Assembly: GCF_002854065.1 (NCBI RefSeq)
Contig: NZ_CP024147.1
Strand: one strand, 5' to 3'
Length of the DNA stretch: 64,000 nt
Source of the DNA: Escherichia coli
Lineage (GTDB): Bacteria > Pseudomonadota > Gammaproteobacteria > Enterobacterales > Enterobacteriaceae
Shown: positions 1-64,000 of the stretch, piece by piece
Position numbering within the stretch: the stretch's first letter is position 1
Layout of the letters: each line of letters begins with the position of its first letter
Notes under the pieces: model-generated
Told to the model about the DNA's origin: nothing
The model's database searches: none
Seen by the model: the letters and a program-made list of their open reading frames with translations, nothing else
Position numbers and translations under genes: made by a program

Positions 1-32
1 AAAAAAATTTCATTTTCAGGGCAACTTCAGTT

Positions 33-1718
33 TTATCCTAATCCTGGCCATACCATGACGATGATTGTCCCTGCCAGCGTCAGCAGGACGTTGGCGATTG
101 CATAGGTGCCCGCATAGCCCAGCGCCGGGATGTTACTGCGAGCTGTATCACTGATGATCTCCATTGCCGGCGCGCAGGTGCGTGCGCCCATCATTGCGCC
201 GAACAACAGTGCGCGGTTCATTCGCAATACATAAGCACCGAACAAGAAACAGATAACTACGGGCACCAGACTGACAATCAATCCGGCAATCAACATCTGG
301 CCGCCAATCGCGCCCAGGCCGTTATTAATACCGCTACCGGCGCTCAGACCAACGCCTGCCATAAACACCATCAAGCCGAACTCTTTCACCATGCTTAATG
401 CACCTTGCGGAATGTAACCGAAGGTCGGGTGGTTAGCACGCATAAAGCCCAGCATAATTCCGGCGAATAACAACCCGGCAGCGTTCCCCATGCCGAAACT
501 GAATGTGCTGAACTGGAAGGTGATCATCCCGATCATCAGCCCAATAACAAAGAAGGCGCAGAATGCCAGCAGGTCAGTGACCTGGCTGTGAATCGAGATA
601 AAGCCGATGCGATCGGCGATGGTTTTTACGCGGCGGGCATCGCCGCTGACTTGTAAAACGTCACCTTTGTTAAGCACGACGTTGTCATCTATCGGCATCT
701 CAATCTGGCTACGAATGACGCGGTTAAGGAAGCAACCGTGATCGGTCAACTTCAGTTGTGCGAGACGTTTGCCAACGGCGTTATGGTTTTTAACGACCAC
801 TTCTTCAGTGACGATACGCATGTCGAGAAGGTCACGATCGAAAACTTCTTTACCGTTACGGAAGCTGGGATCGAGTCGGGCATGGGCGTCGGGATAGCCT
901 ACCAACGCTATTTCATCGCCCATTTGTAGCACGGCATCACCGTCTGGATTTGCCAGAATCCCGTTACGTCGAATACGTTCAATGTAGCAGCCGGTTTGTC
1001 GATAAATACCCAGTTCACGCAGATTTTTGCCGTCGGTCCAGGCCACCAGCTCCGGGCCGACGCGGTAGGCGCGGATCACCGGTAAATAAACTTTACGGTT
1101 GGCATCAGTGTCCAGGCCACGTTCGCGGGCGATTTGCTGGGCGCTGGTCTGTAAGTCCTGATGCTGCAATTTCGGCAAGTAACGCGCACCAACAATCAAA
1201 CTCACCAGACCGATTAAATAGGTTAAGGCATACCCGAGGCTCAGATTATCCAGTGCCAGTGCGAGCTGCCTGCTTTCCATACCGGAATGACGCAGTGTAT
1301 CGCCAGCACCGACCAGAACCGGTGTCGACGTCATAGAGCCTGCTAACATACCGGCCGTCAGGCCAATATCCCAGCCAAACAGCTTACCTAACCCTAAGGC
1401 GATCACCAGCGCACTGCCAACCATCACCAGTGCTAACATTAGGTAATTTTTCCCATCGCGAAAAAAAATGGAAAAAAAGTTCGGTCCGGCTTCGACCCCG
1501 ACGCAGAAAATAAACAGCATAAAGCCAAGATTAAGCGCATCGGTGTTAATGCTGAAATGTTGTTGGCCTAATAACAGCGATACGACTAAAACGCCAATGG
1601 AATTACCCAGTTGGATCGAACCAAGTCGTAACTTTCCGAGACATAGCCCAAGCGCGAGGACCACAAATAATAACAGAATGTAATTCCCATTTAACAATTC
1701 GGCGACGTTTATATTCAC
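33..1718 (-). CDS. ybjL: Putative AAE-family transporter YbjL (561 aa)
   Basis: Full-length ORF with membrane domains flanking a central soluble region; recalled identity and position next to ybjM/grxA. Confidence 0.85.
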
Positions 1719-1987
1719 GGAGGCTAACTTCTTGTTTACTAGTAAGCTGTTGAAAGAAATGGTAATTTACGATAATGTTTTTTACCAGAATTCAGGGCGC
1801 AGATTCATTCAGCGCACCTAAACGATAGTAAAGTAACAATATATTTTACTAGTGTAATCACATTAGGTATCAACGGCTATATGAATTGCGTTGGCCTATA
1901 TTAGCATGGAATGCGAAGCGGCTTTATCTTACTGAACGCCACACTGGCGAAAAATGTGTTCGATAGACGCAGTGTCAGGAGGAACGA

Positions 1988-2365
1988 GTGAAACATAAAC
2001 AACGTTGGGCGGGGGCAATCTGCTGTTTTGTCCTCTTCATTGTGGTGTGCCTTTTTCTGGCGACGCACATGAAAGGCGCTTTTCGGGCTGCCGGGCATCC
2101 TGAAATCGGCTTGCTGTTTTTCATTCTTCCTGGAGCAGTTGCCAGTTTCTTTTCACAGCGTAGAGAAGTCCTGAAACCTCTATTTGGCGCAATGCTGGCG
2201 GCACCCTGTTCAATGCTTATTATGCGGCTGTTTTTTTCACCGACCCGCTCATTCTGGCAAGAGCTGGCATGGTTACTAAGCGCGGTGTTCTGGTGTGCGC
2301 TGGGGGCACTGTGTTTCTTATTTATCAGTAGTTTGTTTAAACCACAGCACAGAAAAAATCAGTAA
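1988..2365 (+). CDS. ybjM: Inner membrane protein YbjM (125 aa), GTG start
   Basis: Hydrophobic 125-aa ORF divergent from ybjL; synteny. Confidence 0.8.
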   Translation: MKHKQRWAGAICCFVLFIVVCLFLATHMKGAFRAAGHPEIGLLFFILPGAVASFFSQRREVLKPLFGAMLAAPCSMLIMRLFFSPTRSFWQELAWLLSAVFWCALGALCFLFISSLFKPQHRKNQ

Positions 2366-2394
2366 AGCCCTCAACGTGAGGGCTCGTCAGACGA

Positions 2395-2652
2395 TCAGGC
2401 GTCCAGATTTTCTTTCACCCATGCAGCAAAATCGGTATAGCCGCCGATATGTTGCTGATCGACAAAAATCTGCGGCACGGTTTCTACGGGTTTACCTGCC
2501 TTTTGTTGTAGATCTTCTTTAGTGATCCCTTCCGCACGAATATCTACATACTGATACTGAAAATCATCGCGTTCATTGCTCAATTTCTCAGCCAGATCTT
2601 TTGCACGCACACAGTAAGGGCAACCCGGACGACCAAAAATAACGGTTTGCAT
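2395..2652 (-). CDS. grxA: Glutaredoxin 1 (85 aa)
   Basis: CPYC active-site motif, MQTVIFGR N-terminus; start trimmed from the ORF track to the ATG giving 85 aa. Confidence 0.9.
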   Translation of the reverse strand: MQTVIFGRPGCPYCVRAKDLAEKLSNERDDFQYQYVDIRAEGITKEDLQQKAGKPVETVPQIFVDQQHIGGYTDFAAWVKENLDA

Positions 2653-2811
2653 TATTTCTCTCCTCATAGATTTATGCCTGTAATGATCACGCTAAAATGT
2701 ATTCGCTGAAAGTAGGTTTAACCTGTTGCATTAATTGCTAAAAGCTATAACTGTTAAACACAATACAGTGAAAAGTTTTAGACTGAAGGCTCACTTTGCA
2801 GAGGGAAGCGT

Positions 2812-3099
2812 ATGCGCGCGATCGGTAAATTGCCTAAGAGCGTGTTGATACTGGAATTTATCGGAATGATGTTGCTGGCGGTGGCGCTGCTGTCGGTAAG
2901 CGACTCCCTGTCGCTGCCTGAGCCATTTTCTCGGCCAGAAGTGCAGATTCTGATGATTTTTCTCGGTGTTTTGCTCATGCTTCCCGCTGCGGTGGTGGTT
3001 ATTCTTCAGGTGGCAAAACGTCTTGCCCCACAGCTGATGAACCGTCCACCGCAATATTCACGTTCAGAAAGAGAAAAAGATAATGACGCCAACCATTGA
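2812..3099 (+). CDS. ybjC: Small membrane protein YbjC (95 aa)
   Basis: ORF immediately upstream of and overlapping the nfsA start; synteny. Confidence 0.75.
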   Translation: MRAIGKLPKSVLILEFIGMMLLAVALLSVSDSLSLPEPFSRPEVQILMIFLGVLLMLPAAVVVILQVAKRLAPQLMNRPPQYSRSEREKDNDANH

Positions 3100-3805
3100 A
3101 CTTATTTGTGGCCATCGCTCCATTCGCCATTTCACTGATGAACCCATTTCCGAGGCGCAGCGTGAGGCGATTATTAACAGCGCCCGTGCGACGTCCAGTT
3201 CCAGTTTTTTGCAGTGTAGTAGCATTATTCGCATTACCGACAAAGCATTACGTGAAGAGCTGGTGACGCTGACCGGCGGGCAAAAACACGTAGCGCAAGC
3301 GGCGGAGTTCTGGGTGTTCTGTGCCGACTTTAACCGCCATTTACAGATCTGTCCGGATGCTCAGCTCGGCCTGGCGGAACAGCTGTTGCTCGGTGTCGTT
3401 GATACGGCAATGATGGCGCAGAATGCATTAACCGCAGCGGAATCGCTGGGATTGGGCGGCGTATATATCGGCGGCCTGCGCAATAATATTGAAGCGGTGA
3501 CGAAACTGCTGAAATTACCGCAGCATGTTCTGCCGCTGTTTGGGCTGTGCCTTGGCTGGCCTGCGGATAATCCGGATCTCAAGCCGCGTTTACCGGCCTC
3601 CATTTTGGTGCATGAAAACAGCTATCAACCGCTGGATAAAGACGCACTGGCGCAGTATGACGAGCAACTGGCGGAATATTACCTCACCCGTGGCAGCAAT
3701 AATCGCCGGGATACCTGGAGCGATCATATCCGCCGAACAATCATTAAAGAAAGCCGCCCATTTATTCTGGATTATTTGCACAAACAGGGTTGGGCGACGC
3801 GCTAA
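3083..3805 (+). CDS. nfsA: Oxygen-insensitive NADPH nitroreductase NfsA (240 aa)
   Basis: Recalled NfsA sequence (MTPTIELICGHRSIRHF...), 240 aa. Confidence 0.9.
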   Translation: MTPTIELICGHRSIRHFTDEPISEAQREAIINSARATSSSSFLQCSSIIRITDKALREELVTLTGGQKHVAQAAEFWVFCADFNRHLQICPDAQLGLAEQLLLGVVDTAMMAQNALTAAESLGLGGVYIGGLRNNIEAVTKLLKLPQHVLPLFGLCLGWPADNPDLKPRLPASILVHENSYQPLDKDALAQYDEQLAEYYLTRGSNNRRDTWSDHIRRTIIKESRPFILDYLHKQGWATR

Positions 3806-3865
3806 AACCGCCACGTCGATGTATGATACGCGGGCTTTTGACCAGGTCTGACAGAGAGGTGCAGG

Positions 3866-4768
3866 GTGAAAATTGCCATATTGTCCCGGGATGGAACGCT
3901 CTATTCGTGTAAGCGGCTGCGTGAAGCCGCTATACAGCGCGGTCACCTGGTTGAAATTCTTGATCCGCTTTCTTGCTACATGAACATAAATCCTGCGGCG
4001 TCTTCTATTCACTACAAAGGCCGCAAGTTACCCCATTTTGACGCAGTGATCCCGCGTATTGGCACCGCCATTACCTTTTATGGGACGGCGGCACTGCGCC
4101 AGTTCGAGATGCTGGGGAGCTATCCGCTCAATGAGTCGGTCGCCATTGCCCGGGCGCGTGACAAATTGCGTTCCATGCAACTGCTGGCGCGTCAGGGCAT
4201 CGACCTGCCTGTCACGGGCATTGCGCATTCGCCGGATGATACCAGCGATTTAATCGACATGGTCGGTGGTGCGCCGCTGGTGGTCAAGTTGGTTGAAGGC
4301 ACGCAGGGAATTGGCGTCGTGCTGGCGGAGACGCGTCAGGCGGCGGAAAGCGTGATTGACGCTTTCCGCGGTCTGAACGCGCATATTCTGGTGCAGGAAT
4401 ATATCAAAGAGGCGCAAGGGTGCGATATCCGCTGTCTGGTTGTTGGCGATGAAGTGGTCGCTGCGATTGAACGGCGGGCGAAAGAGGGCGATTTTCGTTC
4501 CAATTTGCATCGTGGCGGCGCGGCAAGCGTCGCCAGTATCACACCACAGGAGCGTGAAATCGCGATAAAAGCCGCGCGAACGATGGCGCTGGACGTTGCT
4601 GGTGTGGATATTCTGCGTGCTAATCGCGGGCCGTTGGTGATGGAAGTGAATGCGTCGCCGGGGCTGGAAGGAATAGAAAAAACCACCGGTATCGACATCG
4701 CGGGTAAAATGATCCGCTGGATCGAACGCCACGCTACGACAGAATATTGCCTGAAAACGGGTGGTTAG
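3866..4768 (+). CDS. rimK: Ribosomal protein S6 glutamate ligase RimK (300 aa), GTG start
   Basis: ATP-grasp family sequence, 300 aa, synteny. Confidence 0.9.
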
Positions 4769-4855
4769 TCGCAATCACATTACTGATCATGGTTTTGCCT
4801 GCGCTTTTTGCGTAAGCTGTGCCGGTCTTTTTATCGAAAGAGGTTGTACAAAATT

Positions 4856-5332
4856 ATGACATCGCTGGTCGTTCCTGGTCTGGATACGCTGCGTCAATGG
4901 CTCGATGACCTGGGGATGAGTTTTTTTGAATGTGATAACTGTCAGGCTCTGCATCTGCCCCATATGCAGAATTTCGACGGTGTCTTTGATGCCAAAATCG
5001 ATTTGATCGATAACACGATCCTGTTTTCTGCCATGGCGGAAGTCCGACCTTCAGCCGTATTGCCGCTGGCGGCGGATTTATCTGCCATCAATGCCAGTTC
5101 GCTGACCGTGAAAGCATTTCTTGATATGCAGGATGATAATCTGCCAAAACTGGTGGTTTGCCAGTCTTTATCCGTTATGCAGGGCGTAACCTATGAGCAG
5201 TTTGCATGGTTCGTGCGTCAGAGCGAAGAGCAGATTTCGATGGTCATTCTTGAAGCTAATGCCCATCAACTGCTGTTACCGACTGACGATGAAGGGCAAA
5301 ACAACGTTACCGAAAACTATTTCCTCCACTGA
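4856..5332 (+). CDS. ybjN: YbjN family protein (158 aa)
   Basis: ORF track 4808..5332; start moved to the ATG at 4856 (MTSLVVPG...). Confidence 0.8.
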   Translation: MTSLVVPGLDTLRQWLDDLGMSFFECDNCQALHLPHMQNFDGVFDAKIDLIDNTILFSAMAEVRPSAVLPLAADLSAINASSLTVKAFLDMQDDNLPKLVVCQSLSVMQGVTYEQFAWFVRQSEEQISMVILEANAHQLLLPTDDEGQNNVTENYFLH

Positions 5333-5682
5333 TAACTCCTTTCGAGCACGCAGTCGCTGCCGCAGTGACTGCGCGCTGCAATATTATCTGCTGTTTTTAA
5401 CCTTTTCTTAAAGATTATTTCACTTCTCTTGTGTCGATTTGGCTTTATCACATAGAGCAAATACGCATAAAAATTTGTTAAATACCGTTTTTTAATCCGA
5501 GCTATAGTCTCAAACCCTGGCTAAAGTTATTCTTGCGATGCTTTTATATAGCGAGCAGTGCTGGCCGGGAGAGAGTTCTCTTTTCTTACACCGCGCCGAT
5601 AAAAAATATGCACGTTTATTGCATATCTTTCAGTGTGACAACTTTTGTTCGTTTGTTAACGAACTTTCAGAAGGAAAGAGAT

Positions 5683-6795
5683 ATGACCGCCTTAAATAAA
5701 AAATGGCTTTCGGGTCTGGTTGCGGGTGCTCTGATGGCCGTCTCTGTCGGCACGCTCGCGGCTGAACAAAAAACACTCCACATTTATAACTGGTCTGATT
5801 ATATCGCCCCCGACACGGTGGCTAACTTTGAAAAAGAAACCGGTATTAAAGTCGTCTACGATGTTTTCGACTCTAACGAAGTACTGGAAGGCAAATTAAT
5901 GGCCGGGAGCACCGGCTTTGACCTGGTGGTGCCGTCAGCAAGCTTTCTTGAACGCCAGCTGACAGCGGGAGTTTTCCAGCCGCTGGATAAAAGCAAATTG
6001 CCGGAGTGGAAGAATCTCGACCCGGAACTGCTGAAGTTGGTCGCCAAACACGATCCCGACAATAAATTTGCTATGCCCTATATGTGGGCGACGACCGGGA
6101 TTGGCTATAACGTCGATAAAGTCAAAGCGGTGCTGGGCGAAAACGCGCCCGTCGATAGCTGGGACTTGATCCTCAAGCCTGAAAATCTGGAAAAACTGAA
6201 AAGCTGCGGTGTATCTTTCCTCGATGCGCCAGAAGAAGTTTTTGCTACCGTGCTGAATTATCTCGGCAAAGATCCCAACAGCACTAAAGCGGATGATTAC
6301 ACCGGACCGGCTACCGATCTGCTGTTAAAGCTGCGCCCGAACATTCGTTATTTCCATTCATCTCAATACATTAACGACCTGGCAAACGGCGATATTTGCG
6401 TCGCTATCGGCTGGGCAGGTGATGTCTGGCAGGCGTCAAACCGCGCGAAGGAAGCGAAGAATGGCGTGAATGTCTCGTTCTCGATTCCAAAAGAAGGGGC
6501 GATGGCGTTCTTTGATGTATTCGCCATGCCTGCGGATGCCAAAAATAAAGACGAAGCCTATCAGTTCCTGAATTACCTGCTGCGTCCTGATGTGGTGGCA
6601 CATATCTCTGACCATGTGTTCTATGCTAACGCCAATAAAGCAGCCACGCCGCTGGTGAGTGCGGAAGTCCGTGATAACCCGGGTATTTATCCGCCTGCGG
6701 ATGTCCGCGCGAAGTTGTTCACTCTGAAAGTACAGGATCCGAAAATCGACCGTGTGCGCACCCGCGCGTGGACCAAAGTGAAGAGCGGAAAATAA
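5683..6795 (+). CDS. potF: Putrescine-binding periplasmic protein PotF (370 aa)
   Basis: Signal peptide MTALNKKWLSGLVAGALMAVSVGTLAA; ORF-track N-terminal extension rejected. Confidence 0.9.
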   Translation: MTALNKKWLSGLVAGALMAVSVGTLAAEQKTLHIYNWSDYIAPDTVANFEKETGIKVVYDVFDSNEVLEGKLMAGSTGFDLVVPSASFLERQLTAGVFQPLDKSKLPEWKNLDPELLKLVAKHDPDNKFAMPYMWATTGIGYNVDKVKAVLGENAPVDSWDLILKPENLEKLKSCGVSFLDAPEEVFATVLNYLGKDPNSTKADDYTGPATDLLLKLRPNIRYFHSSQYINDLANGDICVAIGWAGDVWQASNRAKEAKNGVNVSFSIPKEGAMAFFDVFAMPADAKNKDEAYQFLNYLLRPDVVAHISDHVFYANANKAATPLVSAEVRDNPGIYPPADVRAKLFTLKVQDPKIDRVRTRAWTKVKSGK

Positions 6796-6889
6796 TCCGC
6801 AGCCTTAGATGCCGGGCGGGCGCACCACACCCGCCGGCAATTCGCACCATCATGGTGCGCTTGCACACATTCAATGCCGGAGAGCAGCC

Positions 6890-8023
6890 GTGAATGACGC
6901 TATCCCTCGCCCGCAGGCGAAAAACCGTAAGGCGCTGACGCCGCTATTAGAAATCCGCAACCTCACCAAATCCTACGATGGTCAACATGCGGTGGATGAT
7001 GTCAGCCTGACCATCTACAAAGGTGAAATCTTCGCGCTGCTGGGCGCATCCGGCTGTGGCAAGTCCACGCTGCTGCGTATGCTGGCAGGTTTCGAACAAC
7101 CTTCTGCCGGACAGATAATGCTTGATGGCGTCGATTTGTCACAGGTTCCGCCTTACCTGCGCCCCATCAATATGATGTTTCAGTCTTACGCGCTGTTTCC
7201 GCATATGACCGTGGAACAGAACATCGCTTTTGGCCTGAAACAGGACAAACTACCGAAAGCGGAAATTGCCAGCCGGGTCAATGAGATGCTCGGCCTTGTG
7301 CATATGCAGGAGTTCGCCAAACGCAAACCGCATCAGCTTTCCGGTGGTCAGCGACAGCGTGTGGCCCTGGCCCGAAGCCTTGCCAAACGCCCGAAACTAT
7401 TACTGCTCGATGAGCCGATGGGCGCGCTGGATAAAAAGCTGCGTGACCGGATGCAGCTTGAAGTGGTGGATATTCTGGAGCGCGTCGGTGTGACCTGCGT
7501 GATGGTTACTCACGATCAGGAAGAGGCGATGACCATGGCGGGGCGTATCGCCATTATGAATCGTGGGAAATTTGTCCAGATTGGCGAACCGGAAGAGATC
7601 TACGAGCATCCGACTACCCGCTATAGCGCCGAATTTATTGGCTCGGTTAATGTCTTTGAAGGTGTACTCAAAGAGCGTCAGGAAGATGGTCTGGTGCTTT
7701 ATTCGCCGGGGCTGATGCATCCACTGAAAGTCGATGCGGATGCTTCAGTGGTCGATAACGTGCCGGTACACGTAGCGCTGCGCCCGGAAAAAATCATGCT
7801 TTGCGAAGAGCCGCCCGCCAATGGTTGTAACTTCGCGGTGGGGGAGGTGATACACATTGCCTATCTCGGCGATCTTTCGGTGTATCACGTTCGTCTGAAA
7901 AGTGGGCAGATGATTAGCGCCCAGCTACAAAACGCCCATCGTCATCGTAAAGGGTTACCGACCTGGGGCGACGAAGTGCGTTTGTGCTGGGAAGTGGACA
8001 GCTGTGTGGTGCTGACGGTTTAA
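6890..8023 (+). CDS. potG: Putrescine ABC transporter ATPase PotG (377 aa), GTG start
   Basis: Walker A GASGCGKST, ABC signature LSGGQRQR, Walker B LLLLDEP; start placed at in-frame GTG giving NDAIPRPQ. Confidence 0.9.
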   Translation: MNDAIPRPQAKNRKALTPLLEIRNLTKSYDGQHAVDDVSLTIYKGEIFALLGASGCGKSTLLRMLAGFEQPSAGQIMLDGVDLSQVPPYLRPINMMFQSYALFPHMTVEQNIAFGLKQDKLPKAEIASRVNEMLGLVHMQEFAKRKPHQLSGGQRQRVALARSLAKRPKLLLLDEPMGALDKKLRDRMQLEVVDILERVGVTCVMVTHDQEEAMTMAGRIAIMNRGKFVQIGEPEEIYEHPTTRYSAEFIGSVNVFEGVLKERQEDGLVLYSPGLMHPLKVDADASVVDNVPVHVALRPEKIMLCEEPPANGCNFAVGEVIHIAYLGDLSVYHVRLKSGQMISAQLQNAHRHRKGLPTWGDEVRLCWEVDSCVVLTV

Positions 8024-8032
8024 GGAGCAAAG

Positions 8033-8986
8033 ATGAGTACACTTGAACCTGCTGCCCAGTCGAAACCGCCGGGCGGATTTAAGCTGTGGTTGTCGCAGCT
8101 GCAAATGAAGCATGGGCGCAAACTGGTCATTGCGTTGCCGTATATCTGGTTGATCTTGCTGTTTCTGCTGCCATTTCTGATTGTCTTTAAAATAAGCCTG
8201 GCGGAGATGGCGCGCGCTATTCCACCTTATACCGAACTGATGGAGTGGGCTGACGGGCAACTGTCCATCACCCTTAATTTCGGTAATTTCCTGCAACTGA
8301 CCGACGATCCGCTCTATTTCGATGCTTATCTCCAGTCGTTACAGGTGGCGGCGATTTCGACATTTTGCTGTTTACTGATCGGCTATCCGCTGGCGTGGGC
8401 GGTGGCGCACAGTAAGCCTTCGACCCGTAATATCTTATTACTACTGGTGATCCTGCCGTCGTGGACCTCGTTTCTGATTCGTGTCTACGCCTGGATGGGA
8501 ATATTAAAAAACAACGGTGTGCTGAATAATTTTCTGCAGTGGCTGGGGGTTATCGATCAACCGCTGACCATTCTGCATACCAATCTGGCAGTTTATATTG
8601 GCATTGTTTACGCCTACGTGCCGTTTATGGTGCTGCCGATTTATACCGCGTTGATTCGTATTGATTATTCGCTGGTGGAAGCAGCGCTGGATCTCGGTGC
8701 ACGACCGCTGAAAACGTTCTTTACTGTGATCGTGCCGCTGACTAAAGGTGGGATTATTGCCGGATCGATGCTGGTGTTTATCCCGGCTGTGGGCGAGTTT
8801 GTGATCCCGGAACTGCTCGGTGGCCCGGACAGCATCATGATCGGGCGCGTGCTATGGCAAGAGTTTTTCAATAACCGCGACTGGCCGGTGGCCTCGGCGG
8901 TAGCGATCATCATGTTGCTGCTGCTAATTGTGCCGATAATGTGGTTCCACAAACACCAGCAAAAAAGCGTGGGAGAACACGGATGA
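8033..8986 (+). CDS. potH: Putrescine ABC transporter permease PotH (317 aa)
   Basis: Multi-pass membrane ORF following potG. Confidence 0.9.
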   Translation: MSTLEPAAQSKPPGGFKLWLSQLQMKHGRKLVIALPYIWLILLFLLPFLIVFKISLAEMARAIPPYTELMEWADGQLSITLNFGNFLQLTDDPLYFDAYLQSLQVAAISTFCCLLIGYPLAWAVAHSKPSTRNILLLLVILPSWTSFLIRVYAWMGILKNNGVLNNFLQWLGVIDQPLTILHTNLAVYIGIVYAYVPFMVLPIYTALIRIDYSLVEAALDLGARPLKTFFTVIVPLTKGGIIAGSMLVFIPAVGEFVIPELLGGPDSIMIGRVLWQEFFNNRDWPVASAVAIIMLLLLIVPIMWFHKHQQKSVGEHG

Positions 8987-9828
8987 ATAATTTACCGGTA
9001 GTTCGTTCGCCCTGGCGGATTGTGATTTTGCTGCTGGGCTTTACCTTTCTCTACGCGCCAATGCTGATGCTGGTTATCTATTCGTTTAACAGCTCGAAGC
9101 TGGTGACGGTGTGGGCCGGCTGGTCAACGCGCTGGTATGGCGAATTATTGCGCGATGACGCGATGATGAGTGCGGTTGGTTTAAGTCTGACAATTGCGGC
9201 CTGTGCGGCGACGGCGGCGGCGATCCTCGGAACTATTGCGGCGGTGGTGCTGGTGCGCTTTGGCAGGTTTCGCGGATCAAATGGCTTTGCCTTTATGATC
9301 ACCGCGCCGCTGGTAATGCCAGATGTCATCACGGGCTTGTCGCTGTTGTTATTATTCGTCGCGCTTGCTCATGCCATTGGCTGGCCTGCGGACCGCGGTA
9401 TGCTTACCATCTGGCTGGCGCATGTCACTTTCTGTACGGCTTATGTGGCAGTCGTTATTTCGTCGCGTCTGCGGGAACTGGATCGCTCGATAGAAGAAGC
9501 AGCGATGGATCTCGGTGCGACGCCGCTGAAAGTGTTTTTCGTCATTACGCTACCGATGATCATGCCCGCGATCATTTCTGGCTGGTTACTGGCTTTTACT
9601 TTGTCGCTTGATGATCTGGTGATCGCCAGCTTTGTTTCCGGGCCGGGAGCCACCACGTTACCGATGCTGGTCTTTTCCAGCGTGCGGATGGGGGTGAATC
9701 CGGAAATCAACGCCCTGGCAACATTGATCCTTGGTGCGGTCGGAATTGTCGGATTTATCGCCTGGTATCTGATGGCTCGCGCAGAAAAACAGCGGATACG
9801 CGACATCCAGCGTGCAAGACGTGGCTGA
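8983..9828 (+). CDS. potI: Putrescine ABC transporter permease PotI (281 aa)
   Basis: ATG at 8983 overlapping the potH stop; MNNLPVVRSPW N-terminus. Confidence 0.9.
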   Translation: MNNLPVVRSPWRIVILLLGFTFLYAPMLMLVIYSFNSSKLVTVWAGWSTRWYGELLRDDAMMSAVGLSLTIAACAATAAAILGTIAAVVLVRFGRFRGSNGFAFMITAPLVMPDVITGLSLLLLFVALAHAIGWPADRGMLTIWLAHVTFCTAYVAVVISSRLRELDRSIEEAAMDLGATPLKVFFVITLPMIMPAIISGWLLAFTLSLDDLVIASFVSGPGATTLPMLVFSSVRMGVNPEINALATLILGAVGIVGFIAWYLMARAEKQRIRDIQRARRG

Positions 9829-9887
9829 AGACACTAAAATTTGCCAACCTGGCTACATAATGCCGCGTATGTCGCGGCATTGTTTTC

Positions 9888-10376
9888 ATGGAAGACGAAA
9901 CGTTGGGATTTTTTAAGAAAACATCTTCATCTCATGCTCGCCTGAATGTGCCTGCGCTGGTGCAGGTGGCGGCGCTCGCCATTATTATGATCCGTGGCCT
10001 CGACGTGCTGATGATTTTCAATACGCTGGGCGTGCGCGGTATTGGCGAGTTCATTCATCGCAGCGTACAAACCTGGAGTTTAACGCTGGTCTTTTTAAGC
10101 AGTCTGGTGCTGGTTTTCATTGAGATCTGGTGTGCGTTTTCACTGGTGAAAGGGCGTCGCTGGGCGCGCTGGCTATATCTGCTGACACAAATCACCGCCG
10201 CAAGTTACTTGTGGGCGGCTTCGCTGGGGTACGGTTATCCGGAGCTGTTCAGCATTCCCGGTGAATCAAAACGTGAAATCTTCCATAGCCTGATGCTGCA
10301 GAAGCTGCCGGATATGCTCATCCTGATGCTGCTGTTCGTTCCCTCGACCAGTCGGCGGTTCTTCCAGTTGCAATAA
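9888..10376 (+). CDS. ybjO: Inner membrane protein YbjO (162 aa)
   Basis: Hydrophobic ORF between potI and rlmC; synteny. Confidence 0.75.
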   Translation: MEDETLGFFKKTSSSHARLNVPALVQVAALAIIMIRGLDVLMIFNTLGVRGIGEFIHRSVQTWSLTLVFLSSLVLVFIEIWCAFSLVKGRRWARWLYLLTQITAASYLWAASLGYGYPELFSIPGESKREIFHSLMLQKLPDMLILMLLFVPSTSRRFFQLQ

Positions 10377-10416
10377 TGTGTATAATCGTCGCCCCTGATG
10401 ATGTGAAGGTCAATGT

Positions 10417-11544
10417 ATGCAGTGCGCACTTTACGACGCGGGTCGCTGTCGTTCCTGTCAGTGGATAACGCAGCCGATTCCAGAGCAACTCTCCGCTAAA
10501 ACCGCCGATCTTAAAAATCTGCTCGCCGATTTTCCGGTTGAGGAATGGTGCGCGCCGGTGTCAGGCCCAGAACAAGGGTTTCGTAATAAAGCCAAAATGG
10601 TGGTGAGTGGTAGCGTTGAAAAACCCCTGCTCGGTATGCTGCATCGCGACGGCACACCGGAAGACCTTTGTGACTGCCCGCTTTATCCTGCCTCATTTGC
10701 GCCCGTTTTTGCGGCGCTAAAACCGTTTATCGCCCGAGCGGGGTTAACGCCCTACAACGTGGCGCGTAAGCGTGGCGAACTGAAATACATTCTGCTGACC
10801 GAAAGCCAGAGCGATGGCGGCATGATGCTGCGCTTTGTACTGCGTTCTGATACCAAGCTGGCGCAACTGCGTAAGGCGCTGCCGTGGTTACACGAACAAC
10901 TACCGCAGCTGAAAGTTATTACCGTCAATATTCAGCCGGTACATATGGCGATTATGGAAGGGGAGACGGAGATCTACCTGACCGAACAACAGGCGCTGGC
11001 AGAGCGTTTTAACGATGTGCCGCTGTGGATCCGTCCGCAAAGTTTCTTCCAGACTAATCCGGCGGTCGCCAGCCAGCTGTACGCTACCGCGCGCGACTGG
11101 GTACGACAGCTGCCGGTTAAACATATGTGGGATCTGTTCTGCGGTGTGGGGGGCTTTGGTTTACACTGCGCGACGCCTGACATGCAGTTAACCGGGATCG
11201 AAATTGCGCCAGAGGCCATTGCCTGTGCAAAGCAGTCAGCTGCTGAACTGGGCTTAACGCGTTTGCAATTTCAGGCGCTGGACTCCACTCAGTTTGCCAC
11301 CGCTCAGGGGGAGGTGCCGGAGCTGGTGCTGGTTAACCCGCCGCGCCGCGGCATTGGTAAACCGCTGTGTGATTATCTCTCAACGATGGCACCGCGTTTT
11401 ATCATCTACTCCAGCTGTAACGCCCAAACTATGGCGAAAGATATCCGAGAACTGCCTGGTTATCGCATTGAACGGGTGCAGCTTTTCGATATGTTCCCTC
11501 ACACCGCGCATTATGAAGTGTTGACGCTGCTGGTAAAAATGTAA
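10417..11544 (+). CDS. rlmC: 23S rRNA m5U747 methyltransferase RlmC (375 aa)
   Basis: N-terminal Cys cluster (CRSCQW...C), SAM-methyltransferase motifs, 375 aa. Confidence 0.9.
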
Positions 11545-11597
11545 ATACATCATTCAAATCAATATCACCTCGGCATACATCCATCCAAAATAATAAT

Positions 11598-11633
11598 CGT
11601 GATCGATCGATTAATAATAACCGATCGATCACG
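11598..11633. promoter_or_regulatory. Perfect inverted repeat cgtgatcgatcg-N12-cgatcgatcacg with four GATC sites, upstream of the PTS EIIC gene
   Basis: 12-bp perfectly complementary arms read directly from the sequence, AT-rich 12-bp spacer, about 210 bp upstream of the EIIC start. Confidence 0.3.
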
Positions 11634-11841
11634 GTTATATATTGCTCTATTTTTGCAAATCAAATCACAAATAATCAAATAAGATCTTTAATTGAACTGT
11701 TTTGATTACTACAGTGCACTTACCGAATACATACAGAGGCATTGCTTAGCGAAACACAAAATTTCCTGAGACATTATTAACGTCAGCAGAAGGTTCATGC
11801 ATTGACAACGGAAATGTACGCTTATGGAGGGCGTTCCGACG

Positions 11842-13944
11842 ATGTTTGCCAAATTCATAGATGTTATTCAAACGTTTTTAACTGAACCGGCAATTTTAAT
11901 TGGTTTGCTGGTGGGTATTGGTTATGCCCTTGATAAGAAATCGCCAATAAAAATTATTACCGGCATGGTCAGCGCCATGGTGGGATTAATGATGGTGTTA
12001 TTTGGTGGTTTCCAGTTTTCCGCAACATTTAAACCGGTAGCAGAAGCCGGGTGATGCTGCCAACTTACTGATTTAGTGTATGATGGTGTTTTTGAGGTGC
12101 TCCAGTGGCTTCTGTTTCTATCAGCTGTCCCTCCTGTTCAGCTACTGACGGGGTGGTGCGTAACGGCAAAAGCACTGCCGGACATCAGCGCTATCTCTGC
12201 TCTCACTGCCGTAAAACATGGCAACTGCAGTTCACTTACACCGCTTCTCAACCCGGTACGCACCAGAAAATCATTGATATGGCCATGAATGGCGTTGGAT
12301 GCCGGGCAACCGCCCGCATTATGGGCGTTGGCCTCAACACGATTTTCCGCCATTTAAAAAACTCAGGCCGCAGTCGGTAACCTCGCGCATACAGCCGGGC
12401 AGTGACGTCATCGTCTGCGCGGAAATGGACGAACAGTGGGGATACGTCGGGGCTAAATCGCGCCAGCGCTGGCTGTTTTACGCGTATGACAGGCTCCGGA
12501 AGACGGTTGTTGCGCACGTATTCGGTGAACGCACTATGGCGACGCTGGGGCGTCTTATGAGCCTGCTGTCACCCTTTGACGTGGTGATATGGATGACGGA
12601 TGGCTGGCCGCTGTATGAATCCCGCCTGAAGGGAAAGCTGCACGTAATCAGCAAGCGATATACGCAGCGAATTGAGCGGCATAACCTGAATCTGAGGCAG
12701 CACCTGGCACGGCTGGGACGGAAGTCGCTGTCGTTCTCAAAATCGGTGGAGCTGCATGACAAAGTCATCGGGCATTATCTGAACATAAAACACTATCAAT
12801 AAGTTGGAGTCATTACCCAGAAGCCGTAAGTAAAGCCTATGGTGTTCACGGATATTTAATGGATTCCTACGCAATGAAAGCGGCAACGCAAATTGCATTG
12901 GGGGATAATTTTGGTTATGTCGGGTATGTATTTGTACTGGCGTTTTTTACCAACCTGCTGCTGGTATTATTTGGTCGGTATACTGGTGCCAAAGGGATAT
13001 TTTTGACAGGGAATACCGGTGTTTCACATTCTCAGGCGGTATTATGGTTGATTGTCTTTTGGCTGGGTTTTAGCTGGACTACATCCATTATTATTGCCGG
13101 AATATTAACGGGTGTATTCTGGGCGTTCTTCACCACGCTCATTGTTAAGCCCATTGCCAAAGTTACCAAAGATGCCGGTTTTACCATTGCTCATAACCAG
13201 ATGTTGGGATTGTGGTTTTTCTCCAAATTCGCCCATAAATTTGGTGACCCTGAAAAGCACGATGCTGAAAACCTGAAACTTCCCGGGTGGCTGGCGATTT
13301 TTAACCATAACGTAACGGCTATCGCCATTGTGATGACGCTGTTTGTCGGTGGTTTCTTGCTATCAACGGGTATCGATAATGTCCAGTTAATGGCGAAAGG
13401 CAAGCCCTGGTACATCTATATCATCAACCTTGGCTTACAGTTCTCCATGTATATGGTCATTCTGCTGCAGGGTGTGCGCATGATGGTGGGCGAAATTAAC
13501 GGTTCGTTTAAAGGCTGGCAAGATCGCTTTATTCCTAACGCTATTCCTGCTGTCGATGTTGCAGCGCTGTTACCTTTTTCACCCAATGCCACAACGTTAG
13601 GCTTCGTCTTCTGTACTTTTGGCACCATTTTTTCGATGGGGATCTTATTACTGGTTCACAGCCCAATTATGGTATTGCCTGGCTTTGTACCTCTGTTTTT
13701 CTCTGGCGGTCCAATTGGCGTATTAGCAAACCGCATGGGCGGATACCGTTCCGTAATTATCTGTACGTTCTTGCTGGGTATTATTCAGACCTTTGGTACG
13801 GTGTGGGCTATTCCGTTAACCGGGCTTGCTGAAAATGGCGTCGGCTGGACAGGAATATTTGACTGGGCAACCGTATGGCCTGCTATTTGTGAAGTTCTGA
13901 AATTTATCGCTGCAACATTCCATCTTGGTCCTTACGCGGGTTAA
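11842..13944 (+). pseudogene. PTS ascorbate-family (UlaA/SgaT-like) EIIC, split by an IS1 insertion
   Basis: ORFs 11824..12054 and 12859..13944 both resemble UlaA; removing IS1 plus one TSD copy (777 bp) restores one in-frame ORF of about 441 aa; start codon 11842 vs 11824 uncertain. Confidence 0.8.
12050..12817 (+). mobile_element. insAB: IS1 copy 1 (768 bp) with 9-bp target-site duplication CAGAAGCCG
   Basis: Terminal inverted repeats ggtgatgctgccaacttactgat / ...aagttggagtcattacc; insA 12105..12380 and insB 12299..12802; identical 9 bp at 12041..12049 and 12818..12826. Confidence 0.95.
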
Positions 13945-13965
13945 TTAAATATTAAGGGTTTAAAA

Positions 13966-14286
13966 ATGAAAGATACAATTAATATTCTGTTTGTCTGTGG
14001 TTACGGTGTAGGCAGTAGCGTTATGTTACAAACGGTCGTTAAAAAAGCGCTGACCAAATATGATTTCAAAGTTGAAATGGAACATACCGCCGCAGGTGAA
14101 GTCGGCGGATTTACCGACTGGGCGGATATTTTTGCTATTTCCAAAAAATTACTCGATGTGGTTAGTCTTGACCCGAAACAAGGGCAATATCTGATCCCGA
14201 TAGAGAATATTATGGACGGTGAAACTATTGGTCAGCAAATTTATGAAGTGGTTCAGCAACATTATCCGCATTTAATTAATCAATAA
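13966..14286 (+). CDS. PTS ascorbate-family EIIB component (UlaB/SgaB-like, 106 aa)
   Basis: NILFVCGYGVGSS motif typical of the EIIB phosphorylation-site cysteine region; immediately downstream of the EIIC gene. Confidence 0.8.
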   Translation: MKDTINILFVCGYGVGSSVMLQTVVKKALTKYDFKVEMEHTAAGEVGGFTDWADIFAISKKLLDVVSLDPKQGQYLIPIENIMDGETIGQQIYEVVQQHYPHLINQ

Positions 14287-14297
14287 GGTAGGGCGTA

Positions 14298-16556
14298 ATG
14301 AGAGCGATTATTCTGCTGTTCGATAGTCTGAATAAACGGGTAATGACTCCAACTTATTGATAGTGTTTTATGTTCAGATAATGCCCGATGACTTTGTCAT
14401 GCAGCTCCACCGATTTTGAGAACGACAGCGACTTCCGTCCCAGCCGTGCCAGGTGCTGCCTCAGATTCAGGTTATGCCGCTCAATTCGCTGCGTATATCG
14501 CTTGCTGATTACGTGCAGCTTTCCCTTCAGGCGGGATTCATACAGCGGCCAGCCATCCGTCATCCATATCACCACGTCAAAGGGTGACAGCAGGCTCATA
14601 AGACGCCCCAGCGTCGCCATAGTGCGTTCACCGAATACGTGCGCAACAACCGTCTTCCGGAGCCTGTCATACGCGTAAAACAGCCAGCGCTGGCGCGATT
14701 TAGCCCCGACGTATCCCCACTGTTCGTCCATTTCCGCGCAGACGATGACGTCACTGCCCGGCTGTATGCGCGAGGTTACCGACTGCGGCCTGAGTTTTTT
14801 AAATGGCGGAAAATCGTGTTGAGGCCAACGCCCATAATGCGGGCGGTTGCCCGGCATCCAACGCCATTCATGGCCATATCAATGATTTTCTGGTGCGTAC
14901 CGGGTTGAGAAGCGGTGTAAGTGAACTGCAGTTGCCATGTTTTACGGCAGTGAGAGCAGAGATAGCGCTGATGTCCGGCAGTGCTTTTGCCGTTACGCAC
15001 CACCCCGTCAGTAGCTGAACAGGAGGGACAGCTGATAGAAACAGAAGCCACTGGAGCACCTCAAAAACACCATCATACACTAAATCAGTAAGTTGGCAGC
15101 ATCACCGAATAAACGTTATCTGCCACCTTATGGCGATGCGTTAACCAAAGCGCCTAATTTCCAACGTCTGGCGGCTCATGCCGCCACCTTTGAAAACAGT
15201 TACGTCGGCAGTATGCCGTGTATGCCTGCCCGGCGGGAGTTGCATACCGGGCGATGTAACTTCCTGCATCGGGAGTGGGGGCCGTTAGAACCGTTTGACG
15301 ATTCCATGCCGGAGCTGCTTAAAAAGGCGGGGATCTATACCCACCTGATAAGCGATCATTTGCATTACTGGGAAGATGGCGGCGGGAATTATCATAATCG
15401 CTACAGTTCGTGGGAGATTGTGCGCGGACAGAAAGGCGATCACTGGCATGCAAGCGTTGCGCAACCGCCTATTCCCGAGGTGCTACGGGTGCCGCAAAAG
15501 CAGACCGGTGGCGGTGTTTCTGGTCTGTGGCGCCATGACTGGGCAAACCGGGAATATATTCAGCAGGAAGCGGATTTTCCACAAACTAAAGTGTTTGATG
15601 CAGGCTGTGCCTTTATCCACAAAAATCACGCGGAAGATAACTGGTTATTGCAGGTCGAAACGTTTGATCCGCACGAGCCGTTTCACACAACGGAAGAGTA
15701 TCTTTCCTTGTATGAAGATAACTGGGATGGACCGCATTATGACTGGCCGCGTGGCCGGGTGCAGGAAAGCGACGAGGCCGTGGAGCACATCCGTTGCCGG
15801 TATCGTTCGCTGGTGTCGATGTGCGATCGCAACCTGGGGCGCATTCTCGACCTGATGGATGAGCACGATCTGTGGCGAGATACCATGCTGATTGTCGGCA
15901 CTGACCACGGCTTTTTACTCGGTGAGCATGGCTGGTGGGCGAAAAACCAGATGCCTTATTACAACGAAGTTGCCAATAATCCGTTGTTTATCTGGGACCC
16001 GCGCAGTGGTGTAAAAGGAGAGCGGCGACAGGCACTGGTACAAATGATCGACTGGGCGCCAACGTTGTATGACTTTTTTCAACAGCCAGTGCCGCCCGAT
16101 GTGCAGGGGCAACCGCTGGCGAAAACGGTCAGTCACGATGAACCAGTACGCAGCTCGGCGATGTTTGGTGTCTTCAGTGGTCATGTTAACGTAACTGATG
16201 GGCGTTTTGTCTATATGCGTGCAGCGCTGCCGGGGCGTGAGGATGATATTGCCAACTACACGTTGATGTCCTGCAAAATGAACAGCCGCTATCCGGTGGA
16301 TGAGATGCGGGCTTTATCGCTGGCCCCACCGTTTCGTTTTACCAAAGGGTTACAGGTATTACGCATCCCGGCACAGGAAAAATATAAGGGGTTGAATCAG
16401 TTTGGTCATTTGCTGTTTGAGCTGCAAAACGATCCGCAGCAGCTACATCCGATTCATGATGATGTGATCGAGTCCCGGATGATCGCGTTGCTGATTCAGT
16501 TGATGAAAGATAATGATGCGCCGCCAGAGCAGTTTCAGCGCCTGGGATTAGCGTAG
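14298..16556 (+). pseudogene. Cys-type (formylglycine-dependent) sulfatase, split near its 5' end by an IS1 insertion
   Basis: ATG at 14298 encodes MRAIILLFDSLNKR, then IS1, then the ORF resumes in frame (YLPPYGDA...); sulfatase signature C-M-P-A-R-x4-T-G present; no signal peptide. Confidence 0.8.
14339..15106 (-). mobile_element. insAB: IS1 copy 2 (768 bp, reverse orientation) with 9-bp target-site duplication GAATAAACG
   Basis: insB 14354..14857 and insA 14776..15051 on the minus strand; identical 9 bp at 14330..14338 and 15107..15115. Confidence 0.95.
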
Positions 16557-16606
16557 AGAAGTGATTTTGCCGGAGTGGGTGTTCGCCCACTCCGGCAAAT
16601 GAATAA

Positions 16607-17338
16607 TTATTGCGGGAACCACTGATCGCTGATTTGTTGATATGTACCGTCAGCTTTAATTGCTGCCAGCGCGTTATTCAGTTTTTCCAGCAGAGCTTTG
16701 TTATCCGGACGTACAGCGATACCCAGACCGGTGCCAAAGTATTGCGGATCGGTCACTTTTTCAGTAGCAACGCCCAGTTGCGGATTGGTTTTCAGCCATT
16801 CATTAACCACCGCAGTGTCACCAAATACGCCATCAATACGGCCATTTTTCAGATCGATAAAGGCATTTTGATAACTGTCATAGGAGACCGTTTTCACTTC
16901 CGGGTGCTGATCCTGAATATATTTCTGGTGCGTAGTACCGTTTTCCATCCCAATGCGTTTGCCTTTCAGGTCGGCAAACGTTTTGTAGGTATCTTTTTTG
17001 GCAATCACGACGGCTGAGTTTTCGTAATAGGGCGTGGTGAACGATACCTGCTTGCTACGATCTGGTGTGATATCCATACCGGAGATTACGGCGTCATATT
17101 TCCTGAATTTCAGTGACGGGATCAGGCTGTCGAAAGCGTGATTAGTAAAAGTACATTCTGCCTGCATTTGTTTGCACAAGGCTTTTGCCAGGTCGATATC
17201 AAAGCCGACAATCTCATTATTAGCACCTATAGATTCAAAGGGTGGATAGGTGGCTGAAACGCCAAAATTGATTTTCTCTGCGGCAGAAGCACCGAAAGTA
17301 AAGGAAGCAAGTAATGCGGCAAGAACTAACTTTTTCAT
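16607..17338 (-). CDS. artJ: Arginine-binding periplasmic protein ArtJ (243 aa)
   Basis: Signal peptide MKKLVLAALLASFTFGASA; paralogous to artI in this window; start trimmed from the ORF track. Confidence 0.9.
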   Translation of the reverse strand: MKKLVLAALLASFTFGASAAEKINFGVSATYPPFESIGANNEIVGFDIDLAKALCKQMQAECTFTNHAFDSLIPSLKFRKYDAVISGMDITPDRSKQVSFTTPYYENSAVVIAKKDTYKTFADLKGKRIGMENGTTHQKYIQDQHPEVKTVSYDSYQNAFIDLKNGRIDGVFGDTAVVNEWLKTNPQLGVATEKVTDPQYFGTGLGIAVRPDNKALLEKLNNALAAIKADGTYQQISDQWFPQ

Positions 17339-17406
17339 GATGGAACTCCCGTCTGTCAATCTTATGATTTTTGGCCGTGTCTGCGGCATGGGATAACAAT
17401 GCCATC

Positions 17407-17447
17407 AAGTGAATTTATATGCAATAAATATGATTAAATAATTTGCA
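17407..17447 (-). promoter_or_regulatory. Candidate ArgR operator (ARG-box-like) upstream of artJ
   Basis: Minus-strand TGCATATAAATTCA resembles the ARG-box core TGAAT-N4-ATTCA; the adjacent second half-site is weak. Confidence 0.35.
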
Positions 17448-17453
17448 TGAAAT

Positions 17454-17487
17454 AAAAAAAGACGGACAACTTAGTGAGTTGTCCGTC
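17454..17487 (-). terminator. Intrinsic terminator of the artPIQM operon
   Basis: 10-bp stem gacggacaac/gttgtccgtc, followed on the minus-strand transcript by a U7 run (plus-strand A7 at 17454..17460). Confidence 0.6.
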
Positions 17488-17511
17488 TTTATTATAAGAA
17501 TTTATGCACTA

Positions 17512-17655
<144 letters not shown>

Positions 17656-17666
17656 ACGCAGCTACA

Positions 17667-18335
17667 TTAATTCCGCCGTTCAAATGCCAGTGCTTTGCGC
17701 TCGATCAGACGCATCATCAGCGTCAGCAGGCCGTTGACGACCAGGTAAATAATCCCTGCCGCACCGAACACCATTACATCGTAGGTGCGTCCGTACAACA
17801 ACTGGCTGTATCCCATCACTTCCATCAGCGTAATGGTGTAAGCCAGAGAGGTACTTTTGAACACCAGCACCACTTCGTTGGAATAAGAAGAGAGCGAGCG
17901 TTTAAAGGCATACGGCAGCAGGATCGCCAGCGTATCTTTTTTGCTCATTCCCAGGGCGCTACAGGACTGCCACTGACCTTCTGGGATCGCACGAATTGCA
18001 CCGTAAAACAGCTGCGTGGTATACGCCGCACTGTTCAGCGATAACGCAATCAGCGCACATAACCACGGTTCTGACAACAAATGCCACAGTGCCGGATACT
18101 CCTGCAACGTCGGAAACTGGCCCGGCCCGTAATAAATCAGGAAGATCTGCACCAGCAGCGGCGTACCGGTAAACAGTGTGATATAACCCCGCACCAGCCA
18201 CACCAGCACCGGCGTTTTCAGCGTCAGGATGATGGTAAAAATCAACGCCAGAATCAGCGCCACAATCAGCGAGGCAACCGTCAGCGTCAGGCTGGTGTGC
18301 AGCCCTTTCATCAGTTCGGGTAAATACTCAAACAT
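17667..18335 (-). CDS. artM: Arginine ABC transporter permease ArtM (222 aa)
   Basis: Permease ORF in the art cluster; synteny. Confidence 0.9.
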   Translation of the reverse strand: MFEYLPELMKGLHTSLTLTVASLIVALILALIFTIILTLKTPVLVWLVRGYITLFTGTPLLVQIFLIYYGPGQFPTLQEYPALWHLLSEPWLCALIALSLNSAAYTTQLFYGAIRAIPEGQWQSCSALGMSKKDTLAILLPYAFKRSLSSYSNEVVLVFKSTSLAYTITLMEVMGYSQLLYGRTYDVMVFGAAGIIYLVVNGLLTLMMRLIERKALAFERRN

Positions 18336-19051
18336 TAGCTGGGCCTCCGCTCAAAACGTGTCGCGCGCAGGTCAATGCGTTTGAGAATGTACTGACTCAA
18401 CAGGGTGATCACCAGGTAAATCGCCGCCGCCACAATGTACCAGGTAAATGGTTCCTGGGTACGGGTAGCGATGCTTTTGGTTTGTAACATTAAATCATTC
18501 ACACTAATCAAACTGACCAGCGCGGTATCTTTCAGCAGCACCAGCCACTGGTTACCGAGGCCAGGCAACGCATGACGCCACATCTGCGGCATCACCAGAC
18601 GGAAAAAGATAGCCGATTTCGACAGCCCCAGCGCCTGGCCGGATTCCCACTGACCCATCGGCACCGCTTTCAGCGCGCCGCGCAGCGTTTGAGAGGCATA
18701 GGCGGCATAAAGCAGCGACAGAGCGATGACACCGCAAAGGAACGGACTCACGTCGAAGTTTTCAATATCCACCTGCACCGGGATCTGCACGAACCCAAGA
18801 TTGATAGTGAAGCCATCCGAAAGCGTCAGCAGCAGCTGTGAGGAGCCAAAATAGATAAACAGCACCACCAGAATTTCTGGCAGGCCACGCAGAATGGTTA
18901 CCAGCGCTGAACCTGACCACGCGACAGGACGCCATTTTGCCGACTCCCACACCGCAAAGAACATCGCCAGCGCCAGTCCGACAATCAATGCACAAACGGC
19001 AAGGCCGACGGTCATCCCGGCGGCGCTTGCTAAAGGAAAAAATTCATTCAT
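18335..19051 (-). CDS. artQ: Arginine ABC transporter permease ArtQ (238 aa)
   Basis: Permease ORF in the art cluster; synteny. Confidence 0.9.
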
Positions 19052-19057
19052 CAGGAA

Positions 19058-19789
19058 TTACTTCTGGAACCATTTGTTGTAGATGGTTTCGTAAGTGCCA
19101 TCTTTCTTCACTTTTTCCAGCGCAGTGTTGAGTTTCTGCTGCAGTTCAGTGTTGCCCTGACGTACCGCGATGCCGAGGCCAGTGCCGAAGTAATCTTTAT
19201 CGGTCACTTTGTCGCCCACCGCCGCCAGTTTCGGGTTATCTTTCAGCCACTCAGTGACCACTGCGGTGTCACCGAAGACGCCGTCGATACGCCCGTTTTG
19301 CAGATCCAGTTTTGCGTTCTGGTAGCTGTCATACGGAACGGTAGTGATTTCCGGGTGCTTATCCATAATGAATTTCTGGTGTGTCGTCCCGTTCTGTACG
19401 CCGACTTTTTTGCCTTTCAGCTGATCAACACTGGTGTATTTGCCTTGCTGACCCACAAACAGGGCAGAGTTGTCATAGTACGGGGTGGTAAACAGCACCT
19501 GCTTTTCACGTTCTGGGGTGATATCCATCCCGGCCATCACCGCTTCTACGCGACGGAATTTCAGGCTTGGGATCAGGCTGTCAAACGCCTGGTTAGAGAA
19601 AGTACAGGTTGCATCAATCTCTTTACACAGTGCCTGTGCCAGGTCGACGTCAAAACCAACGATCTGGTTGTTTGCATCAATCGATTCAAACGGAGGATAG
19701 GAGGCTTCGGTAGCAAAACGAATGGTTTCGGCAGCTGTGGCGGAAAGACTAAAACCTGCAATTAACGCGGCAATCAGAACTTTTTTCAT
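19058..19789 (-). CDS. artI: Arginine-binding periplasmic protein ArtI (243 aa)
   Basis: Signal peptide plus binding-protein fold; paralogous to artJ. Confidence 0.9.
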   Translation of the reverse strand: MKKVLIAALIAGFSLSATAAETIRFATEASYPPFESIDANNQIVGFDVDLAQALCKEIDATCTFSNQAFDSLIPSLKFRRVEAVMAGMDITPEREKQVLFTTPYYDNSALFVGQQGKYTSVDQLKGKKVGVQNGTTHQKFIMDKHPEITTVPYDSYQNAKLDLQNGRIDGVFGDTAVVTEWLKDNPKLAAVGDKVTDKDYFGTGLGIAVRQGNTELQQKLNTALEKVKKDGTYETIYNKWFQK

Positions 19790-19806
19790 TGTTGTTATCC
19801 CGAATC

Positions 19807-20535
19807 TTAGTGAGAGAGATAGTTTTTAAATGCTTCGGTTTGCGGCTCGGTAAAGCAGCTCGCGTCGCCTTGTTCTACGATATGACCATTTTCCATATAC
19901 ACCACTCGGCTGGCGGTTTTACGCGCCACTTCAACTTCGTGGGTGACGATCACCTGGGTAATATTCGTTTCTGCCAGCTCACGAATGATGCTGACGATTT
20001 GTGCCGTAATTTCCGGGTCCAGTGCGGCGGTCGGTTCATCAAACAGCAGTACCTGCGGTTCCATCATTAACGCACGGGCAATAGCAACACGCTGCTGCTG
20101 ACCACCAGAAAGATGCAGCGGGTAACGATCGCTATAAGGTTTGAGACGCAGACGTTCCAGCAGTTTTTCTGCACGGGCCAGCGCCTGATCTTTACTCAAC
20201 CCCAGTACACGGCAGGGCGCTTCAATCAGGTTTTGCTGCACGGTCAGATGCGGCCACAGGTTGTATTGCTGAAACACCATGCCAACGTTACGACGCAAAT
20301 CGCGAATCGCTTTGTCTGAGGGTGTTTTGGTGAAATCGAAATGGTTGCCTGCAATGTTGAGCGTACCGGAGCGCGGCATCTCAAGCAGATTGAGTACACG
20401 CAGCAGCGAGCTTTTACCCGCGCCGCTGGGGCCAAGTAACACCAGCGTTTCGCCCTGTGGGCAATCCAGCGTGATATCGAACAGCGCCTGATGCGCGCCG
20501 TAGAAGCAATTAATGCCGTTTAATTGAATACTCAT
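19807..20535 (-). CDS. artP: Arginine ABC transporter ATPase ArtP (242 aa)
   Basis: Walker [10 protein letters not shown], signature LSGGQQQR; start trimmed to [13 protein letters not shown]. Confidence 0.9.
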
Positions 20536-20752
20536 TGACACTCGTATACTGGCAGTCTGATAGCTATTGAGGTCGAAGATAGTACCTTTGACAGAATAAT
20601 TATGCAATATTTCTGCTTTAAAAGTTAAAAGCAAAGCGCATTATTCAATAAACATAGCACAAAATAACGGGGGCGGTGGTCGGCGAGCATAAATGTCGGC
20701 ATTCCTCACGAAATGCCGGACAATTTACGGGGTTTATTGGTTGATCAAGGCG

Positions 20753-21268
20753 TTAGCGATTCTCGATGGACTGACGGAGCGTACCCGCCGTGGCATGAAC
20801 GCTACCGCCTAAGTAGCGCACATCGTCGATCACCCAACACTGGCCTTCCTGAATCATTAACACTTCATCCTGCCAGCCCTGGTCACCCTGCTTGAGATCC
20901 ACGCGCAATGGAATGTTACGGGCATCACGATTAGGGATAGTCGATGCACTGGCAACGTGGGCGCTGTCTGGCAAGGTGGTTCGACTGGAGAACGGATCGC
21001 TGCTTAACAATTCACGATGACTATTATCGCGGCTGGCATCGCTAAGTAGGGTTGCCAGTTTGTCACTCAAATAGGGGCGCAGGGCGGTAATGTCATTGCT
21101 GCGATGTTGAATGCGGTAGTCATAGAATTGTTGGGCTACGCTGTCAGGCCCCCCCTGGACACAGGAACCGGTGCGGGGACCGTTATCTTTATAAGCTGGC
21201 GTGACGGTGGTACAGGCACTCAGCAGCAGTGCACATGGAATAAGTAGAGATAGTGAACGGTAGCGCAT
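20753..21268 (-). CDS. ybjP: Lipoprotein YbjP
   Basis: Lipobox LLLSAC after a signal peptide; synteny after artP. Confidence 0.8.
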   Translation of the reverse strand: MRYRSLSLLIPCALLLSACTTVTPAYKDNGPRTGSCVQGGPDSVAQQFYDYRIQHRSNDITALRPYLSDKLATLLSDASRDNSHRELLSSDPFSSRTTLPDSAHVASASTIPNRDARNIPLRVDLKQGDQGWQDEVLMIQEGQCWVIDDVRYLGGSVHATAGTLRQSIENR

Positions 21269-21891
21269 AATCATTTCCTTATTAGCTTGCTGTCTGCGTC
21301 ACACTACGACCAAACGCTATCAGATTATTTAATACATTGTTTTTAATACAATTCTGAAACAATCTGAACACCTGATTGGGTTTGAGTCCATTGCTGGCTA
21401 CCCACTCAAGGTTGCTCGTAGCTGACTTACTTAAATTACCCAAACAATAGACAGTGTAAACCATTTGTGAGGTTGAGCGTGTTATATGGCTGAAATGATC
21501 ATTTAAGGTAAATATGATAGTTCTGAAATGGTGGTATAAATCCTCCTGTAGAGGTTAAGAGCATCTGCAAGAAGCCAGTTTCACATTTATAACGCGTGAT
21601 AAATGAACGCGGTTATTGTCTAATCATTACAAATTTTTCACATGCGATAAGAGATCCTGCTATTAAGATGATTGCCAAAATTACGTTGTATTTTTGAAAA
21701 TGAGCGAAATTTGATAGTCCCAGCTTTGACTTTTGATAATATTATTTATGTTACAGTTGTGGGTATAAAATATAATCTTTTTGAACAAGTGAATTTGAGC
21801 GAAGAATAAATCAAGTTGTTTCAGTGTTTCGTTAATTAATATGAGTATAAAAGGTGTTGTGCTTTTACAATAATAAAGCGCGAGGAGTTCG

Positions 21892-22661
21892 GTGGATTAT
21901 CGTTTTTCTTGGGTGATTTTTAATATGATAAACAATATATCTGATCAAGCGTCATCATTTCCATGCACACAATTGAATCAAAGTGATAATTTCCTCGATT
22001 CACTGAGGGAATTTTTCGCGATATTAAATTCCAGTCGTAAGGGTGAGTTGTCTACATGGGATACCATCTACTTGCATCTGATATTAGCAATAAATGCTGA
22101 CAGTGATCTCATAAAAAATGATGTGTTGCTCGCGGAAAATATTCCAACAGCGGATTATCAATTTAATACATTTTTAGTAATGCTTTCGAGACTGATGTTA
22201 AAAAATATCTGGGTAAATCAGAAGATAACGAAGTTGAAATAAAAACGGGTAATGAAAGAATCTCTATTGGAATACGTAACATATCGAATGGAAAACTTGA
22301 AAGACAAAAGTTTCTTTTCCCACTGGACTATGAGAATAAATTACAACATCAATTAGACAAGCATTTTACGATTGAATCGCACCCATTATTATACAGGCAT
22401 ACTATGGGTAGTAAGATTGCGAATGTGATTTTTGAAAAATTATACAGTCGTATTGACTTTAACAAAGAACAATATATATCCTTTATAAAGGACGCGTTTC
22501 TTCATTTTTATGATTATAGCAGGCGATATGCAATTAATGAGAATATTGCAAAAGACGCTGTAACAAACAATATCGCATTGATGAGCACTTTTTATGACAG
22601 TGATAATACGTCAGGTGAGGTTTTAAATAATGATTTTACAGAAGAGTCATTTGAAACTGCG
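21892..22661 (+). pseudogene. 5' fragment of an AT-rich gene of unknown function: frameshifted, then truncated by IS1
   Basis: ORF 21892..22242 (frame 1) overlaps an open frame-0 segment 22167..22661 that runs into the IS1 end; possible GTG start with a gaggag Shine-Dalgarno. Confidence 0.4.
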
Positions 22662-23429
22662 GGTGATGCTGCCAACTTACTGATTTAGTGTATGATGGTG
22701 TTTTTGAGGTGCTCCAGTGGCTTCTGTTTCTATCAGCTGTCCCTCCTGTTCAGCTACTGACGGGGTGGTGCGTAACGGCAAAAGCACTGCCGGACATCAG
22801 CGCTATCTCTGCTCTCACTGCCGTAAAACATGGCAACTGCAGTTCACTTACACCGCTTCTCAACCCGGTACGCACCAGAAAATCATTGATATGGCCATGA
22901 ATGGCGTTGGATGCCGGGCAACCGCCCGCATTATGGGCGTTGGCCTCAACACGATTTTCCGCCATTTAAAAAACTCAGGCCGCAGTCGGTAACCTCGCGC
23001 ATACAGCCGGGCAGTGACGTCATCGTCTGCGCGGAAATGGACGAACAGTGGGGATACGTCGGGGCTAAATCGCGCCAGCGCTGGCTGTTTTACGCGTATG
23101 ACAGGCTCCGGAAGACGGTTGTTGCGCACGTATTCGGTGAACGCACTATGGCGACGCTGGGGCGTCTTATGAGCCTGCTGTCACCCTTTGACGTGGTGAT
23201 ATGGATGACGGATGGCTGGCCGCTGTATGAATCCCGCCTGAAGGGAAAGCTGTACGTAATCAGCAAGCGATATACGCAGCGAATTGAGCGGCATAACCTG
23301 AATCTGAGGCAGCACCTGGCACGGCTGGGACGGAAGTCGCTGTCGTTCTCAAAATCGGTGGAGCTGCATGACAAAGTCATCGGGCATTATCTGAACATAA
23401 AACACTATCAATAAGTTGGAGTCATTACC
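22662..23429 (+). mobile_element. insAB: IS1 copy 3 (768 bp) without a target-site duplication
   Basis: Flanks are gaaactgcg (left) and agtaatctc (right); insA 22717..22992, insB 22911..23414; insB has an H-to-Y change relative to copies 1 and 2. Confidence 0.95.
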
Positions 23430-24092
23430 AGTAATCTCTATTTATCACACACTGTTGTGAATGAAAGTATATTGAAGAAATGTTGTTTTGAAAACGGCAG
23501 TTTAGGTGATGTTAAAATAACAAATAGCAATATAATAAATAATGTATTCAAAAATATTTCGTTTAGATCTGTTAAAATTAACAACGTAAATACTCATTCT
23601 TTAAAATTTATTAACTGCAATTTTTTCAATGTTGATATGATAAGAGTTAATTTCAGTAAATGTCTTTTTCATGACTGTAGTATGCATGGTGTCAAGATAA
23701 AACCATAGTTGCCAGTAAAATGGACAAAAGAGTTAATAAATGATTATTTGTATGGCTGTTTACTCTCTCTGTACTCTATCTGTGCAAGAGATATATATAA
23801 TATGATCGCCGGGAATAACGTGAAGGTTGCTGCGGATGCTTTCCTTGAAATACTTTATTCTCTTAAAAATAAATATTGTATTAAACTATTAAGCGCTCAG
23901 GATCGGGCGTTTATATACGAATTTGCAAGAATGATCTTCGCTTATATTAATGACAAAAGCATTGAGATCTTATTACTTTCTTGTTTTGCGGCGGCTGACC
24001 AAAAAGCAATCCAGCGGTATATACCTCAGGCGCAAGATGGGGAAGACTTTAGGAATCATTTACAATATAAGTTGACTCTTCCCACTCATTAA
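23430..24092 (+). pseudogene. 3' fragment of the same or an adjacent AT-rich gene: pentapeptide-repeat-like region with an in-frame amber stop at 23706..23708
   Basis: Frame 0 is open from the IS1 boundary; ORFs 23457..23708 and 23709..24092 are in the same frame separated only by TAG; repeat-like stretch NVFKNISFRSVKINNVNTHSLKFINCNFFNVDMIRVNF. Confidence 0.4.
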
Positions 24093-24302
24093 TATTGCCG
24101 GCACAACATAATAGGGCAGGTAAGCGGTGCTCCATAATGAAACCAATATCCGGTTACGAAACAGATAATTGTACAGGCTTATGTACCTGTTTTTGACACA
24201 ATGAGATGATTTCCTAAACTGATCAAAACCTTCTTCCCAACATGGCATATCAGTCCGATAATGCTTTAGAGATCGAAGGCTTAACAAACAAGGAGATCGA
24301 TC

Positions 24303-24626
24303 ATGCAATTTTCTACAACCCCAACTCTGGAAGGCCAGACCATCGTTGAATATTGCGGTGTGGTGACCGGCGAAGCGATTTTAGGTGCCAATATTTTCCG
24401 TGATTTCTTTGCCGGTATCCGCGATATCGTTGGCGGACGCTCCGGTGCCTACGAAAAAGAGCTACGTAAAGCGCGGGAGATCGCCTTTGAGGAGCTCGGC
24501 TCCCAGGCGCGGGCGCTGGGGGCCGATGCCGTAGTCGGTATTGATATCGACTACGAAACGGTCGGGCAAAACGGCAGTATGCTGATGGTTAGCGTCAGCG
24601 GTACGGCGGTGAAAACGCGTCGATGA
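24303..24626 (+). CDS. ybjQ: UPF0145 family protein YbjQ (107 aa)
   Basis: 107-aa ORF overlapping the amiD start; synteny. Confidence 0.85.
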
Positions 24627-25453
24627 GAAGAGTCTTCTGGCTGGTCGCTGCCGCTCTGTTACTGGCAGGGTGTGCGGGCGAAAAAGGCATTGTCGAGAAA
24701 GAGGGATATCAGCTTGATACCCGACGCCAGGCGCAGGCGGCGTATCCGCGCATTAAAGTGCTGGTGATCCACTACACCGCAGATGATTTTGATAGCTCAC
24801 TGGCGACACTGACCAATAAGCAGGTCAGCTCGCATTATCTGGTCCCTGCGGTGCCACCGCGATACAACGGTAAACCGCGCATCTGGCAACTGGTGCCGGA
24901 ACAAGAACTGGCCTGGCATGCGGGGATTAGCGCCTGGCGCGGGGCAACTCGCCTTAACGACACCTCTATTGGCATTGAGCTGGAAAACCGTGGCTGGCAG
25001 AAATCGGCGGGAGTGAAATATTTTGCCCCGTTTGAACCGGCACAGATTCAGGCGCTTATTCCACTGGCGAAAGATATTATTGCCCGTTATCACATCAAGC
25101 CGGAAAACGTAGTGGCACATGCGGATATCGCACCGCAGCGCAAAGACGATCCGGGGCCATTATTTCCCTGGCAGCAACTGGCGCAGCAGGGGATTGGTGC
25201 CTGGCCGGATGCGCAGCGGGTGAACTTTTACCTTGCCGGGCGCGCGCCGCACACACCGGTAGATACCGCGTCATTGCTGGAGCTTTTGGCGCGCTACGGT
25301 TATGACGTTAAACCTGATATGACACCGCGCGAGCAGCGGCGCGTGATTATGGCGTTCCAGATGCATTTCCGCCCGACGTTATACAACGGCGAAGCGGATG
25401 CAGAAACTCAGGCAATTGCCGAAGCGTTGCTGGAGAAATACGGGCAGGATTAG
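24623..25453 (+). CDS. amiD: N-acetylmuramoyl-L-alanine amidase AmiD, lipoprotein (276 aa)
   Basis: Lipobox LLAGCAG; amidase_2 family sequence. Confidence 0.9.
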
Positions 25454-26463
25454 CGCGGCAGTTTTCCGTGGTCGCGTAGCCAGGCGGCAGTTTTCTCGAT
25501 ACCTTCATCCAGGGTAATGACTGGCTGATAACCTAACTCTTCCTGTGCACGCGTAATATCCAGCGTAAAGTCAAAATTCAACTTGGAGACGCCGTAGTGG
25601 GTCAGCGGCGGCTCTTTTGCTGACTTGCGGCCTAAACGCTCCATGCTGCGGGCGATCATATCCAGCATCGGGTAAGGGACGGAACGAATACGACAGTCAA
25701 TATTCAACTCGTCGATCAGCTTCTGCACGATGCTGCGCAGTGTGCGATGCTCGCCGTTGGTGATGTTGTACACACGCCCGGAAGGTAGCTTATCGCAGGC
25801 TTCCTGGCTTGCCAGCCACATGGCGTGCACGGCATTTTCATAGTACGTCATATCGACCAGCGCACTGCCGCCATGCGGTAACAGAATGCTGCCGTAGTGG
25901 TGCATCATATGCGCAAGACGGGGGATAAAGACTTTATCGTGCGGTCCGAACAGACTTTGTGGGCGCAGAATAGTAAAGCGCGTTTGTGGATTCGCCTGCG
26001 AAAGCATATTGATCACTTCTTCGCTGGCTGCTTTGCTGCGGGCAAACTCGTTGGCGAAGCGGTGTGGGCGAAAATCTTCTTTAATATCGCGATGGTGGTG
26101 ATAATCGAAGTACAGGGAGGGGGAAGAGATATGAATAAAGTTACGCACACCCCAGGCGACAGCCCATTCACCCAGGCGGCGAGTGGCGCGAACGTTAGCC
26201 AGATCGAAAGCCTGTTGTGTCCCCCAGGGCGAGGTAAAGCTGGAGCAGTGCCACAGCGTATCAATGCCCGCGAGCATCACTTTAGCTTGTGATGAGACCA
26301 GCTCGGTCAGATCCGCCGGAACAAACTCTGCGCCCATTTTTTCCAGCAATTTACCCATTGCCTCGTTGCGACCGGTCGCTCGCACGCTGATGCCTTTCTG
26401 GCATAAAAACTCTACCGCGTTTCGACCTAAGCCGCTGGTGGCGCCGGTAACCAGTACCTTCAT
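25450..26463 (-). CDS. ybjS: NAD-dependent epimerase/dehydratase family protein YbjS
   Basis: Rossmann motif VTGATSGLG near the N-terminus; start trimmed to MKVLVTG. Confidence 0.8.
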
Positions 26464-26561
26464 ATCAATCCACTGTTGTTGAGAAAATGACGTGCGCATT
26501 CTTCCGTGATTTCCCCCATGATGCAATGGGAAACATGAAAGAATAACGCAGGTTTTGTCGA

Positions 26562-27992
26562 TTAATCTGTGCTTTGTTCTGCCAGTCTGGCGATTTGTTT
26601 TGCCATTCCGCGAAAAATAAACAGATGCGCGGGGATCATCAATAACCAGTAAAACAGCCCCGGCATACCGTGCGGATGCCAGAAAGCGCGGACATCGATA
26701 GTACGATAGTCGCCTTTATCTTCCAGGGTAAAACACAGTCGTCCCAGCCCCGGTGCTTTCATGCCAAATAACAACGAAAGTTGCTTTTTCGGTTCAACGA
26801 CAATGACTTTCCAGCTATCCACCGCATCGCCAGTTTGCAAATATTCGCGCTCCGGACGGCCTTTCGCTAATTTATGACCGATCGCACGGTCCATCAACGC
26901 CCGTGTCTGCCACAAAATATTGCCAAAGAAATAACGCTCTTTACCGCCGATTTGGTTCACTACCTGCCATAAAGCCGCAAGGCTGGCGGACGTTTTAACG
27001 GTAAACCCCGCCTGTTTGGCGAAATAACCGTACTCAGGTCGCCAGCGGGCAAAGGCCTGAGCGTCGTAGCCCCAGTCGCTGGAGTTGACCAGTTTTTCTT
27101 CCTCTTTCAACGTGCTACGTACCGCGTCATCGAAAGCGATCAGCCGTTGTGGGATGAGTGCACGTAGCGCTGTGTCATCCGCCAGCAGATCGTGTTTCAG
27201 CCCCTGAATCAACGCCCTGGCGGTGGTGGGCGGTACGGAAGTAATCACATTAAGAAACCACACCGAAATCCAGCGAGTGGGGAGGGGGATGGGGATCAAC
27301 CAGCGGCGCTTACCGCTCACCGCCATAAAATGTTCAAACTGTTGCTGATAACTGAGCACCTCTGGTCCGGCGGCTTCGAAGATGCGGTGTTCGCTGGCCG
27401 GATGATCTAACAGCGCCACCAGATAGTGCAGCAAGTTTTCCAGCGCGATGGGCGTGGTGCGTGAACGAACCCAGCGTGGCGGCGTTAACACTGGCAGGTT
27501 GTAAACCATATCGCGCATCACTTCGAACGCTGCGGAACCTGCGCCAACGATAATTCCGGCCCGAAGTTCGGTCACTGGTACATTCGCTTCACGAAGAATG
27601 TCCGCCGTAGCCTGACGAGCACGCAGATGATCCGACTGCTCATGTGGCGGGGCCTGCAACGAACTGAGAAAGATTAATTGCTTAACTGGTACTTCACGTA
27701 GCGCATCGCGGACGTTGAGAGCCACCTGGCGCTCCTGAGCGATAAAATCGCCGCTTTCGCCCATGCTGTGCACCAGAAAATAGACGGTATCGATATCCTG
27801 TAACAGGGCCGGAAGGTTATCCGGCCAGCTGAGATCGACTTTATGGCAACTGACGTTTGCCAGTTGCAGCTTTGCAAGCCTGTCGACATGACGTGCCGCC
27901 GCCAGGATCTGATGCCCTTGCTGGCTGAGTGCCTGCACCAGATGTTGACCAATGTAGCCACTGGCACCAAGAACTAAAATGCGTTGCGGCAC
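26562..27992 (-). CDS. ybjT: NAD(P)-binding protein YbjT, probable GTG start
   Basis: Rossmann motif LGASGYIG; GTG preceded by the strong Shine-Dalgarno aaggaggg; the longer ORF-track start would overlap ltaE. Confidence 0.8.
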
Positions 27993-28002
27993 GTCTCCCT
28001 CC

Positions 28003-29004
28003 TTAACGCGCCAGGAATGCGCGCCAGTGGGCGGCGACTTCTGCCAGTTGTTCGCGCGAGACGTCAAGATGGGTCACCAGGCGGACAATCGGCGAGGCGT
28101 TAATCAGTACGTTTCTCGCTTTCATGTATTCGCCTAACGCGGCAGCATTTTCTTCGCCGACGCGAACAAACAGCATATTAGTGTCCTGACGCATTACATC
28201 CGCGCCCGCTTCGCGCAGTTGCTCCGCCATCCAGGCGGCGTTGTCGTGATCTTCCTGCAAGCGTGCGACGTTATTTTTCAGCGCATACATCCCGGCAGCA
28301 GCCAGAATGCCGGACTGGCGCATCCCGCCACCTGTCATTTTCCGCCAGCGAATGGCACGTTTAATGTAATCACGATTACCGACGAGTAATGAACCGACTG
28401 GCGTCCCAAGACCTTTCGACAGGCAAATGGTGAACGAATCACAATATTGCGTGATCTCTTTCAGTTCGCAGCCGTAAGCCACCACGGCGTTAAAGATGCG
28501 CGCACCGTCAACATGCAGCGCCAGATTGCGCTCGCGGGTAAATTCCCATGCTTCTTTCAGGTATTCACGCGGCAGCACTTTGCCGTTGTGGGTGTTTTCC
28601 AGACTGAGTAATTTGGTGCGGGCGAAATGGATATCGTCGGGTTTGATTTTCATCGCCACTTTATCCAGCGGCAGCGTGCCGTCGGCGTCAGCGTCGATGG
28701 GTTGCGGCTGAATACTGCCCAGCACCGCTGCGCCACCGGCTTCAAACAGATAGTTATGCGCGGCCTGACCGACAATATACTCTTCGCCACGTTCGCAGTG
28801 ACTGAGCAGAGCGACCAGGTTGGCCTGAGTGCCGGTAGGCAGAAAAATGGCGGCTTCTTTACCGGAAAGCTCTGCTGCATAGTCCTGCAAAGCATTAACG
28901 GTAGGGTCGTCTCCGTAAACGTCGTCCCCAACCGGGGCGGCCATCATCGCTTCGAGCATGGCGCGGCTCGGTCGGGTTACGGTATCACTGCGTAAATCAT
29001 TCAT
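28003..29004 (-). CDS. ltaE: Low-specificity L-threonine aldolase LtaE (333 aa)
   Basis: PLP-dependent aldolase sequence; synteny. Confidence 0.9.
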
Positions 29005-29040
29005 GGCATGTCCTTATTATGACGGGAAATGCCACCCTTT

Positions 29041-30759
29041 TTACCTTAGCCAGTTCGTTTTCGCCAGTTCGATCACTTCATCACCGCGTCCGCTGATGAT
29101 TGCGCGCAGCATATACAGGCTGAAACCTTTGGCCTGTTCGAGTTTGATCTGCGGTGGAATGGCTAACTCTTCTTTGGCGACCACCACATCCACCAACACC
29201 GGACCGTCGATGGAGAAGGCGCGTTGCAGGGCTTCATCGATTTCAGAGGCTTTTTCTACACGAATACCCGTAATTCCGCACGCTTCGGCAATGCGGGCAA
29301 AGTTGGTGTCGTGCAGCTCAGTACCGTCTGTCAGGTAGCCTCCGGCTTTCATCTCCATCGCCACAAAGCCCAGCACGCTGTTATTAAAGACGATAATTTT
29401 CACCGGCAGTTTCATCTGCACTACCGAAAGGAAATCGCCCATCAACATGCTAAAACCGCCATCGCCGCACATGGCGACCACCTGACGTTCCGGCTCGGTT
29501 GCCTGCGCACCCAGCGCCTGCGGCATGGCGTTAGCCATCGAACCGTGGTTAAACGAACCTAACAGGCGACGCTTGCCGTTCATTTTCAGATAACGCGCTG
29601 CCCACACCGTTGGCGTACCAACGTCACAGGTGAAAATGGCGTCATCGGCGGCAAAATGACTAATTTGTTGCGCCAGATATTGCGGGTGAATGGCTTTCTC
29701 GCTCGGTTTAGCTAAATCGTCCAGCCCTTTGCGGGCATCGCGGTAATCTTCCAGCGCTTTATCCAGAAATTTGCGATCGGCTTTTTCTTCCACCAGTGGC
29801 AGCAATGCACGCAGGGTTGATTTGATATCGCCGACCAGTGCCATATCCACCTTGCTGTGAGCGCCGATGCTGGCTGGATTGATATCAATCTGAATAATTT
29901 TGGCATCGGTCGGGTAGAACGCACGGTAGGGGAACTGAGTACCGAGTAGCACTAACGTGTCGGCGTTCATCATGGTATGGAAACCTGACGAGAATCCGAT
30001 TAACCCGGTCATTCCAACATCATACGGATTATCGTATTCGACATGCTCTTTACCGCGTAGGGCATGAACAATAGGTGCTTTAATTTTCCCGGCAAACTCA
30101 ACTAACTCTTTATGCGCCCCCGCGCAGCCGCTGCCACACATCAGAGCGATATTGCTGGAATAACGCAGCAGTTGCGCCAGTTTGCGTAACTCTTCTTCTT
30201 CCGGCGTCACGACCGGCTGTGGCGCATGATACCAGTGGGTAGTTGCCCCTTCTGGCGCAGGTTTTAACGCCACGTCGCCTGGTAACACGACAACCGAAAC
30301 GCCACGGTTAAGCACCGCTTTGCGCATGGCAATCGCCAGTACTTGTGGGATCTGCTCCGGGCTGGAAACCAGCTCGCAATAGTGGCTACATTCGCGGAAT
30401 AGCTCTTGTGGGTGGGTTTCCTGGAAATAGCCGCTGCCAATTTCGCTGGAGGGAATATGAGCGGCAATCGCCAGTACCGGAACGTGATTGCGGTGGCAAT
30501 CGAACAGGCCGTTGATCAAGTGCAGGTTGCCTGGGCCGCACGATCCGGCACAGACCGCCAGTTCTCCTGAAAGTTGTGCTTCAGCGCCAGCGGCAAACGC
30601 CGCCACTTCTTCATGGCGGGTGGACATCCACTCGATGGTGCCCATGCGATTAAGACTGTCGCTAAGACCGTTCAGAGAGTCGCCCGTGACTCCCCAGATG
30701 CGTTTCACGCCTGCCGATTCGAGTGTTTTGGCGATATAAGCTGCAACCGTTTGTTTCAT
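29041..30759 (-). CDS. poxB: Pyruvate oxidase PoxB (572 aa)
   Basis: Thiamine-diphosphate enzyme motifs, 572 aa. Confidence 0.95.
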
Positions 30760-30891
30760 GGTTCTCCATCTCCTGAATGTGATAACGGTAACAAGTTTAG
30801 TTCATCTGACGGAGGGGGAAGGGATGGGAGAGAAAGGAGGCACTAACGGTTAAATAGCCCGATGAAAGGAATATCATCGGGCATAAGGCGA

Positions 30892-31860
30892 TTATGCGAG
30901 AACCAAATCCCCCTGCGGATGGCAGGAGCAGGCCAGTACGTAACCTTCAGCGATTTCGGCGTCGGTCAGCGTCATTGTACTGCTCACCGTATATTCACCG
31001 GAAACCACTTTCGTCTTACAGCAGCCGCAAACACCCGCGCGGCAGGCGGCGACAACCGGAACTTTATTGCTTTCCAGCGCCTCCAGCAGCGTGGTGCCAA
31101 CCGGAGCGTAAAATTCTTGCGCCGGTTGCAGTTTGGTGAATTTCAGACCGCTGGTCGCCGCTTCCGCTACTGGGGTGAAGAATTTCTCTTTAAAGAAACG
31201 CGTCACGCCGAGCGCTTTCACTTCCTGCTCTACCCAATCCATATACGGAGCCGGGCCGCAGGTCATCACGGTACGTGAAGCTAAGTCAGGAACGCGAGTC
31301 AGGAGTTCGCGAGTGAGACGACCAGTGATAAAGCCTTCGGTAACGTTATTTTCCGCCACCAGCGTTACCGGATAGTTACGCCACTCATCGGCGAAAATAA
31401 CATCCTGCGGCGTACGCACGTTGTAGATCACCCGCACATCGGCCTGTGGACGGTTCTTCGCCAGCCAGCGACGCATCGACATAATCGGCGTGACGCCGCA
31501 GCCTGCCGCCAGCAACAGGAATTTATCTTCTGCTTTATCGTCGCAGGTAAATTCCCCCATCGCGTCTGAAAGCCAGAGATAATCACCGCGTTTTACATCG
31601 CGGGTCAGCCACTGGGAGCCGACACCGTCATCAATCCGCCGCACGGTCAGGGTGATGTATTCACTCACTCCTGGCGTGGAGGAAATGGTGTAAGCACGCA
31701 GCGTTTCCGCTGAGTTACGCACGCTGACCAGTGCATATTGCCCGGCGCGATATGGGTAGTAATCGTGGCAAATCAGGGAAATCGTCCACACATCCGGCGT
31801 TTCTTGCTTAATGTGATGAACCTGCATCCGCCACGGGCATTGATTCGTTGGCATCGTCAT
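30892..31860 (-). CDS. hcr: NADH oxidoreductase Hcr (322 aa)
   Basis: FAD/NAD-binding domain plus C-terminal 2Fe-2S cysteine cluster (CRAGVCGCC); downstream of hcp. Confidence 0.9.
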   Translation of the reverse strand: MTMPTNQCPWRMQVHHIKQETPDVWTISLICHDYYPYRAGQYALVSVRNSAETLRAYTISSTPGVSEYITLTVRRIDDGVGSQWLTRDVKRGDYLWLSDAMGEFTCDDKAEDKFLLLAAGCGVTPIMSMRRWLAKNRPQADVRVIYNVRTPQDVIFADEWRNYPVTLVAENNVTEGFITGRLTRELLTRVPDLASRTVMTCGPAPYMDWVEQEVKALGVTRFFKEKFFTPVAEAATSGLKFTKLQPAQEFYAPVGTTLLEALESNKVPVVAACRAGVCGCCKTKVVSGEYTVSSTMTLTDAEIAEGYVLACSCHPQGDLVLA

Positions 31861-31871
31861 CTGCTAACTCC

Positions 31872-33524
31872 TTACGCGCTCAACAGTTGCTTCATGTCTT
31901 CTTCAACAGTGGTGACAGACCGCAGGCCGAATTTCTCGTTCAGCACCGCCAGCAGGTCTGGTGTCAGGAAACCAGGTGCAGTCGGGCCGGTGACGATATT
32001 TTTCACGCCCAGAGAAAGCAGCGTCAGCAGAATGACAATCGCTTTCTGTTCAAACCAGGAGAGCACCAGCGACAGCGGCAGATCGTTCACACCACAGCCC
32101 AGTTTTTCTGCCAGCGTTACCGCCAGAATAATCGCTGAGTAAGCATCGTTACATTGACCTGCATCTACCAGACGCGGCAGACCTTCGATATCGCCAAACT
32201 CAAGTTTGTTAAAGCGATATTTACCACAGGCGAGGGTCAGGATCAGGCAGTCATCCGGCACGCTGGTGGCGAAATCGGTGAAGTAGTGGCGCTCGCCGCG
32301 TGCGCCGTCACAGCCACCAAGCAGGAAGATATGACGCAGTTTTTCACGGCTCACCAGATCAATCAGCGTATCCGCTGCGCCAAGCAGCGTCTGGCGGCCA
32401 AAGCCCACGGTGATCAGGTGCGGAATTTCGCTGTACGGGAAGCCTGCCATTTGTTGCGCCTGGGCAATGACCGCAGAGAAATCTTCGCCATCCAGATGAC
32501 GCACACCCGGCCAGCCAACGATGCTGCGGGTCCAGATACGATCGTCATAAGCGCCTACGGTTGGGTCGATGATGCAGTTCGAGGTCATCACGATGGGGCC
32601 AGGGAAACGAGCGAATTCCACTTGCTGATTCTGCCAGCCGCTGCCGTAGTTACCGACCAGATGCTTGAATTTACGCAGCTCCGGGTAGCCATGCGCAGGC
32701 AGCATTTCGCCGTGGGTGTAGACATTAACGCCCGTGCCTTCGGTCTGTTCCAGCAGGTTGTAGAGATCTTTGAGATCGTGACCGGAAATCAGGATGCATT
32801 TACCCGCCGTCGCTTTGACGTTGACCTGGGTTGGCGTCGGGTGACCGTATTTACTGGTTTCGCCTGCATCCAGAATGCTCATCACTTTGAAGTTCATCTG
32901 GCCGATTTCCATTGAACACTCAAGAAGCGCGTTCATATCGGCAGGCCAGGTCCCCAGCCACGCCATGATTTTATGGTACTGGGCATAAATATCATTGTCG
33001 TATTGACCGAGAACGTGTGCGTGTTCCATATAGGCCGCCGCACCTTTCAGACCATACAGGCACAGCAGACGCAGGCCGAGAATGTTTTCGCCAATCGCCG
33101 CTTTATCTTTGTTAGGGGTAAATTCTGCTGCCTGACGTTGCAGTTCGCCGAGATCGTCGCTCACCAGTTGCAGGTCAGCCATCGGGTTATCGACGCGGGC
33201 GTTGGCATCTACAGTCAGGCATTGTGCTTTCAGCGCCTCGCGCAAGGCAATCGCTTCACGAGCGTAGCCGACAATACGCGGAGAATCGAAGTTAACGTTG
33301 GTCAGGGTTGAGAAAAAGGCACGTGGCGCGAAGCTGTCGACATCGTGGTTGATGATGCCGTATTCACGCGCTTTTACCGCCCAGGCAGAAAGCCCTTGCA
33401 GCGCCGCGATGAGTAAATCCTGAAGGTCAGAGGTTTCCGCCGTTTTACCACACATCCCCTGCGCGTATGAGCAGCCGTTTCCTGCCGGAGTACGGATAGT
33501 TTGTTCACATTGCACACAAAACAT
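31872..33524 (-). CDS. hcp: Hybrid-cluster protein / hydroxylamine reductase Hcp
   Basis: N-terminal MFCVQCEQT Cys motif; start trimmed to MFCVQ. Confidence 0.95.
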
Positions 33525-33620
33525 GATCACACCTTTTAAAGTTATATTTAATATACATGTTTAAGGTTAAGACGCTTAACGCGGGGATAAAAGGGATTTT
33601 TCATGCAACTTTAAGGGAGA

Positions 33621-33634
33621 TTGATTTAGCGCAA
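33621..33634 (-). promoter_or_regulatory. Candidate FNR half-site pair upstream of hcp
   Basis: TTGAT-N4-CGCAA on the plus strand (TTGCG-N4-ATCAA on the hcp strand), 8/10 match to the FNR consensus, about 100 bp upstream of the start codon. Confidence 0.3.
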
Positions 33635-33667
33635 TTTTGGCGGCAGGGATCTACCGCCAGAGAGGTA

Positions 33668-34567
33668 TTACGCAGAGAAAAAGGCGATGAGGATCGGCAC
33701 TAACAGGCTAAGAATAAAACCGTGAACAATTGCCGCCGGGACCATATCCAGCCCGCCAGTACGTTGAAGAACGGGCAGGGTGAAATCCATCGACGTCGCA
33801 CCGCATAAGCCCAGTGCGGTAGAGCGGCTGCGGCGAATCAGCCCAGGGATCAACATAATTGCAATCAGCTCACGGGCCAGATCATTAAAAAACGCCGCGC
33901 TCCCGATTACCGGACCAAAAGATTCGGTCAATAAAATACCGGAAAGAGAATACCAGCCGAAACCAGAGGCCATTGCCAGCGCGGTATTGATGGGTAGATC
34001 AAGAATAAAGGCGTTAATTAAACCACCAATTAATGAACTGGCAACCACCACCACGGCGACAATCATTCCCCGGCGATTAAGGACAATCTGCTTTAAGGTC
34101 ATGCCATTATTGCGCAACTGAATACCGACGAGGAAAAGTAGCAGAATTAACGTGTATTCACTGGCTTCGGTCGCGTGTTGTAAGAAAGCCAGTCCACTCA
34201 GGCCAATGGCAAAACCAATCACTACTACGCCGCACAGTTTTAGCGACTCAAGCGCCATCGCAATACGCGACGGGAGTTTTTCTTGCTGATGGTGGTTGCG
34301 CCACGGCAGACCGCGCTCCAGCCATATAAGGGCGGCAATATTACACAGTAAAATAACGGTAATACTGACGGCAGAATAATGCAGAATCGCCAACAGGTTA
34401 CTGGCGAGGTTATCGAGAAACGCCAGACTGATACCCATAAAAAAGAGAATAAGGTAAACCATCCAGCTTAATAGCTGATTAATAACTTTTAACGCAGCTT
34501 GTTGGCGAAGCGGAATGAGGTAACCCACAATCAGGGGAACCAGAATGATTAACAGCCCAGAAAACAT
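33668..34567 (-). CDS. ybjE: Inner membrane protein YbjE / lysine exporter LysO (299 aa)
   Basis: Multi-pass membrane ORF; synteny. Confidence 0.85.
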   Translation of the reverse strand: MFSGLLIILVPLIVGYLIPLRQQAALKVINQLLSWMVYLILFFMGISLAFLDNLASNLLAILHYSAVSITVILLCNIAALIWLERGLPWRNHHQQEKLPSRIAMALESLKLCGVVVIGFAIGLSGLAFLQHATEASEYTLILLLFLVGIQLRNNGMTLKQIVLNRRGMIVAVVVVASSLIGGLINAFILDLPINTALAMASGFGWYSLSGILLTESFGPVIGSAAFFNDLARELIAIMLIPGLIRRSRSTALGLCGATSMDFTLPVLQRTGGLDMVPAAIVHGFILSLLVPILIAFFSA

Positions 34568-35024
34568 GAAAACCCAGCCCTTGCAAAGAAAGAAGTCGAA
34601 ATGCGCGATGACACACTACTGAAAGCGGAAGGACGAGTAAAGTTGCAATTAAAAGGAAATGTTATGCATCAGAGGGGGATTTTTAATTCTATATGAGTGT
34701 TTAGCATTGTTGCGCTCCTTTCATGTGCAATGCCATATAAAGCCACTGGCGCAGGGAGCGCGCAGGGGGCGGCCAGTCGCCGCCGCCCCCTGCACCCCCG
34801 GGCTCTGGCGAACAAAATCGCCGCTGCGCGGTACCTTCAGCTTATCCCCTTCGGCTACCGGGTCGGGCGCGAGGTAACGTCCTGTAAGACGCGCCCTCAG
34901 CCCACATCCATGTGGGCTGCCCCGGCCTTCAGGGAACGCCTCGGCGATTTTGACGCCACCAACATCCGTGCGGTTTGTAACGTCGAAGATAAAACAACCA
35001 GGGCAGATAAAATGCCAATGCTAA

Positions 35025-36497
35025 TTAATTACGTTTTTCCAGCAGGGTCCGGTAAATCAGACCACCGATAATGCCGCCGACAATTGGCACCACCCAGAAG
35101 AACCACAGTTGTTCTAATGCCCAGCCGCCCTGGAAGATGGCAACCGCGGTGCTGCGCGCCGGGTTAACAGAAGTGTTAGTCACCGGAATACTGATTAAGT
35201 GAATCAGGGTTAAGGCCAGACCAATAGCGATCGGCGCAAAACCTGCCGGAGCGAATTTGTCGGTTGCGCCGTGGATCACCAACAGGAAACCTGCACTCAA
35301 TACCAGTTCAACTACCAGCGCGGAAAGCATGGAATAACCGCCTGGTGAATGCTCGCCATAACCGTTAGGGTGATGCTGCCAACTTACTGATTTAGTGTAT
35401 GATGGTGTTTTTGAGGTGCTCCAGTGGCTTCTGTTTCTATCAGCTGTCCCTCCTGTTCAGCTACTGACGGGGTGGTGCGTAACGGCAAAAGCACTGCCGG
35501 ACATCAGCGCTATCTCTGCTCTCACTGCCGTAAAACATGGCAACTGCAGTTCACTTACACCGCTTCTCAACCCGGTACGCACCAGAAAATCATTGATATG
35601 GCCATGAATGGCGTTGGATGCCGGGCAACCGCCCGCATTATGGGCGTTGGCCTCAACACGATTTTCCGCCATTTAAAAAACTCAGGCCGCAGTCGGTAAC
35701 CTCGCGCATACAGCCGGGCAGTGACGTCATCGTCTGCGCGGAAATGGACGAACAGTGGGGATACGTCGGGGCTAAATCGAGCCAGCGCTGGCTGTTTTAC
35801 GCGTATGACAGGCTCCGGAAGACGGTTGTTGCGCACGTATTCGGTGAACGCACTATGGCGACGCTGGGGCGTCTTATGAGCCTGCTGTCACCCTTTGACG
35901 TGGTGATATGGATGACGGATGGCTGGCCGCTGTATGAATCCCGCCTGAAGGGAAAGCTGCACGTAATCAGCAAGCGATATACGCAGCGAATTGAGCGGCA
36001 TAACCTGAATCTGAGGCAGCACCTGGCACGGCTGGGACGGAAGTCGCTGTCGTTCTCAAAATCGGTGGAGCTGCATGACAAAGTCATCGGGCATTATCTG
36101 AACATAAAACACTATCAATAAGTTGGAGTCATTACCAACCGTTAGAAGCAAAACCGCTGGCTGCCGCGTCAAAACCCGTTTTACCACTGGCAATTAAATA
36201 CAGCAGCGCCGCTGCAACAATACCGCCGACAACCTGGGCAATTACGTAGCCAACGACTTCTTTTGCCGGAAAACGTCCGCCAGCCCATAAACCAATAGTG
36301 ACCGCCGGGTTAAAATGACCACCAGAAATATGACCAACAGCGAAGGCCATCGTCAGAACGGTCAAACCGAATGCCAGCGCCACGCCGGCAAAACCAATGC
36401 CTAATTCCGGGAAGCCTGCGGCCAGTACAGCACTACCACAGCCACCAAAAACAAGCCAGAAAGTACCAAAACATTCAGCTGCTAATTTTCTGAACAT
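35025..36497 (-). pseudogene. aqpZ: Aquaporin Z, interrupted by an IS1 insertion
   Basis: N-terminal part 36137..36497 ([13 protein letters not shown]... with NPA) and C-terminal part 35025..35368 (...second NPA...RTLLEKRN) on the minus strand, separated by IS1. Confidence 0.9.
35369..36136 (+). mobile_element. insAB: IS1 copy 4 (768 bp) with 9-bp target-site duplication AACCGTTAG
   Basis: Identical 9 bp at 35360..35368 and 36137..36145; insA 35424..35699, insB 35618..36121 with an R-to-S change. Confidence 0.95.
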
Positions 36498-36922
36498 ATC
36501 CACCTCAATTAAAAATTGACCCTGTGAAAAATATGGTCGTTTTATAGGGTCGTCGTAAAAAAGTGACGACGGAAATAATGCGCGGCTATTTTAAAAACGA
36601 AGGCGAGTCATTCACCAGATAAATAAATCCAGTAAATTTGATTTAGGGCAACAGCGGGTTGCCCCATATAGTCATTTGTCTGATTGACAGTGTAGTGCAA
36701 GCAAAAGATTTAATCCTTTAGGCGTAATAAAAAATAATTTATCATGCTAATTATTTGATTTTGTTGTTTTTGCAGACTTATCAGCAAGAGGGAGTATAAC
36801 GCGATTATTCGCTCATTTTTCAGACATTTGCCATGCTTAAATGTGATGTCATCACGTATTAGCAAGGCCTTTCCCGTTATACTGCCAGCGTAAAGGATAA
36901 GTCACATATTTCTGGAGGGGAT

Positions 36923-38581
36923 ATGATTCTTGAGCGCGTTGAAATTGTGGGTTTTCGCGGTATCAACCGTTTGTCGTTGATGCTGGAACAAAACAACGTC
37001 CTGATTGGGGAGAACGCGTGGGGTAAATCCAGCTTGCTGGACGCCTTAACCCTGCTGCTATCGCCAGAATCAGATCTCTACCATTTTGAGCGCGACGATT
37101 TCTGGTTCCCGCCGGGAGATATCAACGGGCGAGAACATCATCTGCATATTATTTTGACCTTCCGCGAATCGCTGCCAGGCCGACATCGGGTACGCCGTTA
37201 TCGGCCGCTGGAAGCGTGCTGGACGCCATGCACCGATGGCTATCACCGTATTTTTTATCGTCTGGAAGGGGAGAGTGCGGAAGACGGCAGCGTGATGACA
37301 CTGCGCAGTTTTCTCGATAAAGACGGACATCCGATTGATGTTGAGGATATTAACGATCAGGCACGCCATCTGGTGCGTTTAATGCCGGTGCTGCGCTTGC
37401 GTGATGCCCGTTTTATGCGCCGTATTCGTAACGGCACGGTGCCAAATGTCCCCAATGTGGAAGTCACCGCGCGCCAGCTCGATTTCCTCGCCCGTGAGTT
37501 GTCCTCACATCCGCAAAATCTCTCTGATGGACAGATTCGTCAGGGACTTTCCGCAATGGTACAGCTGCTTGAGCATTATTTCTCTGAGCAGGGGGCCGGA
37601 CAGGCGCGATATCGTTTAATGCGGCGGCGAGCCAGCAATGAGCAACGAAGCTGGCGCTATCTGGATATCATCAACCGGATGATTGACCGACCTGGAGGGC
37701 GCTCGTATCGGGTTATTTTGCTCGGCCTGTTTGCTACTTTATTGCAGGCAAAAGGCACATTGCGACTGGATAAAGACGCCCGTCCATTGTTGCTGATCGA
37801 AGATCCAGAAACCCGTTTACACCCCATTATGCTTTCAGTTGCCTGGCATCTGTTGAATCTTTTGCCTTTACAACGTATTGCTACCACCAACTCTGGCGAG
37901 CTGCTTTCGTTAACTCCAGTGGAACATGTTTGCCGCCTGGTGCGTGAATCTTCTCGTGTTGCCGCCTGGCGTCTGGGGCCAAGTGGCTTGAGCACCGAAG
38001 ACAGCCGCCGCATCTCTTTTCACATTCGTTTTAATCGTCCGTCATCGCTGTTTGCTCGCTGCTGGTTGCTGGTGGAAGGGGAAACGGAAACCTGGGTTAT
38101 CAATGAACTGGCGCGTCAGTGCGGACATCATTTTGATGCCGAAGGGATCAAGGTCATTGAGTTTGCCCAGTCCGGGCTAAAGCCACTGGTTAAATTTGCC
38201 CGGCGAATGGGGATTGAATGGCATGTACTGGTCGATGGCGATGAAGCAGGGAAGAAATATGCCGCTACGGTACGCAGCCTGTTGAATAATGATCGGGAAG
38301 CCGAACGAGAACATTTAACGGCGTTACCGGCGCTGGATATGGAACATTTTATGTATCGCCAGGGATTTTCCGATGTGTTCCACCGCGTGGCGCAAATCCC
38401 GGAAAATGTACCGATGAATCTGCGCAAAATTATCTCGAAAGCGATCCATCGCTCTTCCAAACCCGATCTTGCCATTGAAGTGGCAATGGAGGCCGGACGT
38501 CGTGGTGTGGACTCCGTACCGACGCTGCTGAAAAAAATGTTCTCACGCGTGCTGTGGCTGGCGCGCGGTCGCGCGGATTAA
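36923..38581 (+). CDS. ybjD: OLD-family protein YbjD: N-terminal ABC-type ATPase plus C-terminal Toprim domain (552 aa)
   Basis: Walker A GENAWGKSS, Walker B-like LLLIEDPETRLHP, Toprim motifs LVEGETE and VLVDGDEAG. Confidence 0.85.
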   Translation: MILERVEIVGFRGINRLSLMLEQNNVLIGENAWGKSSLLDALTLLLSPESDLYHFERDDFWFPPGDINGREHHLHIILTFRESLPGRHRVRRYRPLEACWTPCTDGYHRIFYRLEGESAEDGSVMTLRSFLDKDGHPIDVEDINDQARHLVRLMPVLRLRDARFMRRIRNGTVPNVPNVEVTARQLDFLARELSSHPQNLSDGQIRQGLSAMVQLLEHYFSEQGAGQARYRLMRRRASNEQRSWRYLDIINRMIDRPGGRSYRVILLGLFATLLQAKGTLRLDKDARPLLLIEDPETRLHPIMLSVAWHLLNLLPLQRIATTNSGELLSLTPVEHVCRLVRESSRVAAWRLGPSGLSTEDSRRISFHIRFNRPSSLFARCWLLVEGETETWVINELARQCGHHFDAEGIKVIEFAQSGLKPLVKFARRMGIEWHVLVDGDEAGKKYAATVRSLLNNDREAEREHLTALPALDMEHFMYRQGFSDVFHRVAQIPENVPMNLRKIISKAIHRSSKPDLAIEVAMEAGRRGVDSVPTLLKKMFSRVLWLARGRAD

Positions 38582-39570
38582 CCGCGAAACATCGTGGCCA
38601 TTTGTGGCTGAATAGCGTCGAGCATCTCATAGCGCCGACGGTATTCAGCCCGTTTTTTACTGGCGATTTCGGCAATCTCTTTTCGTGCTATCTGTGCTGG
38701 AAGGCGGTAATGGCGTTCAGCATCACATACGCCGCCAACCGATTCCCAGAAAGCGTTGTAATCGGCATGGATCTTGCCTTCTTTATCGCGATAACGCAGG
38801 CTGCGGTAAATATGCGTTTCATTGCTGACGGCAATAATCTGCTCTACCTGCAAACGTTGGGCAAACAGACAGGCCGCTTCCATCACGAGGCGTTTGGGAA
38901 ATAGCCCGTGGCAGGCTTTCGTCGCATTCTGGATTTCCTGATGTGGAATTTCCCATTTTGCGCCTTGCAGTCCACCAATAAACATCGTTCTTTTCCCCTG
39001 ATATTCACACAGGGTAAACGTGATTTCTGCCAGAGGAATACCTTCGCTGTTGCGGAACAGGATTGTGCTGTCACCTTCTTTATCCATTGAGATCATCATG
39101 GTCAGCTCAAGCGTGAACTGCTCGCCGTTTTTGCCTTCCAACTTCGCCAGTTGCAGCCCGGGGGTATTCAAATATAAGCTGAATTCTTCCGCCGACATAC
39201 ACCCGCGGAGTAACGCATAATGGTAACGTAACGCCTCCAGCAATTGCTTACGGCTAAGATTCGCCGCAAGGTAAGGGCGATGCAGACGTACAGGCAGTCG
39301 CGGCTGGCGCGTTAACAATACATTGAGATTAGGCCAGTGGGAAAGTTCGTTCATCCACTCAACGCTTAAACGCGGCATAATCAACGAGCGCAGCAAAAAT
39401 TTCTGGCGAAAACTACGGCGATGCCAGAATTTACCCGGCCGACACTGTCCACGTGCCAGACTAAGAAAAAGTGACAGGCTGCTGAGAGATTCAGATGGCG
39501 TAAAGGTCCGTTCAGTTAGCTGCGACATATTCATGAAATCAATGGTTATACATGACGTCGATTTCACCAT
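38578..39570 (-). CDS. ybjX: DUF535 / VirK-like protein YbjX
   Basis: ORF convergent with ybjD; recalled identity; exact start codon uncertain. Confidence 0.75.
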   Translation of the reverse strand: MVKSTSCITIDFMNMSQLTERTFTPSESLSSLSLFLSLARGQCRPGKFWHRRSFRQKFLLRSLIMPRLSVEWMNELSHWPNLNVLLTRQPRLPVRLHRPYLAANLSRKQLLEALRYHYALLRGCMSAEEFSLYLNTPGLQLAKLEGKNGEQFTLELTMMISMDKEGDSTILFRNSEGIPLAEITFTLCEYQGKRTMFIGGLQGAKWEIPHQEIQNATKACHGLFPKRLVMEAACLFAQRLQVEQIIAVSNETHIYRSLRYRDKEGKIHADYNAFWESVGGVCDAERHYRLPAQIARKEIAEIASKKRAEYRRRYEMLDAIQPQMATMFRG

Positions 39571-39684
39571 TGCGTATCTTAACCAAACATCAATAGTGTG
39601 ATTACTAACGTAAATTTTAGGGTTTTGTTGATATTTCGTTGAAGTTAATGACCCGGATTGGCATATGGAGTATTCAGAATATTT

Positions 39685-40800
39685 ATGAAAAAGCGGAAAA
39701 CCGTGAAGAAGCGTTACGTTATTGCGCTGGTGATAGTCATCGCCGGACTGATTACGTTATGGAGAATTCTTAACGCACCCGTGCCGACTTATCAGACACT
39801 GATTGTGCGCCCCGGTGATTTACAGCAAAGCGTGCTGGCGACCGGAAAGCTGGACGCGCTGCGTAAGGTTGATGTGGGCGCGCAGGTCAGCGGTCAGTTG
39901 AAAACACTGTCGGTGGCGATTGGCGATAAAGTAAAAAAAGACCAGCTTTTAGGGGTCATTGATCCTGAACAGGCTGAAAACCAGATCAAGGAGGTCGAAG
40001 CAACGCTGATGGAGCTACGCGCGCAGCGGCAGCAGGCGGAAGCGGAGCTGAAACTGGCGCGGGTGACGTATTCCCGTCAGCAACGTCTGGCACAAACGCA
40101 GGCGGTTTCACAGCAGGATCTCGACACCGCCGCGACGGAGATGGCTGTGAAACAGGCGCAAATTGGCACCATTGACGCGCAAATCAAGCGCAATCAGGCT
40201 TCTCTCGATACGGCTAAAACCAATCTCGATTACACTCGCATCGTTGCCCCGATGGCCGGGGAAGTCACGCAAATCACCACTCTGCAAGGCCAGACGGTGA
40301 TTGCCGCACAACAAGCACCGAACATTCTGACGCTGGCAGATATGAGCACCATGCTGGTAAAAGCGCAGGTTTCTGAAGCGGATGTAATCCACCTGAAGCC
40401 GGGGCAAAAAGCCTGGTTTACGGTACTTGGCGATCCACTGACGCGCTACGAGGGGCAAATCAAGGATGTACTACCGACGCCGGAAAAGGTTAACGACGCT
40501 ATTTTCTATTACGCCCGTTTTGAAGTCCCCAACCCCAATGGTTTGCTGCGGCTGGATATGACTGCGCAAGTGCATATTCAGCTCACCGATGTGAAAAATG
40601 TGCTGACGATCCCTCTGTCGGCGTTAGGCGATCCGGTTGGCGATAATCGTTATAAAGTCAAATTGTTGCGTAATGGTGAAACACGCGAGCGTGAAGTGAC
40701 GATTGGCGCACGTAACGATACCGATGTTGAGATTGTCAAAGGGCTGGAAGCGGGCGATGAAGTGGTGATTGGTGAGGCCAAACCAGGAGCTGCACAATGA
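39685..40800 (+). CDS. macA: Macrolide efflux membrane fusion protein MacA
   Basis: [16 protein letters not shown]-terminus, membrane-fusion-protein coiled coil; stop overlaps the macB start. Confidence 0.9.
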
Positions 40801-42743
40801 CACCCTTGCTCGAATTAAAGGATATTCGTCGCAGCTATCCTGCCGGTGATGAGCAGGTTGAGGTGCTGAAGGGCATCACCCTCGATATTTATGCCGGTGA
40901 GATGGTAGCGATTGTTGGCGCTTCGGGTTCCGGTAAATCAACCCTGATGAATATTCTCGGCTGTCTGGATAAGGCCACCAGCGGCACCTATCGCGTCGCC
41001 GGTCAGGATGTTGCCACACTGGACGCCGATGCGCTGGCGCAACTACGCCGCGAGCATTTCGGCTTTATTTTCCAGCGTTACCATTTGCTTTCGCATTTAA
41101 CCGCCGAGCAGAACGTTGAAGTACCCGCCGTCTATGCTGGTCTTGAGCGGAAACAGCGGCTGCTTCGCGCCCAGGAGTTGCTGCAACGACTGGGGCTGGA
41201 AGACCGTACAGAGTATTATCCGGCACAGCTTTCGGGTGGTCAGCAACAGCGCGTTAGCATCGCGCGGGCATTGATGAACGGCGGTCAGGTAATTCTTGCC
41301 GATGAACCAACCGGCGCACTGGACAGCCATTCTGGCGAAGAGGTGATGGCGATCCTGCATCAGCTGCGCGATCGCGGACATACGGTGATTATCGTCACCC
41401 ACGATCCGCAGGTCGCTGCTCAGGCCGAGCGGGTGATCGAAATTCGCGACGGCGAAATTGTGCGCAATCCTCCCGCCATTGAAAAAGTGAATGTTGCTGG
41501 CGGGACGGAACCTGTTGTCAACACGGTGTCTGGCTGGCGGCAGTTTGTCAGCGGTTTTAACGAGGCGCTGACGATGGCATGGCGGGCGCTGGCAGCGAAT
41601 AAAATGCGTACTTTACTGACCATGCTGGGGATTATAATCGGTATTGCGTCGGTGGTTTCCATTGTCGTGGTGGGCGACGCCGCCAAACAAATGGTGTTGG
41701 CGGATATTCGTTCTATTGGTACGAATACTATTGACGTCTACCCCGGGAAAGATTTTGGCGATGGCGATCCGCAATATCAGCAGGCGCTGAAGTACGACGA
41801 CTTAATCGCCATCCAAAAACAACCGTGGGTCGCCTCAGCCACACCTGCCGTCTCGCAAAACCTGCGCCTGCGTTATAACAATATTGATGTTGCTGCCAGT
41901 GCCAATGGCGTGAGCGGCGATTATTTTAATGTCTATGGCATGACCTTCAGTGAAGGAAACACCTTTAATCAGGAACAGCTGAACGGTCGTGCGCAGGTCG
42001 TGGTTCTCGACAGTAATACTCGCCGCCAGCTTTTCCCCCATAAAGCAGATGTGGTTGGCGAGGTGATTCTGGTCGGCAATATGCCCGCCAGAGTCATTGG
42101 TGTGGCGGAAGAAAAACAGTCGATGTTTGGTAGCAGTAAAGTGCTGCGTGTCTGGCTACCTTACAGCACGATGTCCGGGCGAGTTATGGGCCAGTCGTGG
42201 CTGAACTCCATTACTGTCAGGGTGAAAGAAGGATTTGACAGCGCCGAGGCGGAACAGCAACTCACGCGTTTACTTTCACTGCGCCACGGTAAGAAGGATT
42301 TCTTTACCTGGAACATGGACGGCGTCTTGAAAACCGTTGAAAAGACCACACGTACTTTACAACTGTTTCTGACGCTGGTGGCGGTGATTTCGCTGGTAGT
42401 GGGCGGTATTGGTGTAATGAATATTATGCTGGTGTCAGTGACCGAGCGGACGCGGGAAATTGGCATTCGCATGGCTGTAGGTGCGCGAGCAAGCGATGTT
42501 TTGCAACAGTTCCTGATCGAAGCCGTACTGGTTTGCCTGGTTGGTGGCGCGTTGGGAATAACACTGTCACTGTTAATTGCTTTCACCTTGCAGCTTTTCT
42601 TACCCGGCTGGGAGATTGGTTTTTCACCGTTGGCACTGCTGCTGGCGTTTCTCTGCTCGACGGCCACCGGGATTTTATTTGGCTGGTTACCCGCACGAAA
42701 TGCGGCACGACTGGATCCAGTAGATGCTCTGGCACGAGAGTAA
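40797..42743 (+). CDS. macB: Macrolide export ABC transporter MacB, fused ATPase-permease (648 aa)
   Basis: Walker [10 protein letters not shown], signature LSGGQQQR, C-terminal FtsX-like permease. Confidence 0.95.
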
Positions 42744-42756
42744 TTTTTGAGATAAA

Positions 42757-42783
42757 AATGCCAGCCGATCGGGCTGGCATTTT
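42757..42783. terminator. Hairpin between convergent macB and cspD (likely bidirectional terminator)
   Basis: Stem atgccagcc / ggctggcat followed by ttttgcc. Confidence 0.5.
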
Positions 42784-42815
42784 GCCTTTAGGATGTACAC
42801 AATGAGACAGAAGAG

Positions 42816-43040
42816 CTATGCGACTGCCGCTTCTACTTCGACGGGCACAATAACACTGGCGTGATTGCCTTTTGGCCCCTGGTGGACATCAAACTGAACG
42901 GATTGTCCAGCTTTTAGCGTTCTGTAACCATCCATCTGAATGGTGGAATAATGAGCGAAAATATCTTCGCCGCCGCCTTCAGGGCAGATGAAACCAAACC
43001 CTTTGGCATTGTTGAACCACTTAACAGTACCCTTTTCCAT
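42816..43040 (-). CDS. cspD: Cold-shock-like protein CspD (74 aa)
   Basis: MEKGTVKWFNNAKGFGFI cold-shock domain; start trimmed from the ORF track. Confidence 0.9.
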   Translation of the reverse strand: MEKGTVKWFNNAKGFGFICPEGGGEDIFAHYSTIQMDGYRTLKAGQSVQFDVHQGPKGNHASVIVPVEVEAAVA

Positions 43041-43362
43041 GCTTCGACATCCTTCGCAAATCTTATACAAGTAAGATGGAATAAACCGGGGTCAGAGAGG
43101 GGGCTGTTCAAAACCTCGCCAACTCTAGAAATACAATTTAGAGAATTAGGGCGAGCCGTCAAGCATTTGACAGGGGACAAGGGGCAGGTATGAATCAAAA
43201 ATTTGAAGCAGTTAACGCTATTGACAGGAATGTGACAGATGTCGCTGATGCCAACGATAGATGATAGTTATCTATCATGTGGAGTAGATTGGTCAGGCAA
43301 ATAAGCTCTTGTCAGCGGCAGGGCGTTCTGCCGATAACCGTAACCGAAGATGATAACTGACA

Positions 43363-43683
43363 ATGGGTAAAACGAACGACTGGCTGGACTTTGATCAACT
43401 GGCGGAAGAAAAAGTTCGCGACGCGCTAAAACCGCCATCTATGTATAAAGTGATATTAGTCAATGATGATTACACTCCGATGGAGTTTGTTATTGACGTG
43501 TTACAAAAATTCTTTTCTTATGATGTAGAACGTGCAACGCAATTGATGCTCGCTGTTCACTACCAGGGGAAGGCCATTTGCGGAGTCTTTACCGCCGAGG
43601 TTGCAGAAACCAAAGTGGCGATGGTGAACAAGTACGCGAGGGAGAATGAGCATCCATTGCTGTGTACGCTAGAAAAAGCCTGA
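43363..43683 (+). CDS. clpS: ClpA adaptor ClpS (106 aa)
   Basis: Recalled ClpS sequence; immediately upstream of clpA. Confidence 0.9.
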
Positions 43684-43713
43684 ATGCAGGCATAAAAATT
43701 GGGGGAGGTGCCT

Positions 43714-45990
43714 ATGCTCAATCAAGAACTGGAACTCAGTTTAAATATGGCTTTCGCCAGAGCGCGCGAGCACCGTCATGAGTTTATGACCGTCGAGCAC
43801 TTGTTACTGGCGCTGCTCAGTAACCCATCTGCCCGGGAGGCGCTGGAAGCGTGTTCTGTGGATTTGGTTGCGCTCCGTCAGGAACTGGAAGCCTTTATTG
43901 AACAAACCACACCCGTTCTGCCTGCCAGTGAAGAGGAGCGCGACACACAGCCGACGCTGAGTTTTCAGCGTGTACTGCAACGTGCGGTCTTCCATGTCCA
44001 GTCCTCCGGTCGCAATGAGGTTACCGGTGCAAACGTTCTGGTCGCTATCTTTAGCGAACAGGAGTCGCAGGCGGCATATCTGTTGCGTAAACATGAAGTC
44101 AGCCGTCTCGATGTGGTGAACTTTATCTCTCATGGCACGCGTAAAGACGAGCCGACACAGTCTTCTGATCCTGGCAGCCAGCCAAACAGCGAAGAACAAG
44201 CTGGTGGGGAGGAACGTATGGAGAATTTCACGACGAACCTGAATCAGCTTGCGCGCGTGGGCGGAATCGACCCACTGATTGGTCGTGAGAAGGAGCTTGA
44301 GCGTGCTATTCAGGTTCTCTGCCGTCGCCGTAAAAACAACCCGCTGCTGGTGGGGGAATCTGGTGTTGGTAAAACTGCGATTGCGGAAGGTCTTGCCTGG
44401 CGAATTGTTCAGGGCGATGTGCCGGAAGTGATGGCTGACTGTACAATTTACTCACTCGATATCGGTTCTCTGTTAGCGGGCACAAAATATCGCGGCGACT
44501 TTGAAAAACGTTTTAAAGCGTTGCTCAAGCAGCTGGAGCAGGACACTAACAGCATCCTGTTTATTGATGAGATCCACACCATTATCGGTGCGGGGGCAGC
44601 GTCTGGTGGTCAGGTCGATGCGGCTAACCTAATCAAACCGTTGCTCTCCAGCGGTAAAATTCGTGTAATTGGTTCGACAACCTATCAGGAGTTCAGCAAC
44701 ATTTTCGAGAAAGACCGTGCTCTGGCGCGTCGCTTCCAGAAAATTGATATTACTGAACCGTCGATCGAAGAAACTGTTCAAATCATCAATGGCCTGAAAC
44801 CGAAGTATGAAGCACACCACGACGTGCGTTATACCGCAAAAGCGGTGCGTGCGGCGGTAGAGCTGGCGGTGAAATACATTAACGATCGTCATCTGCCGGA
44901 TAAAGCCATTGATGTTATCGACGAAGCGGGCGCTCGCGCACGCCTGATGCCGGTAAGCAAACGCAAGAAAACCGTTAATGTGGCGGATATTGAGTCCGTG
45001 GTGGCCCGTATTGCACGCATTCCAGAGAAGAGTGTTTCTCAGAGTGATCGTGATACCCTGAAAAACCTCGGCGATCGCCTGAAAATGCTGGTCTTCGGTC
45101 AGGATAAAGCCATTGAGGCGCTGACTGAAGCCATTAAGATGGCGCGTGCAGGTTTAGGTCACGAACATAAACCGGTCGGTTCGTTCCTGTTTGCCGGTCC
45201 TACCGGGGTCGGGAAAACAGAGGTGACGGTACAGCTTTCGAAAGCTTTGGGCATTGAGCTTCTGCGCTTTGATATGTCCGAGTATATGGAACGCCATACC
45301 GTCAGCCGTCTGATTGGTGCGCCTCCGGGATACGTTGGTTTTGATCAGGGCGGTTTGCTGACTGATGCGGTCATCAAGCATCCACATGCGGTGCTGCTGC
45401 TGGACGAAATCGAGAAAGCGCATCCGGACGTGTTCAATATTCTGTTGCAGGTGATGGACAACGGTACGCTGACCGATAACAACGGACGCAAAGCGGACTT
45501 CCGTAACGTGGTGCTGGTGATGACCACTAACGCCGGGGTACGGGAAACTGAGCGCAAATCCATTGGTCTTATCCACCAGGATAACAGCACCGATGCGATG
45601 GAAGAGATCAAGAAGATCTTTACACCGGAATTCCGTAACCGTCTCGACAACATTATCTGGTTCGATCATCTGTCAACTGACGTGATCCATCAGGTGGTGG
45701 ATAAATTCATCGTCGAGTTGCAGGTTCAGCTGGATCAGAAAGGTGTTTCTCTGGAAGTGAGCCAGGAAGCGCGTAACTGGCTGGCCGAGAAAGGTTACGA
45801 CCGGGCAATGGGCGCACGTCCGATGGCGCGTGTCATCCAGGACAACCTGAAAAAACCGCTTGCCAACGAACTGCTGTTTGGTTCGCTGGTGGACGGCGGT
45901 CAGGTCACCGTCGCGCTGGATAAAGAGAAAAATGAGCTGACTTACGGATTCCAGAGTGCACAAAAGCACAAGGCGGAAGCAGCGCATTAA
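43714..45990 (+). CDS. clpA: ATP-dependent Clp protease ATP-binding subunit ClpA (758 aa)
   Basis: Two AAA+ modules ([16 protein letters not shown]); start at [11 protein letters not shown]. Confidence 0.95.
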
Positions 45991-46013
45991 TCTGATTGTC
46001 AGGTAGGTTGGTG

Positions 46014-46048
46014 AAGTCCGTAATCTCGAAAGAGGTTACGGACTTTTT
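46014..46048 (+). terminator. clpA intrinsic terminator
   Basis: Stem aagtccgtaa / ttacggactt followed by a T-run. Confidence 0.6.
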
Positions 46049-46202
46049 ATTTATGGGGTGGAGGAGGTTCAGACCCTTTTTTTGATGATGATGGTAACTT
46101 GTTGATAATTAGTGCTGCTGGAAGGTAAGGATAAAAAAGGGTGCTGCGGGAGAATGGGATGGTTTTGCTTTATTAACAACGGGCTAAACGTGTAGTATTT
46201 GA

Positions 46203-46290
46203 ATTCACTGCCGTACAGGCAGCTTAGAAAGTCAACCGAAAGAAAAACTCGATTTTTATACCGTTCACTGCTGTACAGGTAGATAAAATG
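46203..46290 (+). CRISPR. Orphan type I-F-like CRISPR remnant: two 28-bp repeats flanking one 32-bp spacer
   Basis: Repeat 1 attcactgccgtacaggcagcttagaaa (27/28 to the I-F consensus GTTCACTGCCGTACAGGCAGCTTAGAAA); spacer gtcaaccgaaagaaaaactcgatttttatacc; repeat 2 is degenerate (7 mismatches); no cas genes in the window. Confidence 0.7.
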
Positions 46291-46292
46291 CG

Positions 46293-46321
46293 AAAAAAAA
46301 GCTCGCACTTTCGTACGAGCT
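46293..46321 (-). terminator. serW intrinsic terminator
   Basis: Hairpin agctcg...cgagct followed on the minus-strand transcript by U8 (plus-strand A8 at 46293..46300). Confidence 0.6.
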
Positions 46322-46333
46322 CTTCTTTAAATA

Positions 46334-46421
46334 TGGCGGTGAGGGGGGGATTCGAACCCCCGATACGTTGCCGTATACACACTTTCCAGGCGTGCTCCTT
46401 CAGCCACTCGGACACCTCACC
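46334..46421 (-). tRNA. serW: tRNA-Ser, anticodon GGA (88 nt including CCA)
   Basis: Minus-strand sequence GGTGAGGTGTCCGAGTGG...CCTGGAAAG...GGTTCGAATCCCCCCCTCACCGCCA with a long variable arm. Confidence 0.9.
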
Positions 46422-46674
46422 AAATTGTTTTGCTGCCAAACCTCATGGGTGGCAACGGGGCGCTACTATAGGGAGTTGGAGTAAAACGGTCAAGAAGAAT
46501 TTTAATGATAATTATTGTTTGCTCATACTGTAAACAACTTGTGCAGTATATCTACATCGAGACAAGTTATGGACTTATACTTCCAAAGTACTTCATACAT
46601 ATCACAAAATAAAAAGGCCGGTTAAACCGACCTTTTACTCGTTCTTTCTCTTCGCCCATCAGGCGGTAAAACAA

Positions 46675-46896
<222 letters not shown>

Positions 46897-47177
46897 ATCC
46901 TCTGGGGTATCACTACCGTAATTTGAACCGGCAAGATAATGCCGAAGTTCTGTAAATAAGTAAAGATTTGCGCGCTAAATCGCAACAAACAGGTTCGGCA
47001 CATTACTCCGAAAACACACGGCTAAGCCGCACCAAAAGCGCAACGTATAAGGGAGCGGTGAGATAAACGATGGGCGTTACCTGACGCGAAAAATTCCTTA
47101 TCGGCAGCGGGGTAATGAGCGTAACCAACTCTGCGACCGCAATTATAACACTCTGGGGAGAAATGTGCCGAAAACAT

Positions 47178-47882
47178 TCATTCTTGTGGTGAAAACAAGC
47201 ATCGTGGTACCCAGAAATTATTCGGCAATCGTCCGAGGCGCATTTGATTGAGATAATTAAGGTAATCCCGGCGGGGAATTTCGCAGGCACCAAGCGATGC
47301 TGTGTGATCGTTAAGGACCTGGCAGTCGATAAGCTTACCGCCATGACCGATAAATTCCTCACAGAATACCAGAAGCGCCGTTTTAGACGCATTTTCCATC
47401 CGGCTGAACATGGACTCGCCACAAAATAGCGTTCCCTGGGCCACGCCGTACATACCGCCGACAAGCTCATCTTCACGCCAGACTTCAATGGAGTGGGCAT
47501 GACCGAGTTCGTGAATGCGATGGTAGGCTTCGACCACGCCACGCGTGATCCAGGTTCCTTCTTCGCGATCGCTGGCACAGCCTTCAATGACCTGACCAAA
47601 AGCGTAATTCATCGTGACACGATAGGGCGAGCGTTTATGAAATCGCTTCATACTACGGCTGATATGCAGTGATTCTGGCCATAGCACCGCGCGAGGATCG
47701 GGCGACCACCAGAGGATGGGGTCGCCTGGAGAAAACCACGGAAAAATACCACGCTGGTAAGCCATTAACAGGCGCGCAGGGCTAAGATCGCCCCCAAGTG
47801 CCAGCAGGCCGTTAGGCTCACGTAATGCGCCTTCCGGGGAAGGGAAGGCTATTGAATGGCGAGAAAGCTGAACCAGGCGCAT
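47178..47882 (-). CDS. aat: Leucyl/phenylalanyl-tRNA-protein transferase (234 aa)
   Basis: Recalled Aat sequence; synteny between infA and cydC. Confidence 0.9.
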
Positions 47883-47923
47883 GACCGCAAAACTCCACGC
47901 AAGTCGGATCGTTCAATAATAGC

Positions 47924-49645
47924 TTACAAACCCTGCTTGAACTGGTAATAACGCCCCTGTCTGGCAAGCAGTTCTGCGTGAGTACCTTGCTCAATAATTT
48001 GCCCGTTGTCCATCACTATTATTTGCTGGAAACGAGAGAGTCCGCGAAGTCGATGGGTGACCATTAACACCGTTTTCTCATGCATCATTTCTGCAAGCAA
48101 TTCAAGGATCTGACTTTCGGTTGTGGCATCTAAGCCTTCTGTAGGTTCATCCAGCAACACCAGTGGCGCATCATGTAACAGCGCACGGGCGATAGCCAGG
48201 CGGCGCAGTTCACCACCGGAGAGCTGGCGTCCGCCTTCACCTAACCAACTGTTGAGACCTGCATCCTCGAGCAGCTTCTCCAGACCAACGCGACGCAAGA
48301 TCTCCGACAGAGTCTCATCACTACTGCCAGGCGAGGCGAGTAACAGATTATCACGCAGCGTGGCGCTAAACAGATGCACTCGCTGAGGAACAACGCTGAT
48401 GGTCTGTCGTAGAGCCGCTTCATTCAGGCTTGCTATGGGGCTATCGTTAAGCAAAATCTCGCCCTGTTGCGGGTCCCATGCGCGGGTCAGCAGTTGTAAC
48501 AGTGTTGATTTGCCGCATCCGGTTCGCCCGAGAATCGCTATATGTTCCCCGGCGTTTACCTGAAGAGAAATCCCTTTAAGTGCCTGTTGAGATTGCTCCG
48601 GATAAGTGAACTGAACATCCCGTAACGTCAGCGAAACGCGATCGGCAACACGAGTTTGGGTATCAGGGAAGGTGACCTCCGGTTTTTGATCCGTTAAATC
48701 AGTGATCCGAACGGCAGAGGCAATGACTTGCCCCAGATGCTGAAATGCACCCGTTACTGGTGCCAGTGCTTCAAACGCGGCTAACGCGCAAAAGACAAAC
48801 AGGGCAATTAACGCGCCGGGTTGAGCATTGCCGCCAACGCCGCCAGACGCCATCCACAGCATCAGGATCACCGCTAACGCGCCAATGAGCAGCATTATCG
48901 CTTGCGACAATGCGGTCAGTTCAGATTGACGGCGTTGCGCTTCCAGCCATTGAATTTCTGTATTCTCTAGTTGCGTGCGATAACGATCGCTGGCACCAAA
49001 AATGGTCAGCTCAGCTTGCCCTTGCAGCCAGGCCGTCAGTTGTTGGCGATACTGTCCGCGAAGATGAGTCAGATTTTGCCCGGTGCTTTTTCCCGCACGA
49101 TAAAACAGCGGTGGCATCAGGAAAAGCGTCAGTAACATAATGCCGCCCAGCGTAAAGGCGAGGGTGAAATCAAGGAAACTTAACCCGATTGTCACCACCA
49201 TAATCACCACAAAAGCGCCCACCAGCGGCGAGATAACGCGCAGGTAAAGATGATCGAGCGTATCAACATCCGCCACCACGCGGTTGAGCAATTCGCCCTG
49301 ACGATAGCGCGCCAGTCCGGCAGGGGAGAGGGGCAACAATTTGCTGAAGGTGTAAATGCGCAGATGCTGCAACACGCGGAAAGTCGCGTCGTGACTTACC
49401 AGACGTTCAAAATAACGCCCGGCAGTACGGGTGATTGCGGCACCACGCACGCCCGCAGCGGGTAGCATATAGTTGAAGCTGTACAGTCCGGCAACCCCCG
49501 CAACCGCTGAGGCCGAGAGGAACCAGCCGGAAAGTGTCAACAGACCGATACTGGCGAGCAGCGTCGCAATTGCCAGCACAATACCAAGACTTAACATCCA
49601 TTTATGACGTTTATACAGTGCCAGATAGGGTAGCAAAGCGCGCAT
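47924..49645 (-). CDS. cydC: ABC transporter CydC, glutathione/cysteine exporter subunit (573 aa)
   Basis: Membrane domain plus ABC ATPase (GRTGCGKST, LSGGE); paired with cydD. Confidence 0.95.
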   Translation of the reverse strand: MRALLPYLALYKRHKWMLSLGIVLAIATLLASIGLLTLSGWFLSASAVAGVAGLYSFNYMLPAAGVRGAAITRTAGRYFERLVSHDATFRVLQHLRIYTFSKLLPLSPAGLARYRQGELLNRVVADVDTLDHLYLRVISPLVGAFVVIMVVTIGLSFLDFTLAFTLGGIMLLTLFLMPPLFYRAGKSTGQNLTHLRGQYRQQLTAWLQGQAELTIFGASDRYRTQLENTEIQWLEAQRRQSELTALSQAIMLLIGALAVILMLWMASGGVGGNAQPGALIALFVFCALAAFEALAPVTGAFQHLGQVIASAVRITDLTDQKPEVTFPDTQTRVADRVSLTLRDVQFTYPEQSQQALKGISLQVNAGEHIAILGRTGCGKSTLLQLLTRAWDPQQGEILLNDSPIASLNEAALRQTISVVPQRVHLFSATLRDNLLLASPGSSDETLSEILRRVGLEKLLEDAGLNSWLGEGGRQLSGGELRRLAIARALLHDAPLVLLDEPTEGLDATTESQILELLAEMMHEKTVLMVTHRLRGLSRFQQIIVMDNGQIIEQGTHAELLARQGRYYQFKQGL

Positions 49646-51412
49646 TTAAATCTCCTCCTGACGATGGGCCAGTAATGTGGCGAATGGGCCACCAGCCACA
49701 CTTAATTCCGCGTAACGTCCTTGCTCAATAATCCGGCCATCCTGCATAACCCAAATGACATCCCAGTCAGCAAGATCTTCTAACTGGTGGGTGACCATTA
49801 ACGTTGTCTGGCGCAGAGAGGCGGCATTCAGCGCCTCCATTACGCGCTGTTCACTGTGAGCATCAAGGCTGGCAGCGGGTTCATCCAACAGTAATAGCGA
49901 ACAGGGATTTAGTAACGCACGGGCCACCGCCACGCGCTGCGCCTGCCCCACGGAAAGGCGGGCAGCCTGGTCGCCAACAGGCGTATCAACGCCTTGTGGC
50001 AGGAGCGGTAGAAACTCGCTGACCCAGGCGTTATCCAGCGCTGCTTGTAATTCTTGTTCGCTGGCATCAGGTCGCGCCAGTAGTACGTTATCCCGTAATG
50101 CTGCTGCCGGTAATTGTGGGTTTTGCCCAACCCAGGAGAGATGTTTACGCCATGATTCTGGTGATAAATCGCGTAATTCTATCCCGTTGATTCGTAATGA
50201 TCCCTGATATGAGAGAAAACCAGAAAGCGCGTTCAGCAGTGAGCTTTTACCTGAACCGCTGCGACCAACCAACACTGCACGTTGGCCTGCTGGCAAAGTA
50301 AAGTTCAGCGGTCCGGCCAGCGTTTTACCTTCCGGCGACGTGATAAACAGATCCTCGGCCTCAATGGTCACCGGATCGGTCGATGCTAATTCCGCCTCAC
50401 CGCGCTGCGGATGGGCGAGCGGGGTTTCCATAAACGTTTTCAGACTGTCAGCTGCACCAACAGCCTGGGCTTTAGCATGATAAAACGTACCGAGATCGCG
50501 CAATGGCTGGAAAAACTCTGGCGCAAGGATCAGGGCCAGAAAACCCGCAGCCAGCGTCACACCGGTATCGTAGTGACCAAAATCCAGCTCGCCGAGATAG
50601 GAAAAACCAAAGTAGACCGCCACCAGAGCAATTGACAGCGAGGTAAAAAATTCGAGAATGCCGGAGGATAAAAACGCCAGCCGTAGCACTTCCATTGTCC
50701 GTTGGCGGAAATCTTCCGAAGCAGAACGAATACTTTCAATTTCAGCTTCACCACGACCAAAAATACGCAATGTTTCCATGCCGCGCAGGCGATCGAGGAA
50801 ATGCCCACTTAAGCGAGCAAGAGCGAGAAAGTTACGTCGGTTAGCATCGGCAGCCCCCATCCCAACCAGCGCCATAAACAACGGAATTAACGGTGCAGTG
50901 CCCAGCAGAATGAGCGCCGCAGCCCAGTTAGAGGGGAAGATCGCCACCACAATCAGCAACGGCACCGACACTGCCAGCGCCATTTGCGGCAGGTAGCGTG
51001 CATAGTAATCATGCATATCGTCAATTTGCTCGAGTACCAGCGTCGCCCAGCTCCCCGCAGGTTTACCCTGAATCCACGCTGGCCCTGCTTGTTGCAGACG
51101 GTCGAGAACCTGACGGCGGATGGCAAAGCGGATATGCTGCCCGGCGTGATAACCCACCCGTTCGCGTAACCAGACCACCCATGCGCGCAGTACAAAGGTC
51201 AGAACCAGTAACGTAAAGGGAAGCAGCAGGGCTTCACGGGGAATATTCTCCATAATCATATGTTGCAGAATTCGCGCCATGAACCATGCCTGGGCAATGA
51301 TCAATATGCCGCTCACAAAGCCCAGCAGACGAGAAATATTCAGCCAACGTTGGGAGATGACGCTTTGCTGTTTTAACCAGCGGGTTAACTCTTTTTGACG
51401 AGATTTATTCAT
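49646..51412 (-). CDS. cydD: ABC transporter CydD (588 aa)
   Basis: Membrane domain plus ABC ATPase (GRSGSGKSS); stop abuts the cydC start. Confidence 0.95.
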   Translation of the reverse strand: MNKSRQKELTRWLKQQSVISQRWLNISRLLGFVSGILIIAQAWFMARILQHMIMENIPREALLLPFTLLVLTFVLRAWVVWLRERVGYHAGQHIRFAIRRQVLDRLQQAGPAWIQGKPAGSWATLVLEQIDDMHDYYARYLPQMALAVSVPLLIVVAIFPSNWAAALILLGTAPLIPLFMALVGMGAADANRRNFLALARLSGHFLDRLRGMETLRIFGRGEAEIESIRSASEDFRQRTMEVLRLAFLSSGILEFFTSLSIALVAVYFGFSYLGELDFGHYDTGVTLAAGFLALILAPEFFQPLRDLGTFYHAKAQAVGAADSLKTFMETPLAHPQRGEAELASTDPVTIEAEDLFITSPEGKTLAGPLNFTLPAGQRAVLVGRSGSGKSSLLNALSGFLSYQGSLRINGIELRDLSPESWRKHLSWVGQNPQLPAAALRDNVLLARPDASEQELQAALDNAWVSEFLPLLPQGVDTPVGDQAARLSVGQAQRVAVARALLNPCSLLLLDEPAASLDAHSEQRVMEALNAASLRQTTLMVTHQLEDLADWDVIWVMQDGRIIEQGRYAELSVAGGPFATLLAHRQEEI

Positions 51413-51534
51413 TGCACGCTTAGCAGGTGAGTTATCAGAATTATTTGCAGAGCAATGTTACAACGGGGAAAAAATAAAGGCGACCCATAGTCGCATGGTG
51501 TCGCCTTCTTTACTTTTGTTACTGATTTGTAAAA

Positions 51535-52617
<1,083 letters not shown>

Positions 52618-53044
52618 TCAAATTCTCCCGTCATTATCACCTCTGCTACTTAAATTTCCCGCTTTATAAGCCGATTAAATGATGAATAAACGCCCCTGGT
52701 AATGAATATCTGGCATGTTGTACTAAAAATCGATGTTTTGCTTTGACAATCCCCTGGTGTTTTGCGAAAACATTCGAGGAAGAAAAAAAACAGTATTCTT
52801 ATATGCGCATAACCATGCATGTAAATACCATGTTTACCGTGCTAGTGAAATCTACGTATGGCGTGGACAGACGCCATTCGTGATGTCGATAGCTGCCACA
52901 AGGCAACGGTCTTCTCACCGTAGACCCAGGCATTGCGCGCCGTGAATCTTCATGATTTCGGTCTATCGTGACGGGTAGCGACTCTGAACAGTGATGTTTC
53001 AGGGTCAGACAGGAGTAGGGAAGGAATACAGAGAGACAATAATA

Positions 53045-53539
53045 ATGGTAGATAGCAAGAAGCGCCCTGGCAAAGATCTCGACCGTATCGATCGTAACAT
53101 TCTTAATGAGTTGCAAAAGGATGGGCGTATTTCTAACGTCGAGCTTTCTAAACGTGTGGGACTTTCCCCAACGCCGTGCCTTGAGCGTGTGCGTCGGCTG
53201 GAAAGACAAGGGTTTATTCAGGGCTATACGGCGCTGCTGAACCCCCATTATCTGGATGCATCACTTCTGGTATTCGTTGAGATTACTCTGAATCGTGGCG
53301 CACCGGATGTGTTTGAACAATTCAATACCGCTGTACAAAAACTTGAAGAAATTCAGGAGTGTCATTTAGTATCCGGTGATTTCGACTACCTGTTGAAAAC
53401 ACGCGTGCCGGATATGTCAGCTTACCGTAAGTTGCTGGGGGAAACCCTGCTGCGTCTGCCTGGCGTCAATGACACACGGACATACGTTGTTATGGAAGAA
53501 GTCAAGCAGAGTAATCGTCTGGTTATTAAGACGCGCTAA
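53045..53539 (+). CDS. lrp: Leucine-responsive regulatory protein Lrp (164 aa)
   Basis: MVDSKKRPGKDLDRIDRNILNELQKDGRISNVELSKRVGLSPTPC helix-turn-helix; ORF-track upstream extension rejected. Confidence 0.95.
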   Translation: MVDSKKRPGKDLDRIDRNILNELQKDGRISNVELSKRVGLSPTPCLERVRRLERQGFIQGYTALLNPHYLDASLLVFVEITLNRGAPDVFEQFNTAVQKLEEIQECHLVSGDFDYLLKTRVPDMSAYRKLLGETLLRLPGVNDTRTYVVMEEVKQSNRLVIKTR

Positions 53540-53673
53540 CACGGAACAGGTGCAAAATCGGCGTATTTTGATTACACTCCTGTTAATCCATACAGCAACA
53601 GTACTGGGGTAACCTGGTACTGTTGTCCGTTTTAGCATCGGGCAGGAAAAGCCTGTAACCTGGAGAGCCTTTC

Positions 53674-56600
53674 TTGAGCCAGGAATACACTGAAGACAAA
53701 GAAGTCACATTGACAAAGTTAAGTAGCGGCCGCCGCCTTCTGGAGGCGTTGCTGATCCTTATTGTCCTGTTTGCCGTCTGGTTGATGGCTGCCTTACTAA
53801 GCTTTAACCCTTCGGACCCCAGCTGGTCGCAAACGGCCTGGCATGAACCTATCCATAATTTAGGTGGGATGCCCGGTGCGTGGTTGGCAGATACGCTGTT
53901 CTTTATTTTTGGCGTGATGGCTTACACCATTCCCGTCATTATTGTCGGCGGTTGTTGGTTTGCCTGGCGTCATCAGTCCAGCGACGAATACATTGATTAT
54001 TTTGCCGTTTCGCTACGCATCATTGGCGTTTTGGCGCTCATCCTTACCTCCTGTGGTCTGGCGGCAATCAACGCTGACGATATCTGGTATTTTGCCTCCG
54101 GTGGCGTCATTGGCAGCTTACTAAGCACTACGCTACAACCACTGCTACACAGTAGCGGGGGAACTATTGCGCTGCTCTGCGTTTGGGCAGCGGGCCTGAC
54201 GTTGTTCACCGGTTGGTCATGGGTGACCATTGCTGAAAAACTCGGCGGCTGGATTTTAAACATTCTCACCTTCGCCAGTAATCGTACCCGTCGCGATGAT
54301 ACCTGGGTCGATGAAGATGAGTATGAAGACGACGAAGAGTATGAAGATGAAAATCACGGCAAACAGCATGAATCACGCCGTGCCCGTATTCTTCGCGGCG
54401 CGCTAGCGCGTCGTAAACGGTTGGCGGAAAAATTCATTAATCCGATGGGGCGGCAAACAGACGCTGCGTTGTTCTCCGGTAAGCGGATGGATGATGACGA
54501 AGAGATTACCTACACTGCACGCGGTGTGGCTGCCGACCCGGACGACGTCCTATTTTCGGGCAATCGTGCAACGCAGCCAGAATATGACGAATACGATCCA
54601 TTATTAAACGGTGCGCCAATTACCGAACCTGTCGCTGTAGCAGCTGCTGCTACCACGGCGACGCAAAGCTGGGCTGCACCGGTTGAACCTGTGACTCAGA
54701 CGCCACCTGTTGCCTCTGTTGATGTTCCACCTGCGCAACCTACAGTAGCCTGGCAGCCTGTACCGGGTCCACAAACGGGAGAGCCGGTTATTGCTCCTGC
54801 ACCGGAAGGTTACCCACAGCAGTCACAATATGCGCAGCCTGCAGTGCAATATAATGAGCCGCTGCAACAACCAGTACAGCCGCAGCAGCCGTATTATGCA
54901 CCTGCAGCTGAACAACCTGCGCAACAACCTTACTACGCTCCTGCGGCGGAACAACCTGTTCAGCAACCGTATTACGCAACTGCGCCGGAACAGCCTGCGC
55001 AACAGCCGTATTATGCCCCTGCGCCAGAACAACCGGTGGCAGGTAACGCCTGGCAAGCCGAAGAGCAGCAATCCACTTTTGCTCCACAGTCTACATACCA
55101 GACTGAGCAAACTTATCAGCAGCCAGCCGCTCAGGAGCCGTTGTACCAACAGCCGCAACCTGTTGAACAGCAGCCTGTTGTGGAGCCTGAACCCGTTGTA
55201 GAAGAGACAAAACCCGCGCGTCCGCCGCTTTACTACTTTGAAGAAGTGGAAGAGAAGCGAGCCCGTGAACGTGAACAACTTGCGGCCTGGTATCAACCGA
55301 TTCCAGAACCGGTTAAAGAACCAGAACCGATCAAATCTTCGCTGAAAGCACCTTCTGTTGCAGCAGTACCTCCAGTAGAAGCCGCTGCCGCTGTTTCTCC
55401 GCTGGCATCTGGCGTGAAAAAAGCGACACTGGCGACGGGGGCTGCCGCAACCGTTGCCGCGCCAGTCTTCAGTCTGGCAAATAGCGGTGGACCGCGTCCG
55501 CAGGTCAAAGAGGGGATTGGCCCGCAGTTGCCACGACCGAAACGTATCCGCGTGCCAACTCGTCGTGAATTGGCGTCTTACGGTATTAAACTGCCCTCAC
55601 AGCGTGCGGCGGAAGAAAAAGCCCGTGAAGCCCAGCGCAATCAGTACGATTCTGGCGATCAGTACAACGATGATGAAATCGATGCGATGCAGCAGGATGA
55701 ACTGGCACGTCAGTTCGCCCAGACACAGCAGCAACGCTATGGCGAACAGTATCAACATGATGTGCCCGTAAACGCAGAAGATGCAGATGCTGCGGCAGAG
55801 GCTGAACTGGCTCGTCAGTTTGCGCAAACTCAACAACAACGTTATTCCGGCGAACAACCGGCTGGGGCGAATCCGTTCTCGCTGGATGATTTTGAATTTT
55901 CGCCAATGAAAGCGTTGCTGGATGATGGTCCACACGAACCGTTGTTTACGCCAATTGTTGAACCTGTACAGCAGCCGCAACAACCGGTTGCACCGCAGCA
56001 GCAGTATCAGCAGCCACAACAGCCGGTTGCGCCACAGCAGCAATATCAGCAGCCGCAACAACCGGTTGCACCGCAGCAGCAATATCAGCAGCCGCAACAA
56101 CCGGTTGCACCGCAGCCGCAATATCAGCAGCCGCAACAGCCAGTTGCGCCGCAGCCGCAGTATCAGCAGCCACAACAATCGGCTGCACCACAGCAGCAAT
56201 ATCAGCAGCCGCAACAGCCAGTTGCGCCACAGCCGCAGGATACTCTGCTTCATCCGCTGTTGATGCGTAATGGCGACAGCCGTCCGTTGCATAAACCGAC
56301 GACGCCGCTGCCTTCTCTGGATTTGCTGACACCGCCGCCGAGCGAAGTGGAGCCGGTAGATACCTTTGCGCTTGAACAAATGGCTCGCCTGGTGGAAGCG
56401 CGTCTGGCTGATTTCCGTATTAAAGCCGATGTCGTCAATTACTCTCCGGGGCCGGTTATCACTCGCTTTGAACTTAACCTGGCACCGGGCGTAAAAGCGG
56501 CGCGCATTTCTAACTTGTCACGGGACCTTGCCCGTTCACTTTCGACGGTGGCGGTGCGTGTCGTTGAAGTTATTCCTGGCAAACCCTATGTAGGTCTGGA

Positions 56601-57780
56601 GTTACCGAATAAAAAACGACAAACCGTTTATCTGCGCGAAGTATTGGATAACGCCAAATTCCGCGATAATCCATCGCCATTAACCGTGGTGCTGGGTAAA
56701 GATATCGCCGGTGAGCCGGTGGTTGCCGATCTGGCGAAAATGCCGCACTTGTTGGTTGCGGGGACTACCGGTTCCGGTAAATCTGTCGGTGTGAACGCGA
56801 TGATCCTGAGCATGCTTTATAAAGCACAGCCAGAAGATGTGCGTTTCATCATGATCGACCCGAAAATGCTGGAGCTTTCGGTGTATGAAGGCATTCCGCA
56901 CCTGTTAACGGAAGTCGTTACTGATATGAAAGATGCCGCCAACGCGCTGCGCTGGTGTGTTAACGAGATGGAGCGTCGGTATAAACTGATGTCTGCGCTG
57001 GGTGTGCGTAATCTGGCGGGTTATAACGAAAAAATTGCTGAAGCCGATCGCATGATGCGTCCGATTCCAGACCCGTACTGGAAGCCGGGTGACAGTATGG
57101 ATGCCCAGCATCCGGTGCTGAAAAAAGAACCATACATTGTGGTGTTGGTTGACGAATTTGCCGACCTGATGATGACGGTAGGTAAAAAAGTGGAAGAGCT
57201 GATAGCACGTCTGGCGCAAAAAGCCCGTGCCGCGGGTATCCACCTCGTACTGGCAACTCAGCGTCCATCGGTTGATGTTATTACTGGTCTGATTAAAGCG
57301 AATATTCCGACCCGTATCGCCTTTACCGTATCCAGTAAGATTGACTCACGTACCATTCTTGATCAGGCTGGCGCGGAATCACTGCTGGGTATGGGGGATA
57401 TGCTCTACTCTGGGCCGAACTCCACGTTGCCGGTACGTGTCCATGGTGCTTTTGTTCGCGATCAGGAAGTTCATGCCGTGGTGCAGGACTGGAAAGCGCG
57501 TGGTCGCCCACAGTATGTTGATGGCATCACCTCCGACAGCGAAAGCGAAGGTGGTGCGGGTGGTTTCGATGGCGCTGAAGAACTGGATCCGTTGTTCGAT
57601 CAGGCGGTGCAGTTTGTCACTGAAAAACGCAAAGCGTCAATTTCTGGCGTACAGCGTCAGTTCCGCATTGGTTATAACCGTGCAGCGCGTATTATCGAAC
57701 AGATGGAAGCGCAGGGAATTGTCAGCGAACAGGGGCACAACGGTAATCGTGAAGTGCTGGCCCCACCGCCGTTTGACTAA
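53674..57780 (+). CDS. ftsK: DNA translocase FtsK (1368 aa), TTG start, long Pro/Gln-rich linker
   Basis: N-terminal membrane domain, linker repeats, C-terminal motor with Walker A GTTGSGKS and gamma domain; ggagag Shine-Dalgarno before the TTG. Confidence 0.95.
54884..55039 (+). repeat. Four tandem in-frame 39-bp repeats in the ftsK linker (13-aa unit [13 protein letters not shown])
   Basis: Directly visible tandem units 54884..54922, 54923..54961, 54962..55000, 55001..55039. Confidence 0.85.
55969..56239 (+). repeat. About 6.4 tandem in-frame 42-bp repeats in the ftsK linker (14-aa unit [14 protein letters not shown])
   Basis: Directly visible repeating cagcagccgcaacaaccggttgcaccgcagcagcaatat units with Q/P and one PV-to-SA variant. 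Confidence 0.85.
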
Positions 57781-57789
57781 TTAATGCAT

Positions 57790-57823
57790 TGCCGGATAAG
57801 GCGCGGTAGCGTCGCATCCGGCA
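57790..57823. repeat. REP element downstream of ftsK
   Basis: gccggataaggcg...cgtcgcatccggc palindromic unit. Confidence 0.6.
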
Positions 57824-57934
57824 CTCTATCAACTGAAAATTCAGTATTTTCTTCTTTCCTCAAGCTGATTATTAGCCTGGAATAGAGAGTAGAGGGAACT
57901 CCCGATCGGGAGTGACGTAATTTGAGGAATAATG

Positions 57935-58546
57935 ATGAAAAAAATTGCCATCACCTGTGCATTACTCTCAAGCTTAGTAGCAAGCAGCGTTTGGGCTGAT
58001 GCCGCAAGCGATCTGAAAAGCCGCCTGGATAAAGTCAGCAGCTTCCACGCCAGCTTCACACAAAAAGTGACTGACGGTAGCGGCGCGGCGGTGCAGGAAG
58101 GTCAGGGCGATCTGTGGGTGAAACGTCCAAACTTATTCAACTGGCATATGACACAACCTGATGAAAGCATTCTGGTTTCTGACGGTAAAACACTGTGGTT
58201 CTATAACCCGTTCGTTGAGCAAGCTACGGCAACCTGGCTGAAAGATGCCACCGGTAATACGCCGTTTATGCTGATTGCCCGCAACCAGTCCAGCGACTGG
58301 CAGCAGTACAATATCAAACAGAATGGCGATGACTTTGTCCTGACGCCGAAAGCCAGCAATGGCAATCTGAAGCAGTTCACCATTAACGTGGGACGTGATG
58401 GCACAATCCATCAGTTTAGCGCGGTGGAGCAGGACGATCAGCGCAGCAGTTATCAACTGAAATCCCAGCAAAATGGGGCTGTGGATGCAGCGAAATTTAC
58501 CTTCACCCCGCCGCAAGGCGTCACGGTAGATGATCAACGTAAGTAG
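57935..58546 (+). CDS. lolA: Outer-membrane lipoprotein carrier protein LolA
   Basis: Signal peptide [21 protein letters not shown]; recalled sequence. Confidence 0.9.
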
Positions 58547-58556
58547 AGGCACCTGA

Positions 58557-59900
58557 GTGAGCAATCTGTCGCTCGATTTTTCGGATAATACTTTTCAACC
58601 TCTGGCCGCGCGTATGCGGCCAGAAAATTTAGCACAGTATATCGGTCAGCAACATTTGCTGGCTGCGGGGAAGCCGTTGCCGCGCGCTATCGAAGCCGGG
58701 CATTTACATTCTATGATCCTCTGGGGGCCACCGGGTACCGGCAAAACAACCCTCGCTGAAGTGATTGCCCGCTATGCGAACGCTGATGTGGAACGTATTT
58801 CTGCCGTCACCTCTGGCGTGAAAGAGATTCGCGAGGCGATCGAGCGCGCCCGGCAAAACCGCAATGCAGGTCGCCGCACTATTCTTTTTGTTGACGAAGT
58901 TCACCGTTTCAACAAAAGCCAGCAGGATGCATTTCTGCCACATATTGAAGACGGCACCATCACTTTTATTGGCGCAACCACTGAAAACCCGTCGTTTGAG
59001 CTTAATTCGGCACTGCTTTCCCGTGCCCGTGTTTATCTGTTGAAATCCCTGAGTACAGAGGATATTGAGCAAGTACTAACTCAGGCGATGGAAGACAAAA
59101 CCCGTGGCTATGGTGGTCAGGATATTGTTCTGCCAGATGAAACACGACGTGCCATTGCAGAACTGGTGAATGGCGACGCGCGCCGGGCGTTAAATACGCT
59201 GGAAATGATGGCGGATATGGCCGAAGTCGATGATAGCGGTAAGCGGGTCCTGAAGCCTGAATTACTGACCGAAATCGCCGGTGAACGTAGCGCCCGCTTT
59301 GATAACAAAGGCGATCGCTTTTACGATCTGATTTCCGCACTGCATAAGTCGGTACGTGGTAGCGCACCCGATGCGGCGCTGTACTGGTATGCGCGAATTA
59401 TTACCGCTGGTGGCGATCCGTTATATGTCGCGCGTCGCTGTCTGGCGATTGCGTCTGAAGACGTCGGTAATGCCGATCCACGGGCGATGCAGGTGGCAAT
59501 TGCGGCCTGGGATTGCTTTACTCGCGTTGGCCCGGCGGAAGGTGAACGCGCCATTGCTCAGGCGATTGTTTACCTGGCCTGCGCGCCAAAAAGCAACGCT
59601 GTCTACACTGCGTTTAAAGCCGCGCTGGCCGATGCTCGCGAACGCCCGGATTATGACGTGCCGGTTCATTTGCGTAATGCGCCGACGAAATTAATGAAGG
59701 AAATGGGCTACGGGCAGGAATATCGTTACGCTCATGATGAAGCAAACGCTTATGCTGCCGGTGAGGTTTACTTCCCGCCGGAAATAGCACAAACACGCTA
59801 TTATTTCCCGACAAACAGGGGCCTTGAAGGCAAGATTGGCGAAAAGCTCGCCTGGCTGGCTGAACAGGATCAAAATAGCCCCATAAAACGCTACCGTTAA
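58557..59900 (+). CDS. rarA: Replication-associated recombination protein RarA/MgsA (447 aa), GTG start
   Basis: AAA+ Walker [10 protein letters not shown], Walker B FVDEVHR. Confidence 0.9.
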
Positions 59901-59969
59901 TGTTATCGTTGCGGTAATGTTGTTACTGTATCCCTGTGGTCGCAGGCTGTGGCCACATCTCCCATTTAA

Positions 59970-61283
<1,314 letters not shown>

Positions 61284-61307
61284 TACCCAATTTTTCTGAA
61301 TCTAAAA

Positions 61308-61329
61308 AGCGCCTGCGGGCGCTTTTTTT
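61308..61329 (+). terminator. serS intrinsic terminator
   Basis: Stem agcgcc / ggcgct with loop tgcg, followed by T7. Confidence 0.7.
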
Positions 61330-61521
61330 GTCTCCCTTTGATACCGAACAATAATTACTCCTCACTTACACGTAATACTACTTTCGAGTGAAAATCTACC
61401 TATCTCTTTGATTTTCAAATTATTCGATGTATACAAGCCTATATAGCGAACTGCTATAGAAATAATTACACAATACGGTTTGTTACTGGAATCAATCGTG
61501 AGCAAGCTTGAGTGAGCCATT

Positions 61522-63966
61522 ATGAAAACGAAAATCCCTGATGCGGTATTGGCTGCTGAGGTGAGTCGCCGTGGTTTGGTAAAAACGACAGCGATCGGCG
61601 GCCTGGCAATGGCCAGCAGCGCATTAACATTACCTTTTAGTCGGATTGCGCACGCTGTCGATAGCGCCATTCCAACAAAATCAGACGAAAAGGTTATCTG
61701 GAGCGCCTGTACAGTTAACTGTGGTAGTCGCTGCCCGCTACGTATGCACGTCGTGGACGGTGAAATCAAATATGTCGAAACGGACAATACCGGCGATGAC
61801 AATTACGACGGCCTGCACCAGGTTCGCGCCTGCCTGCGTGGGCGTTCCATGCGTCGCCGTGTCTACAATCCGGACCGCCTGAAATATCCGATGAAACGAG
61901 TCGGGGCGCGCGGTGAAGGCAAATTCGAGCGCATTAGCTGGGAAGAAGCCTACGACATCATCGCGACCAATATGCAGCGCCTGATCAAAGAGTACGGCAA
62001 CGAATCCATCTATCTGAACTATGGCACCGGTACGCTGGGTGGCACCATGACCCGCTCCTGGCCGCCGGGAAATACCCTGGTCGCGCGGCTGATGAACTGC
62101 TGCGGCGGCTATCTGAACCATTACGGCGACTACTCCTCCGCGCAAATTGCGGAAGGTCTGAACTATACCTACGGCGGCTGGGCAGATGGCAACAGCCCGT
62201 CGGATATCGAAAACAGTAAGCTGGTAGTGCTGTTTGGTAATAACCCTGGCGAAACGCGAATGAGTGGCGGTGGGGTGACTTACTATCTTGAACAGGCACG
62301 CCAGAAATCTAATGCCCGCATGATCATCATCGATCCGCGCTATACCGACACCGGTGCCGGGCGCGAAGATGAGTGGATCCCTATTCGTCCGGGAACAGAT
62401 GCCGCACTGGTTAACGGTCTGGCGTACGTCATGATCACTGAAAACCTGGTGGATCAGGCATTCCTCGATAAATATTGCGTTGGCTACGATGAGAAAACCC
62501 TGCCAGCCAGTGCGCCGAAAAATGGCCACTATAAAGCTTATATTCTGGGTGAAGGGCCAGATGGCGTGGCTAAAACACCGGAATGGGCCTCGCAAATCAC
62601 CGGTGTTCCGGCAGACAAAATCATCAAACTGGCTCGTGAAATCGGCAGTACCAAACCGGCGTTTATCAGCCAGGGATGGGGCCCGCAGCGTCACGCTAAC
62701 GGTGAAATCGCAACCCGTGCTATCTCGATGCTGGCGATTCTGACCGGTAACGTTGGTATTAATGGAGGGAACAGCGGCGCGCGTGAAGGTTCATACAGTT
62801 TACCGTTTGTCCGTATGCCGACCTTGGAAAACCCGATCCAGACCAGCATTTCGATGTTTATGTGGACCGATGCCATTGAACGTGGCCCGGAAATGACGGC
62901 GCTACGTGATGGTGTGCGCGGGAAAGATAAGCTGGATGTGCCGATCAAAATGATCTGGAACTATGCCGGTAACTGCCTGATTAACCAGCATTCTGAAATC
63001 AACCGTACCCATGAAATCCTCCAGGATGATAAGAAGTGCGAGCTGATTGTGGTTATCGACTGCCACATGACTTCATCGGCGAAATATGCTGACATCCTGC
63101 TGCCTGACTGCACCGCTTCCGAACAGATGGACTTTGCGCTGGATGCATCCTGCGGGAATATGTCTTACGTGATTTTCAACGATCAGGTGATTAAACCGCG
63201 CTTTGAATGTAAGACCATCTATGAGATGACCAGCGAACTGGCAAAACGTCTTGGCGTTGAGCAACAGTTTACTGAAGGTCGTACACAGGAAGAGTGGATG
63301 CGGCATCTGTATGCCCAGTCGCGGGAAGCGATTCCTGAACTGCCAACGTTTGAAGAGTTCCGCAAGCAGGGGATCTTTAAAAAGCGCGACCCACAAGGGC
63401 ATCACGTTGCTTATAAAGCCTTCCGTGAAGATCCGCAGGCAAATCCACTGACCACGCCATCGGGTAAAATTGAGATTTATTCGCAGGCGCTGGCTGACAT
63501 TGCCGCTACTTGGGAATTGCCAGAAGGCGATGTGATCGATCCACTGCCGATCTACACGCCGGGCTTTGAAAGTTATCAGGATCCGCTGAACAAACAGTAT
63601 CCGCTGCAGCTTACAGGTTTCCACTATAAATCTCGCGTTCACTCAACTTACGGCAACGTTGATGTGCTGAAAGCGGCTTGCCGTCAGGAAATGTGGATCA
63701 ACCCGCTTGATGCCCAAAAACGCGGTATCCACAACGGCGATAAAGTCAGGATCTTTAACGATCGTGGTGAGGTTCATATTGAGGCGAAAGTGACGCCACG
63801 AATGATGCCGGGTGTGGTCGCACTGGGTGAAGGTGCCTGGTATGACCCGGATGCAAAACGTGTCGATAAGGGTGGTTGTATTAACGTACTGACCACTCAA
63901 CGTCCGTCTCCTCTCGCTAAGGGGAATCCGTCACATACAAACCTTGTTCAGGTTGAAAAGGTGTAA
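61522..63966 (+). CDS. dmsA: Anaerobic DMSO reductase catalytic subunit DmsA (814 aa) with Tat signal
   Basis: Twin-arginine motif SRRGLVK in the N-terminal signal, N-terminal Cys cluster, molybdopterin oxidoreductase domains. Confidence 0.95.
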   Translation: MKTKIPDAVLAAEVSRRGLVKTTAIGGLAMASSALTLPFSRIAHAVDSAIPTKSDEKVIWSACTVNCGSRCPLRMHVVDGEIKYVETDNTGDDNYDGLHQVRACLRGRSMRRRVYNPDRLKYPMKRVGARGEGKFERISWEEAYDIIATNMQRLIKEYGNESIYLNYGTGTLGGTMTRSWPPGNTLVARLMNCCGGYLNHYGDYSSAQIAEGLNYTYGGWADGNSPSDIENSKLVVLFGNNPGETRMSGGGVTYYLEQARQKSNARMIIIDPRYTDTGAGREDEWIPIRPGTDAALVNGLAYVMITENLVDQAFLDKYCVGYDEKTLPASAPKNGHYKAYILGEGPDGVAKTPEWASQITGVPADKIIKLAREIGSTKPAFISQGWGPQRHANGEIATRAISMLAILTGNVGINGGNSGAREGSYSLPFVRMPTLENPIQTSISMFMWTDAIERGPEMTALRDGVRGKDKLDVPIKMIWNYAGNCLINQHSEINRTHEILQDDKKCELIVVIDCHMTSSAKYADILLPDCTASEQMDFALDASCGNMSYVIFNDQVIKPRFECKTIYEMTSELAKRLGVEQQFTEGRTQEEWMRHLYAQSREAIPELPTFEEFRKQGIFKKRDPQGHHVAYKAFREDPQANPLTTPSGKIEIYSQALADIAATWELPEGDVIDPLPIYTPGFESYQDPLNKQYPLQLTGFHYKSRVHSTYGNVDVLKAACRQEMWINPLDAQKRGIHNGDKVRIFNDRGEVHIEAKVTPRMMPGVVALGEGAWYDPDAKRVDKGGCINVLTTQRPSPLAKGNPSHTNLVQVEKV

Positions 63967-63976
63967 GGAGTAACCG

Positions 63977-64000
63977 ATGACAACCCAGTATGGATTTTTT
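63977..64000 (+). CDS. dmsB: DMSO reductase Fe-S subunit DmsB, 5' end only (runs off the window)
   Basis: ATG followed by MTTQYGFF immediately after dmsA. Confidence 0.6.

Follow-up and report, generated by a model that had tools for sequence, protein, structure and literature searches.

The rlmC-artJ segment and its IS1 insertions

The 64-kb window, the whole stretch of Escherichia coli DNA analysed here, carries between rlmC and artJ the genes for a PTS EIIC, an EIIB and a sulfatase, in that order, which form a conserved three-gene operon (Table 1). The initial annotation had described this content, had pointed out that the segment lacks genes for an EIIA and a sulfatase maturase, and had stated that K-12 has no genes at this site. 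Each of these points holds: neither an EIIA nor a maturase gene lies within the rlmC-artJ segment of the window, and the K-12 interval consists only of a 198-bp REP-containing spacer. The rlmC gene ends in ...VKM* here versus ...VKQ* in K-12, and this difference in the final codon places the indel boundary at the 3′ end of rlmC. The palindrome that follows is also kept in Salmonella and is probably a terminator-like hairpin. The hairpin at the other end of the segment, which lacks a T-run and was missed by the terminator scan, is probably a bidirectional terminator.

Table 1. Features of the rlmC-artJ segment, in window coordinates
Feature	Position	Strand	Remarks
rlmC	10417..11544	+	Left core flank
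Palindrome	11593..11638		Long, AT-rich, four GATC sites; directly 3′ of rlmC; putative terminator-like hairpin
Putative operon promoter/operator core	11648..11716	+	Gapless alignment to the K-12 ulaA-proximal promoter region
EIIC gene, 5′ fragment	11824..12049	+	Codons 1-75 and first base of codon 76
Target-site duplication CAGAAGCCG	12041..12049		9 bp, left side of IS1 copy 1
IS1 copy 1	12050..12817	+	768 bp, insA/insB' ORFs; inside EIIC gene
Target-site duplication CAGAAGCCG	12818..12826		Right side of IS1 copy 1
EIIC gene, 3′ part	12827..13944	+	In frame with 5′ fragment once rebuilt; 447 aa in total
EIIB gene	13966..14286	+	Intact; 106 aa
Sulfatase gene, 5′ fragment	14298..14338	+	Codons 1-13 and two bases of codon 14
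Target-site duplication GAATAAACG	14330..14338		9 bp, left side of IS1 copy 2
IS1 copy 2	14339..15106	-	768 bp; inside sulfatase gene
Target-site duplication GAATAAACG	15107..15115		Right side of IS1 copy 2
Sulfatase gene, 3′ part	15116..16556	+	493 aa in total once rebuilt
Hairpin TTTGCCGGAGTGGG...CCCACTCCGGCAAA	16566..16599		GC-rich; between convergent sulfatase gene and artJ; read directly; putative bidirectional terminator
artJ	16607..17338	-	Right core flank

The two IS1 copies in the operon are 100% identical, lie in opposite orientations and each encode ORFs of 91 aa and 167 aa; the window holds four copies, of which the other two are 99.9% identical to these. In their length, their insA/insB' ORFs and their direct 9-bp duplications, the elements match the IS1 of E. 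coli and Shigella, and nothing about them is unusual. Each copy is flanked by a separate direct duplication, and the two are therefore independent clean insertions, as originally annotated, rather than the product of an inversion. Deletion in silico of each IS1 together with one copy of its duplication restored three uninterrupted ORFs, and the 3,474 nt thus rebuilt match an intact copy in E. coli CUWW06 at 99.9% identity. With codon 76 of the EIIC gene and codon 14 of the sulfatase gene each broken by an IS1, the operon is dead in the strain of the window.

Distribution and ancestry of the operon

An intact operon is found in 566 of the 5,426 complete E. coli genomes, invariably at rlmC-artJ, and the same site is occupied in three Salmonella enterica subspecies, other Escherichia species and Yokenella. 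O157:H7 and S. Typhimurium (STM0884-0886) are among the strains whose operon is intact. Identity to the Salmonella proteins is 95% for EIIC, 84% for EIIB and 86% for the sulfatase, values comparable to those of the core proteins on either side, RlmC (88%), ArtJ (91%) and YbjO (79%). This similar divergence and the site shared with Salmonella and Yokenella argue for an ancestral locus rather than an acquired one, although the initial annotation had called it an islet. Escherichia and Salmonella probably inherited the operon from their common ancestor, and most E. coli, K-12 among them, have since lost it.

The gene arrangement is conserved elsewhere. Across 41 species-level loci with relatives of the sulfatase (at least 60% identity), which are not phylogenetically independent, the EIIC gene lies directly upstream of the sulfatase gene in 34, drawn from Enterobacteriaceae, Firmicutes and Actinobacteria. 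The Firmicutes arrangement is DeoR-EIIC-EIIB-sulfatase-EIIA, and the EIIAs of these cassettes have the ascorbate IIA model as their best match. Proteins in which sulfatase and EIIA are fused also exist (P0044 and P0082).

The transporter and the sulfatase

The rebuilt EIIC scores 958 bits against NCBIfam NF009550 (PTS sugar transporter subunit IIC; cutoff 583) and shares about 38-39% identity with K-12 UlaA, and PF03611 is annotated on its orthologues, in agreement with its original placement in the UlaA/SgaT family. Against the ascorbate-IIC equivalog NF006919 it reaches 321 bits, under the cutoff of 380. For comparison we used the vitamin-C pocket of UlaA (T86, Y87, H135, I136, Q139, H194, Q195, D314, I358, F362 and M410; PMC6048161). 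In the alignment, the cassette EIIC retains Y87, H194, D314 and F362 as well as G58, G286 and R288; the pivot glycines G58/G286 and the UlaB-facing R288 are invariant in 38/38 sulfatase-linked EIICs. Half of the pocket is retained, and five residues are swapped for smaller ones, which in the window are H135N, I136T, Q139S, Q195N and S59G. The same changes run throughout the linked clade (H135 to N, I136 to A/T/S, Q139 to A/S, Q195 to N and S59 to G), with the exception of a single Gln at 135 (locus L039), and four unlinked UlaA-like EIICs keep H-I-K-H-Q/P. A UlaA orthologue should have the complete pocket and an equivalog-level score, and the window EIIC has neither. The substitutions and the sub-cutoff score rule it out as an ascorbate-specific UlaA orthologue and suggest instead a paralogue of altered specificity.

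By its sequence, the EIIB is a UlaB-like PTS EIIB (PF02302). It matches the UlaB and IIBC models with E values of 7e-11 and 1e-12, below their equivalog cutoffs, and its N-terminal loop carries the phospho-cysteine motif VCGYGVGSS (ILFVCGYGVGSS versus ILAVCGNGQGSS in UlaB).

The rebuilt third protein matches Pfam Sulfatase PF00884 (2e-28) and contains the nucleophile signature C49-M-P-A-R53-R-E-L-H-T-G (CxPxRxxxxTG). An alignment of 40 sulfatase sequences shows no variation at D9, C49, P51, R53, H200, D277, H278 and K290. With a metal-ligand Asp at residue 9 there is no space for a signal peptide, and we assign the protein from these features as a cytoplasmic S1-type formylglycine (Cys-type) sulfatase, as it had first been annotated. 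Its AF2 model (pLDDT 87.7) matches S1 sulfatases, with the nearest solved structures at TM 0.6-0.7 and at most 19% identity, none of them close. The modelled fold is that of SpAS1 and SpAS2, cytoplasmic dimeric enzymes of Silicibacter pomeroyi, and of phosphonate monoester hydrolases. Shared with S1 enzymes, SpAS1 and SpAS2 included, are the CxPxR motif, the DHG metal site, the PH.P histidine, the second Lys and the lack of a signal peptide. The cassette sulfatase differs from them in its tie to a PTS, in having Ser in place of the second metal Asp (D9-S10) and in the first sulfate-binding Lys, which falls on a gap or on D94 in the alignment, where an invariant D94-H95-L-H97-Y-W-E is found. 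Given Ser10 and no clear equivalent of the first Lys, its chemistry could differ.

The enzyme might then be a formylglycine phospho- or phosphonoesterase, like phosphonate monoester hydrolases, acting on a phosphorylated ascorbate-type compound such as ascorbate-2-phosphate or on a diester. We regard this as distinctly improbable. SpAS1, SpAS2 and phosphonate monoester hydrolases are among the best profile-search matches, the N-terminal motif reads D-S and not D-D or D-Q, the first Lys of canonical enzymes is unaligned, and an adjacent maturase suits any formylglycine enzyme; against this, SpAS1 and SpAS2 were themselves deposited as sulfatases, and the complete signature is retained along with H200 and K290. 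Ascorbate 2-sulfate is, moreover, a regular animal metabolite, whereas natural ascorbate-2-phosphate is, to our knowledge, rare.

Genes for maturases adjoin the cassette in relatives: an FGE gene (PF03781) at three loci in Neobacillus and Bacillus (L077, L025 and L039) and an anaerobic sulfatase maturase (anSME) at no fewer than 10, Leclercia included, where it scores 458 bits against TIGR03942 (cutoff 349). These neighbours suggest that the sulfatase depends on a formylglycine-generating maturase, which in E. coli would act in trans on the Cys.

Linkage to L-ascorbate catabolism and a candidate substrate

In 10 of the 33 non-enteric loci, which are likewise not phylogenetically independent, the cassette lies within or beside genes for L-ascorbate-6-phosphate catabolism (ulaG/D/E/F), compared with 0 of 21 loci of a distant non-PTS sulfatase clade. 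No Ula gene lies within 10 kb of any enteric cassette or of about two thirds of the non-enteric ones. Neobacillus has a single array, ulaC-EIIC-EIIB-sulfatase-ulaG-ulaD-ulaE-ulaF. In Bacillus SD088, DeoR-EIIA-UlaG-UlaD-UlaE-UlaF-PtsI is divergent from EIIC-EIIB-sulfatase, and its UlaG scores 644 bits against the ascorbate-6-P lactonase equivalog (cutoff 306). Other cassette-Ula arrangements occur (L039, L041, L042 and L032), as do PTS-less variants with TctA, UlaG, UlaF and transketolase.

The promoter core of the enteric operon appears homologous to K-12 PulaA; 35 alignment columns are identical in all 7 sequences. Its alignment to the ulaA promoter outscores 300/300 shuffles in four of five enteric genera; for the E. 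coli operon promoter, 45/300 shuffles reach the score of the pairwise comparison with the ula region, which is not significant. From this homology, the operon is probably under the control of UlaR and co-regulators in enterics.

The neighbouring genes, the pocket residues of the EIIC and the homology of the promoter all point to the L-ascorbate (Ula) pathway, and with it to L-ascorbate-2-sulfate as a candidate substrate. We hypothesize, at somewhat better than even odds (a probability of about 0.55), that the operon, when intact, serves as an accessory branch of this pathway with L-ascorbate-2-sulfate as its most probable substrate. EIIC and EIIB would import an ascorbate derivative that bears an additional anionic group, in all likelihood the 2-sulfate, and phosphorylate it at C6. 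The phosphoryl group would come from an ascorbate EIIA, which in enterics would be UlaC, encoded elsewhere, and in Firmicutes the EIIA that the cassette encodes, either separately or as a sulfatase fusion. The cytoplasmic sulfatase would then strip the sulfate to leave L-ascorbate-6-phosphate, which UlaG, UlaD, UlaE and UlaF would turn into xylulose-5-phosphate; in enterics, expression would probably start from the ulaA-like promoter and hence run via UlaR and its co-regulators. Ascorbic acid 2-sulfate, which the host makes from vitamin C, is repeatedly reported from plasma and urine in metabolomics papers, and we found no description in the searchable literature of sulfated vitamin C as bacterial food via this pathway. 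If the proposal is correct, the neighbours of the cassette suggest that gut bacteria can feed on sulfated vitamin C.

Relative to the UlaABC PTS and the Ula regulon (TC 4.A.7; ulaRGABCDEF), the cassette shares a UlaA-like EIIC, a UlaB-like EIIB, a PulaA-like promoter core and physical linkage to ulaG/D/E/F in several phyla. It differs in that its EIIC belongs to a separate paralogous clade, invariably paired with a sulfatase, and that the enteric cassette itself encodes neither an EIIA nor a regulator nor catabolic enzymes. Mammalian arylsulfatase A, a lysosomal, secreted-type enzyme, acts on L-ascorbate-2-sulfate. It cleaves the same O2 enol sulfate ester of ascorbate that we propose here, but it is not coupled to a transporter and is only distantly homologous.

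The initial annotation had suggested PTS uptake of a sulfated sugar or sugar acid. The conserved PTS-sulfatase pairing supports uptake of a sulfated substrate and its desulfation in the cell, and the generic sugar is narrowed to L-ascorbate-2-sulfate as candidate. A broader module, in which the substrate of the PTS is a sulfated monosaccharide or sugar acid from host or diet (mucin, glycosaminoglycan or algal) and the sulfatase releases a phospho-sugar to central metabolism, seems unlikely to us. The nearest solved homologues in a single-sequence search are GlcNAc-6-sulfatase and mucin-desulfating enzymes, at an E value of only some 1e-22 and with most of the match in the C-terminal half, and most cassettes stand alone with just a DeoR regulator and an EIIA. 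Streptococci also have clusters of a PTS importer, an intracellular sulfatase and a maturase (PMC3302838), namely a lactose-type PTS (SPH1922-1929), to which that paper assigns no substrate, and a Man-type PTS for sulfated glycosaminoglycan disaccharides; their PTS families are Lac or Man rather than ascorbate, and the accompanying enzymes are different. In the cassette, by contrast, the EIIC is of the ascorbate family with key vitamin-C pocket residues kept, and the nearby catabolic genes, where present, are ula genes; nag, gal and uronate genes were not noticed among the annotated neighbours. The C6 of a 6-O-sulfated hexose, furthermore, could not be phosphorylated, and since the cassette has no catabolic enzyme of its own, its product must join an existing pathway.

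It is also conceivable, if very improbable, that the operon serves, when sulfur is limiting, to free inorganic sulfate from an organosulfate rather than to supply carbon. The distant sulfatase clade lies beside NMT1-type and oligopeptide-type ABC transporters, a second sulfatase and anSME, and the Leclercia cassette adjoins an arylsulfotransferase and anSME. The PTS-linked clade, however, is accompanied by sugar-phosphate regulators of the DeoR type, by EIIA and by Ula catabolic genes, and the enteric promoter resembles PulaA. We note that sulfur scavenging does not exclude the other readings, as sulfate would be set free as a by-product anyway.

The IS1-split operon and its reconstruction

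Of the EIIC, EIIB and sulfatase genes between rlmC and artJ, the first and the last are each interrupted by one of two IS1 copies that share 100% identity (table). Each copy has its own 9-bp direct repeat, CAGAAGCCG around one and GAATAAACG around the other, indicating two independent simple insertions. An inversion between these inverted copies was considered and is ruled out both by the matching target duplication at each copy and by the collinearity of the rebuilt segment with intact alleles; the 1.5-kb stretch between them is uninverted. Deletion of each IS1 together with one repeat copy restored three genes without interruption. Against the intact copy of E. coli CUWW06 the rebuilt DNA shows 99.9% identity, and the IS1 insertions are therefore the only lesions. 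The initial annotation, which had proposed separate clean knock-outs of the EIIC and sulfatase genes, was correct in this respect, as the repeats and the full-length rebuilt genes confirm.

Features of the rlmC-artJ operon in the window
Feature	Position	Strand	Length	State
IS1 copy 1, in EIIC gene	12050-12817	+	768 bp	
IS1 copy 2, in sulfatase gene	14339-15106	-	768 bp	
EIIC gene	11824-12049 plus 12827-13944		447 aa	rebuilt
EIIB gene	13966-14286		106 aa	intact in the window as it stands
Sulfatase gene	14298-14338 plus 15116-16556		493 aa	rebuilt

The IS1/EIIC junction was absent from every complete E. coli genome of the collection. The disruption is lineage-specific and sits in an IS1-rich genome; the operon has decayed here in the ordinary IS1-driven way, as one of the losses that come with IS1 expansion. 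Two further IS1 elements in the window (22662-23429 and 35369-36136) are 99.9% identical to the operon copies, and this density of four in 64 kb is typical of Shigella-like genome decay.

The PTS and sulfatase proteins

The full-length EIIC is a match to NCBIfam NF009550 (958 bits, cutoff 583) and is about 38-39% identical to K-12 UlaA; against the ascorbate-specific IIC equivalog it scores below the cutoff. The EIIB is UlaB-like, with the phospho-cysteine loop VCGYGVGSS. The third protein belongs to the Pfam Sulfatase family (PF00884, 2e-28) and carries the formylglycine signature C49-M-P-A-R53-R-E-L-H-T-G. Its metal-ligand Asp comes as early as residue 9, so the protein lacks a signal peptide and is a cytoplasmic enzyme. 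These matches uphold the initial assignment of a UlaA-type EIIC with its EIIB and a cytoplasmic CxPxR sulfatase.

Across an alignment of 40 sulfatase sequences, D9, C49, P51, R53, H200, D277, H278 and K290 are invariant. The AlphaFold model (pLDDT 87.7, pTM 0.91) adopts the S1 sulfatase fold, and its best structural matches are SpAS1/SpAS2, carbohydrate sulfatases, choline sulfatases and phosphonate monoester hydrolases; no close solved structure was found (TM 0.6-0.7, at most 19% identity). We discarded a substrate assignment from the nearest solved sulfatases (GlcNAc-6-sulfatase and choline sulfatase), which are too distant to inform. Residues 9-10 (window 14322-14327) read D9-S10, the second N-terminal Asp being Ser10 rather than giving D-D or D-Q. 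Residues 94-100 (window about 15355-15375) form an invariant D94-H95-L-H97-Y-W-E where canonical sulfatases have G-K-W-H, and opposite the canonical first sulfate-binding Lys the alignment has a gap, beside D94-H95. Judged by these residues, the family has a putatively atypical S1 active site, a feature that also lends some probability to a PMH-like phospho- or phosphono-esterase in place of a sulfatase.

As the initial annotation had observed, no maturase gene is present at the E. coli locus; the E. coli cytoplasm is able to mature Cys-type sulfatases. Relatives often carry an adjacent maturase: a formylglycine-generating enzyme (PF03781) lies beside the cassette in two Neobacillus strains and Bacillus FJAT-50079, and an anaerobic sulfatase maturase (anSME) adjoins it at no fewer than 10 loci, with the Leclercia protein scoring 458 bits against TIGR03942 (cutoff 349). 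This adjacency supports the prediction that the sulfatase is a genuine formylglycine enzyme. In Leclercia sp. 29361 (locus L014, 4434-7839), the neighbours of the cassette are an anSME, an unknown gene of 120 aa and an arylsulfotransferase of periplasmic type (ASST, PF05935). This small group of sulfate-ester genes sits at a chromosomal site different from that in Escherichia and Salmonella.

A species scan with one genome each returned 62 loci with sulfatase relatives, 41 of them at 60% identity or above. Within this closer set, an EIIC gene lies directly upstream of the sulfatase gene at 8/8 enteric and 26/33 non-enteric loci, and EIIB adjoins EIIC in all of these except locus L039; at most of the others the PTS genes are elsewhere in the locus or the contig is truncated. 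The EIIC-EIIB-sulfatase arrangement first seen in this strain is thus conserved. The typical Firmicutes order is DeoR-EIIC-EIIB-sulfatase-EIIA, and in some of them (P0044, 643 aa; P0082, 635 aa) the sulfatase carries a fused EIIA domain at its C-terminus, which is direct evidence for a functional link.

A distant sulfatase clade (46-57% identity, NFLHRSWGP vs NFLHREWGP) has no PTS and served as an internal negative control for linkage to Ula genes. A role purely in sulfur scavenging matches this clade better than it does the PTS-linked one. Members (loci L048-L070) come from Paenibacillus, Streptomyces, Microbacterium, Brachyspira, SAR86 and others, and are plentiful in marine SAR86. The two annotated loci, from Paenibacillus (L074) and Brachyspira (L075), combine ABC transporters (SBP_bac_5 or NMT1 type) with another sulfatase that is shorter, and in Brachyspira an anSME is present in addition.

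Probable links to the ascorbate pathway

Four independent lines of evidence (gene neighbourhood, EIIC pocket, promoter and the parts missing from the enteric operon) point to a probable connection with the L-ascorbate pathway. Neighbours were identified by tblastn with the K-12 Ula proteins. Neobacillus niacini has the array ulaC-EIIC-EIIB-sulfatase-ulaG-ulaD-ulaE-ulaF, with 70% identity for ulaG. In Bacillus sp. SD088, an operon DeoR-EIIA-UlaG-UlaD-UlaE-UlaF-PtsI is divergent to EIIC-EIIB-sulfatase, the cassette EIIC is the sole permease of the divergon, and UlaG scores 644 bits against the L-ascorbate-6-phosphate lactonase equivalog (cutoff 306). Bacillus FJAT-50079, a Clostridium, an Oscillospiraceae MAG and Olsenella show further Ula-cassette arrangements, and PTS-less sulfatase variants neighbour TctA, UlaG, UlaF, a UlaE-type TIM barrel and transketolase. 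Overall, Ula catabolic genes lie within 10 kb at 10/33 non-enteric loci, whereas none were found at the 21 distant-clade loci.

The PTS-less form is seen in Clostridium sp. MCC353 (locus L073, 1-9479) and at loci L026 and L030, with sulfatase identity of 62-64%. There the sulfatase gene comes after genes for a TctA-type transporter, a UlaG-like lactonase, UlaF-like and UlaE-like proteins, a transketolase in split form, a URO-D family protein and a GntR regulator.

The EIIC pocket was compared with the eleven vitamin-C contacts of UlaA, together with S59, R288 and the pivot glycines G58/G286 (PMC6048161). The sulfatase-linked clade retains Y87, H194, D314, F362, G58, G286 and R288. Throughout, it swaps H135 for N (with one exception, a Gln at locus L039), I136 for A, T or S, Q139 for A or S, Q195 for N and S59 for G, whereas four unlinked UlaA-like EIICs of the same loci retain H-I-K-H-Q/P. 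This pattern suggests an ascorbate-like scaffold that may have space for an additional substituent. The unlinked EIICs (33-37% identical to the cassette EIIC, with a pocket nearer UlaA) each belong to a further UlaA-like EIIC/EIIB pair, which lies 3-5 kb away from the cassette in L019, L028, L039 and L047, so two parallel ascorbate-family permeases stand side by side there.

A core of ~70 nt that lies 5′ of the EIIC gene is shared by Escherichia, Salmonella, Leclercia, Silvania and Yokenella. Its alignment with the K-12 ulaA-proximal promoter needs no gaps and has 35 invariant columns. The pairwise score exceeded 300/300 dinucleotide shuffles in four of the five genera; E. coli is the exception, its pairwise alignment to the ula intergenic region being insignificant alone and convincing only as part of the multi-genus alignment. 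A TTTGAWW half-site recurs in UlaR-bound K-12 regions and in the core, with an information content too low to serve as evidence, and a literature search for a published UlaR operator sequence found none in the accessible papers.

The enteric operon lacks an EIIA, as initially noted, and also has no regulator or catabolic enzymes of its own; these missing parts are exactly those that the ula regulon provides. The EIIAs of Firmicutes cassettes match the ascorbate IIA model best.

Taken jointly, the observed anatomy, conservation, fusions, maturase linkage and ula linkage suggest, at slightly less than even odds (about 0.45), that many gut and soil bacteria, including O157:H7 and Salmonella, use sulfated vitamin C through a UlaA-paralogue PTS and a new, atypical family of cytoplasmic formylglycine sulfatases. 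EIIC/EIIB would import L-ascorbate-2-sulfate and phosphorylate it at C6, with UlaC as the predicted EIIA. The sulfatase would then strip the 2-sulfate from the doubly esterified intermediate to yield L-ascorbate-6-phosphate, which may lift UlaR repression and would be degraded through UlaG, UlaD, UlaE and UlaF. In enterics the module would rely on the ula regulon for its EIIA, its regulator and its catabolic enzymes. The general idea of the initial annotation, PTS uptake of a sulfated compound followed by intracellular desulfation, is supported and narrowed to predicted ascorbate-2-sulfate by the ula context, EIIC pocket and promoter; a generic sulfated sugar is disfavoured by that context and by the EIIC family.

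Ascorbic acid 2-sulfate is a regular metabolite of plasma and urine in metabolomic studies. Our literature search brought up no paper that describes bacterial use of it and no functional study of the operon (Salmonella/O157:H7 locus tags, PTS + sulfatase). The Salmonella LT2 EIIC gene, STM0884, appears in passing for its ulaA label, an intragenic sigma-54 site and a virulence-regulator expression list, and a 2011 paper mentioned, without discussing it, a sulfatase gene "inserted" inside the Sebaldella ula regulon. The operon is widely conserved and uncharacterised, a probable variant form of the ascorbate PTS pathway for which a specific substrate is predicted. If correct, our reading would give a substrate and pathway to an operon widely annotated as "PTS sugar transporter IIC/IIB + sulfatase" (in LT2, STM0884 and the two genes after it; carried also by O157:H7 and by some 10% of complete E. 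coli genomes) and a natural role to an entire sulfatase subfamily without a solved or characterised member. It would also reveal a previously unrecognised route by which bacteria obtain carbon, together with sulfate, from a vitamin C metabolite present in the circulation and in urine, and a rare case of a PTS passing a phospho-sulfo-ester to a cytoplasmic sulfatase. The ascorbate-2-sulfate prediction is cheaply and directly testable with existing strains and a commercial compound.

Distribution and history of the locus

The intact segment is found in 566/5,426 complete E. coli genomes, including O157:H7, O55:H7 and O145:H28, always on the chromosome and always between rlmC and artJ. It falls into two allele classes, with 411 genomes at 99% nucleotide identity or above and 155 at about 91%. 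The gap of ~9% between the representative alleles (L002 vs L001) is far above typical within-species core-gene divergence, and the divergent class, which includes urinary isolates, reflects either a polymorphism of ancient date or transfer out of another Escherichia lineage.

In K-12 the place of the operon is taken by a 198-bp spacer containing REP elements, and homology ends inside the last rlmC codon, bearing out the initial annotation, by which K-12 lacks these genes. Three Salmonella enterica subspecies, other Escherichia species and Yokenella likewise carry the genes at this site. Identity to Salmonella is 95% for EIIC, 84% for EIIB and 86% for the sulfatase, compared with 88%, 91% and 79% for the flanking RlmC, ArtJ and YbjO. 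The initial description as an islet stands for a segment absent from K-12; a recent acquisition was rejected on the common site and flank-like protein divergence. These comparisons fit a probable presence in the Escherichia-Salmonella ancestor, with vertical descent and later loss from the majority of E. coli. In LT2, STM0885 and STM0886 would, by gene order, be the EIIB and sulfatase genes.

Just downstream of rlmC (window 11593-11638) lies a near-perfect palindrome with 21-bp arms and four GATC (Dam) sites, which Salmonella retains with compensatory substitutions (L004, about 6064-6106) and which is absent in Leclercia, Silvania and Yokenella. Its possible roles include a terminator, a protein site or a methylation-sensitive element. 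The artJ-artM spacer holds two REP-like repeats (ATGTAGGCCGGATAAGGCG...; window 17511-17554 and 17614-17657) that are 89% identical and of the same kind as those in the operon-free K-12 rlmC-artJ spacer.

Follow-up and report, generated by a model that had tools for sequence, protein, structure and literature searches.

Among the type III secreted effectors of the EspX/SopA/PipB2 kind, PipB2 carries a C-terminal LFNEF motif for kinesin recruitment, and models of PipB are included in NCBIfam. The pentapeptide-repeat proteins Qnr, MfpA, AlbG and McbG are about 180-220 aa long and consist of repeats nearly throughout. For O157, the published effector tables list EspX1-7, and the gene described here is not among them (PMC2323221, PMC5931665). 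In Shigella, the expansion of insertion sequences and pseudogenisation are documented (PMC7373316). In O157:H7 Sakai, ECs_0949/ECs_0950 lie in a strain-specific loop between ybjP and ybjQ, and the name used by RefSeq is 'pentapeptide repeat-containing protein'. We analyzed the corresponding locus in a stretch of 64,000 nucleotides of Escherichia coli DNA (contig NZ_CP024147.1), in the following called the window, where the public annotation already shows a pentapeptide-repeat pseudogene and IS1. This locus is very probably the non-functional relic of a single-gene AT-rich islet, whose gene was destroyed by IS1, a deletion, an amber codon and a frameshift. As such, the window copy exemplifies the usual decay of genes in a Shigella-like genome rich in IS1. 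The features of the locus are listed in Table 1.

Alignment with K-12 showed that the islet stands in place of about 55 bp of the 125-bp ybjP-ybjQ spacer of that strain. Without IS1 (21288..22661 plus 23430..24244, 2189 bp), the islet has a GC content of 0.332, compared to a mean of 0.516 (sd 0.022, minimum 0.46) for 567 equal-sized windows elsewhere in the 64 kb (z = -8.2). The GC3 value of the islet gene is 0.30 versus 0.56-0.62 for ybjP, ybjQ, amiD, artP and ybjS. The marked AT-richness described in a preceding sequence-only reading of this DNA was thus confirmed, and the horizontal acquisition suggested there stood in part: the low GC content and the presence/absence polymorphism are compatible with an acquisition, but neither a mobility gene nor a tRNA is located within or beside the islet, and any acquisition must be old, because a diverged Escherichia lineage has the islet at the same ybjP-ybjQ locus. 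Altogether, 1122 of 5426 complete E. coli genomes (about a fifth) carry the islet. Carriers include O157:H7, O55:H7 and ST38, and also S. sonnei, while MG1655/K-12 lacks it. The islet contains one gene. Promoter-like hexamers present at 21672-21740 are consensus matches only, a search of the islet against Rfam yielded no credible RNA family, and a scan for terminators detected none.

The window fragments to either side of IS1 are collinear with one intact ORF found at the same locus in other strains and share 98.4-99.4% DNA identity with it. This ORF of 599-600 aa was intact in all six islet-bearing E. coli sequences that were read (L001, L002, L003, L004, L012 and L013); the 599-aa form is intact in O157:H7 TW14359 and 493/89 and in O55:H7. 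S. sonnei has intact copies, and the protein cluster comprises more than 6000 member sequences. The dN/dS ratios of 0.13-0.23 among E. coli alleles and of 0.22 against a diverged allele with 73% amino acid identity show that the intact alleles are under purifying selection, and the islet gene is therefore real. For the diverged allele dS was 0.63, compared to a dS of 0.14 and a 100% identical protein for the neighboring ybjP. A one-codon difference (GAA/GAG) at codon 250/251 is common to the window copy and the O157:H7 599-aa allele and is, as judged from these alleles, a polymorphism and not a lesion. In RefSeq, intact copies, too, appear to be mis-flagged as pseudogenes with a truncation at codon 413, which might be part of the reason why this gene was possibly overlooked.

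The ancestral protein of about 600 aa is soluble. A signal peptide is absent, and a membrane segment was not found in the intact protein (highest 19-residue Kyte-Doolittle mean 1.26). The N-terminal ~365 aa form an orphan region, which is followed by a predicted five-coil pentapeptide-repeat beta-helix (residues ~366-472) and a tail of about 128 aa, in which helices are predicted at residues 480-594.

Table 1. Coordinates of the islet, the gene remnants and the lesions in the window.
Feature	Position	Strand	Basis or details
AT-rich islet including IS1	21288..24244	.	Borders from K-12 alignment
Non-coding AT-rich leader/promoter region of the islet	21288..21891	+	Sequence reading; Shine-Dalgarno GAGGAG 21882-21887
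Codons 1-93, ancestral frame, GTG start	21892..22170	+	Collinear with intact ORFs L001 2143.., L002 2143..
116-aa ORF from native start	21892..22242	+	~94 native + ~22 out-of-frame residues; TAA 22240-22242
Lesion 1: T5 instead of T6, -1 frameshift at codon 94/95	22171..22175	+	Comparison with intact alleles
Codons ~96-258, out of frame with the start, ending at the IS1 junction	22176..22661	+	Alignment to intact ORF
Lesion 2: IS1, 768 bp	22662..23429	+	insA 22717..22992, insB' 22911..23414; IS1 matches in the window
Codons 381-472, surviving pentapeptide-repeat segment (predicted quadrilateral beta-helix)	23430..23705	+	Pfam, pentad periodicity; ~18 of originally ~21 pentads
Lesion 3: TGG (Trp473) to TAG, G-to-A at 23707	23706..23708	+	Read in one isolate of the lineage
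Codons 474-600, for a C-terminal domain predicted to be helical, with natural stop	23709..24092	+	TAA 24090-24092

The 116-aa ORF begins with the true N-terminus of the protein, and its GTG start codon follows a strong Shine-Dalgarno sequence. Downstream of the shortened T-run it leaves the ancestral frame. The exact 116-aa product is present on an NCBI contig, and the contigs L007 and L008 also contain T5. The near-identical sister contig L009 has the IS1 junction in common with the window copy, yet it contains T6 and an extra A at 22276. Because of this combination, the slip either postdates the IS1 event or represents a homopolymer miscall, as could have arisen in the source assembly. Even if T5 were a miscall, the gene would be dead, because IS1, the deletion and the amber codon would persist.

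The element inserted in the gene was recognized as IS1 by its length, its terminal inverted repeats (GGTGATGCTGCC...GGAGTCATTACC) and the insA/insB' ORFs. It is 99.7-99.9% identical to three further IS1 copies in the window and is labeled as an IS1-like/IS1B family transposase in RefSeq. Its left flank (GAAACTGCG) and its right flank (AGTAATCTC) do not form a 9-bp target duplication, whereas the remaining three copies, which served as control, all have perfect 9-bp duplications. The missing duplication is due to the loss of 366 bp at the IS1 junction, which correspond to exactly 122 codons (codons 259-380; positions 2917-3282 of L001), and the open frame restarts with the first base of codon 381. 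The IS1 junction of the window copy was found in no complete E. coli RefSeq genome. With four copies in 64 kb, IS1 is dense in this region, and the remaining three copies interrupt an ECs0940-like transporter gene, an ECs0942-like sulfatase gene and aqpZ. The third lesion affects a codon that specifies Trp473 in every intact allele, also in those that have diverged.

The sequence-only reading had described one degraded gene with an N-terminal ORF, a frameshift, an interruption by IS1 with the frame resuming exactly at the IS1 boundary, and an in-frame amber codon, and had proposed to search the ybjP-ybjQ interval of other genomes for an intact allele and the size of a deleted piece. Comparison with the intact ORF bore out this description in each of these parts and set the deleted piece at 366 bp. 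The deletion adjoining IS1 had itself not been seen in that reading; its length as an exact multiple of three is the sole notable detail of the IS1 event.

Intact, constrained orthologues together with the mapped disabling lesions identify the window copy as a pseudogene. Three or four independent events killed the gene in an IS1-dense, Shigella-like genome. IS1 presumably transposed into the gene, and the adjoining 366 bp were lost, which left IS1 without a 9-bp duplication; IS1 may have brought about the deletion next to itself, or two copies of the element may have recombined. A G-to-A change converted the Trp473 codon into the amber codon, and the slip from T6 to T5 at codon 94/95 probably took place after the IS1 event, as judged from L009. 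Translation from the native GTG would now yield only the 116-aa product with its out-of-frame end and no functional protein.

The gene was also found to be independently broken in other ways, in Sakai and in a cryptic Escherichia lineage. The lesions seen are a 7-bp duplication in Sakai, an IS3-family insertion in contig L015 and T8 instead of T7 in contig L016. By comparison of these sequences, the locus is one that was inactivated repeatedly and independently, with four distinct mutational routes. At codon 94-95, the T6/T7 run has undergone independent slips in at least three sequence backgrounds; that it works as a crude on/off switch is conceivable, but not likely.

The stretch behind IS1 had been called pentapeptide-repeat-like in the sequence-only reading, and it belongs to this family, whose members have tandem units of five residues, roughly A(D/N)LXX, around a conserved hydrophobic center residue. 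The 92-residue fragment encoded in the window matches PF13599 (Pentapeptide_4), PF00805 (Pentapeptide) and PF13576 (Pentapeptide_3) with E-values of about 8e-4 to 1e-3, and the intact protein matches PF13599 with an E-value of 2e-4. In the intact protein, F, L, I, V or M occupies one fixed register position in 20 of 21 consecutive pentads, and two places later in none of the 21. An AlphaFold2 model of residues 360-600 (pLDDT 62 overall, 65-80 over the repeats) contains continuous short strands; a model of the full-length protein had a pLDDT of 40 and was unusable. The best matches of residues 360-600 in a Foldseek search against the PDB were all beta-helix proteins (SV2 luminal domain, SopA, NleL, HalA, Qnr, MfpA), but these matches were weak (best E-value 7e-4, TM 0.2-0.37). 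A PDB sequence search likewise returned beta-helix proteins only, all with E-values ≥ 0.09.

Apart from the repeats, no homologue was found outside Escherichia/Shigella. A phmmer search against 1.84 billion cluster representatives recovered a single full-length cluster together with fragments; all other matches were limited to the repeat region. Residues 1-365 and 473-600, when searched separately, had no match in NCBIfam. Among the GTDB representatives (one genome per species), the only match was an E. coli-like contig in a 'Collinsella' MAG, in a scan with six exact peptide patterns by which relatives at ~70% identity may be missed.

Several known proteins were considered as possible identities and rejected. 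The tentative links to EspX and PipB in the sequence-only reading were not supported. The espX2 gene is located elsewhere, between rhlE and dinG, and the best BLASTP E-value with EspX2 was 0.93; the SopA-family and HECT-effector models of NCBIfam (NF007264, NF011904) match EspX2 (E-values 3.7e-9 and 1e-23), but not the islet protein at E ≤ 1. EspX3' corresponds to ECs4654/4655 at another locus. For PipB and PipB2, all NCBIfam effector models miss the islet protein at E ≤ 1 and LFNEF is absent, the nearest string being FIYEF. A known defense system was discarded as well, with no hits in PADLOC and with HalA and PHROG matches confined to the repeats. As to Hailong HalA in particular, the islet has a single gene and no HalB, and its protein lacks a membrane segment. 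The NCBIfam model for Qnr gave 9.9 bits with the islet protein versus a cut-off of 240.

With respect to the function of the intact protein, our best guess is a putative, effector-like, protein-binding scaffold for interaction with a host or a competitor, which we put forward tentatively. We are more doubtful whether the intact gene encodes a rapidly evolving, so far unrecognised protein for interaction with a host or in conflicts, again putative and effector-like. Points in the direction of a host or conflict function are the restriction to Escherichia/Shigella, the predicted five-coil beta-helix with an orphan domain on each side, the polymorphism of the gene, its deep allelic lineages and the repeated knockouts.

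It seems unlikely that the protein is an unrecognised effector of the EspX/SopA/PipB2 kind, delivered by type III secretion, whose beta-helix would serve as host-protein-binding module and whose loss would be pathoadaptive or a consequence of a changed secretion repertoire. This candidate function would agree with an AT-rich single-gene backbone islet, a layout that also applies to espX2, with a protein of about 600 aa devoid of signal peptide and membrane segment, with recurrent pseudogenisation and with an evolution far faster than that of the flanking genes, as evident from the diverged allele and ybjP. SopA and NleL are moreover among the weak Foldseek matches (E-values 0.02-0.05, TM 0.3), but the shared beta-helix alone accounts for these. 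In the islet protein, the predicted beta-helix is located in the C-terminal third and not near the N-terminus, and a HECT-like domain was not detected. The dissimilarity to EspX2 in BLASTP, the failure of the SopA-family and HECT-effector models and the absence of the gene from those published O157 effector lists that were read also argue against an effector. None of the papers searched mentions ECs0949, ECs0950 or a pentapeptide gene between ybjP and ybjQ.

An anti-phage or other conflict system made up of one gene, or a DNA mimic like Qnr and MfpA, whose copy in the window would have been lost as dispensable, is improbable, too. Variable presence, low GC content, rapid evolution and deep allelic divergence would fit such a role. 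The islet protein has a weak NCBIfam match to the Hailong effector HalA (E-value 2.6e-5, residues 416-468), which reaches 23.6 bits versus a cut-off of 250 and covers repeats only, and matches to three PHROG families at E ≤ 1e-3, which are again limited to the repeat region. Against a conflict system stand the PADLOC result, the lack of a partner gene in the islet and the lack of a membrane segment in the protein. The fold and sequence searches also brought up Qnr, MfpA and AlbG, but Qnr-type DNA mimics are dimers of ~200 aa formed by repeats throughout, whereas here ~21 pentads are flanked by orphan regions of 365 and 128 aa.

Although expression of the residual ORFs of 83, 94 and 127 aa as peptides is formally conceivable, it is highly improbable that the locus is alive through a putative function of the 83-aa ORF (23457..23708) or the 127-aa ORF, driven by a promoter within IS1 or by an internal one: these ORFs exist and promoter-like hexamers are present at 23444-23473 and 23578-23607, but the 18 promoter-like sites are inside ~2 sd of the number in shuffled sequence (11.2 ± 3.7), the ORFs start with GTG or TTG with no evident ribosome-binding site upstream on reading the sequence, the exact 83- and 127-aa products are absent from 15 billion proteins, and 83 aa are too short for a capped beta-helix plus flanking domains.

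If the intact gene encoded an effector-like scaffold, its loss would be one more instance of dispensable-gene decay in Shigella-type genome reduction. Intact copies represent an uncharacterised accessory gene that is under constraint and confined to Escherichia and Shigella, and the locus provides a compact example of repeated independent gene inactivation. If the protein were a secreted effector or a defense factor, it would add a new family.

In comparison with the systems described, the window copy shows nothing unusual with respect to the IS1-mediated inactivation with adjacent deletion known from Shigella: a 768-bp IS1 is located in a coding sequence, and the target duplication and neighboring DNA are lost. 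Like EspX, SopA and NleL (EspX7), the islet protein has a predicted pentapeptide beta-helix, a size in the range of about 600-670 aa and no signal peptide, and is encoded in an AT-rich single-gene backbone islet. It differs from them in having no similarity outside the repeats, in being missed by the SopA and HECT models and in the position of its predicted beta-helix in the C-terminal third. With Qnr, MfpA, AlbG and McbG it shares a predicted right-handed quadrilateral beta-helix repeat, but its ~21 pentads lie between large orphan domains. Among the closest counterparts is ECs_0949/ECs_0950 of Sakai, an orthologue at the identical chromosomal position with 98-99% DNA identity, which is also a pseudogene. 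There, codon 408 is the site of a tandem duplication of 7 bp (AAATAAC), which leads to a 413-aa product and a 96-aa ORF, whereas the window copy was broken by IS1 with the 366-bp deletion, the amber codon and the T-run slip.

The gene order in the window is that of the E. coli backbone (artJ-artM-artQ-artI-artP-ybjP, islet, ybjQ-amiD-ybjS-ybjT-ltaE-poxB), and its sequence is 98.3-99.0% identical to O157:H7 Sakai across 48 kb. In the artJ-artM intergenic region, the window contains 37 bases (17619-17655) more than Sakai. The low GC content claimed for the islet in the sequence-only reading was confirmed: without IS1 (21288..22661 and 23430..24244) it is 0.332, compared with a mean of 0.516 (sd 0.022, minimum 0.46) for equal-sized segments of the window outside the islet (z = -8.2), and GC3 of the gene is 0.30 versus 0.56-0.62 in five neighbouring genes. 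According to a border alignment with K-12, it takes the place of about 55 bp of the ybjP-ybjQ spacer, which is 125 bp long there. In an islet-only search with a threshold of ≥80% coverage, it was present in 1,122 of 5,426 complete E. coli genomes, once per genome. A 60-aa ORF at its left edge (21282-21464, minus strand) terminates 8 nt short of the start codon of ybjP and is kept in L001 (1533..1715), the reference locus with an intact 600-codon allele; it matched no family (best NCBIfam E-value 0.15).

All elements of the degraded gene lay where the sequence-only reading had placed them, and that reading was correct as a whole. Its view that the two sides of IS1 are parts of one gene held, since both are collinear with a single intact ORF, at 99.3-99.4% identity on the left (21250-22661) and 98.3-98.4% on the right (23430-24320). 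This ORF comprises 599 or 600 codons and was uninterrupted in each of the six E. coli sequences with the islet that were examined (a pig isolate, O157:H7 493/89 and TW14359, an ivory-gull isolate, an ST38 isolate and strain AST240). Lesions in the window were mapped against L001.

Coordinates of the disrupted gene and of the IS1 copies in the window
Feature	Position	Strand	Remark
N-terminal ORF	21892..22242	+	GTG start at 21892
Shortened T run	22171-22175		codon 94/95
IS1 in the gene	22662..23429		after codon 258
Reopened frame	from 23430		first base of codon 381
Premature TAG	23706-23708		TGG (Trp473) in L001
Natural stop	24090-24092
Further IS1	12050-12817
Further IS1	14339-15106
Further IS1	35369-36136

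Beside IS1, 366 bp (122 codons; L001 2917-3282) are absent, which supplies the size of the deleted piece that had been left to comparison with an intact allele. The three further IS1 copies served as an internal control and have perfect 9-bp target duplications (CAGAAGCCG, GAATAAACG, AACCGTTAG), unlike the flanks of the copy in the gene (left GAAACTGCG, right AGTAATCTC); the structure is thus an IS1 with an adjacent deletion. The loss might be a consequence of IS1-mediated deletion or of recombination between two IS1 copies. Relative to Sakai, the three further copies cut an ECs_0940-like transporter gene, the start of an ECs_0942-like sulfatase gene and aqpZ. None of the complete E. coli RefSeq genomes has an IS1 at the position found in the islet of the window. 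Elsewhere in the islet, IS1 occurs in five complete E. coli genomes (strain MEW and hits H2-H5); that of strain MEW (L003 1710-2477) lies within the non-coding leader, with some 430 bp between it and the intact ORF downstream. Two ORF fragments of the window are recorded as exact copies on an NCBI contig. Together, these copies, the Sakai-like collinear backbone, the presence of four IS1 copies within 64 kb and the junction lacking a RefSeq match give a Shigella-type lineage profile, with the nearest islet allele in phylogroup-E E. coli.

The small lesions start with a T6 run (ACA TTT TTT AGT) that is reduced to T5 in the window, and the shifted N-terminal ORF stops after about 22 foreign residues. 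The intact O157:H7 allele shares a one-codon difference at codons 250/251, which is a polymorphism. L009, a Logan contig, equals the window across 3.28 kb including the same IS1 junction, but its run is T6, and it carries an additional A at 22276 instead. Therefore, either the IS1 event preceded the small frameshifts or one of the assemblies contains homopolymer errors. T5 also occurs in L007 (1226) and L008 (763), two contigs with different allelic backgrounds. In the diverged allele the in-frame run is T7, and the metagenome contig L016 has T8 (2073). The run, located at 3467 in L015, is a recurrent slippage site and may be a hot spot of mutation or else act as a crude switch.

Several features show that this is a real gene. 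A canonical GAGGAG lies 4 nt upstream of the GTG, dN/dS among E. coli alleles is 0.13-0.23 (dS 0.10-0.18), and a comparison of 505 codons with the 73%-identical allele L016 gives a dN/dS of 0.22, with all three regions staying below 0.32. The protein cluster comprises thousands of members, including intact S. sonnei copies. In every genome inspected (L001 2143-3381; L002 and L004 2143-3378; L003 2911-4149; L012 1215-2453; L013 1212-2450), RefSeq (PGAP) flags the gene as a pseudogene that ends at codon 413 ('incomplete; missing C-terminus'), although the flagged copies are intact through 599-600 codons. The frameshifted protein ECs_0949 of Sakai (NP_308976.1) is likewise 413 residues long, so the flag looks like an artefact of this truncated reference.

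In Sakai (L014 18690-20496), 7 bp (AAATAAC) of the repeat region are tandemly duplicated at codon 408, which splits the gene into the 413-aa ECs_0949 and the 96-aa ORF ECs_0950; TW14359 and 493/89 lack the duplication. L015 (GCA_036681175.1, 4.37 Mb), which represents a diverged Escherichia lineage, has the islet at the same locus with flanks 93.7-94.6% identical to K-12, and its 71%-identical allele (3291-6327) is cut near codon 524 by an IS3-family element (HTH_Tnp_1 and rve ORFs). At least four routes have thus led independently to inactivation of the gene, a pattern that fits a conditionally dispensable accessory gene. A 96%-identical copy with a stop at codon 390 lies on a 2,972-bp contig (JAIJJM010000403.1, 'MAG: Collinsella sp.'), which almost certainly comes from E. 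coli and was mis-binned. Between L001 and L016, dS is 0.63 for the gene (73% aa identity) and 0.14 for adjacent ybjP, whose protein is identical; the islet alleles are thus either far older than the flanking sequence or diverging much faster. Within E. coli, dS peaks (0.41) in the C-terminal 128 codons, and both observations point to deep or mosaic allelic lineages. The window copy is very probably an ordinary pseudogene of an IS-rich genome, produced by IS1, a deletion, a homopolymer slip and a nonsense mutation; the general process has been described for Shigella (PMC7373316).

In the intact protein, Pfam identified only pentapeptide repeats (residues 367-470), which were also matched by the window's own fragment. 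Of 21 consecutive pentads, 20 begin with F/L/I/V/M and none has one of these residues in third place, in agreement with the repeat-like stretch read after IS1. About five quadrilateral beta-helix coils are predicted for the region. The intact protein has no membrane segment, and inspection of the N-terminus revealed no apparent signal peptide. A phmmer search of 1.84 billion 50%-identity cluster representatives yielded one full-length cluster and fragments of the same gene; beyond these, only the repeat region matched (E ≥ 5.6e-11). Outside the repeats, sequence searches of NCBIfam, PADLOC, PHROGs and PDB gave no matches; the rest of the protein is an orphan. The full-length AlphaFold2 model was unusable (pLDDT 40). 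That of residues 360-600 (pLDDT 62) showed strand-rich repeats followed by four or five helices and weakly matched beta-helix proteins only (SV2 luminal domain, SopA, NleL, HalA, Qnr, MfpA).

The tentative EspX/PipB-like link of the sequence-only reading was not borne out. The SopA-family and HECT-effector models of NCBIfam are matched by EspX2, whereas the islet protein matches neither. EspX3' is ECs4654/4655 (PMC5931665), and a literature search found no mention of ECs0949 or ECs0950. These results give no support to placing the protein in the EspX/SopA family. By analogy, an effector-like action with the beta-helix as binding module, encoded in an AT-rich single-gene islet, is possible, and an effector-like or host-interaction scaffold ranks slightly ahead of a role in defence or as DNA mimic, each of these being improbable taken singly.

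Follow-up and report, generated by a model that had tools for sequence, protein, structure and literature searches.

Why does one IS1 copy out of four lack the short direct repeats that flank the others, and was DNA lost along with them? The 64-kb window, which is the whole stretch of Escherichia coli DNA analysed here, contains four full-length 768-bp IS1 copies, named A to D (Table 1). IS1 makes target-site duplications of 8-9 bp (PMC12065110), and perfect 9-bp direct repeats surround A, B and D. The original prediction had placed copy C, reported its missing duplication and described the perfect repeats at the other three copies, and all of this proved exact. The two 9-mers that abut copy C are identical at 2 of 9 positions, which is chance level, and inspection of its junctions by eye brought out no offset repeat. 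Since the chance probability of a 9-bp match is about 4e-6, the duplications of A, B and D are real and their absence from copy C is a true difference.

The element itself is a complete IS1. Its 768 bp are bounded by two imperfect inverted repeats of about 23 bp (GGTGATGCTGCCAACTTACTGAT / GGTAATGACTCCAACTTATTGAT), and it holds insA, the insB frame and the A6C site of the programmed -1 frameshift. Its homologues in relatives are annotated as 'IS1B family transposase, programmed frameshift'. Copy C differs from A and B at one of 768 positions (IS1 position 592) and from D at two. An 8-9 bp duplication is the IS1 property that was not found here; its loss is a trait of the insertion history and not of the element, and copy C remains an IS1. 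What it does not represent is an unmodified simple insertion.

Two base substitutions set individual copies apart. At window position 23253 (IS1 position 592), copy C alone has T, where A, B, D and the orthologous IS1 of strain 100416, a near-identical relative described below, have C. This C->T change replaces His by Tyr in the insB frame (KLHVISK to KLYVISK). Copy D has a C->A change of its own at IS1 position 412 (window 35780).

Table 1. Coordinates of the IS1 copies, of the interrupted gene and of the junctions at the copy C locus. TSD, target-site duplication; IRL and IRR, left and right inverted repeats.
Feature	Coordinates	Strand	Remarks
IS1 copy A	12050..12817	+	TSD cagaagccg; within PTS IIC gene
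IS1 copy B	14339..15106	-	TSD cgtttattc (IS orientation); 5' end of sulfatase gene
IS1 copy C	22662..23429	+	complete, 768 bp; no TSD
Copy C IRL	22662..22684	+	GGTGATGCTGCCAACTTACTGAT at 22662; exact-match search for inverted-repeat ends
Copy C IRR	23407..23429	+	...AAGTTGGAGTCATTACC ending at 23429; exact-match search for inverted-repeat ends
Copy C insA ORF, 91 aa	22717..22992	+	ORF list and sequence
Copy C A6C frameshift motif	22968-22974		within insA
Copy C insB frame	22911..23414	+	private C->T at 23253
Left flanking 9-mer gaaactgcg	22653..22661	+	junction exactly common to 100416 and the Logan assembly of SRR28786075
Right flanking 9-mer agtaatctc	23430..23438	+	in IS1-free alleles, 366 bp downstream of left 9-mer
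IS1 copy D	35369..36136	+	TSD aaccgttag; interrupts aqpZ
5' remnant of gene, codons 1-258	21892..22661	+	1-bp deletion in T run near 22170
3' remnant of gene, codons 381-600	23430..24092	+	TGG->TAG nonsense at 23707 relative to L002
Intact homologue of gene	L002:3861-5660
Locus junctions, window	left 22661; right 23430		366 bp missing versus intact allele
Locus junctions, 100416	left 22661 (identical); right 24132		1,068 bp missing versus intact allele
Locus junctions, CUWW06	left 21601; right 24078		2,074 bp missing versus intact allele

The interval missing from the interrupted gene

Both flanks of copy C belong to one AT-rich gene (33% G+C versus 51% for the whole window) located between ybjP and ybjQ/amiD. 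In IS1-free E. coli, the intact allele is a 600-codon ORF annotated as 'pentapeptide repeat-containing protein'. We aligned the flanks to two such genomes. In E. coli 33F4 (L002), gaaactgcg closes the left flank at L002:4634 and agtaatctc opens the right flank at L002:5001; the two are collinear, with strand and order conserved, and 366 bp separate them. The closest IS1-free relative found, GDSC2227PM (L007), has the same 366 bp between the flanks. The alignment breaks exactly at 22661/22662 and 23429/23430, so that the endpoints of the deletion are the termini of IS1. The locus thus combines the two marks of an IS-associated deletion, namely collinear flanks with extra DNA in the IS-free allele and endpoints at the IS termini.

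The missing interval is in frame and corresponds to codons 259-380 of the ORF, which bears out the suggestion that the degraded gene had lost DNA from its middle at this junction. Nor are the flanks directly contiguous in an IS1-free allele, with 8-9 bp duplicated around the element, since they lie 366 bp apart. Of 5,426 complete E. coli genomes, 1,105 match the interval, and 1,102 of these have it as one contiguous stretch. Among the alleles examined, it is missing only from the IS1-bearing 100416, one of the three partial matches. The 366 bp were found neither elsewhere in the window nor in the whole genome of 100416. These data exclude a history without loss of DNA, in which point mutations would have erased an existing duplication: 7 of 9 positions would have had to change while the flanks stayed 99.9% identical to those of relatives, and IS1-free alleles hold 366 bp between the flanks.

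The affected gene is a dispensable, already degraded and uncharacterised accessory gene. Pfam pentapeptide matches cover residues 368-469 of its intact homologue, of which one scores below the curated cutoff and the other equals it. The sole NCBIfam match of this homologue is to HalA, the Hailong anti-phage effector; it is short, lies in the pentapeptide region and scores 28 bits against a cutoff of 250, and probably reflects only shared repeat composition. Identity with espX2 was considered and rejected: espX2 (ECs_0876) is located between rhlE and dinG, whereas the disrupted gene lies between ybjP and ybjQ. BLASTP against EspX2 gave a best E-value of 1.3, which does not place the gene in the EspX family. 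In O157 Sakai, the same locus is occupied by the split pair ECs_0949/ECs_0950.

Further lesions are found in the two remnants. The 1-bp deletion near 22170 shifts the frame and is private to the window; it was added in the window lineage after the arrival of IS1. The region of the nonsense codon at 23707 is deleted in both near-identical relatives, so its timing is not datable from these two genomes. Both lesions are compatible with a gene that was already dead. Given the missing 366 bp, the pentapeptide-repeat gene of the window is not restorable by excision of IS1. At window position 22639, 20 bp from the IS1 junction, there is also a small in-frame polymorphism, the window and 100416 having one GAA codon fewer (GAAGAAGAG to GAAGAG) than L002 and L007.

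Junctions in near-identical genomes and the route of the loss

Over tens of kilobases, the window shares at least 99.9% identity with two complete genomes: 100416, from human stool in the Gambia, and CUWW06, from wastewater in Thailand, both labelled E. coli. Both carry an IS1 at the copy C locus, in the same orientation, and no target-site duplication surrounds this IS1 in any of the three genomes. The edges of the element differ from one genome to the next. Compared with the window, 100416 has lost a further 702 bp on the right, and CUWW06 a further 1,060 bp on the left and 648 bp on the right. Neither relative has copy A or B, their sites being cleanly empty, while copy D is common to the window and CUWW06 and absent from 100416. 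Because A and B are missing from both relatives and D from 100416, copy C is older than the other three and came to all three genomes by inheritance; the sharing of copy D with CUWW06 only places the window nearer to CUWW06 than to 100416. Read on this tree, the locus holds an old, shared IS1 whose edges were eroded stepwise and have been remodelled at least four times in the three-genome clade. Every scenario that we counted for the polarity of the original junction costs four events, and the tree leaves this polarity undecidable.

Copies A and B (12050-15106) are mutually inverted and enclose 1,521 bp with most of the PTS IIC gene and the PTS IIB gene, an arrangement that resembles a composite transposon. 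They disrupt this PTS IIC gene as well as the neighbouring sulfatase gene. Because each has a duplication to itself and neither occurs in the two closest relatives, the two copies were inserted recently and independently. Their origin as the inversion product of an intramolecular transposition was rejected, each having its own duplication and the segment between them being collinear with that of the relatives. The three genomes also differ at the tRNA-Ser(GGA) gene beside clpA (window 46334-46421). Both the window and CUWW06 have this site empty. In 100416, at least 26 kb adjoin tRNA-Ser(GGA) (L005:1-26535), including a tyrosine integrase, catA1, tet(B), a Tn3-family transposon, a group II intron and IS fragments; from its gene content, this stretch looks like an integrated multidrug-resistance island.

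The left junction of copy C was also found in the Logan assembly of SRR28786075, on a contig that matches window positions 17623-22687 with 0 mismatches and 2 gaps. It was absent from the GTDB representative genomes. The right junction of the window and both junctions of CUWW06 each occur in a single genome, and the former was absent from the other E. coli genomes, the GTDB representative genomes and the metagenomes searched. As it is seen in the window alone, the reality of this right junction rests on the assembly. The window might then misrepresent a true IS1 - 366 bp - IS1 arrangement in which two identical copies were collapsed, a reading encouraged by the near identity of the IS1 copies and by the uniqueness of this junction. 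We nevertheless hold such an artefact to be highly improbable. Four IS1 copies were resolved in the window, including a pair 1.5 kb apart, and the left junction is present independently in 100416 and SRR28786075. Two finished relatives have single-copy, deletion-bearing alleles at the same place, and a collapse of generic copies does not yield the private substitution of copy C.

Adjacent deletion and recombination between IS copies are the usual reasons for missing duplications (PMC11708052), and these are the two routes that the original prediction had offered. The deletion that it called for is there; the choice between the routes is not decidable from sequence, and our preference has to draw on the relatives. 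We favour an IS1-mediated adjacent deletion by intramolecular transposition, following a single shared insertion, and give this reading a probability of roughly 0.55. A single IS1 would have inserted into the AT-rich pentapeptide-repeat gene in the common ancestor of the window strain, 100416 and CUWW06, with a normal 9-bp duplication. Transposase would later have joined one end of the resident IS1 to a nearby target in the same molecule, by intramolecular replicative transposition. This joining would remove one copy of the duplication together with 366 bp of the gene, and would keep IS1 intact and in place. The same process, acting independently in the relatives, could have enlarged their deletions on one side or on both. 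The loss of 366 bp, the collinear flanks, the sharing of IS1 by the relatives and the differing junctions are observed; the action of transposase, and the choice of the IS1 end that moved, are what we infer. Adjacent deletion mediated by transposase depends on the IS1 transposase and on both IS ends, proceeds without RecA and requires no second IS copy; for these properties the nested allelic series is indirect evidence.

Two features of the locus lead us to prefer adjacent deletion. Four differing secondary junctions in three genomes need no extra insertions under this mechanism, and all the deletions are in the range from below one kilobase to about 1 kb. Adjacent deletions cluster around 1 kb for IS1 (PMC12065110), and the deletions of about 0.4-1 kb at the copy C locus are compatible with this class. 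Adjacent deletion is expected to yield repeated erosion at one end, anchored on a resident IS, and stepwise growth of IS-adjacent deletions has been tracked over time in the LTEE (PMC11708052). Since copy C is older than A, B and D, it has also had more time for secondary events.

The same sequence would result from recombination between two IS1 copies. In that case, gaaactgcg and agtaatctc, with 366 bp between them, would each have received an IS1 in direct orientation, both insertions making a duplication, and RecA-dependent recombination would have excised the interval and one copy, leaving a single hybrid IS1. This predicts exactly what is observed, with only 366 bp missing, and recombination between IS copies is a recognised cause of missing duplications (PMC11708052; PMC7373316). 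The lineage is dense in IS1, close pairs such as A and B, 1.5 kb apart, do exist, and IS1 has hit the islet repeatedly in unrelated strains. On the other hand, each of the four secondary junctions would require an additional IS1 insertion, where adjacent deletion requires none; no two-copy intermediate was found among E. coli genomes; and deletions between IS copies are reported to cluster near 10 kb and not below 1 kb (PMC12065110). Recombination is therefore a possible route that we consider rather unlikely. Partner half-sites for the flanks of copy C were not found in the 64-kb window; none are expected for a simple deletion because its reciprocal product is a lost circle.

We also searched 5,426 E. 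coli genomes for the two ancestral states that would still bear the duplication, namely IRR+gaaactgcg+interval and interval+agtaatctc+IRL. Neither state was found in these genomes, where matches with at least 80% coverage turned out to be joined pieces of unrelated IS1, and the IRR+gaaactgcg+interval state was absent from metagenome contigs too. Because this intermediate was not found, the two-step history is one that we infer and have not observed. The missing ancestor, in E. coli genomes and metagenome contigs alike, would also be expected if a single event had brought both IS1 and the deletion, as when the element enters a double-strand break or a deletion intermediate, so that no duplication was ever made; de novo IS movements that lack duplications and are tied to rearrangements have been proposed (PMC11708052). 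Yet all 14 of the 14 natural IS-plus-deletion cases in the LTEE consisted of an insertion and, after it, an adjacent deletion (PMC11708052), and the changing junctions in the relatives show post-insertion erosion at this very element, which makes a one-step event improbable.

Repeated IS1 insertion in the islet and known systems

The islet between ybjP and ybjQ (window 21300-24300) has received independent IS1 insertions in unrelated E. coli: EC19/IMT16316, MINF_7C, MEW and THO-008. In EC19, and apparently in IMT16316 too, the IS1 is a variant of 93% identity, 720 bp are missing and there is no duplication. This variant, sitting in the same gene with no duplication and a 720-bp gap, counts in favour of adjacent deletion. 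In MINF_7C, the IS1 insertion is a simple one that lies 11 bp from the 100416 junction and is flanked by the duplication ccaatatcg. For MEW and THO-008/STN0717-11, the lengths of the spans, as opposed to a reading of the sequence, suggest simple IS1 insertions. Given these independent insertions and the split gene pair of O157 Sakai, the pentapeptide-repeat gene has been repeatedly inactivated across the species. IS1 prefers AT-rich DNA, and the repeated hits fit this preference. They are also in keeping with the spread of IS1 and the loss of genes through IS described in Shigella and EIEC (PMC7373316).

The islet may even be a natural IS1 hotspot, in which one resident IS1 erodes it from both ends in different descendants. 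We advance this tentatively, as somewhat short of an even chance, on the grounds that one clone holds three nested alleles and that IS1 has struck independently at least two to four times in unrelated strains. Such a hotspot would offer a natural allelic series from which to measure how fast, and in which direction, IS1 adjacent deletion proceeds beyond the laboratory. The junctions of the locus IS1 are strain-discriminating markers, the pair being different in each of the three near-identical genomes.

Taken alone, the deletion at copy C is of little significance, being an ordinary, textbook and already known consequence of IS1. It does illustrate neatly that lost DNA can be recognised by the absence of a target-site duplication. 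The only extra is the natural series of nested deletions on one IS1 in three near-identical genomes, which is mildly interesting.

IS1-mediated adjacent deletion was reportedly described by Reif and Saedler in 1975, and replicative intramolecular deletions are said to have been analysed by Turlan and Chandler in 1995. The copy C locus resembles the classical deletions in that IS1 is intact, the deletion starts from an exact IS1 terminus, no duplication is left, and relatives have nested deletions sharing one fixed IS end. It differs from them in that the case is reconstructed from natural alleles alone, and in that CUWW06 is eroded on both sides.

The LTEE offers a parallel in which an IS without duplication arises from insertion, then adjacent deletion, then extension of the deletion (PMC11708052). 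There, IS150 was tracked through time, whereas our case concerns IS1 and is reconstructed from three contemporary genomes. In Shigella/EIEC, IS1 expansion is accompanied by IS-disrupted pseudogenes, strain-variable IS sites and IS-associated deletions (PMC7373316). Four IS1 copies in 64 kb amount to a density of the order reported for Shigella, which is only a hint. Unlike the known convergently lost pathways of these pathogens (PMC7373316), the gene at copy C lies outside them, and the closest complete relatives of the window are labelled E. coli. IS1 expansion and IS-linked gene loss are common to both, and the locus exemplifies how such an expansion can turn an insertion into progressive gene loss in IS-laden genomes of the E. 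coli/Shigella type.

Follow-up and report, generated by a model that had tools for sequence, protein, structure and literature searches.

Known properties of RRS and TRIP1 repeats

Replication Risk Sequences (RRS) are 222-bp GC-rich repeats that lie ~650 kb on either side of dif; on the lagging-strand template, RecA and SSB form peaks that are anchored at these repeats (Pham, Cox, Goodman; Pham 2023, 2024). One strand of the RRS carries a G-quadruplex (G4)-forming tract, GGGGGTGCAGGGGGCGGCGG, an obstacle to Pol I, II and IV in vitro (Pham 2024). RRS are active when moved to other sites, they alter supercoiling genome-wide, and at least one of the two has to be kept unless insH7-insH8 is amplified or other copies are supplied (Pham et al.). 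When RRS copies were inverted by engineering in K-12, the RecA/SSB peak was absent in vivo, yet the copies still supported viability (Pham et al.). In vitro, lagging-strand gaps persist in the reverse orientation, although less often, via a structure of the complementary strand (2026 preprint). In the published model, the G-rich strand would, once the duplex is unwound, adopt a highly stable fold, which the authors describe as a G-quadruplex, and this folded strand would block DNA polymerases. When it lies on the lagging-strand template, the replisome would skip it, and SSB and RecA would be loaded onto the post-replication gap, of up to ~2 kb, that is left behind. The authors' hypothesis is that the edges of the Ter macrodomain are thereby relieved of topological stress. 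RRS are a recently recognised class of chromosomal signals that program single-strand gaps near the replication terminus.

The same family has been described under the name TRIP1, a repeat found by Rudd (1999). In K-12, TRIP1a occupies positions 915016-915281 in the ybjE-aqpZ spacer, TRIP1c adjoins dusC, and TRIP1b, d and e are located at putP, alx-sstT and copA-ybaP, respectively (Li et al. 2024, PMC10888264). In E. coli, each TRIP1 type was found at one fixed locus, and all types lie 38-96 bp past a stop codon (Li et al. 2024, PMC10888264). Both orientations are common, with 3448 forward and 1255 reverse copies of TRIP1a (of 4703) and 2952 and 2789 copies of TRIP1c, and recombination between TRIP1a and TRIP1c inverts 1.3 Mb (Li et al. 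2024, PMC10888264). A further motif that is relevant to the present analysis is TwoAYGGAY, which has been listed as a probable RNA (Weinberg 2010) and for which CsrA binding has been proposed (RMfam).

The GC-rich segment between ybjE and aqpZ

We analysed a 64-kb stretch of E. coli DNA (hereafter referred to as the window), in which the spacer between ybjE and aqpZ had been singled out as a GC-rich, structured segment of about 200 bp (34740-34960) that might be a structured RNA element or a dispersed repeat. The contrast in composition was confirmed, as the GC content measured over 100 nt at a time is 0.64-0.74 across 34700-34950 and 0.38-0.47 (~0.4) in the flanks on either side. The placement was also correct, with the start of ybjE at 34567 and the stop codon of aqpZ at 35025, both on the minus strand. 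The segment itself is therefore real, but its size had been underestimated, since the conserved unit spans 275 bp (34707-34980). Gene order follows that of K-12, with hcp, ybjE and aqpZ all encoded by the minus strand of the window. ybjE (lysO; 33668-34567, minus strand) is a 299-aa ORF that is located downstream of the element on this strand and is collinear with K-12 lysO (b0874). aqpZ is split by IS1 into two ORFs, 35025-35330 and 36132-36503, with insA/insB of IS1 in between. The 3' fragment of the gene (35025-35368, minus strand) reaches up to the IS1 end at 35369, and its stop codon is 45 bp from the element.

Judged by its sequence, the GC-rich segment is the TRIP1a repeat, which is the same as the Replication Risk Sequence RRS-lysO, and thus an already known element. 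The whole homology block (34707-34980, minus strand) is 93% identical over 275 bp (E-value of 1e-114) to the copy in the lysO-aqpZ spacer of K-12, with its sense (G-rich) strand corresponding to the minus strand of the window. The published RRS G4 motif (Pham et al. 2024) matches the window exactly once, at 34799-34780 of the minus strand, whereas the plus strand lacks it; the matching tract has the second-highest G4Hunter-type score of the 64 kb. In addition, a covariance model that we built from 41 enteric cores only (model R1) scores 172 bits on this copy. The block, which is the single RRS/TRIP1 copy of the window, ends with CCGCACGG at its 5' side and with GGAGCGCAAC at its 3' side.

The idea of a dispersed repeat was fully supported by this identification with the published TRIP1/RRS family. 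A 236-bp core was matched in 5425 of 5426 complete E. coli genomes, in a median of 3-4 places (maximum 10) and with 93-100% identity. Besides the lysO-aqpZ copy, K-12 has one between yohP and dusC, and a truncated and diverged one between yegH and asmA. The latter, a cryptic RRS-like copy, represents a sixth locus, and this remnant falls within insH7-insH8, the segment whose amplification is seen in K-12 survivors without either RRS. Conservation extends to other Enterobacteriaceae. A scan with the hairpin 1 pattern, in one genome per species, yielded 53 loci, often with several copies per genome, in Escherichia, Pseudescherichia, Pseudocitrobacter, Enterobacter, Klebsiella, Kluyvera and Raoultella; three Lachnospiraceae contigs were matched as well. 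One of the scan loci (L036) was discarded as a chance hairpin near tRNAs, and matches in metagenome-assembled genomes assigned to Desulfacinum, Sporobacter and 'Proteobacteria' were set aside because they look like Klebsiella or E. coli contamination.

We also considered whether the segment could be protein-coding. The dismissal of the only long ORF across it (34697-35071, plus strand, 124 aa) was upheld, and two shorter ORFs were rejected on the same grounds: they have no Pfam match and 1-nt indels among the copies break the reading frame. At the 3' end of the element, a strong Shine-Dalgarno-like AAGGAG precedes a tiny ORF, which has 12 codons in the window copy, compared to 9 and 3 in those of K-12. 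This candidate was not retained either, since its ATG is missing in Klebsiella and Enterobacter, and since GGAGCGC belongs to a covarying hairpin, as its 3' arm.

The block in the window lies on the opposite strand to the K-12 copy, although the left flank aligns collinearly with 97% identity; the element is thus inverted relative to the flanking genes. The same arrangement is present in 894 of the 5426 complete E. coli genomes, where a genome was counted if it matched at least 80% of a 431-bp query spanning the two flanks as well. The plus strand of the window has an overall GC skew of +0.032, and the skew is positive in six of the eight bins of 8 kb. In E. coli, positive GC skew marks leading-strand sequence, i.e. 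the template of the lagging strand. Therefore, the plus strand would be the lagging-strand template and the G-rich (G4) strand the leading-strand template. By GC skew, the window copy thus differs from the K-12 arrangement, where the G4 strand is the lagging-strand template. We infer that the window contains a natural 'reverse' allele of RRS-lysO, the direction of replication being deduced from GC skew over 64 kb. Reversal of the G4 strand is a known natural polymorphism and does not affect membership in the TRIP1/RRS family. A local inversion via flanking inverted repeats was considered and rejected, because only a 9-bp pair, TTAGCATTG/CAATGCTAA (34701 and 35016), was found, which is at chance level. 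The inner flanks are so diverged from K-12 that an old inversion and an independent insertion look alike.

A multi-hairpin fold and its conservation

The three inverted repeats of the original prediction were all recovered. The first stem, GCAGGGGGCGGC/GCCGCCCCCTGC, pairs 34762-34773 with 34782-34793 over a perfect 12 bp, which is one base pair longer than claimed. The second, CAGCCCACAT/ATGTGGGCTG, is a perfect 10-bp stem (34898-34907 with 34910-34919), and the third, GGGCGCG/CGCGCCC, comprises 7 bp (34865-34871 with 34890-34896). An additional long-range stem that had been missed joins CAAAATCGCCG (34813-34823) to CGGCGATTTTG (34942-34952) and encloses hairpins 1 and 2. The minimum free energy (MFE) of the minus strand folded as RNA was -145.4 kcal/mol over a stretch of 291 nt, compared to -121.4 ± 4.7 kcal/mol in 200 dinucleotide shuffles (z of -5.07), none of which was as good. 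Folded as DNA, the two strands reached -79.9 and -78.0 kcal/mol, with z about -5.0 each. This near-equal folding of both DNA strands fits the active C strand of the 2026 preprint.

In the predicted fold, which is described here along the minus strand, a core at 34804-34960 consists of a long closing helix, P1, around two hairpins with GGA loops. The 5' arm of P1 (34942-34958), with the sense sequence UGGCG-UC-AAAAUCGCCG, pairs with 34806-34823 in the MFE fold, the 3' arm being CGGCGAUUUUG-UU-CGCCA (inverted repeat I1). Hairpin 1 (34898-34919; I5) reads CAGCCCAC-AUGGAU-GUGGGCUG, with the loop AUGGAU. Hairpin 2 (34865-34896; I12) reads GGGCGCG...ACAGGAC...CGCGCCC in the window copy, whose loop is thus missing a G compared to the family form ACAGGGAY. 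The 3' part of the element forms a G-rich hairpin (34760-34795; I3), with a stem GUGCAGGGGGCGGC/GCCGCCCCCUGCGC of 12-14 bp and the loop GGCGACUG, one arm of which is the G4 tract (motif at 34780-34799), and a terminal hairpin (34712-34761; I11), in which GCGCUCC (34755-34761) and GGAGCGC (34712-34718) enclose a variable loop.

Conservation of this fold was assessed in an alignment of 48 distinct enterobacterial copies (alignment A4). The RNAalifold consensus structure contains 63 pairs, 20 of which show compensatory changes. Standard pairs account for 98.6% of the consensus cells compared to 91.1% after column shuffling, and none of 500 shuffles reached the observed value. Changes on both sides of a pair were found in 236 cells, where 68.9 were expected, and pairing fell to 35-44% when the partners were slid by 1-3 columns. 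It should be noted that these values come from related copies and that the alignment they were computed on also served to derive the structure; nevertheless, real selection on the fold is indicated by the slid controls and by the variety of independent pair types. Compensatory changes affect 7 of the 13 pairs of the closing helix (helix 1), with exchanges of C-G with U-A, G-C with C-G, and A-U with C-G. The AUGGAU loop of hairpin 1 is invariant in 48 of 48 copies, and one pair of its stem is A-U in 21 and G-C in 27 copies. Hairpin 2 shows compensatory stem changes across the family, with the loops AGGGAY, AUGGAU, ACGGAC and AUGGAC. The terminal hairpin (helix 12) also covaries, its arms being GCGCUCC/GGAGCGC, GCGCUCU/AGAGCGC or GUUCAC/GUGAAC. 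Together with the folding z-scores of about -5, this covariation bears out the description of the segment as structured.

Within the consensus pairs, 76 cells are G-U or U-G and only 5 are A-C or C-A. This excess indicates that the fold is kept on the G-rich strand specifically, although neither the covariation nor the G-U excess has the power to separate folded single-stranded DNA from RNA. The bias agrees with the experiments that single out the G-rich strand. Altogether, we infer that a multi-hairpin fold of this strand is under selection.

The G-rich hairpin deserves separate mention, because every copy forms it as a perfect hairpin of 12-14 bp with an 8-nt loop, to which the G4 tract contributes the 5' arm. 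Variants of the tract are compensated on the opposite arm, as in GUGCAG/CUGCGC with GUACAG/CUGUGC, and in the arms GGGGGCGGC/GCCGCCCCC with GGGGGAGGA/UCCUCCCCC, GGGGGAGGC/GCCUCCCCC and GAGGGCGGC/GCCGCCCUC. A diverged subfamily, CCAGGGUGGUGG/CCACCCUGG, retains the hairpin without the exact G4 motif. A G-quadruplex needs no covarying C-rich arm, which suggests that the G-rich hairpin is under selection. The G-runs are also conserved in the main subfamily, which is compatible with a G4. The covarying hairpin set, rather than a G-quadruplex, may be the conserved obstacle in RRS.

With respect to known RNA families, none of those in Rfam reached its threshold. The best match, TwoAYGGAY (RF01731), covers 34813-34958 on the minus strand with 28 bits (E-value of 0.062), which is below the gathering threshold of 43; other enteric copies score 30.6 and 33 bits. 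The RRS core is not filed here as a member of TwoAYGGAY because this curated threshold is unmet. Nevertheless, two of the three Lachnospiraceae contigs matched in our scan contain true TwoAYGGAY RNAs (72-79 bits), and the Lachnospiraceae TwoAYGGAY RNAs share the 22-nt hairpin 1, CAGCCCACAUGGAUGUGGGCUG, exactly. Model R1 finds all three Lachnospiraceae elements in full length, with 41.6, 37.4 and 32.4 bits (rough E-values of 1e-5 to 1e-8), whereas hairpin 1 alone scores just 14-20 bits. The matching parts in the R1 alignment are the closing helix, AAGGC, hairpin 1, GAG, hairpin 2 with its GGA loop, and the CG...GCC closure. Indeed, the closing P1 helix around both hairpins, which is characteristic of TwoAYGGAY, aligns with P1 of the Lachnospiraceae elements even though its sequence differs. 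Concerning the eponymous AYGGAY loops, the AUGGAU of hairpin 1 fits, while hairpin 2 of the window copy has ACAGGAC. In enteric copies, the second loop is mostly AGGGAY; Kluyvera and a relative have AUGGAU instead, and some of the Klebsiella copies have ACGGAC or AUGGAC. The Lachnospiraceae relatives are located in imperfect palindromes of 460-620 bp with G-rich arms, which are repeated between contigs. From these model-based comparisons, the RRS core resembles a variant that would work like, or at least fold like, TwoAYGGAY.

Explanations for the element and comparison with known systems

The most convincing explanation for the window segment is that it is a structure-forming DNA obstacle that programs post-replication gaps by the published mechanism, present here as a reverse allele, and we consider this to be probably correct. 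The identity, orientation, fold and covariation come from the present analysis, while gap formation and a role in topology are taken from the literature. For the reverse allele, fewer gaps would be expected, formed via a weaker fold of the C-rich strand. Since inverted copies in K-12 gave no RecA/SSB peak, the window copy may be largely silent as a gap trigger.

Three other explanations have to be weighed against a DNA obstacle. The suggestion of a structured RNA element had been part of the original prediction, and while the repeat and the structure withstood scrutiny, the proposed RNA role is still conjectural. In its most specific form, this view holds that a minus-strand transcript is an enterobacterial variant of TwoAYGGAY, in which two GGA-loop hairpins clamp a CsrA dimer, as a sponge or as a cis site. 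It is attractive in that TwoAYGGAY is the top Rfam match on the minus strand, both for the window copy and for other copies, in that the enteric-only model finds three true Lachnospiraceae TwoAYGGAY RNAs at 32-42 bits, and in that the strong excess of G-U over A-C suits one functional strand. The consensus for CsrA/RsmE binding is (A/U)CANGGANG(U/A) and RUACARGGAUGU. Hairpin 1 (CACAUGGAUGUG) and hairpin 2 in its family form (UACAGGGAUGU) fit this consensus, and CsrA binding by TwoAYGGAY has itself been proposed (RMfam). However, the Rfam scores remain under the gathering threshold, there are just two GGA sites, the second of which is one G short in the window copy, and a G-U excess is equally expected for a folded G-rich DNA strand. 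Moreover, a scan for promoter-like and terminator-like sites within 34450-35150 found none, and the orientation of the element relative to the neighbouring genes flips between strains. The neighbouring genes dusC and ybjE are marked 'No' in the supplementary gene tables of a CsrA CLIP-seq study, i.e. they show no signal. An independent transcription unit with many GGA sites, as expected of a CsrA-sequestering sRNA, was not seen, whereas DNA-level effects, arising from single-stranded DNA during replication, have been demonstrated experimentally for RRS. In our judgement, a CsrA-binding RNA is an improbable function for this segment.

It seems only slightly less improbable that the segment is a selfish, non-autonomous mobile repeat, MITE-like or similar, whose structure serves its spread and whose effects on replication are a by-product. 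The repeat occurs in 1 to 10 copies per E. coli genome and in 13 places in one K. pneumoniae chromosome, there are tandem copies in Klebsiella and Raoultella, the orientation is polymorphic at the lysO-aqpZ locus, and the Lachnospiraceae relatives lie within repeated palindromes. In Enterobacter sp. ENT03, an inverted subfamily-B copy is joined head-to-head to a subfamily-A copy in a unit of ~700 bp that is found at 7 loci, where the similarity stops at both outer edges; this dimer looks as if it has spread as a unit. On the other hand, the hallmarks of a MITE are missing, as no terminal inverted repeats, target duplications or associated transposase were found for the repeat, no target-site duplication was detected at the seven ENT03 junctions, and the ends of the window copy are not inverted repeats of each other. 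The pair GTTCCGTTCAC/GTGAACGGAAC was rejected as terminal inverted repeats, since it represents the arm of the terminal hairpin of the inverted subfamily-B copy in its head-to-head fusion. An origin from a phage or plasmid was likewise rejected, because there was no phage match and the 'plasmid' matches were mostly megabase-sized E. coli or Klebsiella records, i.e. mislabelled chromosomes. The layout, with a conserved scaffold and a variable 3' flank, is reminiscent of TnpB/IscB guide RNAs, but it lacks a nuclease gene, an Rfam HEARO match and any phage or IS context. Furthermore, each TRIP1 type in E. coli occupies its one fixed locus (Li et al. 2024, PMC10888264), and at least one RRS copy is conditionally essential in K-12 (Pham et al.). 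Lastly, the segment could serve as the 3' end or insulator of aqpZ, either as a transcription terminator or as an mRNA-stabilising structure of the REP type. Its position 45 bp past the aqpZ stop codon, in an allele without the aqpZ terminator hairpin of K-12, would suit such a role, as would the location of all TRIP1 types 38-96 bp past a stop codon (Li et al. 2024, PMC10888264). However, there is no stem followed by a T-run, both orientations occur behind aqpZ and dusC, there is no similarity to REP/BIME, and RRS are replication obstacles even at ectopic sites (Pham et al.). We therefore regard a 3'-end function as highly unlikely.

Beyond the identification of the DNA obstacle, some wider ideas can be put forward. 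The RRS/TRIP1 core and the TwoAYGGAY motif, which is known from Clostridia and other gamma-proteobacteria, may constitute one structural class, as suggested by the covariance models. A link between RRS/TRIP1 and TwoAYGGAY was not found in the literature, where TwoAYGGAY is mentioned in 12 papers on subjects other than RRS. If the two do form one class, the non-enterobacterial TwoAYGGAY elements would be DNA-level replication-gap or cruciform elements that have been misread as RNAs or, alternatively, RRS elements would also yield a CsrA-binding RNA. Furthermore, the yegH-asmA remnant might contribute to the rescue of a double RRS loss by insH7-insH8. Taken jointly, a single class, an obstacle made of hairpins rather than a G4, and a role of the remnant in rescue form a tentative proposal that we would rate as possible rather than probable. 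The window presents no new kind of element, but as a natural reverse allele it bears on the requirement for the G-rich strand to be on the lagging-strand template. The covariation of the hairpins, the link to TwoAYGGAY and the sixth locus could refine the mechanism of RRS and the search for analogues outside the enterobacteria.

A comparison with the known systems places the segment as follows. REP/BIME, ERIC, BoxC and MITEs are likewise GC-rich, palindromic, intergenic and multi-copy, and are often located just 3' of genes. TRIP1a has no sequence similarity to them and is far longer (~275 bp), with a branched fold, a low copy number (median of 3) and no detectable terminal inverted repeats or target-site duplications. 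A match to the REP-derived naRNA4 adjoins one of the copies, outside the repeat itself. sRNAs of the CsrB/CsrC type also present GGA motifs in hairpin loops, and their Rfam clan (CL00106) also holds TwoAYGGAY. They have about 9-22 such sites, whereas the window element has two and no promoter or terminator of its own was found for it; CsrC matches the window element with only 8.6 bits. The likeness to TwoAYGGAY itself is closer and comprises the long closing helix, the AUGGAU hairpin 1, and a second hairpin with an A-N-GGA-Y loop right after GAG. However, the enteric form adds inner helices, a small hairpin and a 3' domain with two more hairpins, and most of its second loops are AGGGAY instead of AYGGAY. 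In addition, the enteric form has an experimentally supported role at the DNA level, whereas the function of TwoAYGGAY is a prediction only. The closest system is the TRIP1a/RRS copy of K-12, compared to which the window copy has a 1-nt deletion in the loop of hairpin 2, different immediate flanks and an inverted orientation, and with which it shares the lysO/ybjE-aqpZ locus, the exact G4 motif and the predicted double-Y fold.

Flanks of the two orientation alleles and the split aqpZ gene

The stretches that separate the core of the element from its conserved flanks were strongly diverged between the two orientation alleles (34670-34706 and 34981-35024 in the window versus 2960-3009 and 3285-3355 in L001, a locus with the opposite orientation), and only weak similarity was detectable when these inner flanks of one allele were reverse-complemented relative to the other. 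The hairpin of the K-12 aqpZ terminator (GGCCTGACATTACGCCAGGCC followed by a T-run) is absent from the window allele. The element is bracketed by a short inverted repeat of 9 bp, TTAGCATTG/CAATGCTAA (34701-34709 and 35016-35024 of the window), but it should be noted that this repeat does not exceed the chance level.

The neighbouring aqpZ gene is interrupted by an IS1 copy at window positions 35369-36136, which leaves two ORF parts (35025-35330 and 36132-36503) with insA and insB in between. Other IS1 left ends are located at 12050 (+), 15084 (-) and 22662 (+); these four IS1 ends are an unusually dense set for a window of 64 kb, similar to Shigella-like genomes.

Tandem, dimeric and metagenomic copies

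Tandem direct copies of the RRS element were found in Klebsiella pneumoniae (L003, 3015-3171 and 3452-3608), where they are spaced by 437 bp, and in Raoultella terrigena (L045), where a truncated copy (208-346) immediately precedes a complete copy (359-517). Enterobacter sp. ENT03 carries seven copies (L018-L024) of a head-to-head dimer of about 700 bp, for example at ~7960-8620 of L020, composed of a subfamily-A element and an inverted subfamily-B-like element. Similarity among these copies ends at both outer edges of the dimer, suggesting that it spreads as a single unit. RRS copies were also present in metagenome bins assigned to Desulfacinum (L005), Sporobacter termitidis (L025) and Proteobacteria (L013). 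These copies, which nearly match Klebsiella or E. coli copies in sequence, most likely represent bin contamination.

A diverged copy between yegH and asmA

The yegH-asmA spacer of K-12 contains a diverged, RRS/TRIP1-like subfamily B copy (L057, 3500-3660; NC_000913.3 ~2139499-2139659) that is not included in the TRIP1a-e set of Li 2024 (PMC10888264). This copy has kept the hairpins and lacks the exact G4 motif, and in K-12 it is truncated at its 5' side. Full-length forms occur at four other loci (L010, L038, L041 and L046); some Escherichia genomes have such a complete element, including both GGA-loop hairpins. The K-12 remnant lies within the insH7-insH8 interval (2102912-2288976), which has been reported to be amplified in survivors when both RRS are missing (Pham et al.).

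TwoAYGGAY loci of Lachnospiraceae

In Lachnospiraceae MAGs, the true TwoAYGGAY RNAs form the centre of imperfect palindromes of 460-620 bp (L050 ~747-1207, L051 ~4162-4621 and L035 ~1376-1839), which are 81-84% alike across contigs. Two of these three loci have a G-rich tract (G4Hunter-type score of 1.9-2.4) immediately 3' of the conserved unit; in L051 it is mirrored by a C-rich tract upstream of this unit. With these features, the Lachnospiraceae loci are more similar to a MITE or another DNA repeat than to a simple sRNA gene.

Follow-up and report, generated by a model that had tools for sequence, protein, structure and literature searches.

Interruption of the aquaporin gene aqpZ by a complete IS1 element in an IS1-rich Escherichia coli lineage

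The split aqpZ gene and its IS1 element

The window analyzed here is a 64,000-nucleotide stretch of Escherichia coli contig NZ_CP024147.1 (RefSeq assembly GCF_002854065.1), in which aqpZ lies between lysO and ybjD, the arrangement that is usual for E. coli (Table 1). There is no uninterrupted aqpZ reading frame in the window and the gene is a pseudogene here. Its 5' and 3' fragments are separated by a complete IS1 element, and the interval 35025-36497 given in the initial annotation corresponds to the exact outer limits of the split gene. Codons 1 to 120, which end in ASNG, run from the ATG at 36497 to position 36138 on the minus strand and are followed by a single Trp codon and then by two stops, the first of which is located inside the right end of IS1. 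The stub encoded by this frame holds the first NPA half of the channel only, and exactly the same 121-amino-acid stub is already on record in public assemblies.

Table 1. Positions of the aqpZ fragments, the IS1 element and neighboring genes, with the inverted IS1 pair found elsewhere in the window and the corresponding loci of E. coli CUWW06
Feature	Position or locus tag	Strand	Remarks
lysO (ybjE)	33668..34567	-	intact; downstream of aqpZ
aqpZ 3' fragment	35025..35368	-	codons 121-231 and stop; includes left 9-bp copy
Target-site duplication, left copy	35360..35368		9 bp, AACCGTTAG
IS1, complete	35369..36136	+	768 bp; inverted repeats and 9-bp duplication
IS1 inverted repeats	35369-35391 and 36114-36136		18/23 positions identical
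insA	35424..35699	+	91 codons, GTG start; Pfam Zn_ribbon_InsA, HTH_Tnp_IS1
InsAB' transposase	35424..36121	+	232 aa; predicted -1 frameshift at A6C
aqpZ 5' fragment, open frame	36132..36497	-	121 aa; 120 native codons, one Trp codon and stop
Target-site duplication, right copy	36137..36145		9 bp, AACCGTTAG
ybjD	36923..38581	+	intact, 552 aa; OLD-family ATP-dependent endonuclease
IS1 copies in inverted orientation	12050-12817 (+), 14339-15106 (-)		own 9-bp duplications CAGAAGCCG and GAATAAACG
aqpZ::IS1 features of CUWW06	ACNHKQ_RS08530, RS08535, RS08540		PGAP annotation

When IS1 and one of the two duplicates were deleted in silico, an unbroken AqpZ of 231 amino acids was obtained, whose two NPA motifs lie at residues 63 and 186. 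The restored protein is an exact match to the sequence with the UniRef name AQPZ_ECO57 and aligns to the Pfam MIP family with E = 1.5e-51, as expected of an aquaporin Z. Therefore, the proposal that a clean insertion of IS1, its duplication intact, inactivated aqpZ is borne out by the element length, by the perfect 9-bp repeat and by recovery of the frame upon removal of the element. As IS1 separates the homologous halves of the channel, the two NPA loops no longer occur together in either fragment. E. coli possesses one orthodox aquaporin, AqpZ, and one aquaglyceroporin, GlpF, and the view that the insertion removed the only orthodox aquaporin agrees with this established knowledge.

The interrupting element has the length, the ends, the A6C frameshift, the three protein domains and the 9-bp target duplication of the IS1 family. 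It resembles the IS1A/IS1B-type elements of E. coli and Shigella in its 768 bp and in its imperfect 23-bp ends, the left inverted repeat reading GGTGATGCTGCCAACTTACTGAT and the right, as its reverse complement, GGTAATGACTCCAACTTATTGAT. As in the family at large, a -1 frameshift links the insA and insB' frames; the A6C motif at which it takes place, TTAAAAAACTC, begins at 35673. The predicted InsAB' product matches Zn_ribbon_InsA, HTH_Tnp_IS1 and DDE_Tnp_IS1 in Pfam with E-values of 1.4e-19, 6.3e-28 and 3.6e-77, respectively, all above the cut-offs. Both frames and both ends are intact. The copy does differ from its relatives by one private missense change, an A at 35780 that converts Arg120 to Ser in InsAB', 10 residues past the EMDEQW motif; this position is a C in all other IS1 copies of the window, as well as in the same insertion in CUWW06 and in an NCTC strain, both of which are described below.

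The spacer between lysO and aqpZ holds an unannotated GC-rich element of ~250 bp (34735-34995). Copies of this element number 1-8 per E. coli genome (median 3), with one located, for example, between putP and efeU. On the minus strand it gives a sub-threshold match to the Rfam TwoAYGGAY RNA (28 bits versus a gathering score of 43), and it contains a hairpin with the loop AUGGAU.

The same allele in other assemblies

IS1 is a multi-copy repeat that is prone to misassembly, and the split gene could conceivably be an assembly artefact in which an IS1 copy was misplaced into aqpZ. However, the boundaries of the element are precise and the 9-bp duplication is exact, a match that would be expected by chance on both sides of IS1 with a probability of only ~4e-6. 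Furthermore, identical left and right junctions are found in two independent long assemblies, namely the complete genome of the wastewater isolate E. coli CUWW06 from Thailand (RefSeq NZ_CP182139.1) and a 4.74-Mb contig of NCTC assembly GCA_900449015.1. Four other independent contigs, three from draft assemblies and one from an ENA metagenome, contain the right junction and run into IS1 or end within it, as expected of a repeat. Given that independent assemblies share the same junctions, the insertion is not an artefact of one assembly, and we regard misassembly as extremely improbable.

CUWW06 carries IS1 at the same site and in the same orientation as the window, with the same target duplication. 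A 21.9-kb stretch to the right of IS1 matches the window at 100.0% as reported, and within 34600-36900 only two positions differ, 34965 and 35780. The NCTC strain differs from the window at the same two positions and additionally by one 1-bp indel. Judged by these sequence comparisons, the window is a third member of the CUWW06/NCTC lineage. PGAP annotates two partial aquaporin pseudogenes in CUWW06 around an IS1-like element IS1B family transposase, with the counterpart of 35025..35368 described as an aquaporin that is incomplete and missing its N-terminus. The identical aqpZ::IS1 allele is therefore already known, since a public RefSeq record lists it as a pseudogene. In the literature searched, CUWW06 is named in a single paper, which deals with Tn3-derived elements, and strain 1-250-04 nowhere.

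CUWW06 is the closest complete genome and has a single place for aqpZ, consistent with loss of the only orthodox aquaporin; a second intact copy, which would speak against that loss, is absent there. At least 32 other complete E. coli genomes hold an intact allele with 100% DNA identity to the restored aqpZ of 696 bp. No decay has therefore accumulated in the two fragments, indicating that the insertion is recent.

IS1 in and around aqpZ across E. coli

Matches to aqpZ were found in 5,423 of 5,426 complete E. coli genomes, and at least 80% of the gene is covered in 5,382 of the 5,426. An 80-bp probe that spans the empty target site, with its single 9-bp copy, is intact in 5,386 complete genomes and, among the matches listed, is split in CUWW06 only. 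Nevertheless, IS1 has entered aqpZ at other positions. In JKHS006 (hospital wastewater) and FXCREC145 (human urine) the frame is likewise interrupted by IS1 and annotated by PGAP as two partial aquaporin pseudogenes. The fragments measure 291/432 nt in JKHS006 and 456/249 nt in FXCREC145, compared to 342/363 nt in the window, and the IS1 subtypes differ as well. Because both the insertion positions and the subtypes differ, the three alleles represent independent events. Four sister genomes of FXCREC145 show the same pattern as that strain in the hit table, and the dog isolate Z0117EC0013 has, judged by the hit table, a feature pattern like that of JKHS006, for which the annotation itself was read.

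Insertions are also found in the spacer between aqpZ and ybjD, which is AT-rich at 37% GC; several lineages carry IS1 here, including AHB3, UTME-9 and 64EVA, and the K-12 derivative NCM3722 appears to have IS1 in ybjD itself. Counting both orientations, IS1 is present in the 1.5-kb aqpZ region of ~35 of the 5,426 genomes. Assuming about a dozen IS1 copies per genome (median 13 matching places) distributed uniformly over 5 Mb, a rough chance expectation is ~20 genomes. Since the observed and expected numbers are of the same order, no hot spot need be invoked.

It had also been suggested that the insertion places outward-reading IS1 sequence next to the ybjD promoter region. The direction is correct, in that the transposase frame of the element points at ybjD, but the proximity is overstated, as 786 bp separate the right end of IS1 from the ybjD ATG and a scan of the plus strand of this interval detected no sigma-70-like promoter site. 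One could imagine that read-through from IS1, or a hybrid promoter formed at its end, alters ybjD expression and that selection acts on this effect. The orientation of the transposase frame would fit such a regulatory insertion, as would the finding of no terminator-like site on the plus strand from 36137 to 36922 and the occurrence of IS1 in the aqpZ-ybjD spacer of several other lineages. Against it, in addition to the distance and the result of the promoter scan, inspection shows no TATAAT-like hexamer at a distance of 16-18 nt past the TTGGAG of the right inverted repeat, where GAAGCA, AAGCAA and AGCAAA are located. Moreover, IS1 is found at the locus in both orientations, in 23 genomes one way and in 10-12 the other, the latter recovered by a control query in which IS1 was reverse-complemented, and nothing in this distribution suggests selection for read-through. 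We infer that IS1 has no effect on ybjD, and the chance that selection on ybjD accounts for the allele appears very slim. The bias of IS1 orientation towards ybjD that was seen before the control query proved to be an ascertainment artefact, as the search had joined same-strand pieces only.

Selection and the origin of the allele

The initial annotation linked the loss of AqpZ to relaxed selection in a host-restricted lifestyle. In a broader form of this idea, aqpZ would have been lost by relaxed or reversed selection in a host-restricted, Shigella-like lineage. The genome is indeed IS1-rich, with four copies in the 64 kb of the window and at least 40 IS1 pieces in CUWW06, but such a load is common, as 502 records have at least 40 pieces. 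In order to look for enteroinvasive strains, we took an ipaB query from pCP301 and searched the 5,426 complete E. coli genomes; nine of these match and CUWW06 is not among them. CUWW06, which carries the same insertion and is a wastewater isolate, is thus neither enteroinvasive E. coli nor Shigella, and membership in an enteroinvasive or Shigella-like lineage is rejected for this closest complete relative. Additionally, ordinary E. coli from hospital wastewater and from urine carry aqpZ::IS1 alleles of independent origin. Where the first 50 kb of the window align to CUWW06, the aquaporin halves are the sole flagged pseudogenes in the annotation of that genome. The locus resembles the IS-driven gene decay of Shigella in that an expanded IS1 population interrupts chromosomal genes, and S. 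sonnei seems to be broken in aqpZ as well, but it departs from that pattern in that CUWW06 lacks ipaB and, over the aligned 50 kb, has no further annotated pseudogene. The claim of host restriction is not supported by these comparisons, and we consider it improbable.

A point in favor of host restriction comes from S. sonnei itself, in which 3' fragments of aqpZ start at contig ends near nt 400 in ~1,990 blocks of the collection. Such a pattern suggests that a repeat element inserted independently near nt 400 and may be fixed in S. sonnei, together with an associated rearrangement, and the apparent break is compatible with repeated loss of aqpZ in host-adapted lineages. In some S. sonnei assemblies the 3' fragment continues into dusC-yohJK-cdd and not into lysO-hcp. 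A literature search on aqpZ pseudogenes in Shigella found nothing relevant.

A different adaptive explanation is that loss of AqpZ is repeatedly favored in some niche, such that the aqpZ::IS1 allele is adaptive and not neutral. The complete genomes for which annotation was read include at least three independent insertions of IS1 within aqpZ, a finding compatible with this possibility, and the further probable hits and the apparently fixed break in S. sonnei are compatible with it as well, set against retention of the gene in ~99% of genomes. Conservation of aqpZ in nearly all E. coli (5,382/5,426) points to purifying selection in nature, and some cost or benefit of its loss may therefore exist. 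On the other hand, an AqpZ-minus strain loses water after hyperosmotic shock as fast as wild type, and the sole difference observed is in stationary-phase cell volume (PMC3325977). Given that the laboratory phenotype is near-absent, the allele is probably close to neutral, and we think it unlikely that selection in a particular niche drove its spread.

Taken together, we consider it very probable that a complete IS1 transposed into aqpZ in the ancestor of an IS1-rich E. coli lineage, that AqpZ was lost as a consequence, and that the insertion is a recent and nearly neutral event. In this scenario, the target was codon 118-121 of aqpZ in the founder of a small lineage, where the insertion duplicated 9 bp and separated the halves of the channel. 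The 5' fragment can now yield nothing but the stub with its one NPA motif, the 3' half lacks its promoter and start codon, and no functional AqpZ channel is made. The four IS1 copies in the window are at most two positions apart from one another, the copy in aqpZ differing by 1 nt from two of the others and by 2 nt from the third. Two of the copies, at 12050 and 14339, are absent from CUWW06 and are therefore younger than the split from that strain, indicating that IS1 expansion is ongoing. The aqpZ insertion is most likely a side effect of this expansion, close to neutral, and not an adaptation. Its significance is accordingly very small, being one more IS1 knockout of a dispensable gene. Nevertheless, the aqpZ::IS1 junction can serve as a lineage marker for the CUWW06/NCTC clade, and the strains provide a natural aqpZ-null background for revisiting the role of AqpZ.

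Between the inverted IS1 copies at 12050 and 14339 lie 1.5 kb of a PTS IIC/IIB-sulfatase cluster, and the two copies together form a composite-transposon-like arrangement. CUWW06 lacks both copies and has intact PTS IIC and sulfatase genes, and the disruption of these genes in the window is therefore very recent. The fourth IS1 copy (22662-23429) is located in an AT-rich island between ybjP and ybjQ (21602-24074), where it interrupts a frame-broken ORF that, by eye, resembles a pentapeptide-repeat protein. This copy has no target duplication, being flanked by GAAACTGCG on the left and AGTAATCTC on the right. CUWW06 has the same IS1 but lacks 1,060 bp and 645 bp flanking it, which suggests IS1-adjacent deletions.

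Rfam searches identified three further features in the window. A solitary CRISPR-DR4 repeat (47 bits) is located at 46203-46230 (+) between clpA and tRNA-Ser, which is the place of the type I-F (CRISPR3/4) remnant in E. coli. Two matches exceeded the gathering score, for naRNA4, a REP-derived nucleoid-associated RNA, at 17516-17596 (+) and for the sRNA STnc130 at 61297-61431 (-).

Follow-up and report, generated by a model that had tools for sequence, protein, structure and literature searches.

A single gene, ybjD, within a 64,000-nucleotide stretch of the Escherichia coli chromosome (the whole stretch analyzed here, hereafter the window) raises the question of what an OLD-family protein does in the core genome of a bacterium. 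The gene occurs universally and is under very strong constraint. To our knowledge, the characterized bacterial OLD proteins all act in phage defense or phage-phage conflict, the only setting from which the family is known in bacteria. A preliminary description of this DNA, made from the sequence alone, put YbjD forward as a solitary, uncharacterized candidate for a single-gene defense nuclease. We examined the protein, its predicted active sites, its distribution and selection, and the published work on it, and weighed a defense function against other explanations.

YbjD is an OLD-family ATPase-Toprim protein

The ybjD open reading frame (36923..38581, plus strand) begins with ATG, encodes 552 amino acids plus a stop codon, and carries the annotation ybjD, "ATP-dependent endonuclease." Residues 1 to 375 (36923..38047, plus strand) make up an ABC-type ATPase region at the N terminus, which contains a helical insertion and matches Pfam DUF2813, the YbjD-type ABC ATPase (E 3.5e-160); the Pfam families AAA_15 and AAA_21 also match the protein. 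Residues 376 to 440 (38048..38242, plus strand) form the Toprim core and match OLD-like_TOPRIM (7.8e-16). The domain matches greatly exceed chance and bear out the ATPase head and C-terminal Toprim domain that had been read from four motifs (GENAWGKSS, DPETRLHP, LVEGETE, and VLVDGDEAG), all of which we located in the translation.

Profile and structure comparisons placed YbjD closest to known OLD proteins. With PADLOC, the best match was the GajA model PDLC00094 (7e-80), with its best stretch spanning only residues 260 to 549, followed by Old (2e-24). A PDB search with the YbjD family profile returned Thermus OLD (9.5e-22) and GajA (6e-20), and an NCBIfam scan yielded no family at cut-off, with P-loop-level matches to MAD3, RecF, and PtuA only. 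An alignment-based AlphaFold model of YbjD (pLDDT 88.4, pTM 0.87) had an overall fold that agrees with solved OLD proteins, resembling GajA (the top match), Thermus OLD, and the retron-Eco8 OLD; SMC, Rad50, and RecF heads were also among its fold matches. Comparison of a predicted structure with Old and GajA, a check proposed in the preliminary description, thus gave a confident model that matches GajA and Thermus OLD. Together, the open reading frame, annotation, Pfam and PADLOC matches, model, and fold matches establish YbjD as a genuine OLD-family ATPase-Toprim protein. The OLD nuclease architecture had already been recognized in 2019 by Schiltz et al., who searched with YbjD as the query and listed E. 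coli with the Class 1 OLDs (PMC6755086).

YbjD also shares the stand-alone character of Class 1 OLDs, with no UvrD-like helicase, reverse transcriptase, or split Toprim partner in the window, in 80 other Enterobacterales species, in Yersinia and Vibrio, or in eight more distant members.

The predicted Toprim site is complete and the ATP hydrolysis residues are degenerate

We counted residue conservation in a 62-sequence alignment of YbjD homologues with 28 to 54% identity. The Walker A motif, or P-loop, GENAWGKSS (residues 29 to 37; 37007..37033, plus strand), follows the pattern G29-x4-G34-K35-S36. Within the family, E30 is invariant (62/62) and G29 and G34 are each present in 61 of the 62 sequences; at the K35 position, 55 sequences have Lys, 6 have Arg, and 1 has Ser, so that a Lys or Arg is found in 61/62.

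The residues expected to support hydrolysis are less well kept. The Walker B motif and following loop, LLLIEDPETRLHP (residues 289 to 301; 37787..37825, plus strand), includes DPETRLHP and reads hhhhE293-D294 at a position where Thermus OLD, Bacillus cereus GajA, and a GajA from a viral contig (L096, described below) have E-E. In the H-loop equivalent, QRIATTNS (37871..37894, plus strand), N323 stands at the histidine position of Thermus OLD (H310) and the GajA proteins. The E-E and His of Thermus OLD thus correspond to E-D and Asn in YbjD. Across the alignment the H-loop position is N in 36 sequences, Q in 10, H in 10, and Y in 5, and just 1 of the 62 family members retains the canonical E-E plus His set. 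A catalytic Glu can sometimes be replaced by Asp. The H310A mutation abolishes the ATPase activity of Thermus OLD, and other Class 1 OLDs also have Asn at the H-loop position (PMC7049728). Given these other Class 1 proteins and the ability of Asp to replace Glu, weak hydrolysis by YbjD stands as a prediction.

The Toprim motifs are almost invariant. In LVEGETE (residues 383 to 389; 38069..38089, plus strand), E385 is a predicted metal A ligand and E389 a predicted metal B ligand; E385, G386, E387, and E389 are identical in 62/62 homologues, and E385 and E389 map to E377 and D381 of Thermus OLD by our alignment and PMC7049728. VLVDGDEAG (residues 435 to 443; 38225..38251, plus strand) supplies the predicted metal A ligands D438-x-D440, which are conserved in 61/62 and 62/62 sequences, respectively, and align with Thermus OLD D431/D433. 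The predicted metal B ligands D472-x-E474 lie in LDMEH (38333..38347, plus strand) and are present in 61/62 and 62/62 sequences; from the motif pattern, they may correspond to S478/E480 of Thermus OLD and D541/E543 of P2 Old. Farther downstream, K513 and P514 of SSKPD (38453..38467, plus strand) are invariant (62/62). Four helices are predicted after the Toprim core, with K513 inside this helical part, and we consider K513 a candidate counterpart of K562, the catalytic lysine of the Class 2 Bp OLD. YbjD thus has a complete predicted two-metal site, E385/D438/D440 and E389/D472/E474, plus the invariant K513.

Comparisons of the C-terminal region pointed to a possible likeness to Class 2 enzymes. 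Its profile matched the C-terminal regions of Class 2 OLDs (6nk8, 4.9e-7; 6njv, 1e-6) and 6p74 (1.4e-3). Comparison of the model with the Bp OLD C-terminal structure aligned 164 residues at 2.3 A, an almost full alignment of the YbjD C terminus, in contrast to Thermus scotoductus OLD (6P74), which lacks a C-terminal helical domain (PMC7049728). The model therefore points towards a Class 2-like C terminus, but the sequence profiles reach only the DxD motif: when the C-terminal 197 residues were searched against the PDB as a profile, the alignment ended at DxD and K513 was not placed. The literature that we searched contained no biochemistry on nuclease activity or ATP hydrolysis by YbjD.

ybjD is a core, syntenic gene under strong purifying selection

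A search of 5426 complete E. coli genomes found ybjD in 5424, at a single locus; 40 matches sampled evenly down the ranking were all intact and exactly 1659 nt long. Identity is about 90% in Salmonella and Citrobacter, and the order hcp-lysO-(aqpZ)-ybjD-(ybjX)-(macAB)-cspD is fixed in 80 other Enterobacterales species. YbjD identity tracks that of Hcp, MacA, MacB, and LysO (Pearson 0.89 to 0.94) at an equal mean level, and the GC content of the gene (0.529, versus 0.511 for the window) is typical of the genome. One laboratory strain has been reported with a premature stop in ybjD (PMC5699524).

Selection on the gene is strong. The dN/dS of ybjD was 0.015, compared with 0.025 to 0.061 for macA, macB, lysO, hcp, and ybjX, placing it below the neighboring housekeeping genes except cspD. 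Within the gene, dN/dS was 0.018 to 0.020 in the ATPase half and 0.006 to 0.010 in the Toprim half. These results show that ybjD is a core, syntenic gene under strong purifying selection, which is strongest on its Toprim half, and they point to vertical inheritance.

Orthologue-like relatives occur in Aeromonas, Vibrio, and some Betaproteobacteria. A eukaryotic or fusion origin of YbjD-like proteins of up to 1867 amino acids was rejected: these proteins are bacterial, and they retain the usual core, enlarged by low-complexity insertions in two loops.

Phage, plasmid, and viral collections are almost devoid of ybjD. Among 50,697 records of a phage collection, we found only one 2-kb host-like ybjD fragment. 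Plasmid matches above 80% identity were chromosome-like, being either "plasmid" records of megabase size or records from E. coli with the same ybjD-ybjX pair, and the lower-identity plasmid matches, taken collectively, include a 145-kb Serratia record. Only 2 of 2.9 million viral contigs match YbjD, and neither is a phage-borne ybjD: the match on one (L095) is host flank, with host ybjD swept into a predicted provirus, and that on the other (L096) is a true Gabija system. PHROG family phrog_4747 matches YbjD strongly (2.9e-116), which could suggest a phage-borne family; this is probably not so, as no phage-borne ybjD turned up when the phage and viral collections were scanned directly, and L095 illustrates how a host ybjD can enter a predicted provirus.

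The ybjD locus offers no pointer to a partner or pathway

A Shine-Dalgarno sequence, GGAGGGG (36914..36920, plus strand), precedes ybjD, with its GGAGG conserved across genera. Some 40 nt before the start codon, a -10-like hexamer, TATACT (36878..36883, plus strand), is the sole conserved block of an otherwise variable, AT-rich upstream region in an alignment of enterobacterial species. A consensus scan around ybjD found no -35 matching TATACT and no useful promoter or terminator, and an Rfam scan found no known RNA element near the gene. SOS regulation was considered and rejected: there is no LexA box upstream, and the 24 one-mismatch matches in the window are not above chance.

In the window, the neighbors of ybjD are hcp, lysO, aqpZ, ybjX, macAB, and cspD, with ybjX convergent downstream and followed by macA. 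As had been described, ybjD is a stand-alone gene convergent with ybjX; the stop codons of ybjD (plus strand) and ybjX (minus strand) overlap in a common TTAA (38578..38581), leaving no space for an intergenic terminator. An RNA-seq study lists ybjD-ybjX as a convergent excludon (PMC12288877). Across the whole 64-kb window, there was no defense gene or prophage, and neither YbjX nor LysO matched a PADLOC model. We saw no conserved operon partner or regulatory signal pointing to a pathway.

Published phage phenotypes of YbjD are weak and independent of the Toprim domain

The view of YbjD as uncharacterized is outdated, given its Class 1 OLD assignment (PMC6755086) and a recent study by Atahualpa et al. 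(2026) that ran essentially the phage tests suggested in the preliminary description (PMC13261556). In that work, the Keio ybjD deletion left phage susceptibility unchanged across 68 BASEL phages, and the gene was non-essential. Only over-expression from pBAD had an effect, with less plaquing of Bas18 and Bas20 and smaller plaques of Bas64-68; low-level over-expression acted without visible toxicity, and higher expression was toxic. This effect was unchanged when three acidic Toprim residues were mutated or when the Toprim domain (378-552) was deleted, and the K35A protein retained the phage effect with increased toxicity. YbjD did not kill recBC(ts) cells, unlike P2 Old (PMC13261556). Since mutation or deletion of the Toprim domain is without consequence, the published phenotype is independent of the nuclease domain. 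Thus, YbjD as an OLD-family protein with phage testing is already in the literature, with modest results: plaque assays gave no phenotype on deletion and a weak effect of over-expression on a few phages.

YbjD differs from characterized OLD systems in context and in what its phenotype requires. DefenseFinder-type Class 1 OLDs have been reported from 0.45% of genomes, and P2 Old and Vibrio cholerae OLD are accessory proteins carried on or directed against mobile elements, whereas ybjD is core. The P2 Old phenotype requires ATPase and nuclease residues (PMC7049728), whereas that published for YbjD requires neither K35 nor the Toprim domain. In PARIS (Class 4), the ATPase and Toprim parts reside in two proteins, AriA and AriB, but are fused in YbjD; the retron Eco8 OLD (Class 3) acts with a reverse transcriptase and msDNA, whereas YbjD is solitary. 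No PARIS- or Eco8-type partners were found near ybjD in the window or in the loci of 80 other species.

The closest defense relative of YbjD by sequence is Gabija GajA, a Class 2 OLD, especially the PDLC00094 subfamily. The GajA of viral contig L096 is 31% identical to YbjD (1e-80); the two are almost the same in blocks surrounding the Toprim site and the SKP lysine, and much more divergent in the N-terminal 280 residues. This GajA matches PDLC00094 over its full length (3.9e-228), is overlapped by 4 nt by GajB (8e-266), and is flanked by an Hma ATPase and a Type IIG restriction-modification enzyme. It keeps E-E plus His and sits in a defense island; YbjD has neither. No GajB/UvrD-type helicase adjoined a YbjD-family gene in the roughly 90 loci examined.

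Closest to YbjD in concept is Cran1, a Sulfolobales OLD with a role in cell-cycle progression that is apparently not antiviral (PMC12796447). Cran1 is a Class 5 OLD whose taxonomically homogeneous, vertical clade conserves all catalytic residues. The likeness is conceptual, as Cran1 is archaeal, essential, and linked to a membrane-protein gene, whereas ybjD is bacterial, non-essential, and solitary.

A conserved cellular role and its alternatives

On balance, we lean towards YbjD being a Toprim nuclease that is gated by ATP and serves a conserved cellular function in nucleic-acid processing rather than a typical mobile anti-phage gene. ATP bound at K35 would hold YbjD in a restrained state, and with a degenerate hydrolysis set (E293-D294 and N323), ATP might serve chiefly as a ligand for regulation, with the ATPase acting as a slow switch or sensor. 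Once released, the Toprim site would nick or cut a nucleic-acid substrate. The anti-phage effect of excess YbjD would stem solely from the ATPase and helical part, and it is probably a side effect. The ATP-as-inhibitor logic reported for GajA, as summarized in PMC13261556, resembles this scheme. We infer that ATP gates YbjD, that its hydrolysis is weak, that it acts as a nuclease, and that its role is a housekeeping one. Several observations speak against the housekeeping reading: the gene is non-essential, a laboratory strain carries a premature stop, no cellular phenotype is on record, and no operon partner or regulatory signal indicates a pathway. The part that characterized bacterial OLD proteins play in phage conflicts, the effect of excess YbjD on some phages, and the strong match to phrog_4747 also count against it. 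Core genes may also still serve defense, so conservation alone is insufficient.

A dedicated defense role is less likely than a conserved cellular one. YbjD would then be a single-gene anti-phage or anti-plasmid Class 1 OLD fixed in the chromosome, silent until it meets a trigger absent from the BASEL phages, upon which it would kill or arrest the cell or cut the invader. We judge this unlikely, even though P2 Old, Vc OLD, GajA, the retron Eco8 OLD, and PARIS all act in phage conflicts, the best PADLOC match is a GajA model, and the viral-contig relative is a real Gabija GajA. The lowered plaquing of Bas18 and Bas20 and the smaller plaques of Bas64-68, with toxicity at higher levels resembling that of abortive-infection effectors, also speak for a defense role (PMC13261556). 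Against it are the lack of a phage phenotype on deletion, the difference from P2 Old in the recBC(ts) host (PMC13261556), and an over-expression effect that does not involve the Toprim half, which is nevertheless the most constrained. The genomics also argue against it: ybjD is core, syntenic, vertical, as slow-evolving as its transporter and enzyme neighbors, outside defense islands, and almost absent from mobile elements. That YbjD cuts RNA, either tRNA or another stable RNA, as an ATP-regulated ribonuclease in RNA turnover or stress translation control would fit housekeeping or defense, and we regard it as rather improbable. YicC-family proteins are RNA-degrading enzymes, and the YbjD-family gene adjoins a YicC-like gene in two related lineages, a weak hint. 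P2 Old is described as cleaving the tRNA anticodon arm (PMC12445682) and the PARIS effector AriB as a Toprim tRNA nuclease (PMC12409363), and RNase M5 shares the geometry of the OLD active site (PMC6755086). However, in vitro work has shown DNA cleavage or nicking by Thermus OLD, Bp OLD, GajA, and Vc OLD (PMC6755086, PMC7049728), and the C-terminal region of YbjD is structurally nearest to DNA-cutting Class 2 enzymes; the YbjD sequence itself does not discriminate between substrates.

Two further explanations fared worse. The 4-nt tail-to-tail overlap and the excludon (PMC12288877) could suggest that ybjD and the VirK-like ybjX form a two-gene functional unit, and the genes lie side by side at 58 of 81 loci, those of Yersinia and Serratia among them. 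However, ybjX is missing from the other 23 of the 81 ybjD loci (Klebsiella, Raoultella, Pectobacterium, Brenneria, Mangrovibacter, and others) and is not beside Vibrio or more distant ybjD homologues. YbjX also evolves much faster than YbjD (mean identity, 54% versus 84%; dN, 0.34 to 0.50 versus 0.06 to 0.10), the identities of the two proteins correlate poorly (r 0.59), the genes lie on opposite strands, and YbjX is without a PADLOC match. Phyletic pattern and evolutionary rate thus largely refute ybjX as a partner, making such a unit very improbable. We give still less credence to ybjD being a decaying, non-functional relic of an old defense gene, as might be read from the deletion without a phenotype (PMC13261556), the laboratory-strain stop (PMC5699524), and the degenerate hydrolysis residues. 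The selection data refute this idea: dN/dS is far from relaxed at 0.015 and catalytic Toprim residues are kept down to about 30% identity. Likewise, open reading frame length is constant in sampled E. coli, and the transcript is detected (PMC13261556).

Returning to the conserved cellular role, we offer a more specific and more tentative proposal for how it arose, which we hold to be possible but short of likely. The YbjD/DUF2813 clade may be a "domesticated" relative of GajA that lost, or never had, a helicase partner, relaxed its hydrolysis residues, and kept ATP binding. Its fixation may date far back, to a common ancestor of Enterobacterales, Aeromonas, and Vibrio, where it would have served the cell through its nuclease outside defense, for instance in repairing DNA, maintaining the chromosome, or processing RNA. 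The over-expression effect would then be a by-product of the ATPase/helical domain, and the clade would be a bacterial counterpart of archaeal Cran1.

The published phenotype of YbjD is independent of its Toprim domain, yet this domain is the most constrained part of the protein, which suggests that the real job of YbjD has not been seen yet. If the housekeeping reading is true, OLD nucleases would have been recruited to core cell biology in bacteria as in archaea, and YbjD and its GajA cousin would make a clean pair for studying the taming of an immune effector.

YbjD fold and relation to the OLD classes

The ybjD ORF (36923..38581, + strand; 552 codons with an ATG start, annotated as "ATP-dependent endonuclease") lies in E. 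coli chromosomal DNA, with a GGAGGGG ribosome-binding site 3 nt upstream of the start codon. All four motifs cited in the preliminary description for an ATPase-Toprim architecture were present: GENAWGKSS (residues 29-37), DPETRLHP inside LLLIEDPETRLHP (residues 289-301), LVEGETE (residues 383-389), and VLVDGDEAG (residues 435-443). Both domains were called by Pfam, with DUF2813 spanning residues 1-375 (E 3.5e-160) and OLD-like_TOPRIM residues 376-440 (E 7.8e-16), and the top PADLOC models were GajA (PDLC00094, 7e-80) and Old (2e-24). Homologues were collected by an exhaustive search, with 1979 representatives reaching E ≤ 1e-3 and 335 reaching E ≤ 1e-30. Alignment of 62 full-length homologues (28-54% identity) as input for structure prediction gave a confident model (pLDDT 88.4, pTM 0.87), whereas the single-sequence model was unusable (pLDDT only 37.7). 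The alignment-based model matched GajA (1.3e-18), Thermus scotoductus OLD (4.4e-16), and retron Eco8 OLD (1.5e-13) in Foldseek, and the family profile matched the solved structures of Thermus OLD (9.5e-22) and GajA (6e-20). The confident model together with these matches supports a predicted Toprim fold joined to an ABC ATPase head.

Some family proteins were 669-1867 aa long (P0141, P0149, P0162, and P0165, at loci L086, L092, L093, and L094). In these, the core was normal and the Walker A, EGETE, and DGD motifs were all intact, with large insertions after approximately residue 63, visibly low-complexity (Q/N/S/T-rich) in P0149, with a second insertion after approximately residue 495 in the three longest (P0149, P0162, and P0165). 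A YicC-like gene adjoined the ybjD-family gene in two lineages with long proteins.

The OLD classes were defined by Schiltz et al. in 2019 with E. coli YbjD (b0876) as the query, and E. coli was among the solitary Class 1 members (PMC6755086). Because the gene is solitary, YbjD is Class 1 by genomic context, but its C-terminal half is closest by sequence and structure to a Class 2 GajA subfamily. The closest defense relative that we found, the GajA of a metagenomic locus (L096), was 31% identical to YbjD (1e-80) and shared the near-identical blocks LFARCWLLVEGETE, EFAQCG...GIEWH.L.DGD, and SKP. The modeled YbjD C terminus also superposes nearly completely on the C-terminal region of Bp OLD, a Class 2 protein. 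This combination fits the reported nesting of Class 2 within Class 1 OLD diversity (PMC12796447).

Conservation of the predicted nuclease and ATPase sites

Residues invariant across the 62-sequence family were E30, R362, H367, R379, W381, E385, G386, E387, E389, W391, F414, G418, D440, G443, E474, G481, K513, and P514, and D438 and D472 were each conserved in 61 of 62 sequences. Residue roles were assigned by profile alignment to Thermus OLD and its established residue roles (PMC7049728). By this alignment, the predicted metal A residues E385, D438, and D440 correspond to Thermus OLD E377, D431, and D433, with E389 matching the metal B ligand D381. The motif pattern of D472-x-E474 suggests the second metal B pair, and K513, within the helical part of the C terminus, may be the counterpart of Bp OLD K562.

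The Walker A motif was conserved, with the K35 position occupied by Lys in 55 of the 62 sequences, by Arg in 6, and by Ser in 1. In contrast, the hydrolysis set was not conserved. YbjD contains E293-D294 and N323, whereas Thermus OLD, B. cereus GajA, and L096 GajA contain E-E and an H-loop histidine. Across the family, position 294 was mostly D (35 sequences), E (18), or N (5), position 323 was N (36), Q (10), H (10), or Y (5), and only 1 of 62 members retained E-E with His. Either H310A or E276A eliminates ATP hydrolysis by Thermus OLD, and an H-loop Asn is also present among Class 1 OLD homologues (PMC7049728).

Distribution and selection of ybjD

A 3.3-kb aqpZ'-ybjD-ybjX-macA' query matched 5424 of 5426 complete E. 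coli genomes, nearly always as a single chromosomal copy, and the ybjD CDS as sole query gave the same count. When matches were sampled evenly from best to weakest (99.9-95.8% identity), 40 of 40 were in one piece, measured exactly 1659 nt, and had an annotation as intact ybjD. A one-genome-per-species scan detected at least 494 relatives, the best 80 of which were taken for locus comparison; these 80 were all from Enterobacterales (approximately 45 genera) and shared a constant frame, hcp-lysO-(aqpZ)-ybjD-(ybjX)-(macAB)-cspD. Yersinia had the E. coli gene order, and the Pectobacterium and Brenneria locus was simply lysO-ybjD-cspD. The description of ybjD as a stand-alone gene without a partner also applied to the more distant family members examined, which were solitary with ordinary genes as neighbors (ushA and yceI in Vibrio; elsewhere MFS transporter, META-domain, hslUV, cysS, and polA genes).

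YbjD identity dropped with phylogenetic distance, from 97-99% in Escherichia to approximately 90% in Salmonella and Citrobacter (90-91% in the latter), 83-87% in Enterobacter and Klebsiella, 64-68% in Serratia, Pectobacterium, and Hafnia, 56% in Proteus, approximately 45% in Aeromonas, 40-43% in Vibrio, and 38% in a betaproteobacterium. These values correlated with those of Hcp, MacA, MacB, and LysO (Pearson 0.89-0.94), with a mean level the same as that of MacA, MacB, and LysO. Furthermore, GC and GC3 of ybjD were typical of the region.

By Nei-Gojobori comparison of window genes with E. albertii (L003) and a divergent Escherichia (L002), dN/dS was 0.015 for ybjD, 0.025 for macA, 0.026-0.031 for macB, 0.029 for lysO, 0.045 for hcp, and 0.043-0.061 for ybjX. 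Within ybjD, dN/dS was 0.018-0.020 for the ATPase half and 0.006-0.010 for the Toprim/C-terminal half. The L002 sequence (NZ_JAATUR010000002.1), labelled Escherichia coli, showed a synonymous divergence from the window of approximately 0.2-0.5 over six genes at the ybjD locus. Such divergence is far above that expected within E. coli, so this genome probably represents a cryptic Escherichia lineage rather than E. coli proper.

Mobile elements and defense systems

No phage-borne ybjD was found by tblastn in 50,697 phage records, in which the one match was an unannotated 2-kb record covering the first 98 residues at 91% identity. Plasmid-collection matches above 80% identity were either "plasmid" records of megabase size or E. 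coli records in which ybjD and ybjX were likewise paired, and lower-identity matches included Vibrio chromids and a 145-kb Serratia record. One result pointed in the opposite direction: PHROG phrog_4747, a phage-protein family of unknown function, matched YbjD at 2.9e-116 compared to 4.3e-64 for true GajA. We therefore scanned 2.9 million viral contigs with the YbjD family alignment and found a relative encoded at only two loci, L095 and L096. With 98-99% identity to the window, L095 represents the E. coli aqpZ-ybjD-ybjX-macA locus itself, which forms one edge of a predicted provirus otherwise consisting of IS transposases and a head-tail adaptor fragment; ybjD in this locus is host flank. L095 shows how provirus boundaries could yield a family like phrog_4747, which may have originated from host genes caught up in provirus predictions.

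L096 is a genuine compact defense island (135-11066) on the metagenomic "viral" contig IMGVR_UViG_3300021604_000070 (IMG/VR). It encodes, in order, an HmaC-like Hma-system ATPase (PDLC00662, E 0), GajA (PDLC00094 over its full length, 3.9e-228), a GajB helicase with a 4-nt overlap (8e-266), and a Type IIG restriction-modification enzyme (4.8e-96). The name "ybjD" was merely borrowed for the helicase-linked OLD gene of Salmonella genomic island 1 (S024; PMC9035990).

In the 64-kb window, which spans core chromosome between ybjL and dmsA and contains IS1 copies, we saw no defense gene, integrase, or prophage, and no PADLOC model matched YbjX or LysO. The only defense-related trace in the window was a relic CRISPR array (46203-46290), 7.6 kb from ybjD, downstream of clpA and next to tRNA-Ser (46337-46421). 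The relic contains one 28-nt repeat corresponding to Rfam CRISPR-DR4 (ATTCACTGCCGTACAGGCAGCTTAGAAA), a 32-nt spacer, and a degenerate second repeat (GTTCACTGCTGTACAGGTAGATAAAATG), with no cas genes nearby, and is presumably the known type I-F locus remnant between clpA and infA in E. coli.

ybjX, the upstream region, and neighboring IS1 elements

The VirK-like ybjX (38578-39534, - strand) is convergent with ybjD, as originally noted, with a 4-nt tail-to-tail overlap, and they are listed together as a convergent excludon (PMC12288877). We rejected ybjX as an obligate partner, as 23 of 81 enterobacterial loci lack it and its evolution is far faster than that of ybjD. Outside Escherichia, YbjX was 44-76% identical compared to 64-91% for YbjD, and ybjX, with dN to Citrobacter and Enterobacter of up to 0.34-0.50, was faster than every neighbor. 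Of the convergent pair, ybjX is the gene that looks to be under changing selection.

The 419-bp region upstream of ybjD was AT-rich (GC 0.38) and poorly conserved except for the Shine-Dalgarno sequence and a TATACT box located approximately 40 nt upstream of the ATG, and it contained no LexA box. Omics studies provide weak hints to regulation: ybjD was modestly induced in UPEC by a cathelicidin-derived peptide alongside arnF, marR, and evgS (PMC6737244), and a top ChIP peak of the nucleoid protein EnrR was upstream of the Edwardsiella ybjD orthologue (PMC9023278).

Immediately upstream of ybjD, aqpZ is split by a 768-bp IS1 (35369-36136) that has 23-nt terminal inverted repeats and is flanked by a perfect 9-bp target-site duplication (AACCGTTAG; 35360-35368 and 36137-36145). 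The annotation of strain CUWW06 shows this insertion as well, and aqpZ is intact in most E. coli. Further IS1 copies lie at 12050-12817 (+), 14339-15106 (-), and 22662-23429 (+). The first two, in inverted orientation, flank a 1.5-kb piece of a small accessory PTS IIC/IIB-sulfatase cluster located between rlmC and artJ and interrupt its PTS IIC and sulfatase genes, an arrangement resembling a composite transposon. Both are missing from the otherwise near-identical CUWW06, and the window is therefore not colinear with CUWW06 upstream of 24400. Approximately 1.7 kb between ybjP and ybjQ (window 21602-24074) is also missing from CUWW06; it corresponds to a "pentapeptide repeat-containing protein" gene that has this arrangement in only a few E. 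coli genomes and that the third IS1 copy interrupts in the window. Rfam sRNA matches were naRNA4/CssrE in the artJ-artM intergenic region (17516-17596, +; 78.5 bits) and STnc130 near dmsA (61297-61431, -; 140 bits).

Function of YbjD

The preliminary description regarded YbjD as a candidate defense nuclease of uncharacterized chromosomal function. However, YbjD was classed in 2019 (PMC6755086) and phage-tested in 2026 (PMC13261556); the OLD family assignment was right but already published, and the defense-nuclease idea and most of the experiments proposed for it are in print. Atahualpa et al. 2026 tested ybjD directly, detected its transcript, and proposed the name oldB (PMC13261556). The Keio deletion left phage susceptibility unchanged, and low-level pBAD expression reduced plaquing of Bas18 and Bas20 and plaque size of Bas64-68 among 68 BASEL phages tested (PMC13261556). 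Thus, the proposed plaque assays have been done by others, with overexpression affecting a few phages but deletion having no effect. The phage effect was lost upon deletion of the ATPase part and retained, with higher toxicity, in the K35A mutant, and unlike P2 Old, YbjD did not kill a recBC(ts) host (PMC13261556). Because neither mutation of three acidic Toprim residues nor removal of residues 378-552 altered the effect (PMC13261556), the reported phenotype is independent of the nuclease domain.

Although the observation of YbjD was right and overexpression weakly supports a defense reading, the null deletion, the dispensable Toprim domain, and a core, syntenic, and slow-evolving gene stand against it, and every genomic hallmark that we tested contradicts it. 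That YbjD is a dedicated but cryptic defense protein is the main rival explanation, and we consider it rather unlikely. We lean toward YbjD being a Toprim nuclease that is gated by ATP and has been retained for a conserved role in the cell. The degenerate hydrolysis residues and the greater toxicity but retained effect of K35A (PMC13261556) are most simply read as bound ATP restraining YbjD with slow hydrolysis, which would be similar in logic to GajA nucleotide sensing. The nuclease would then be gated by ATP and kept for a conserved cellular job, and its substrate may be either DNA or RNA. The archaeal Cran1, a vertically inherited OLD acting in the cell cycle (PMC12796447), provides a precedent for such a role. 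The half-by-half dN/dS values and the Toprim-independent phenotype together indicate that the most constrained part of ybjD is the very domain dispensable for the published phenotype. The remaining interest of ybjD lies in the strongly selected function of its Toprim domain.
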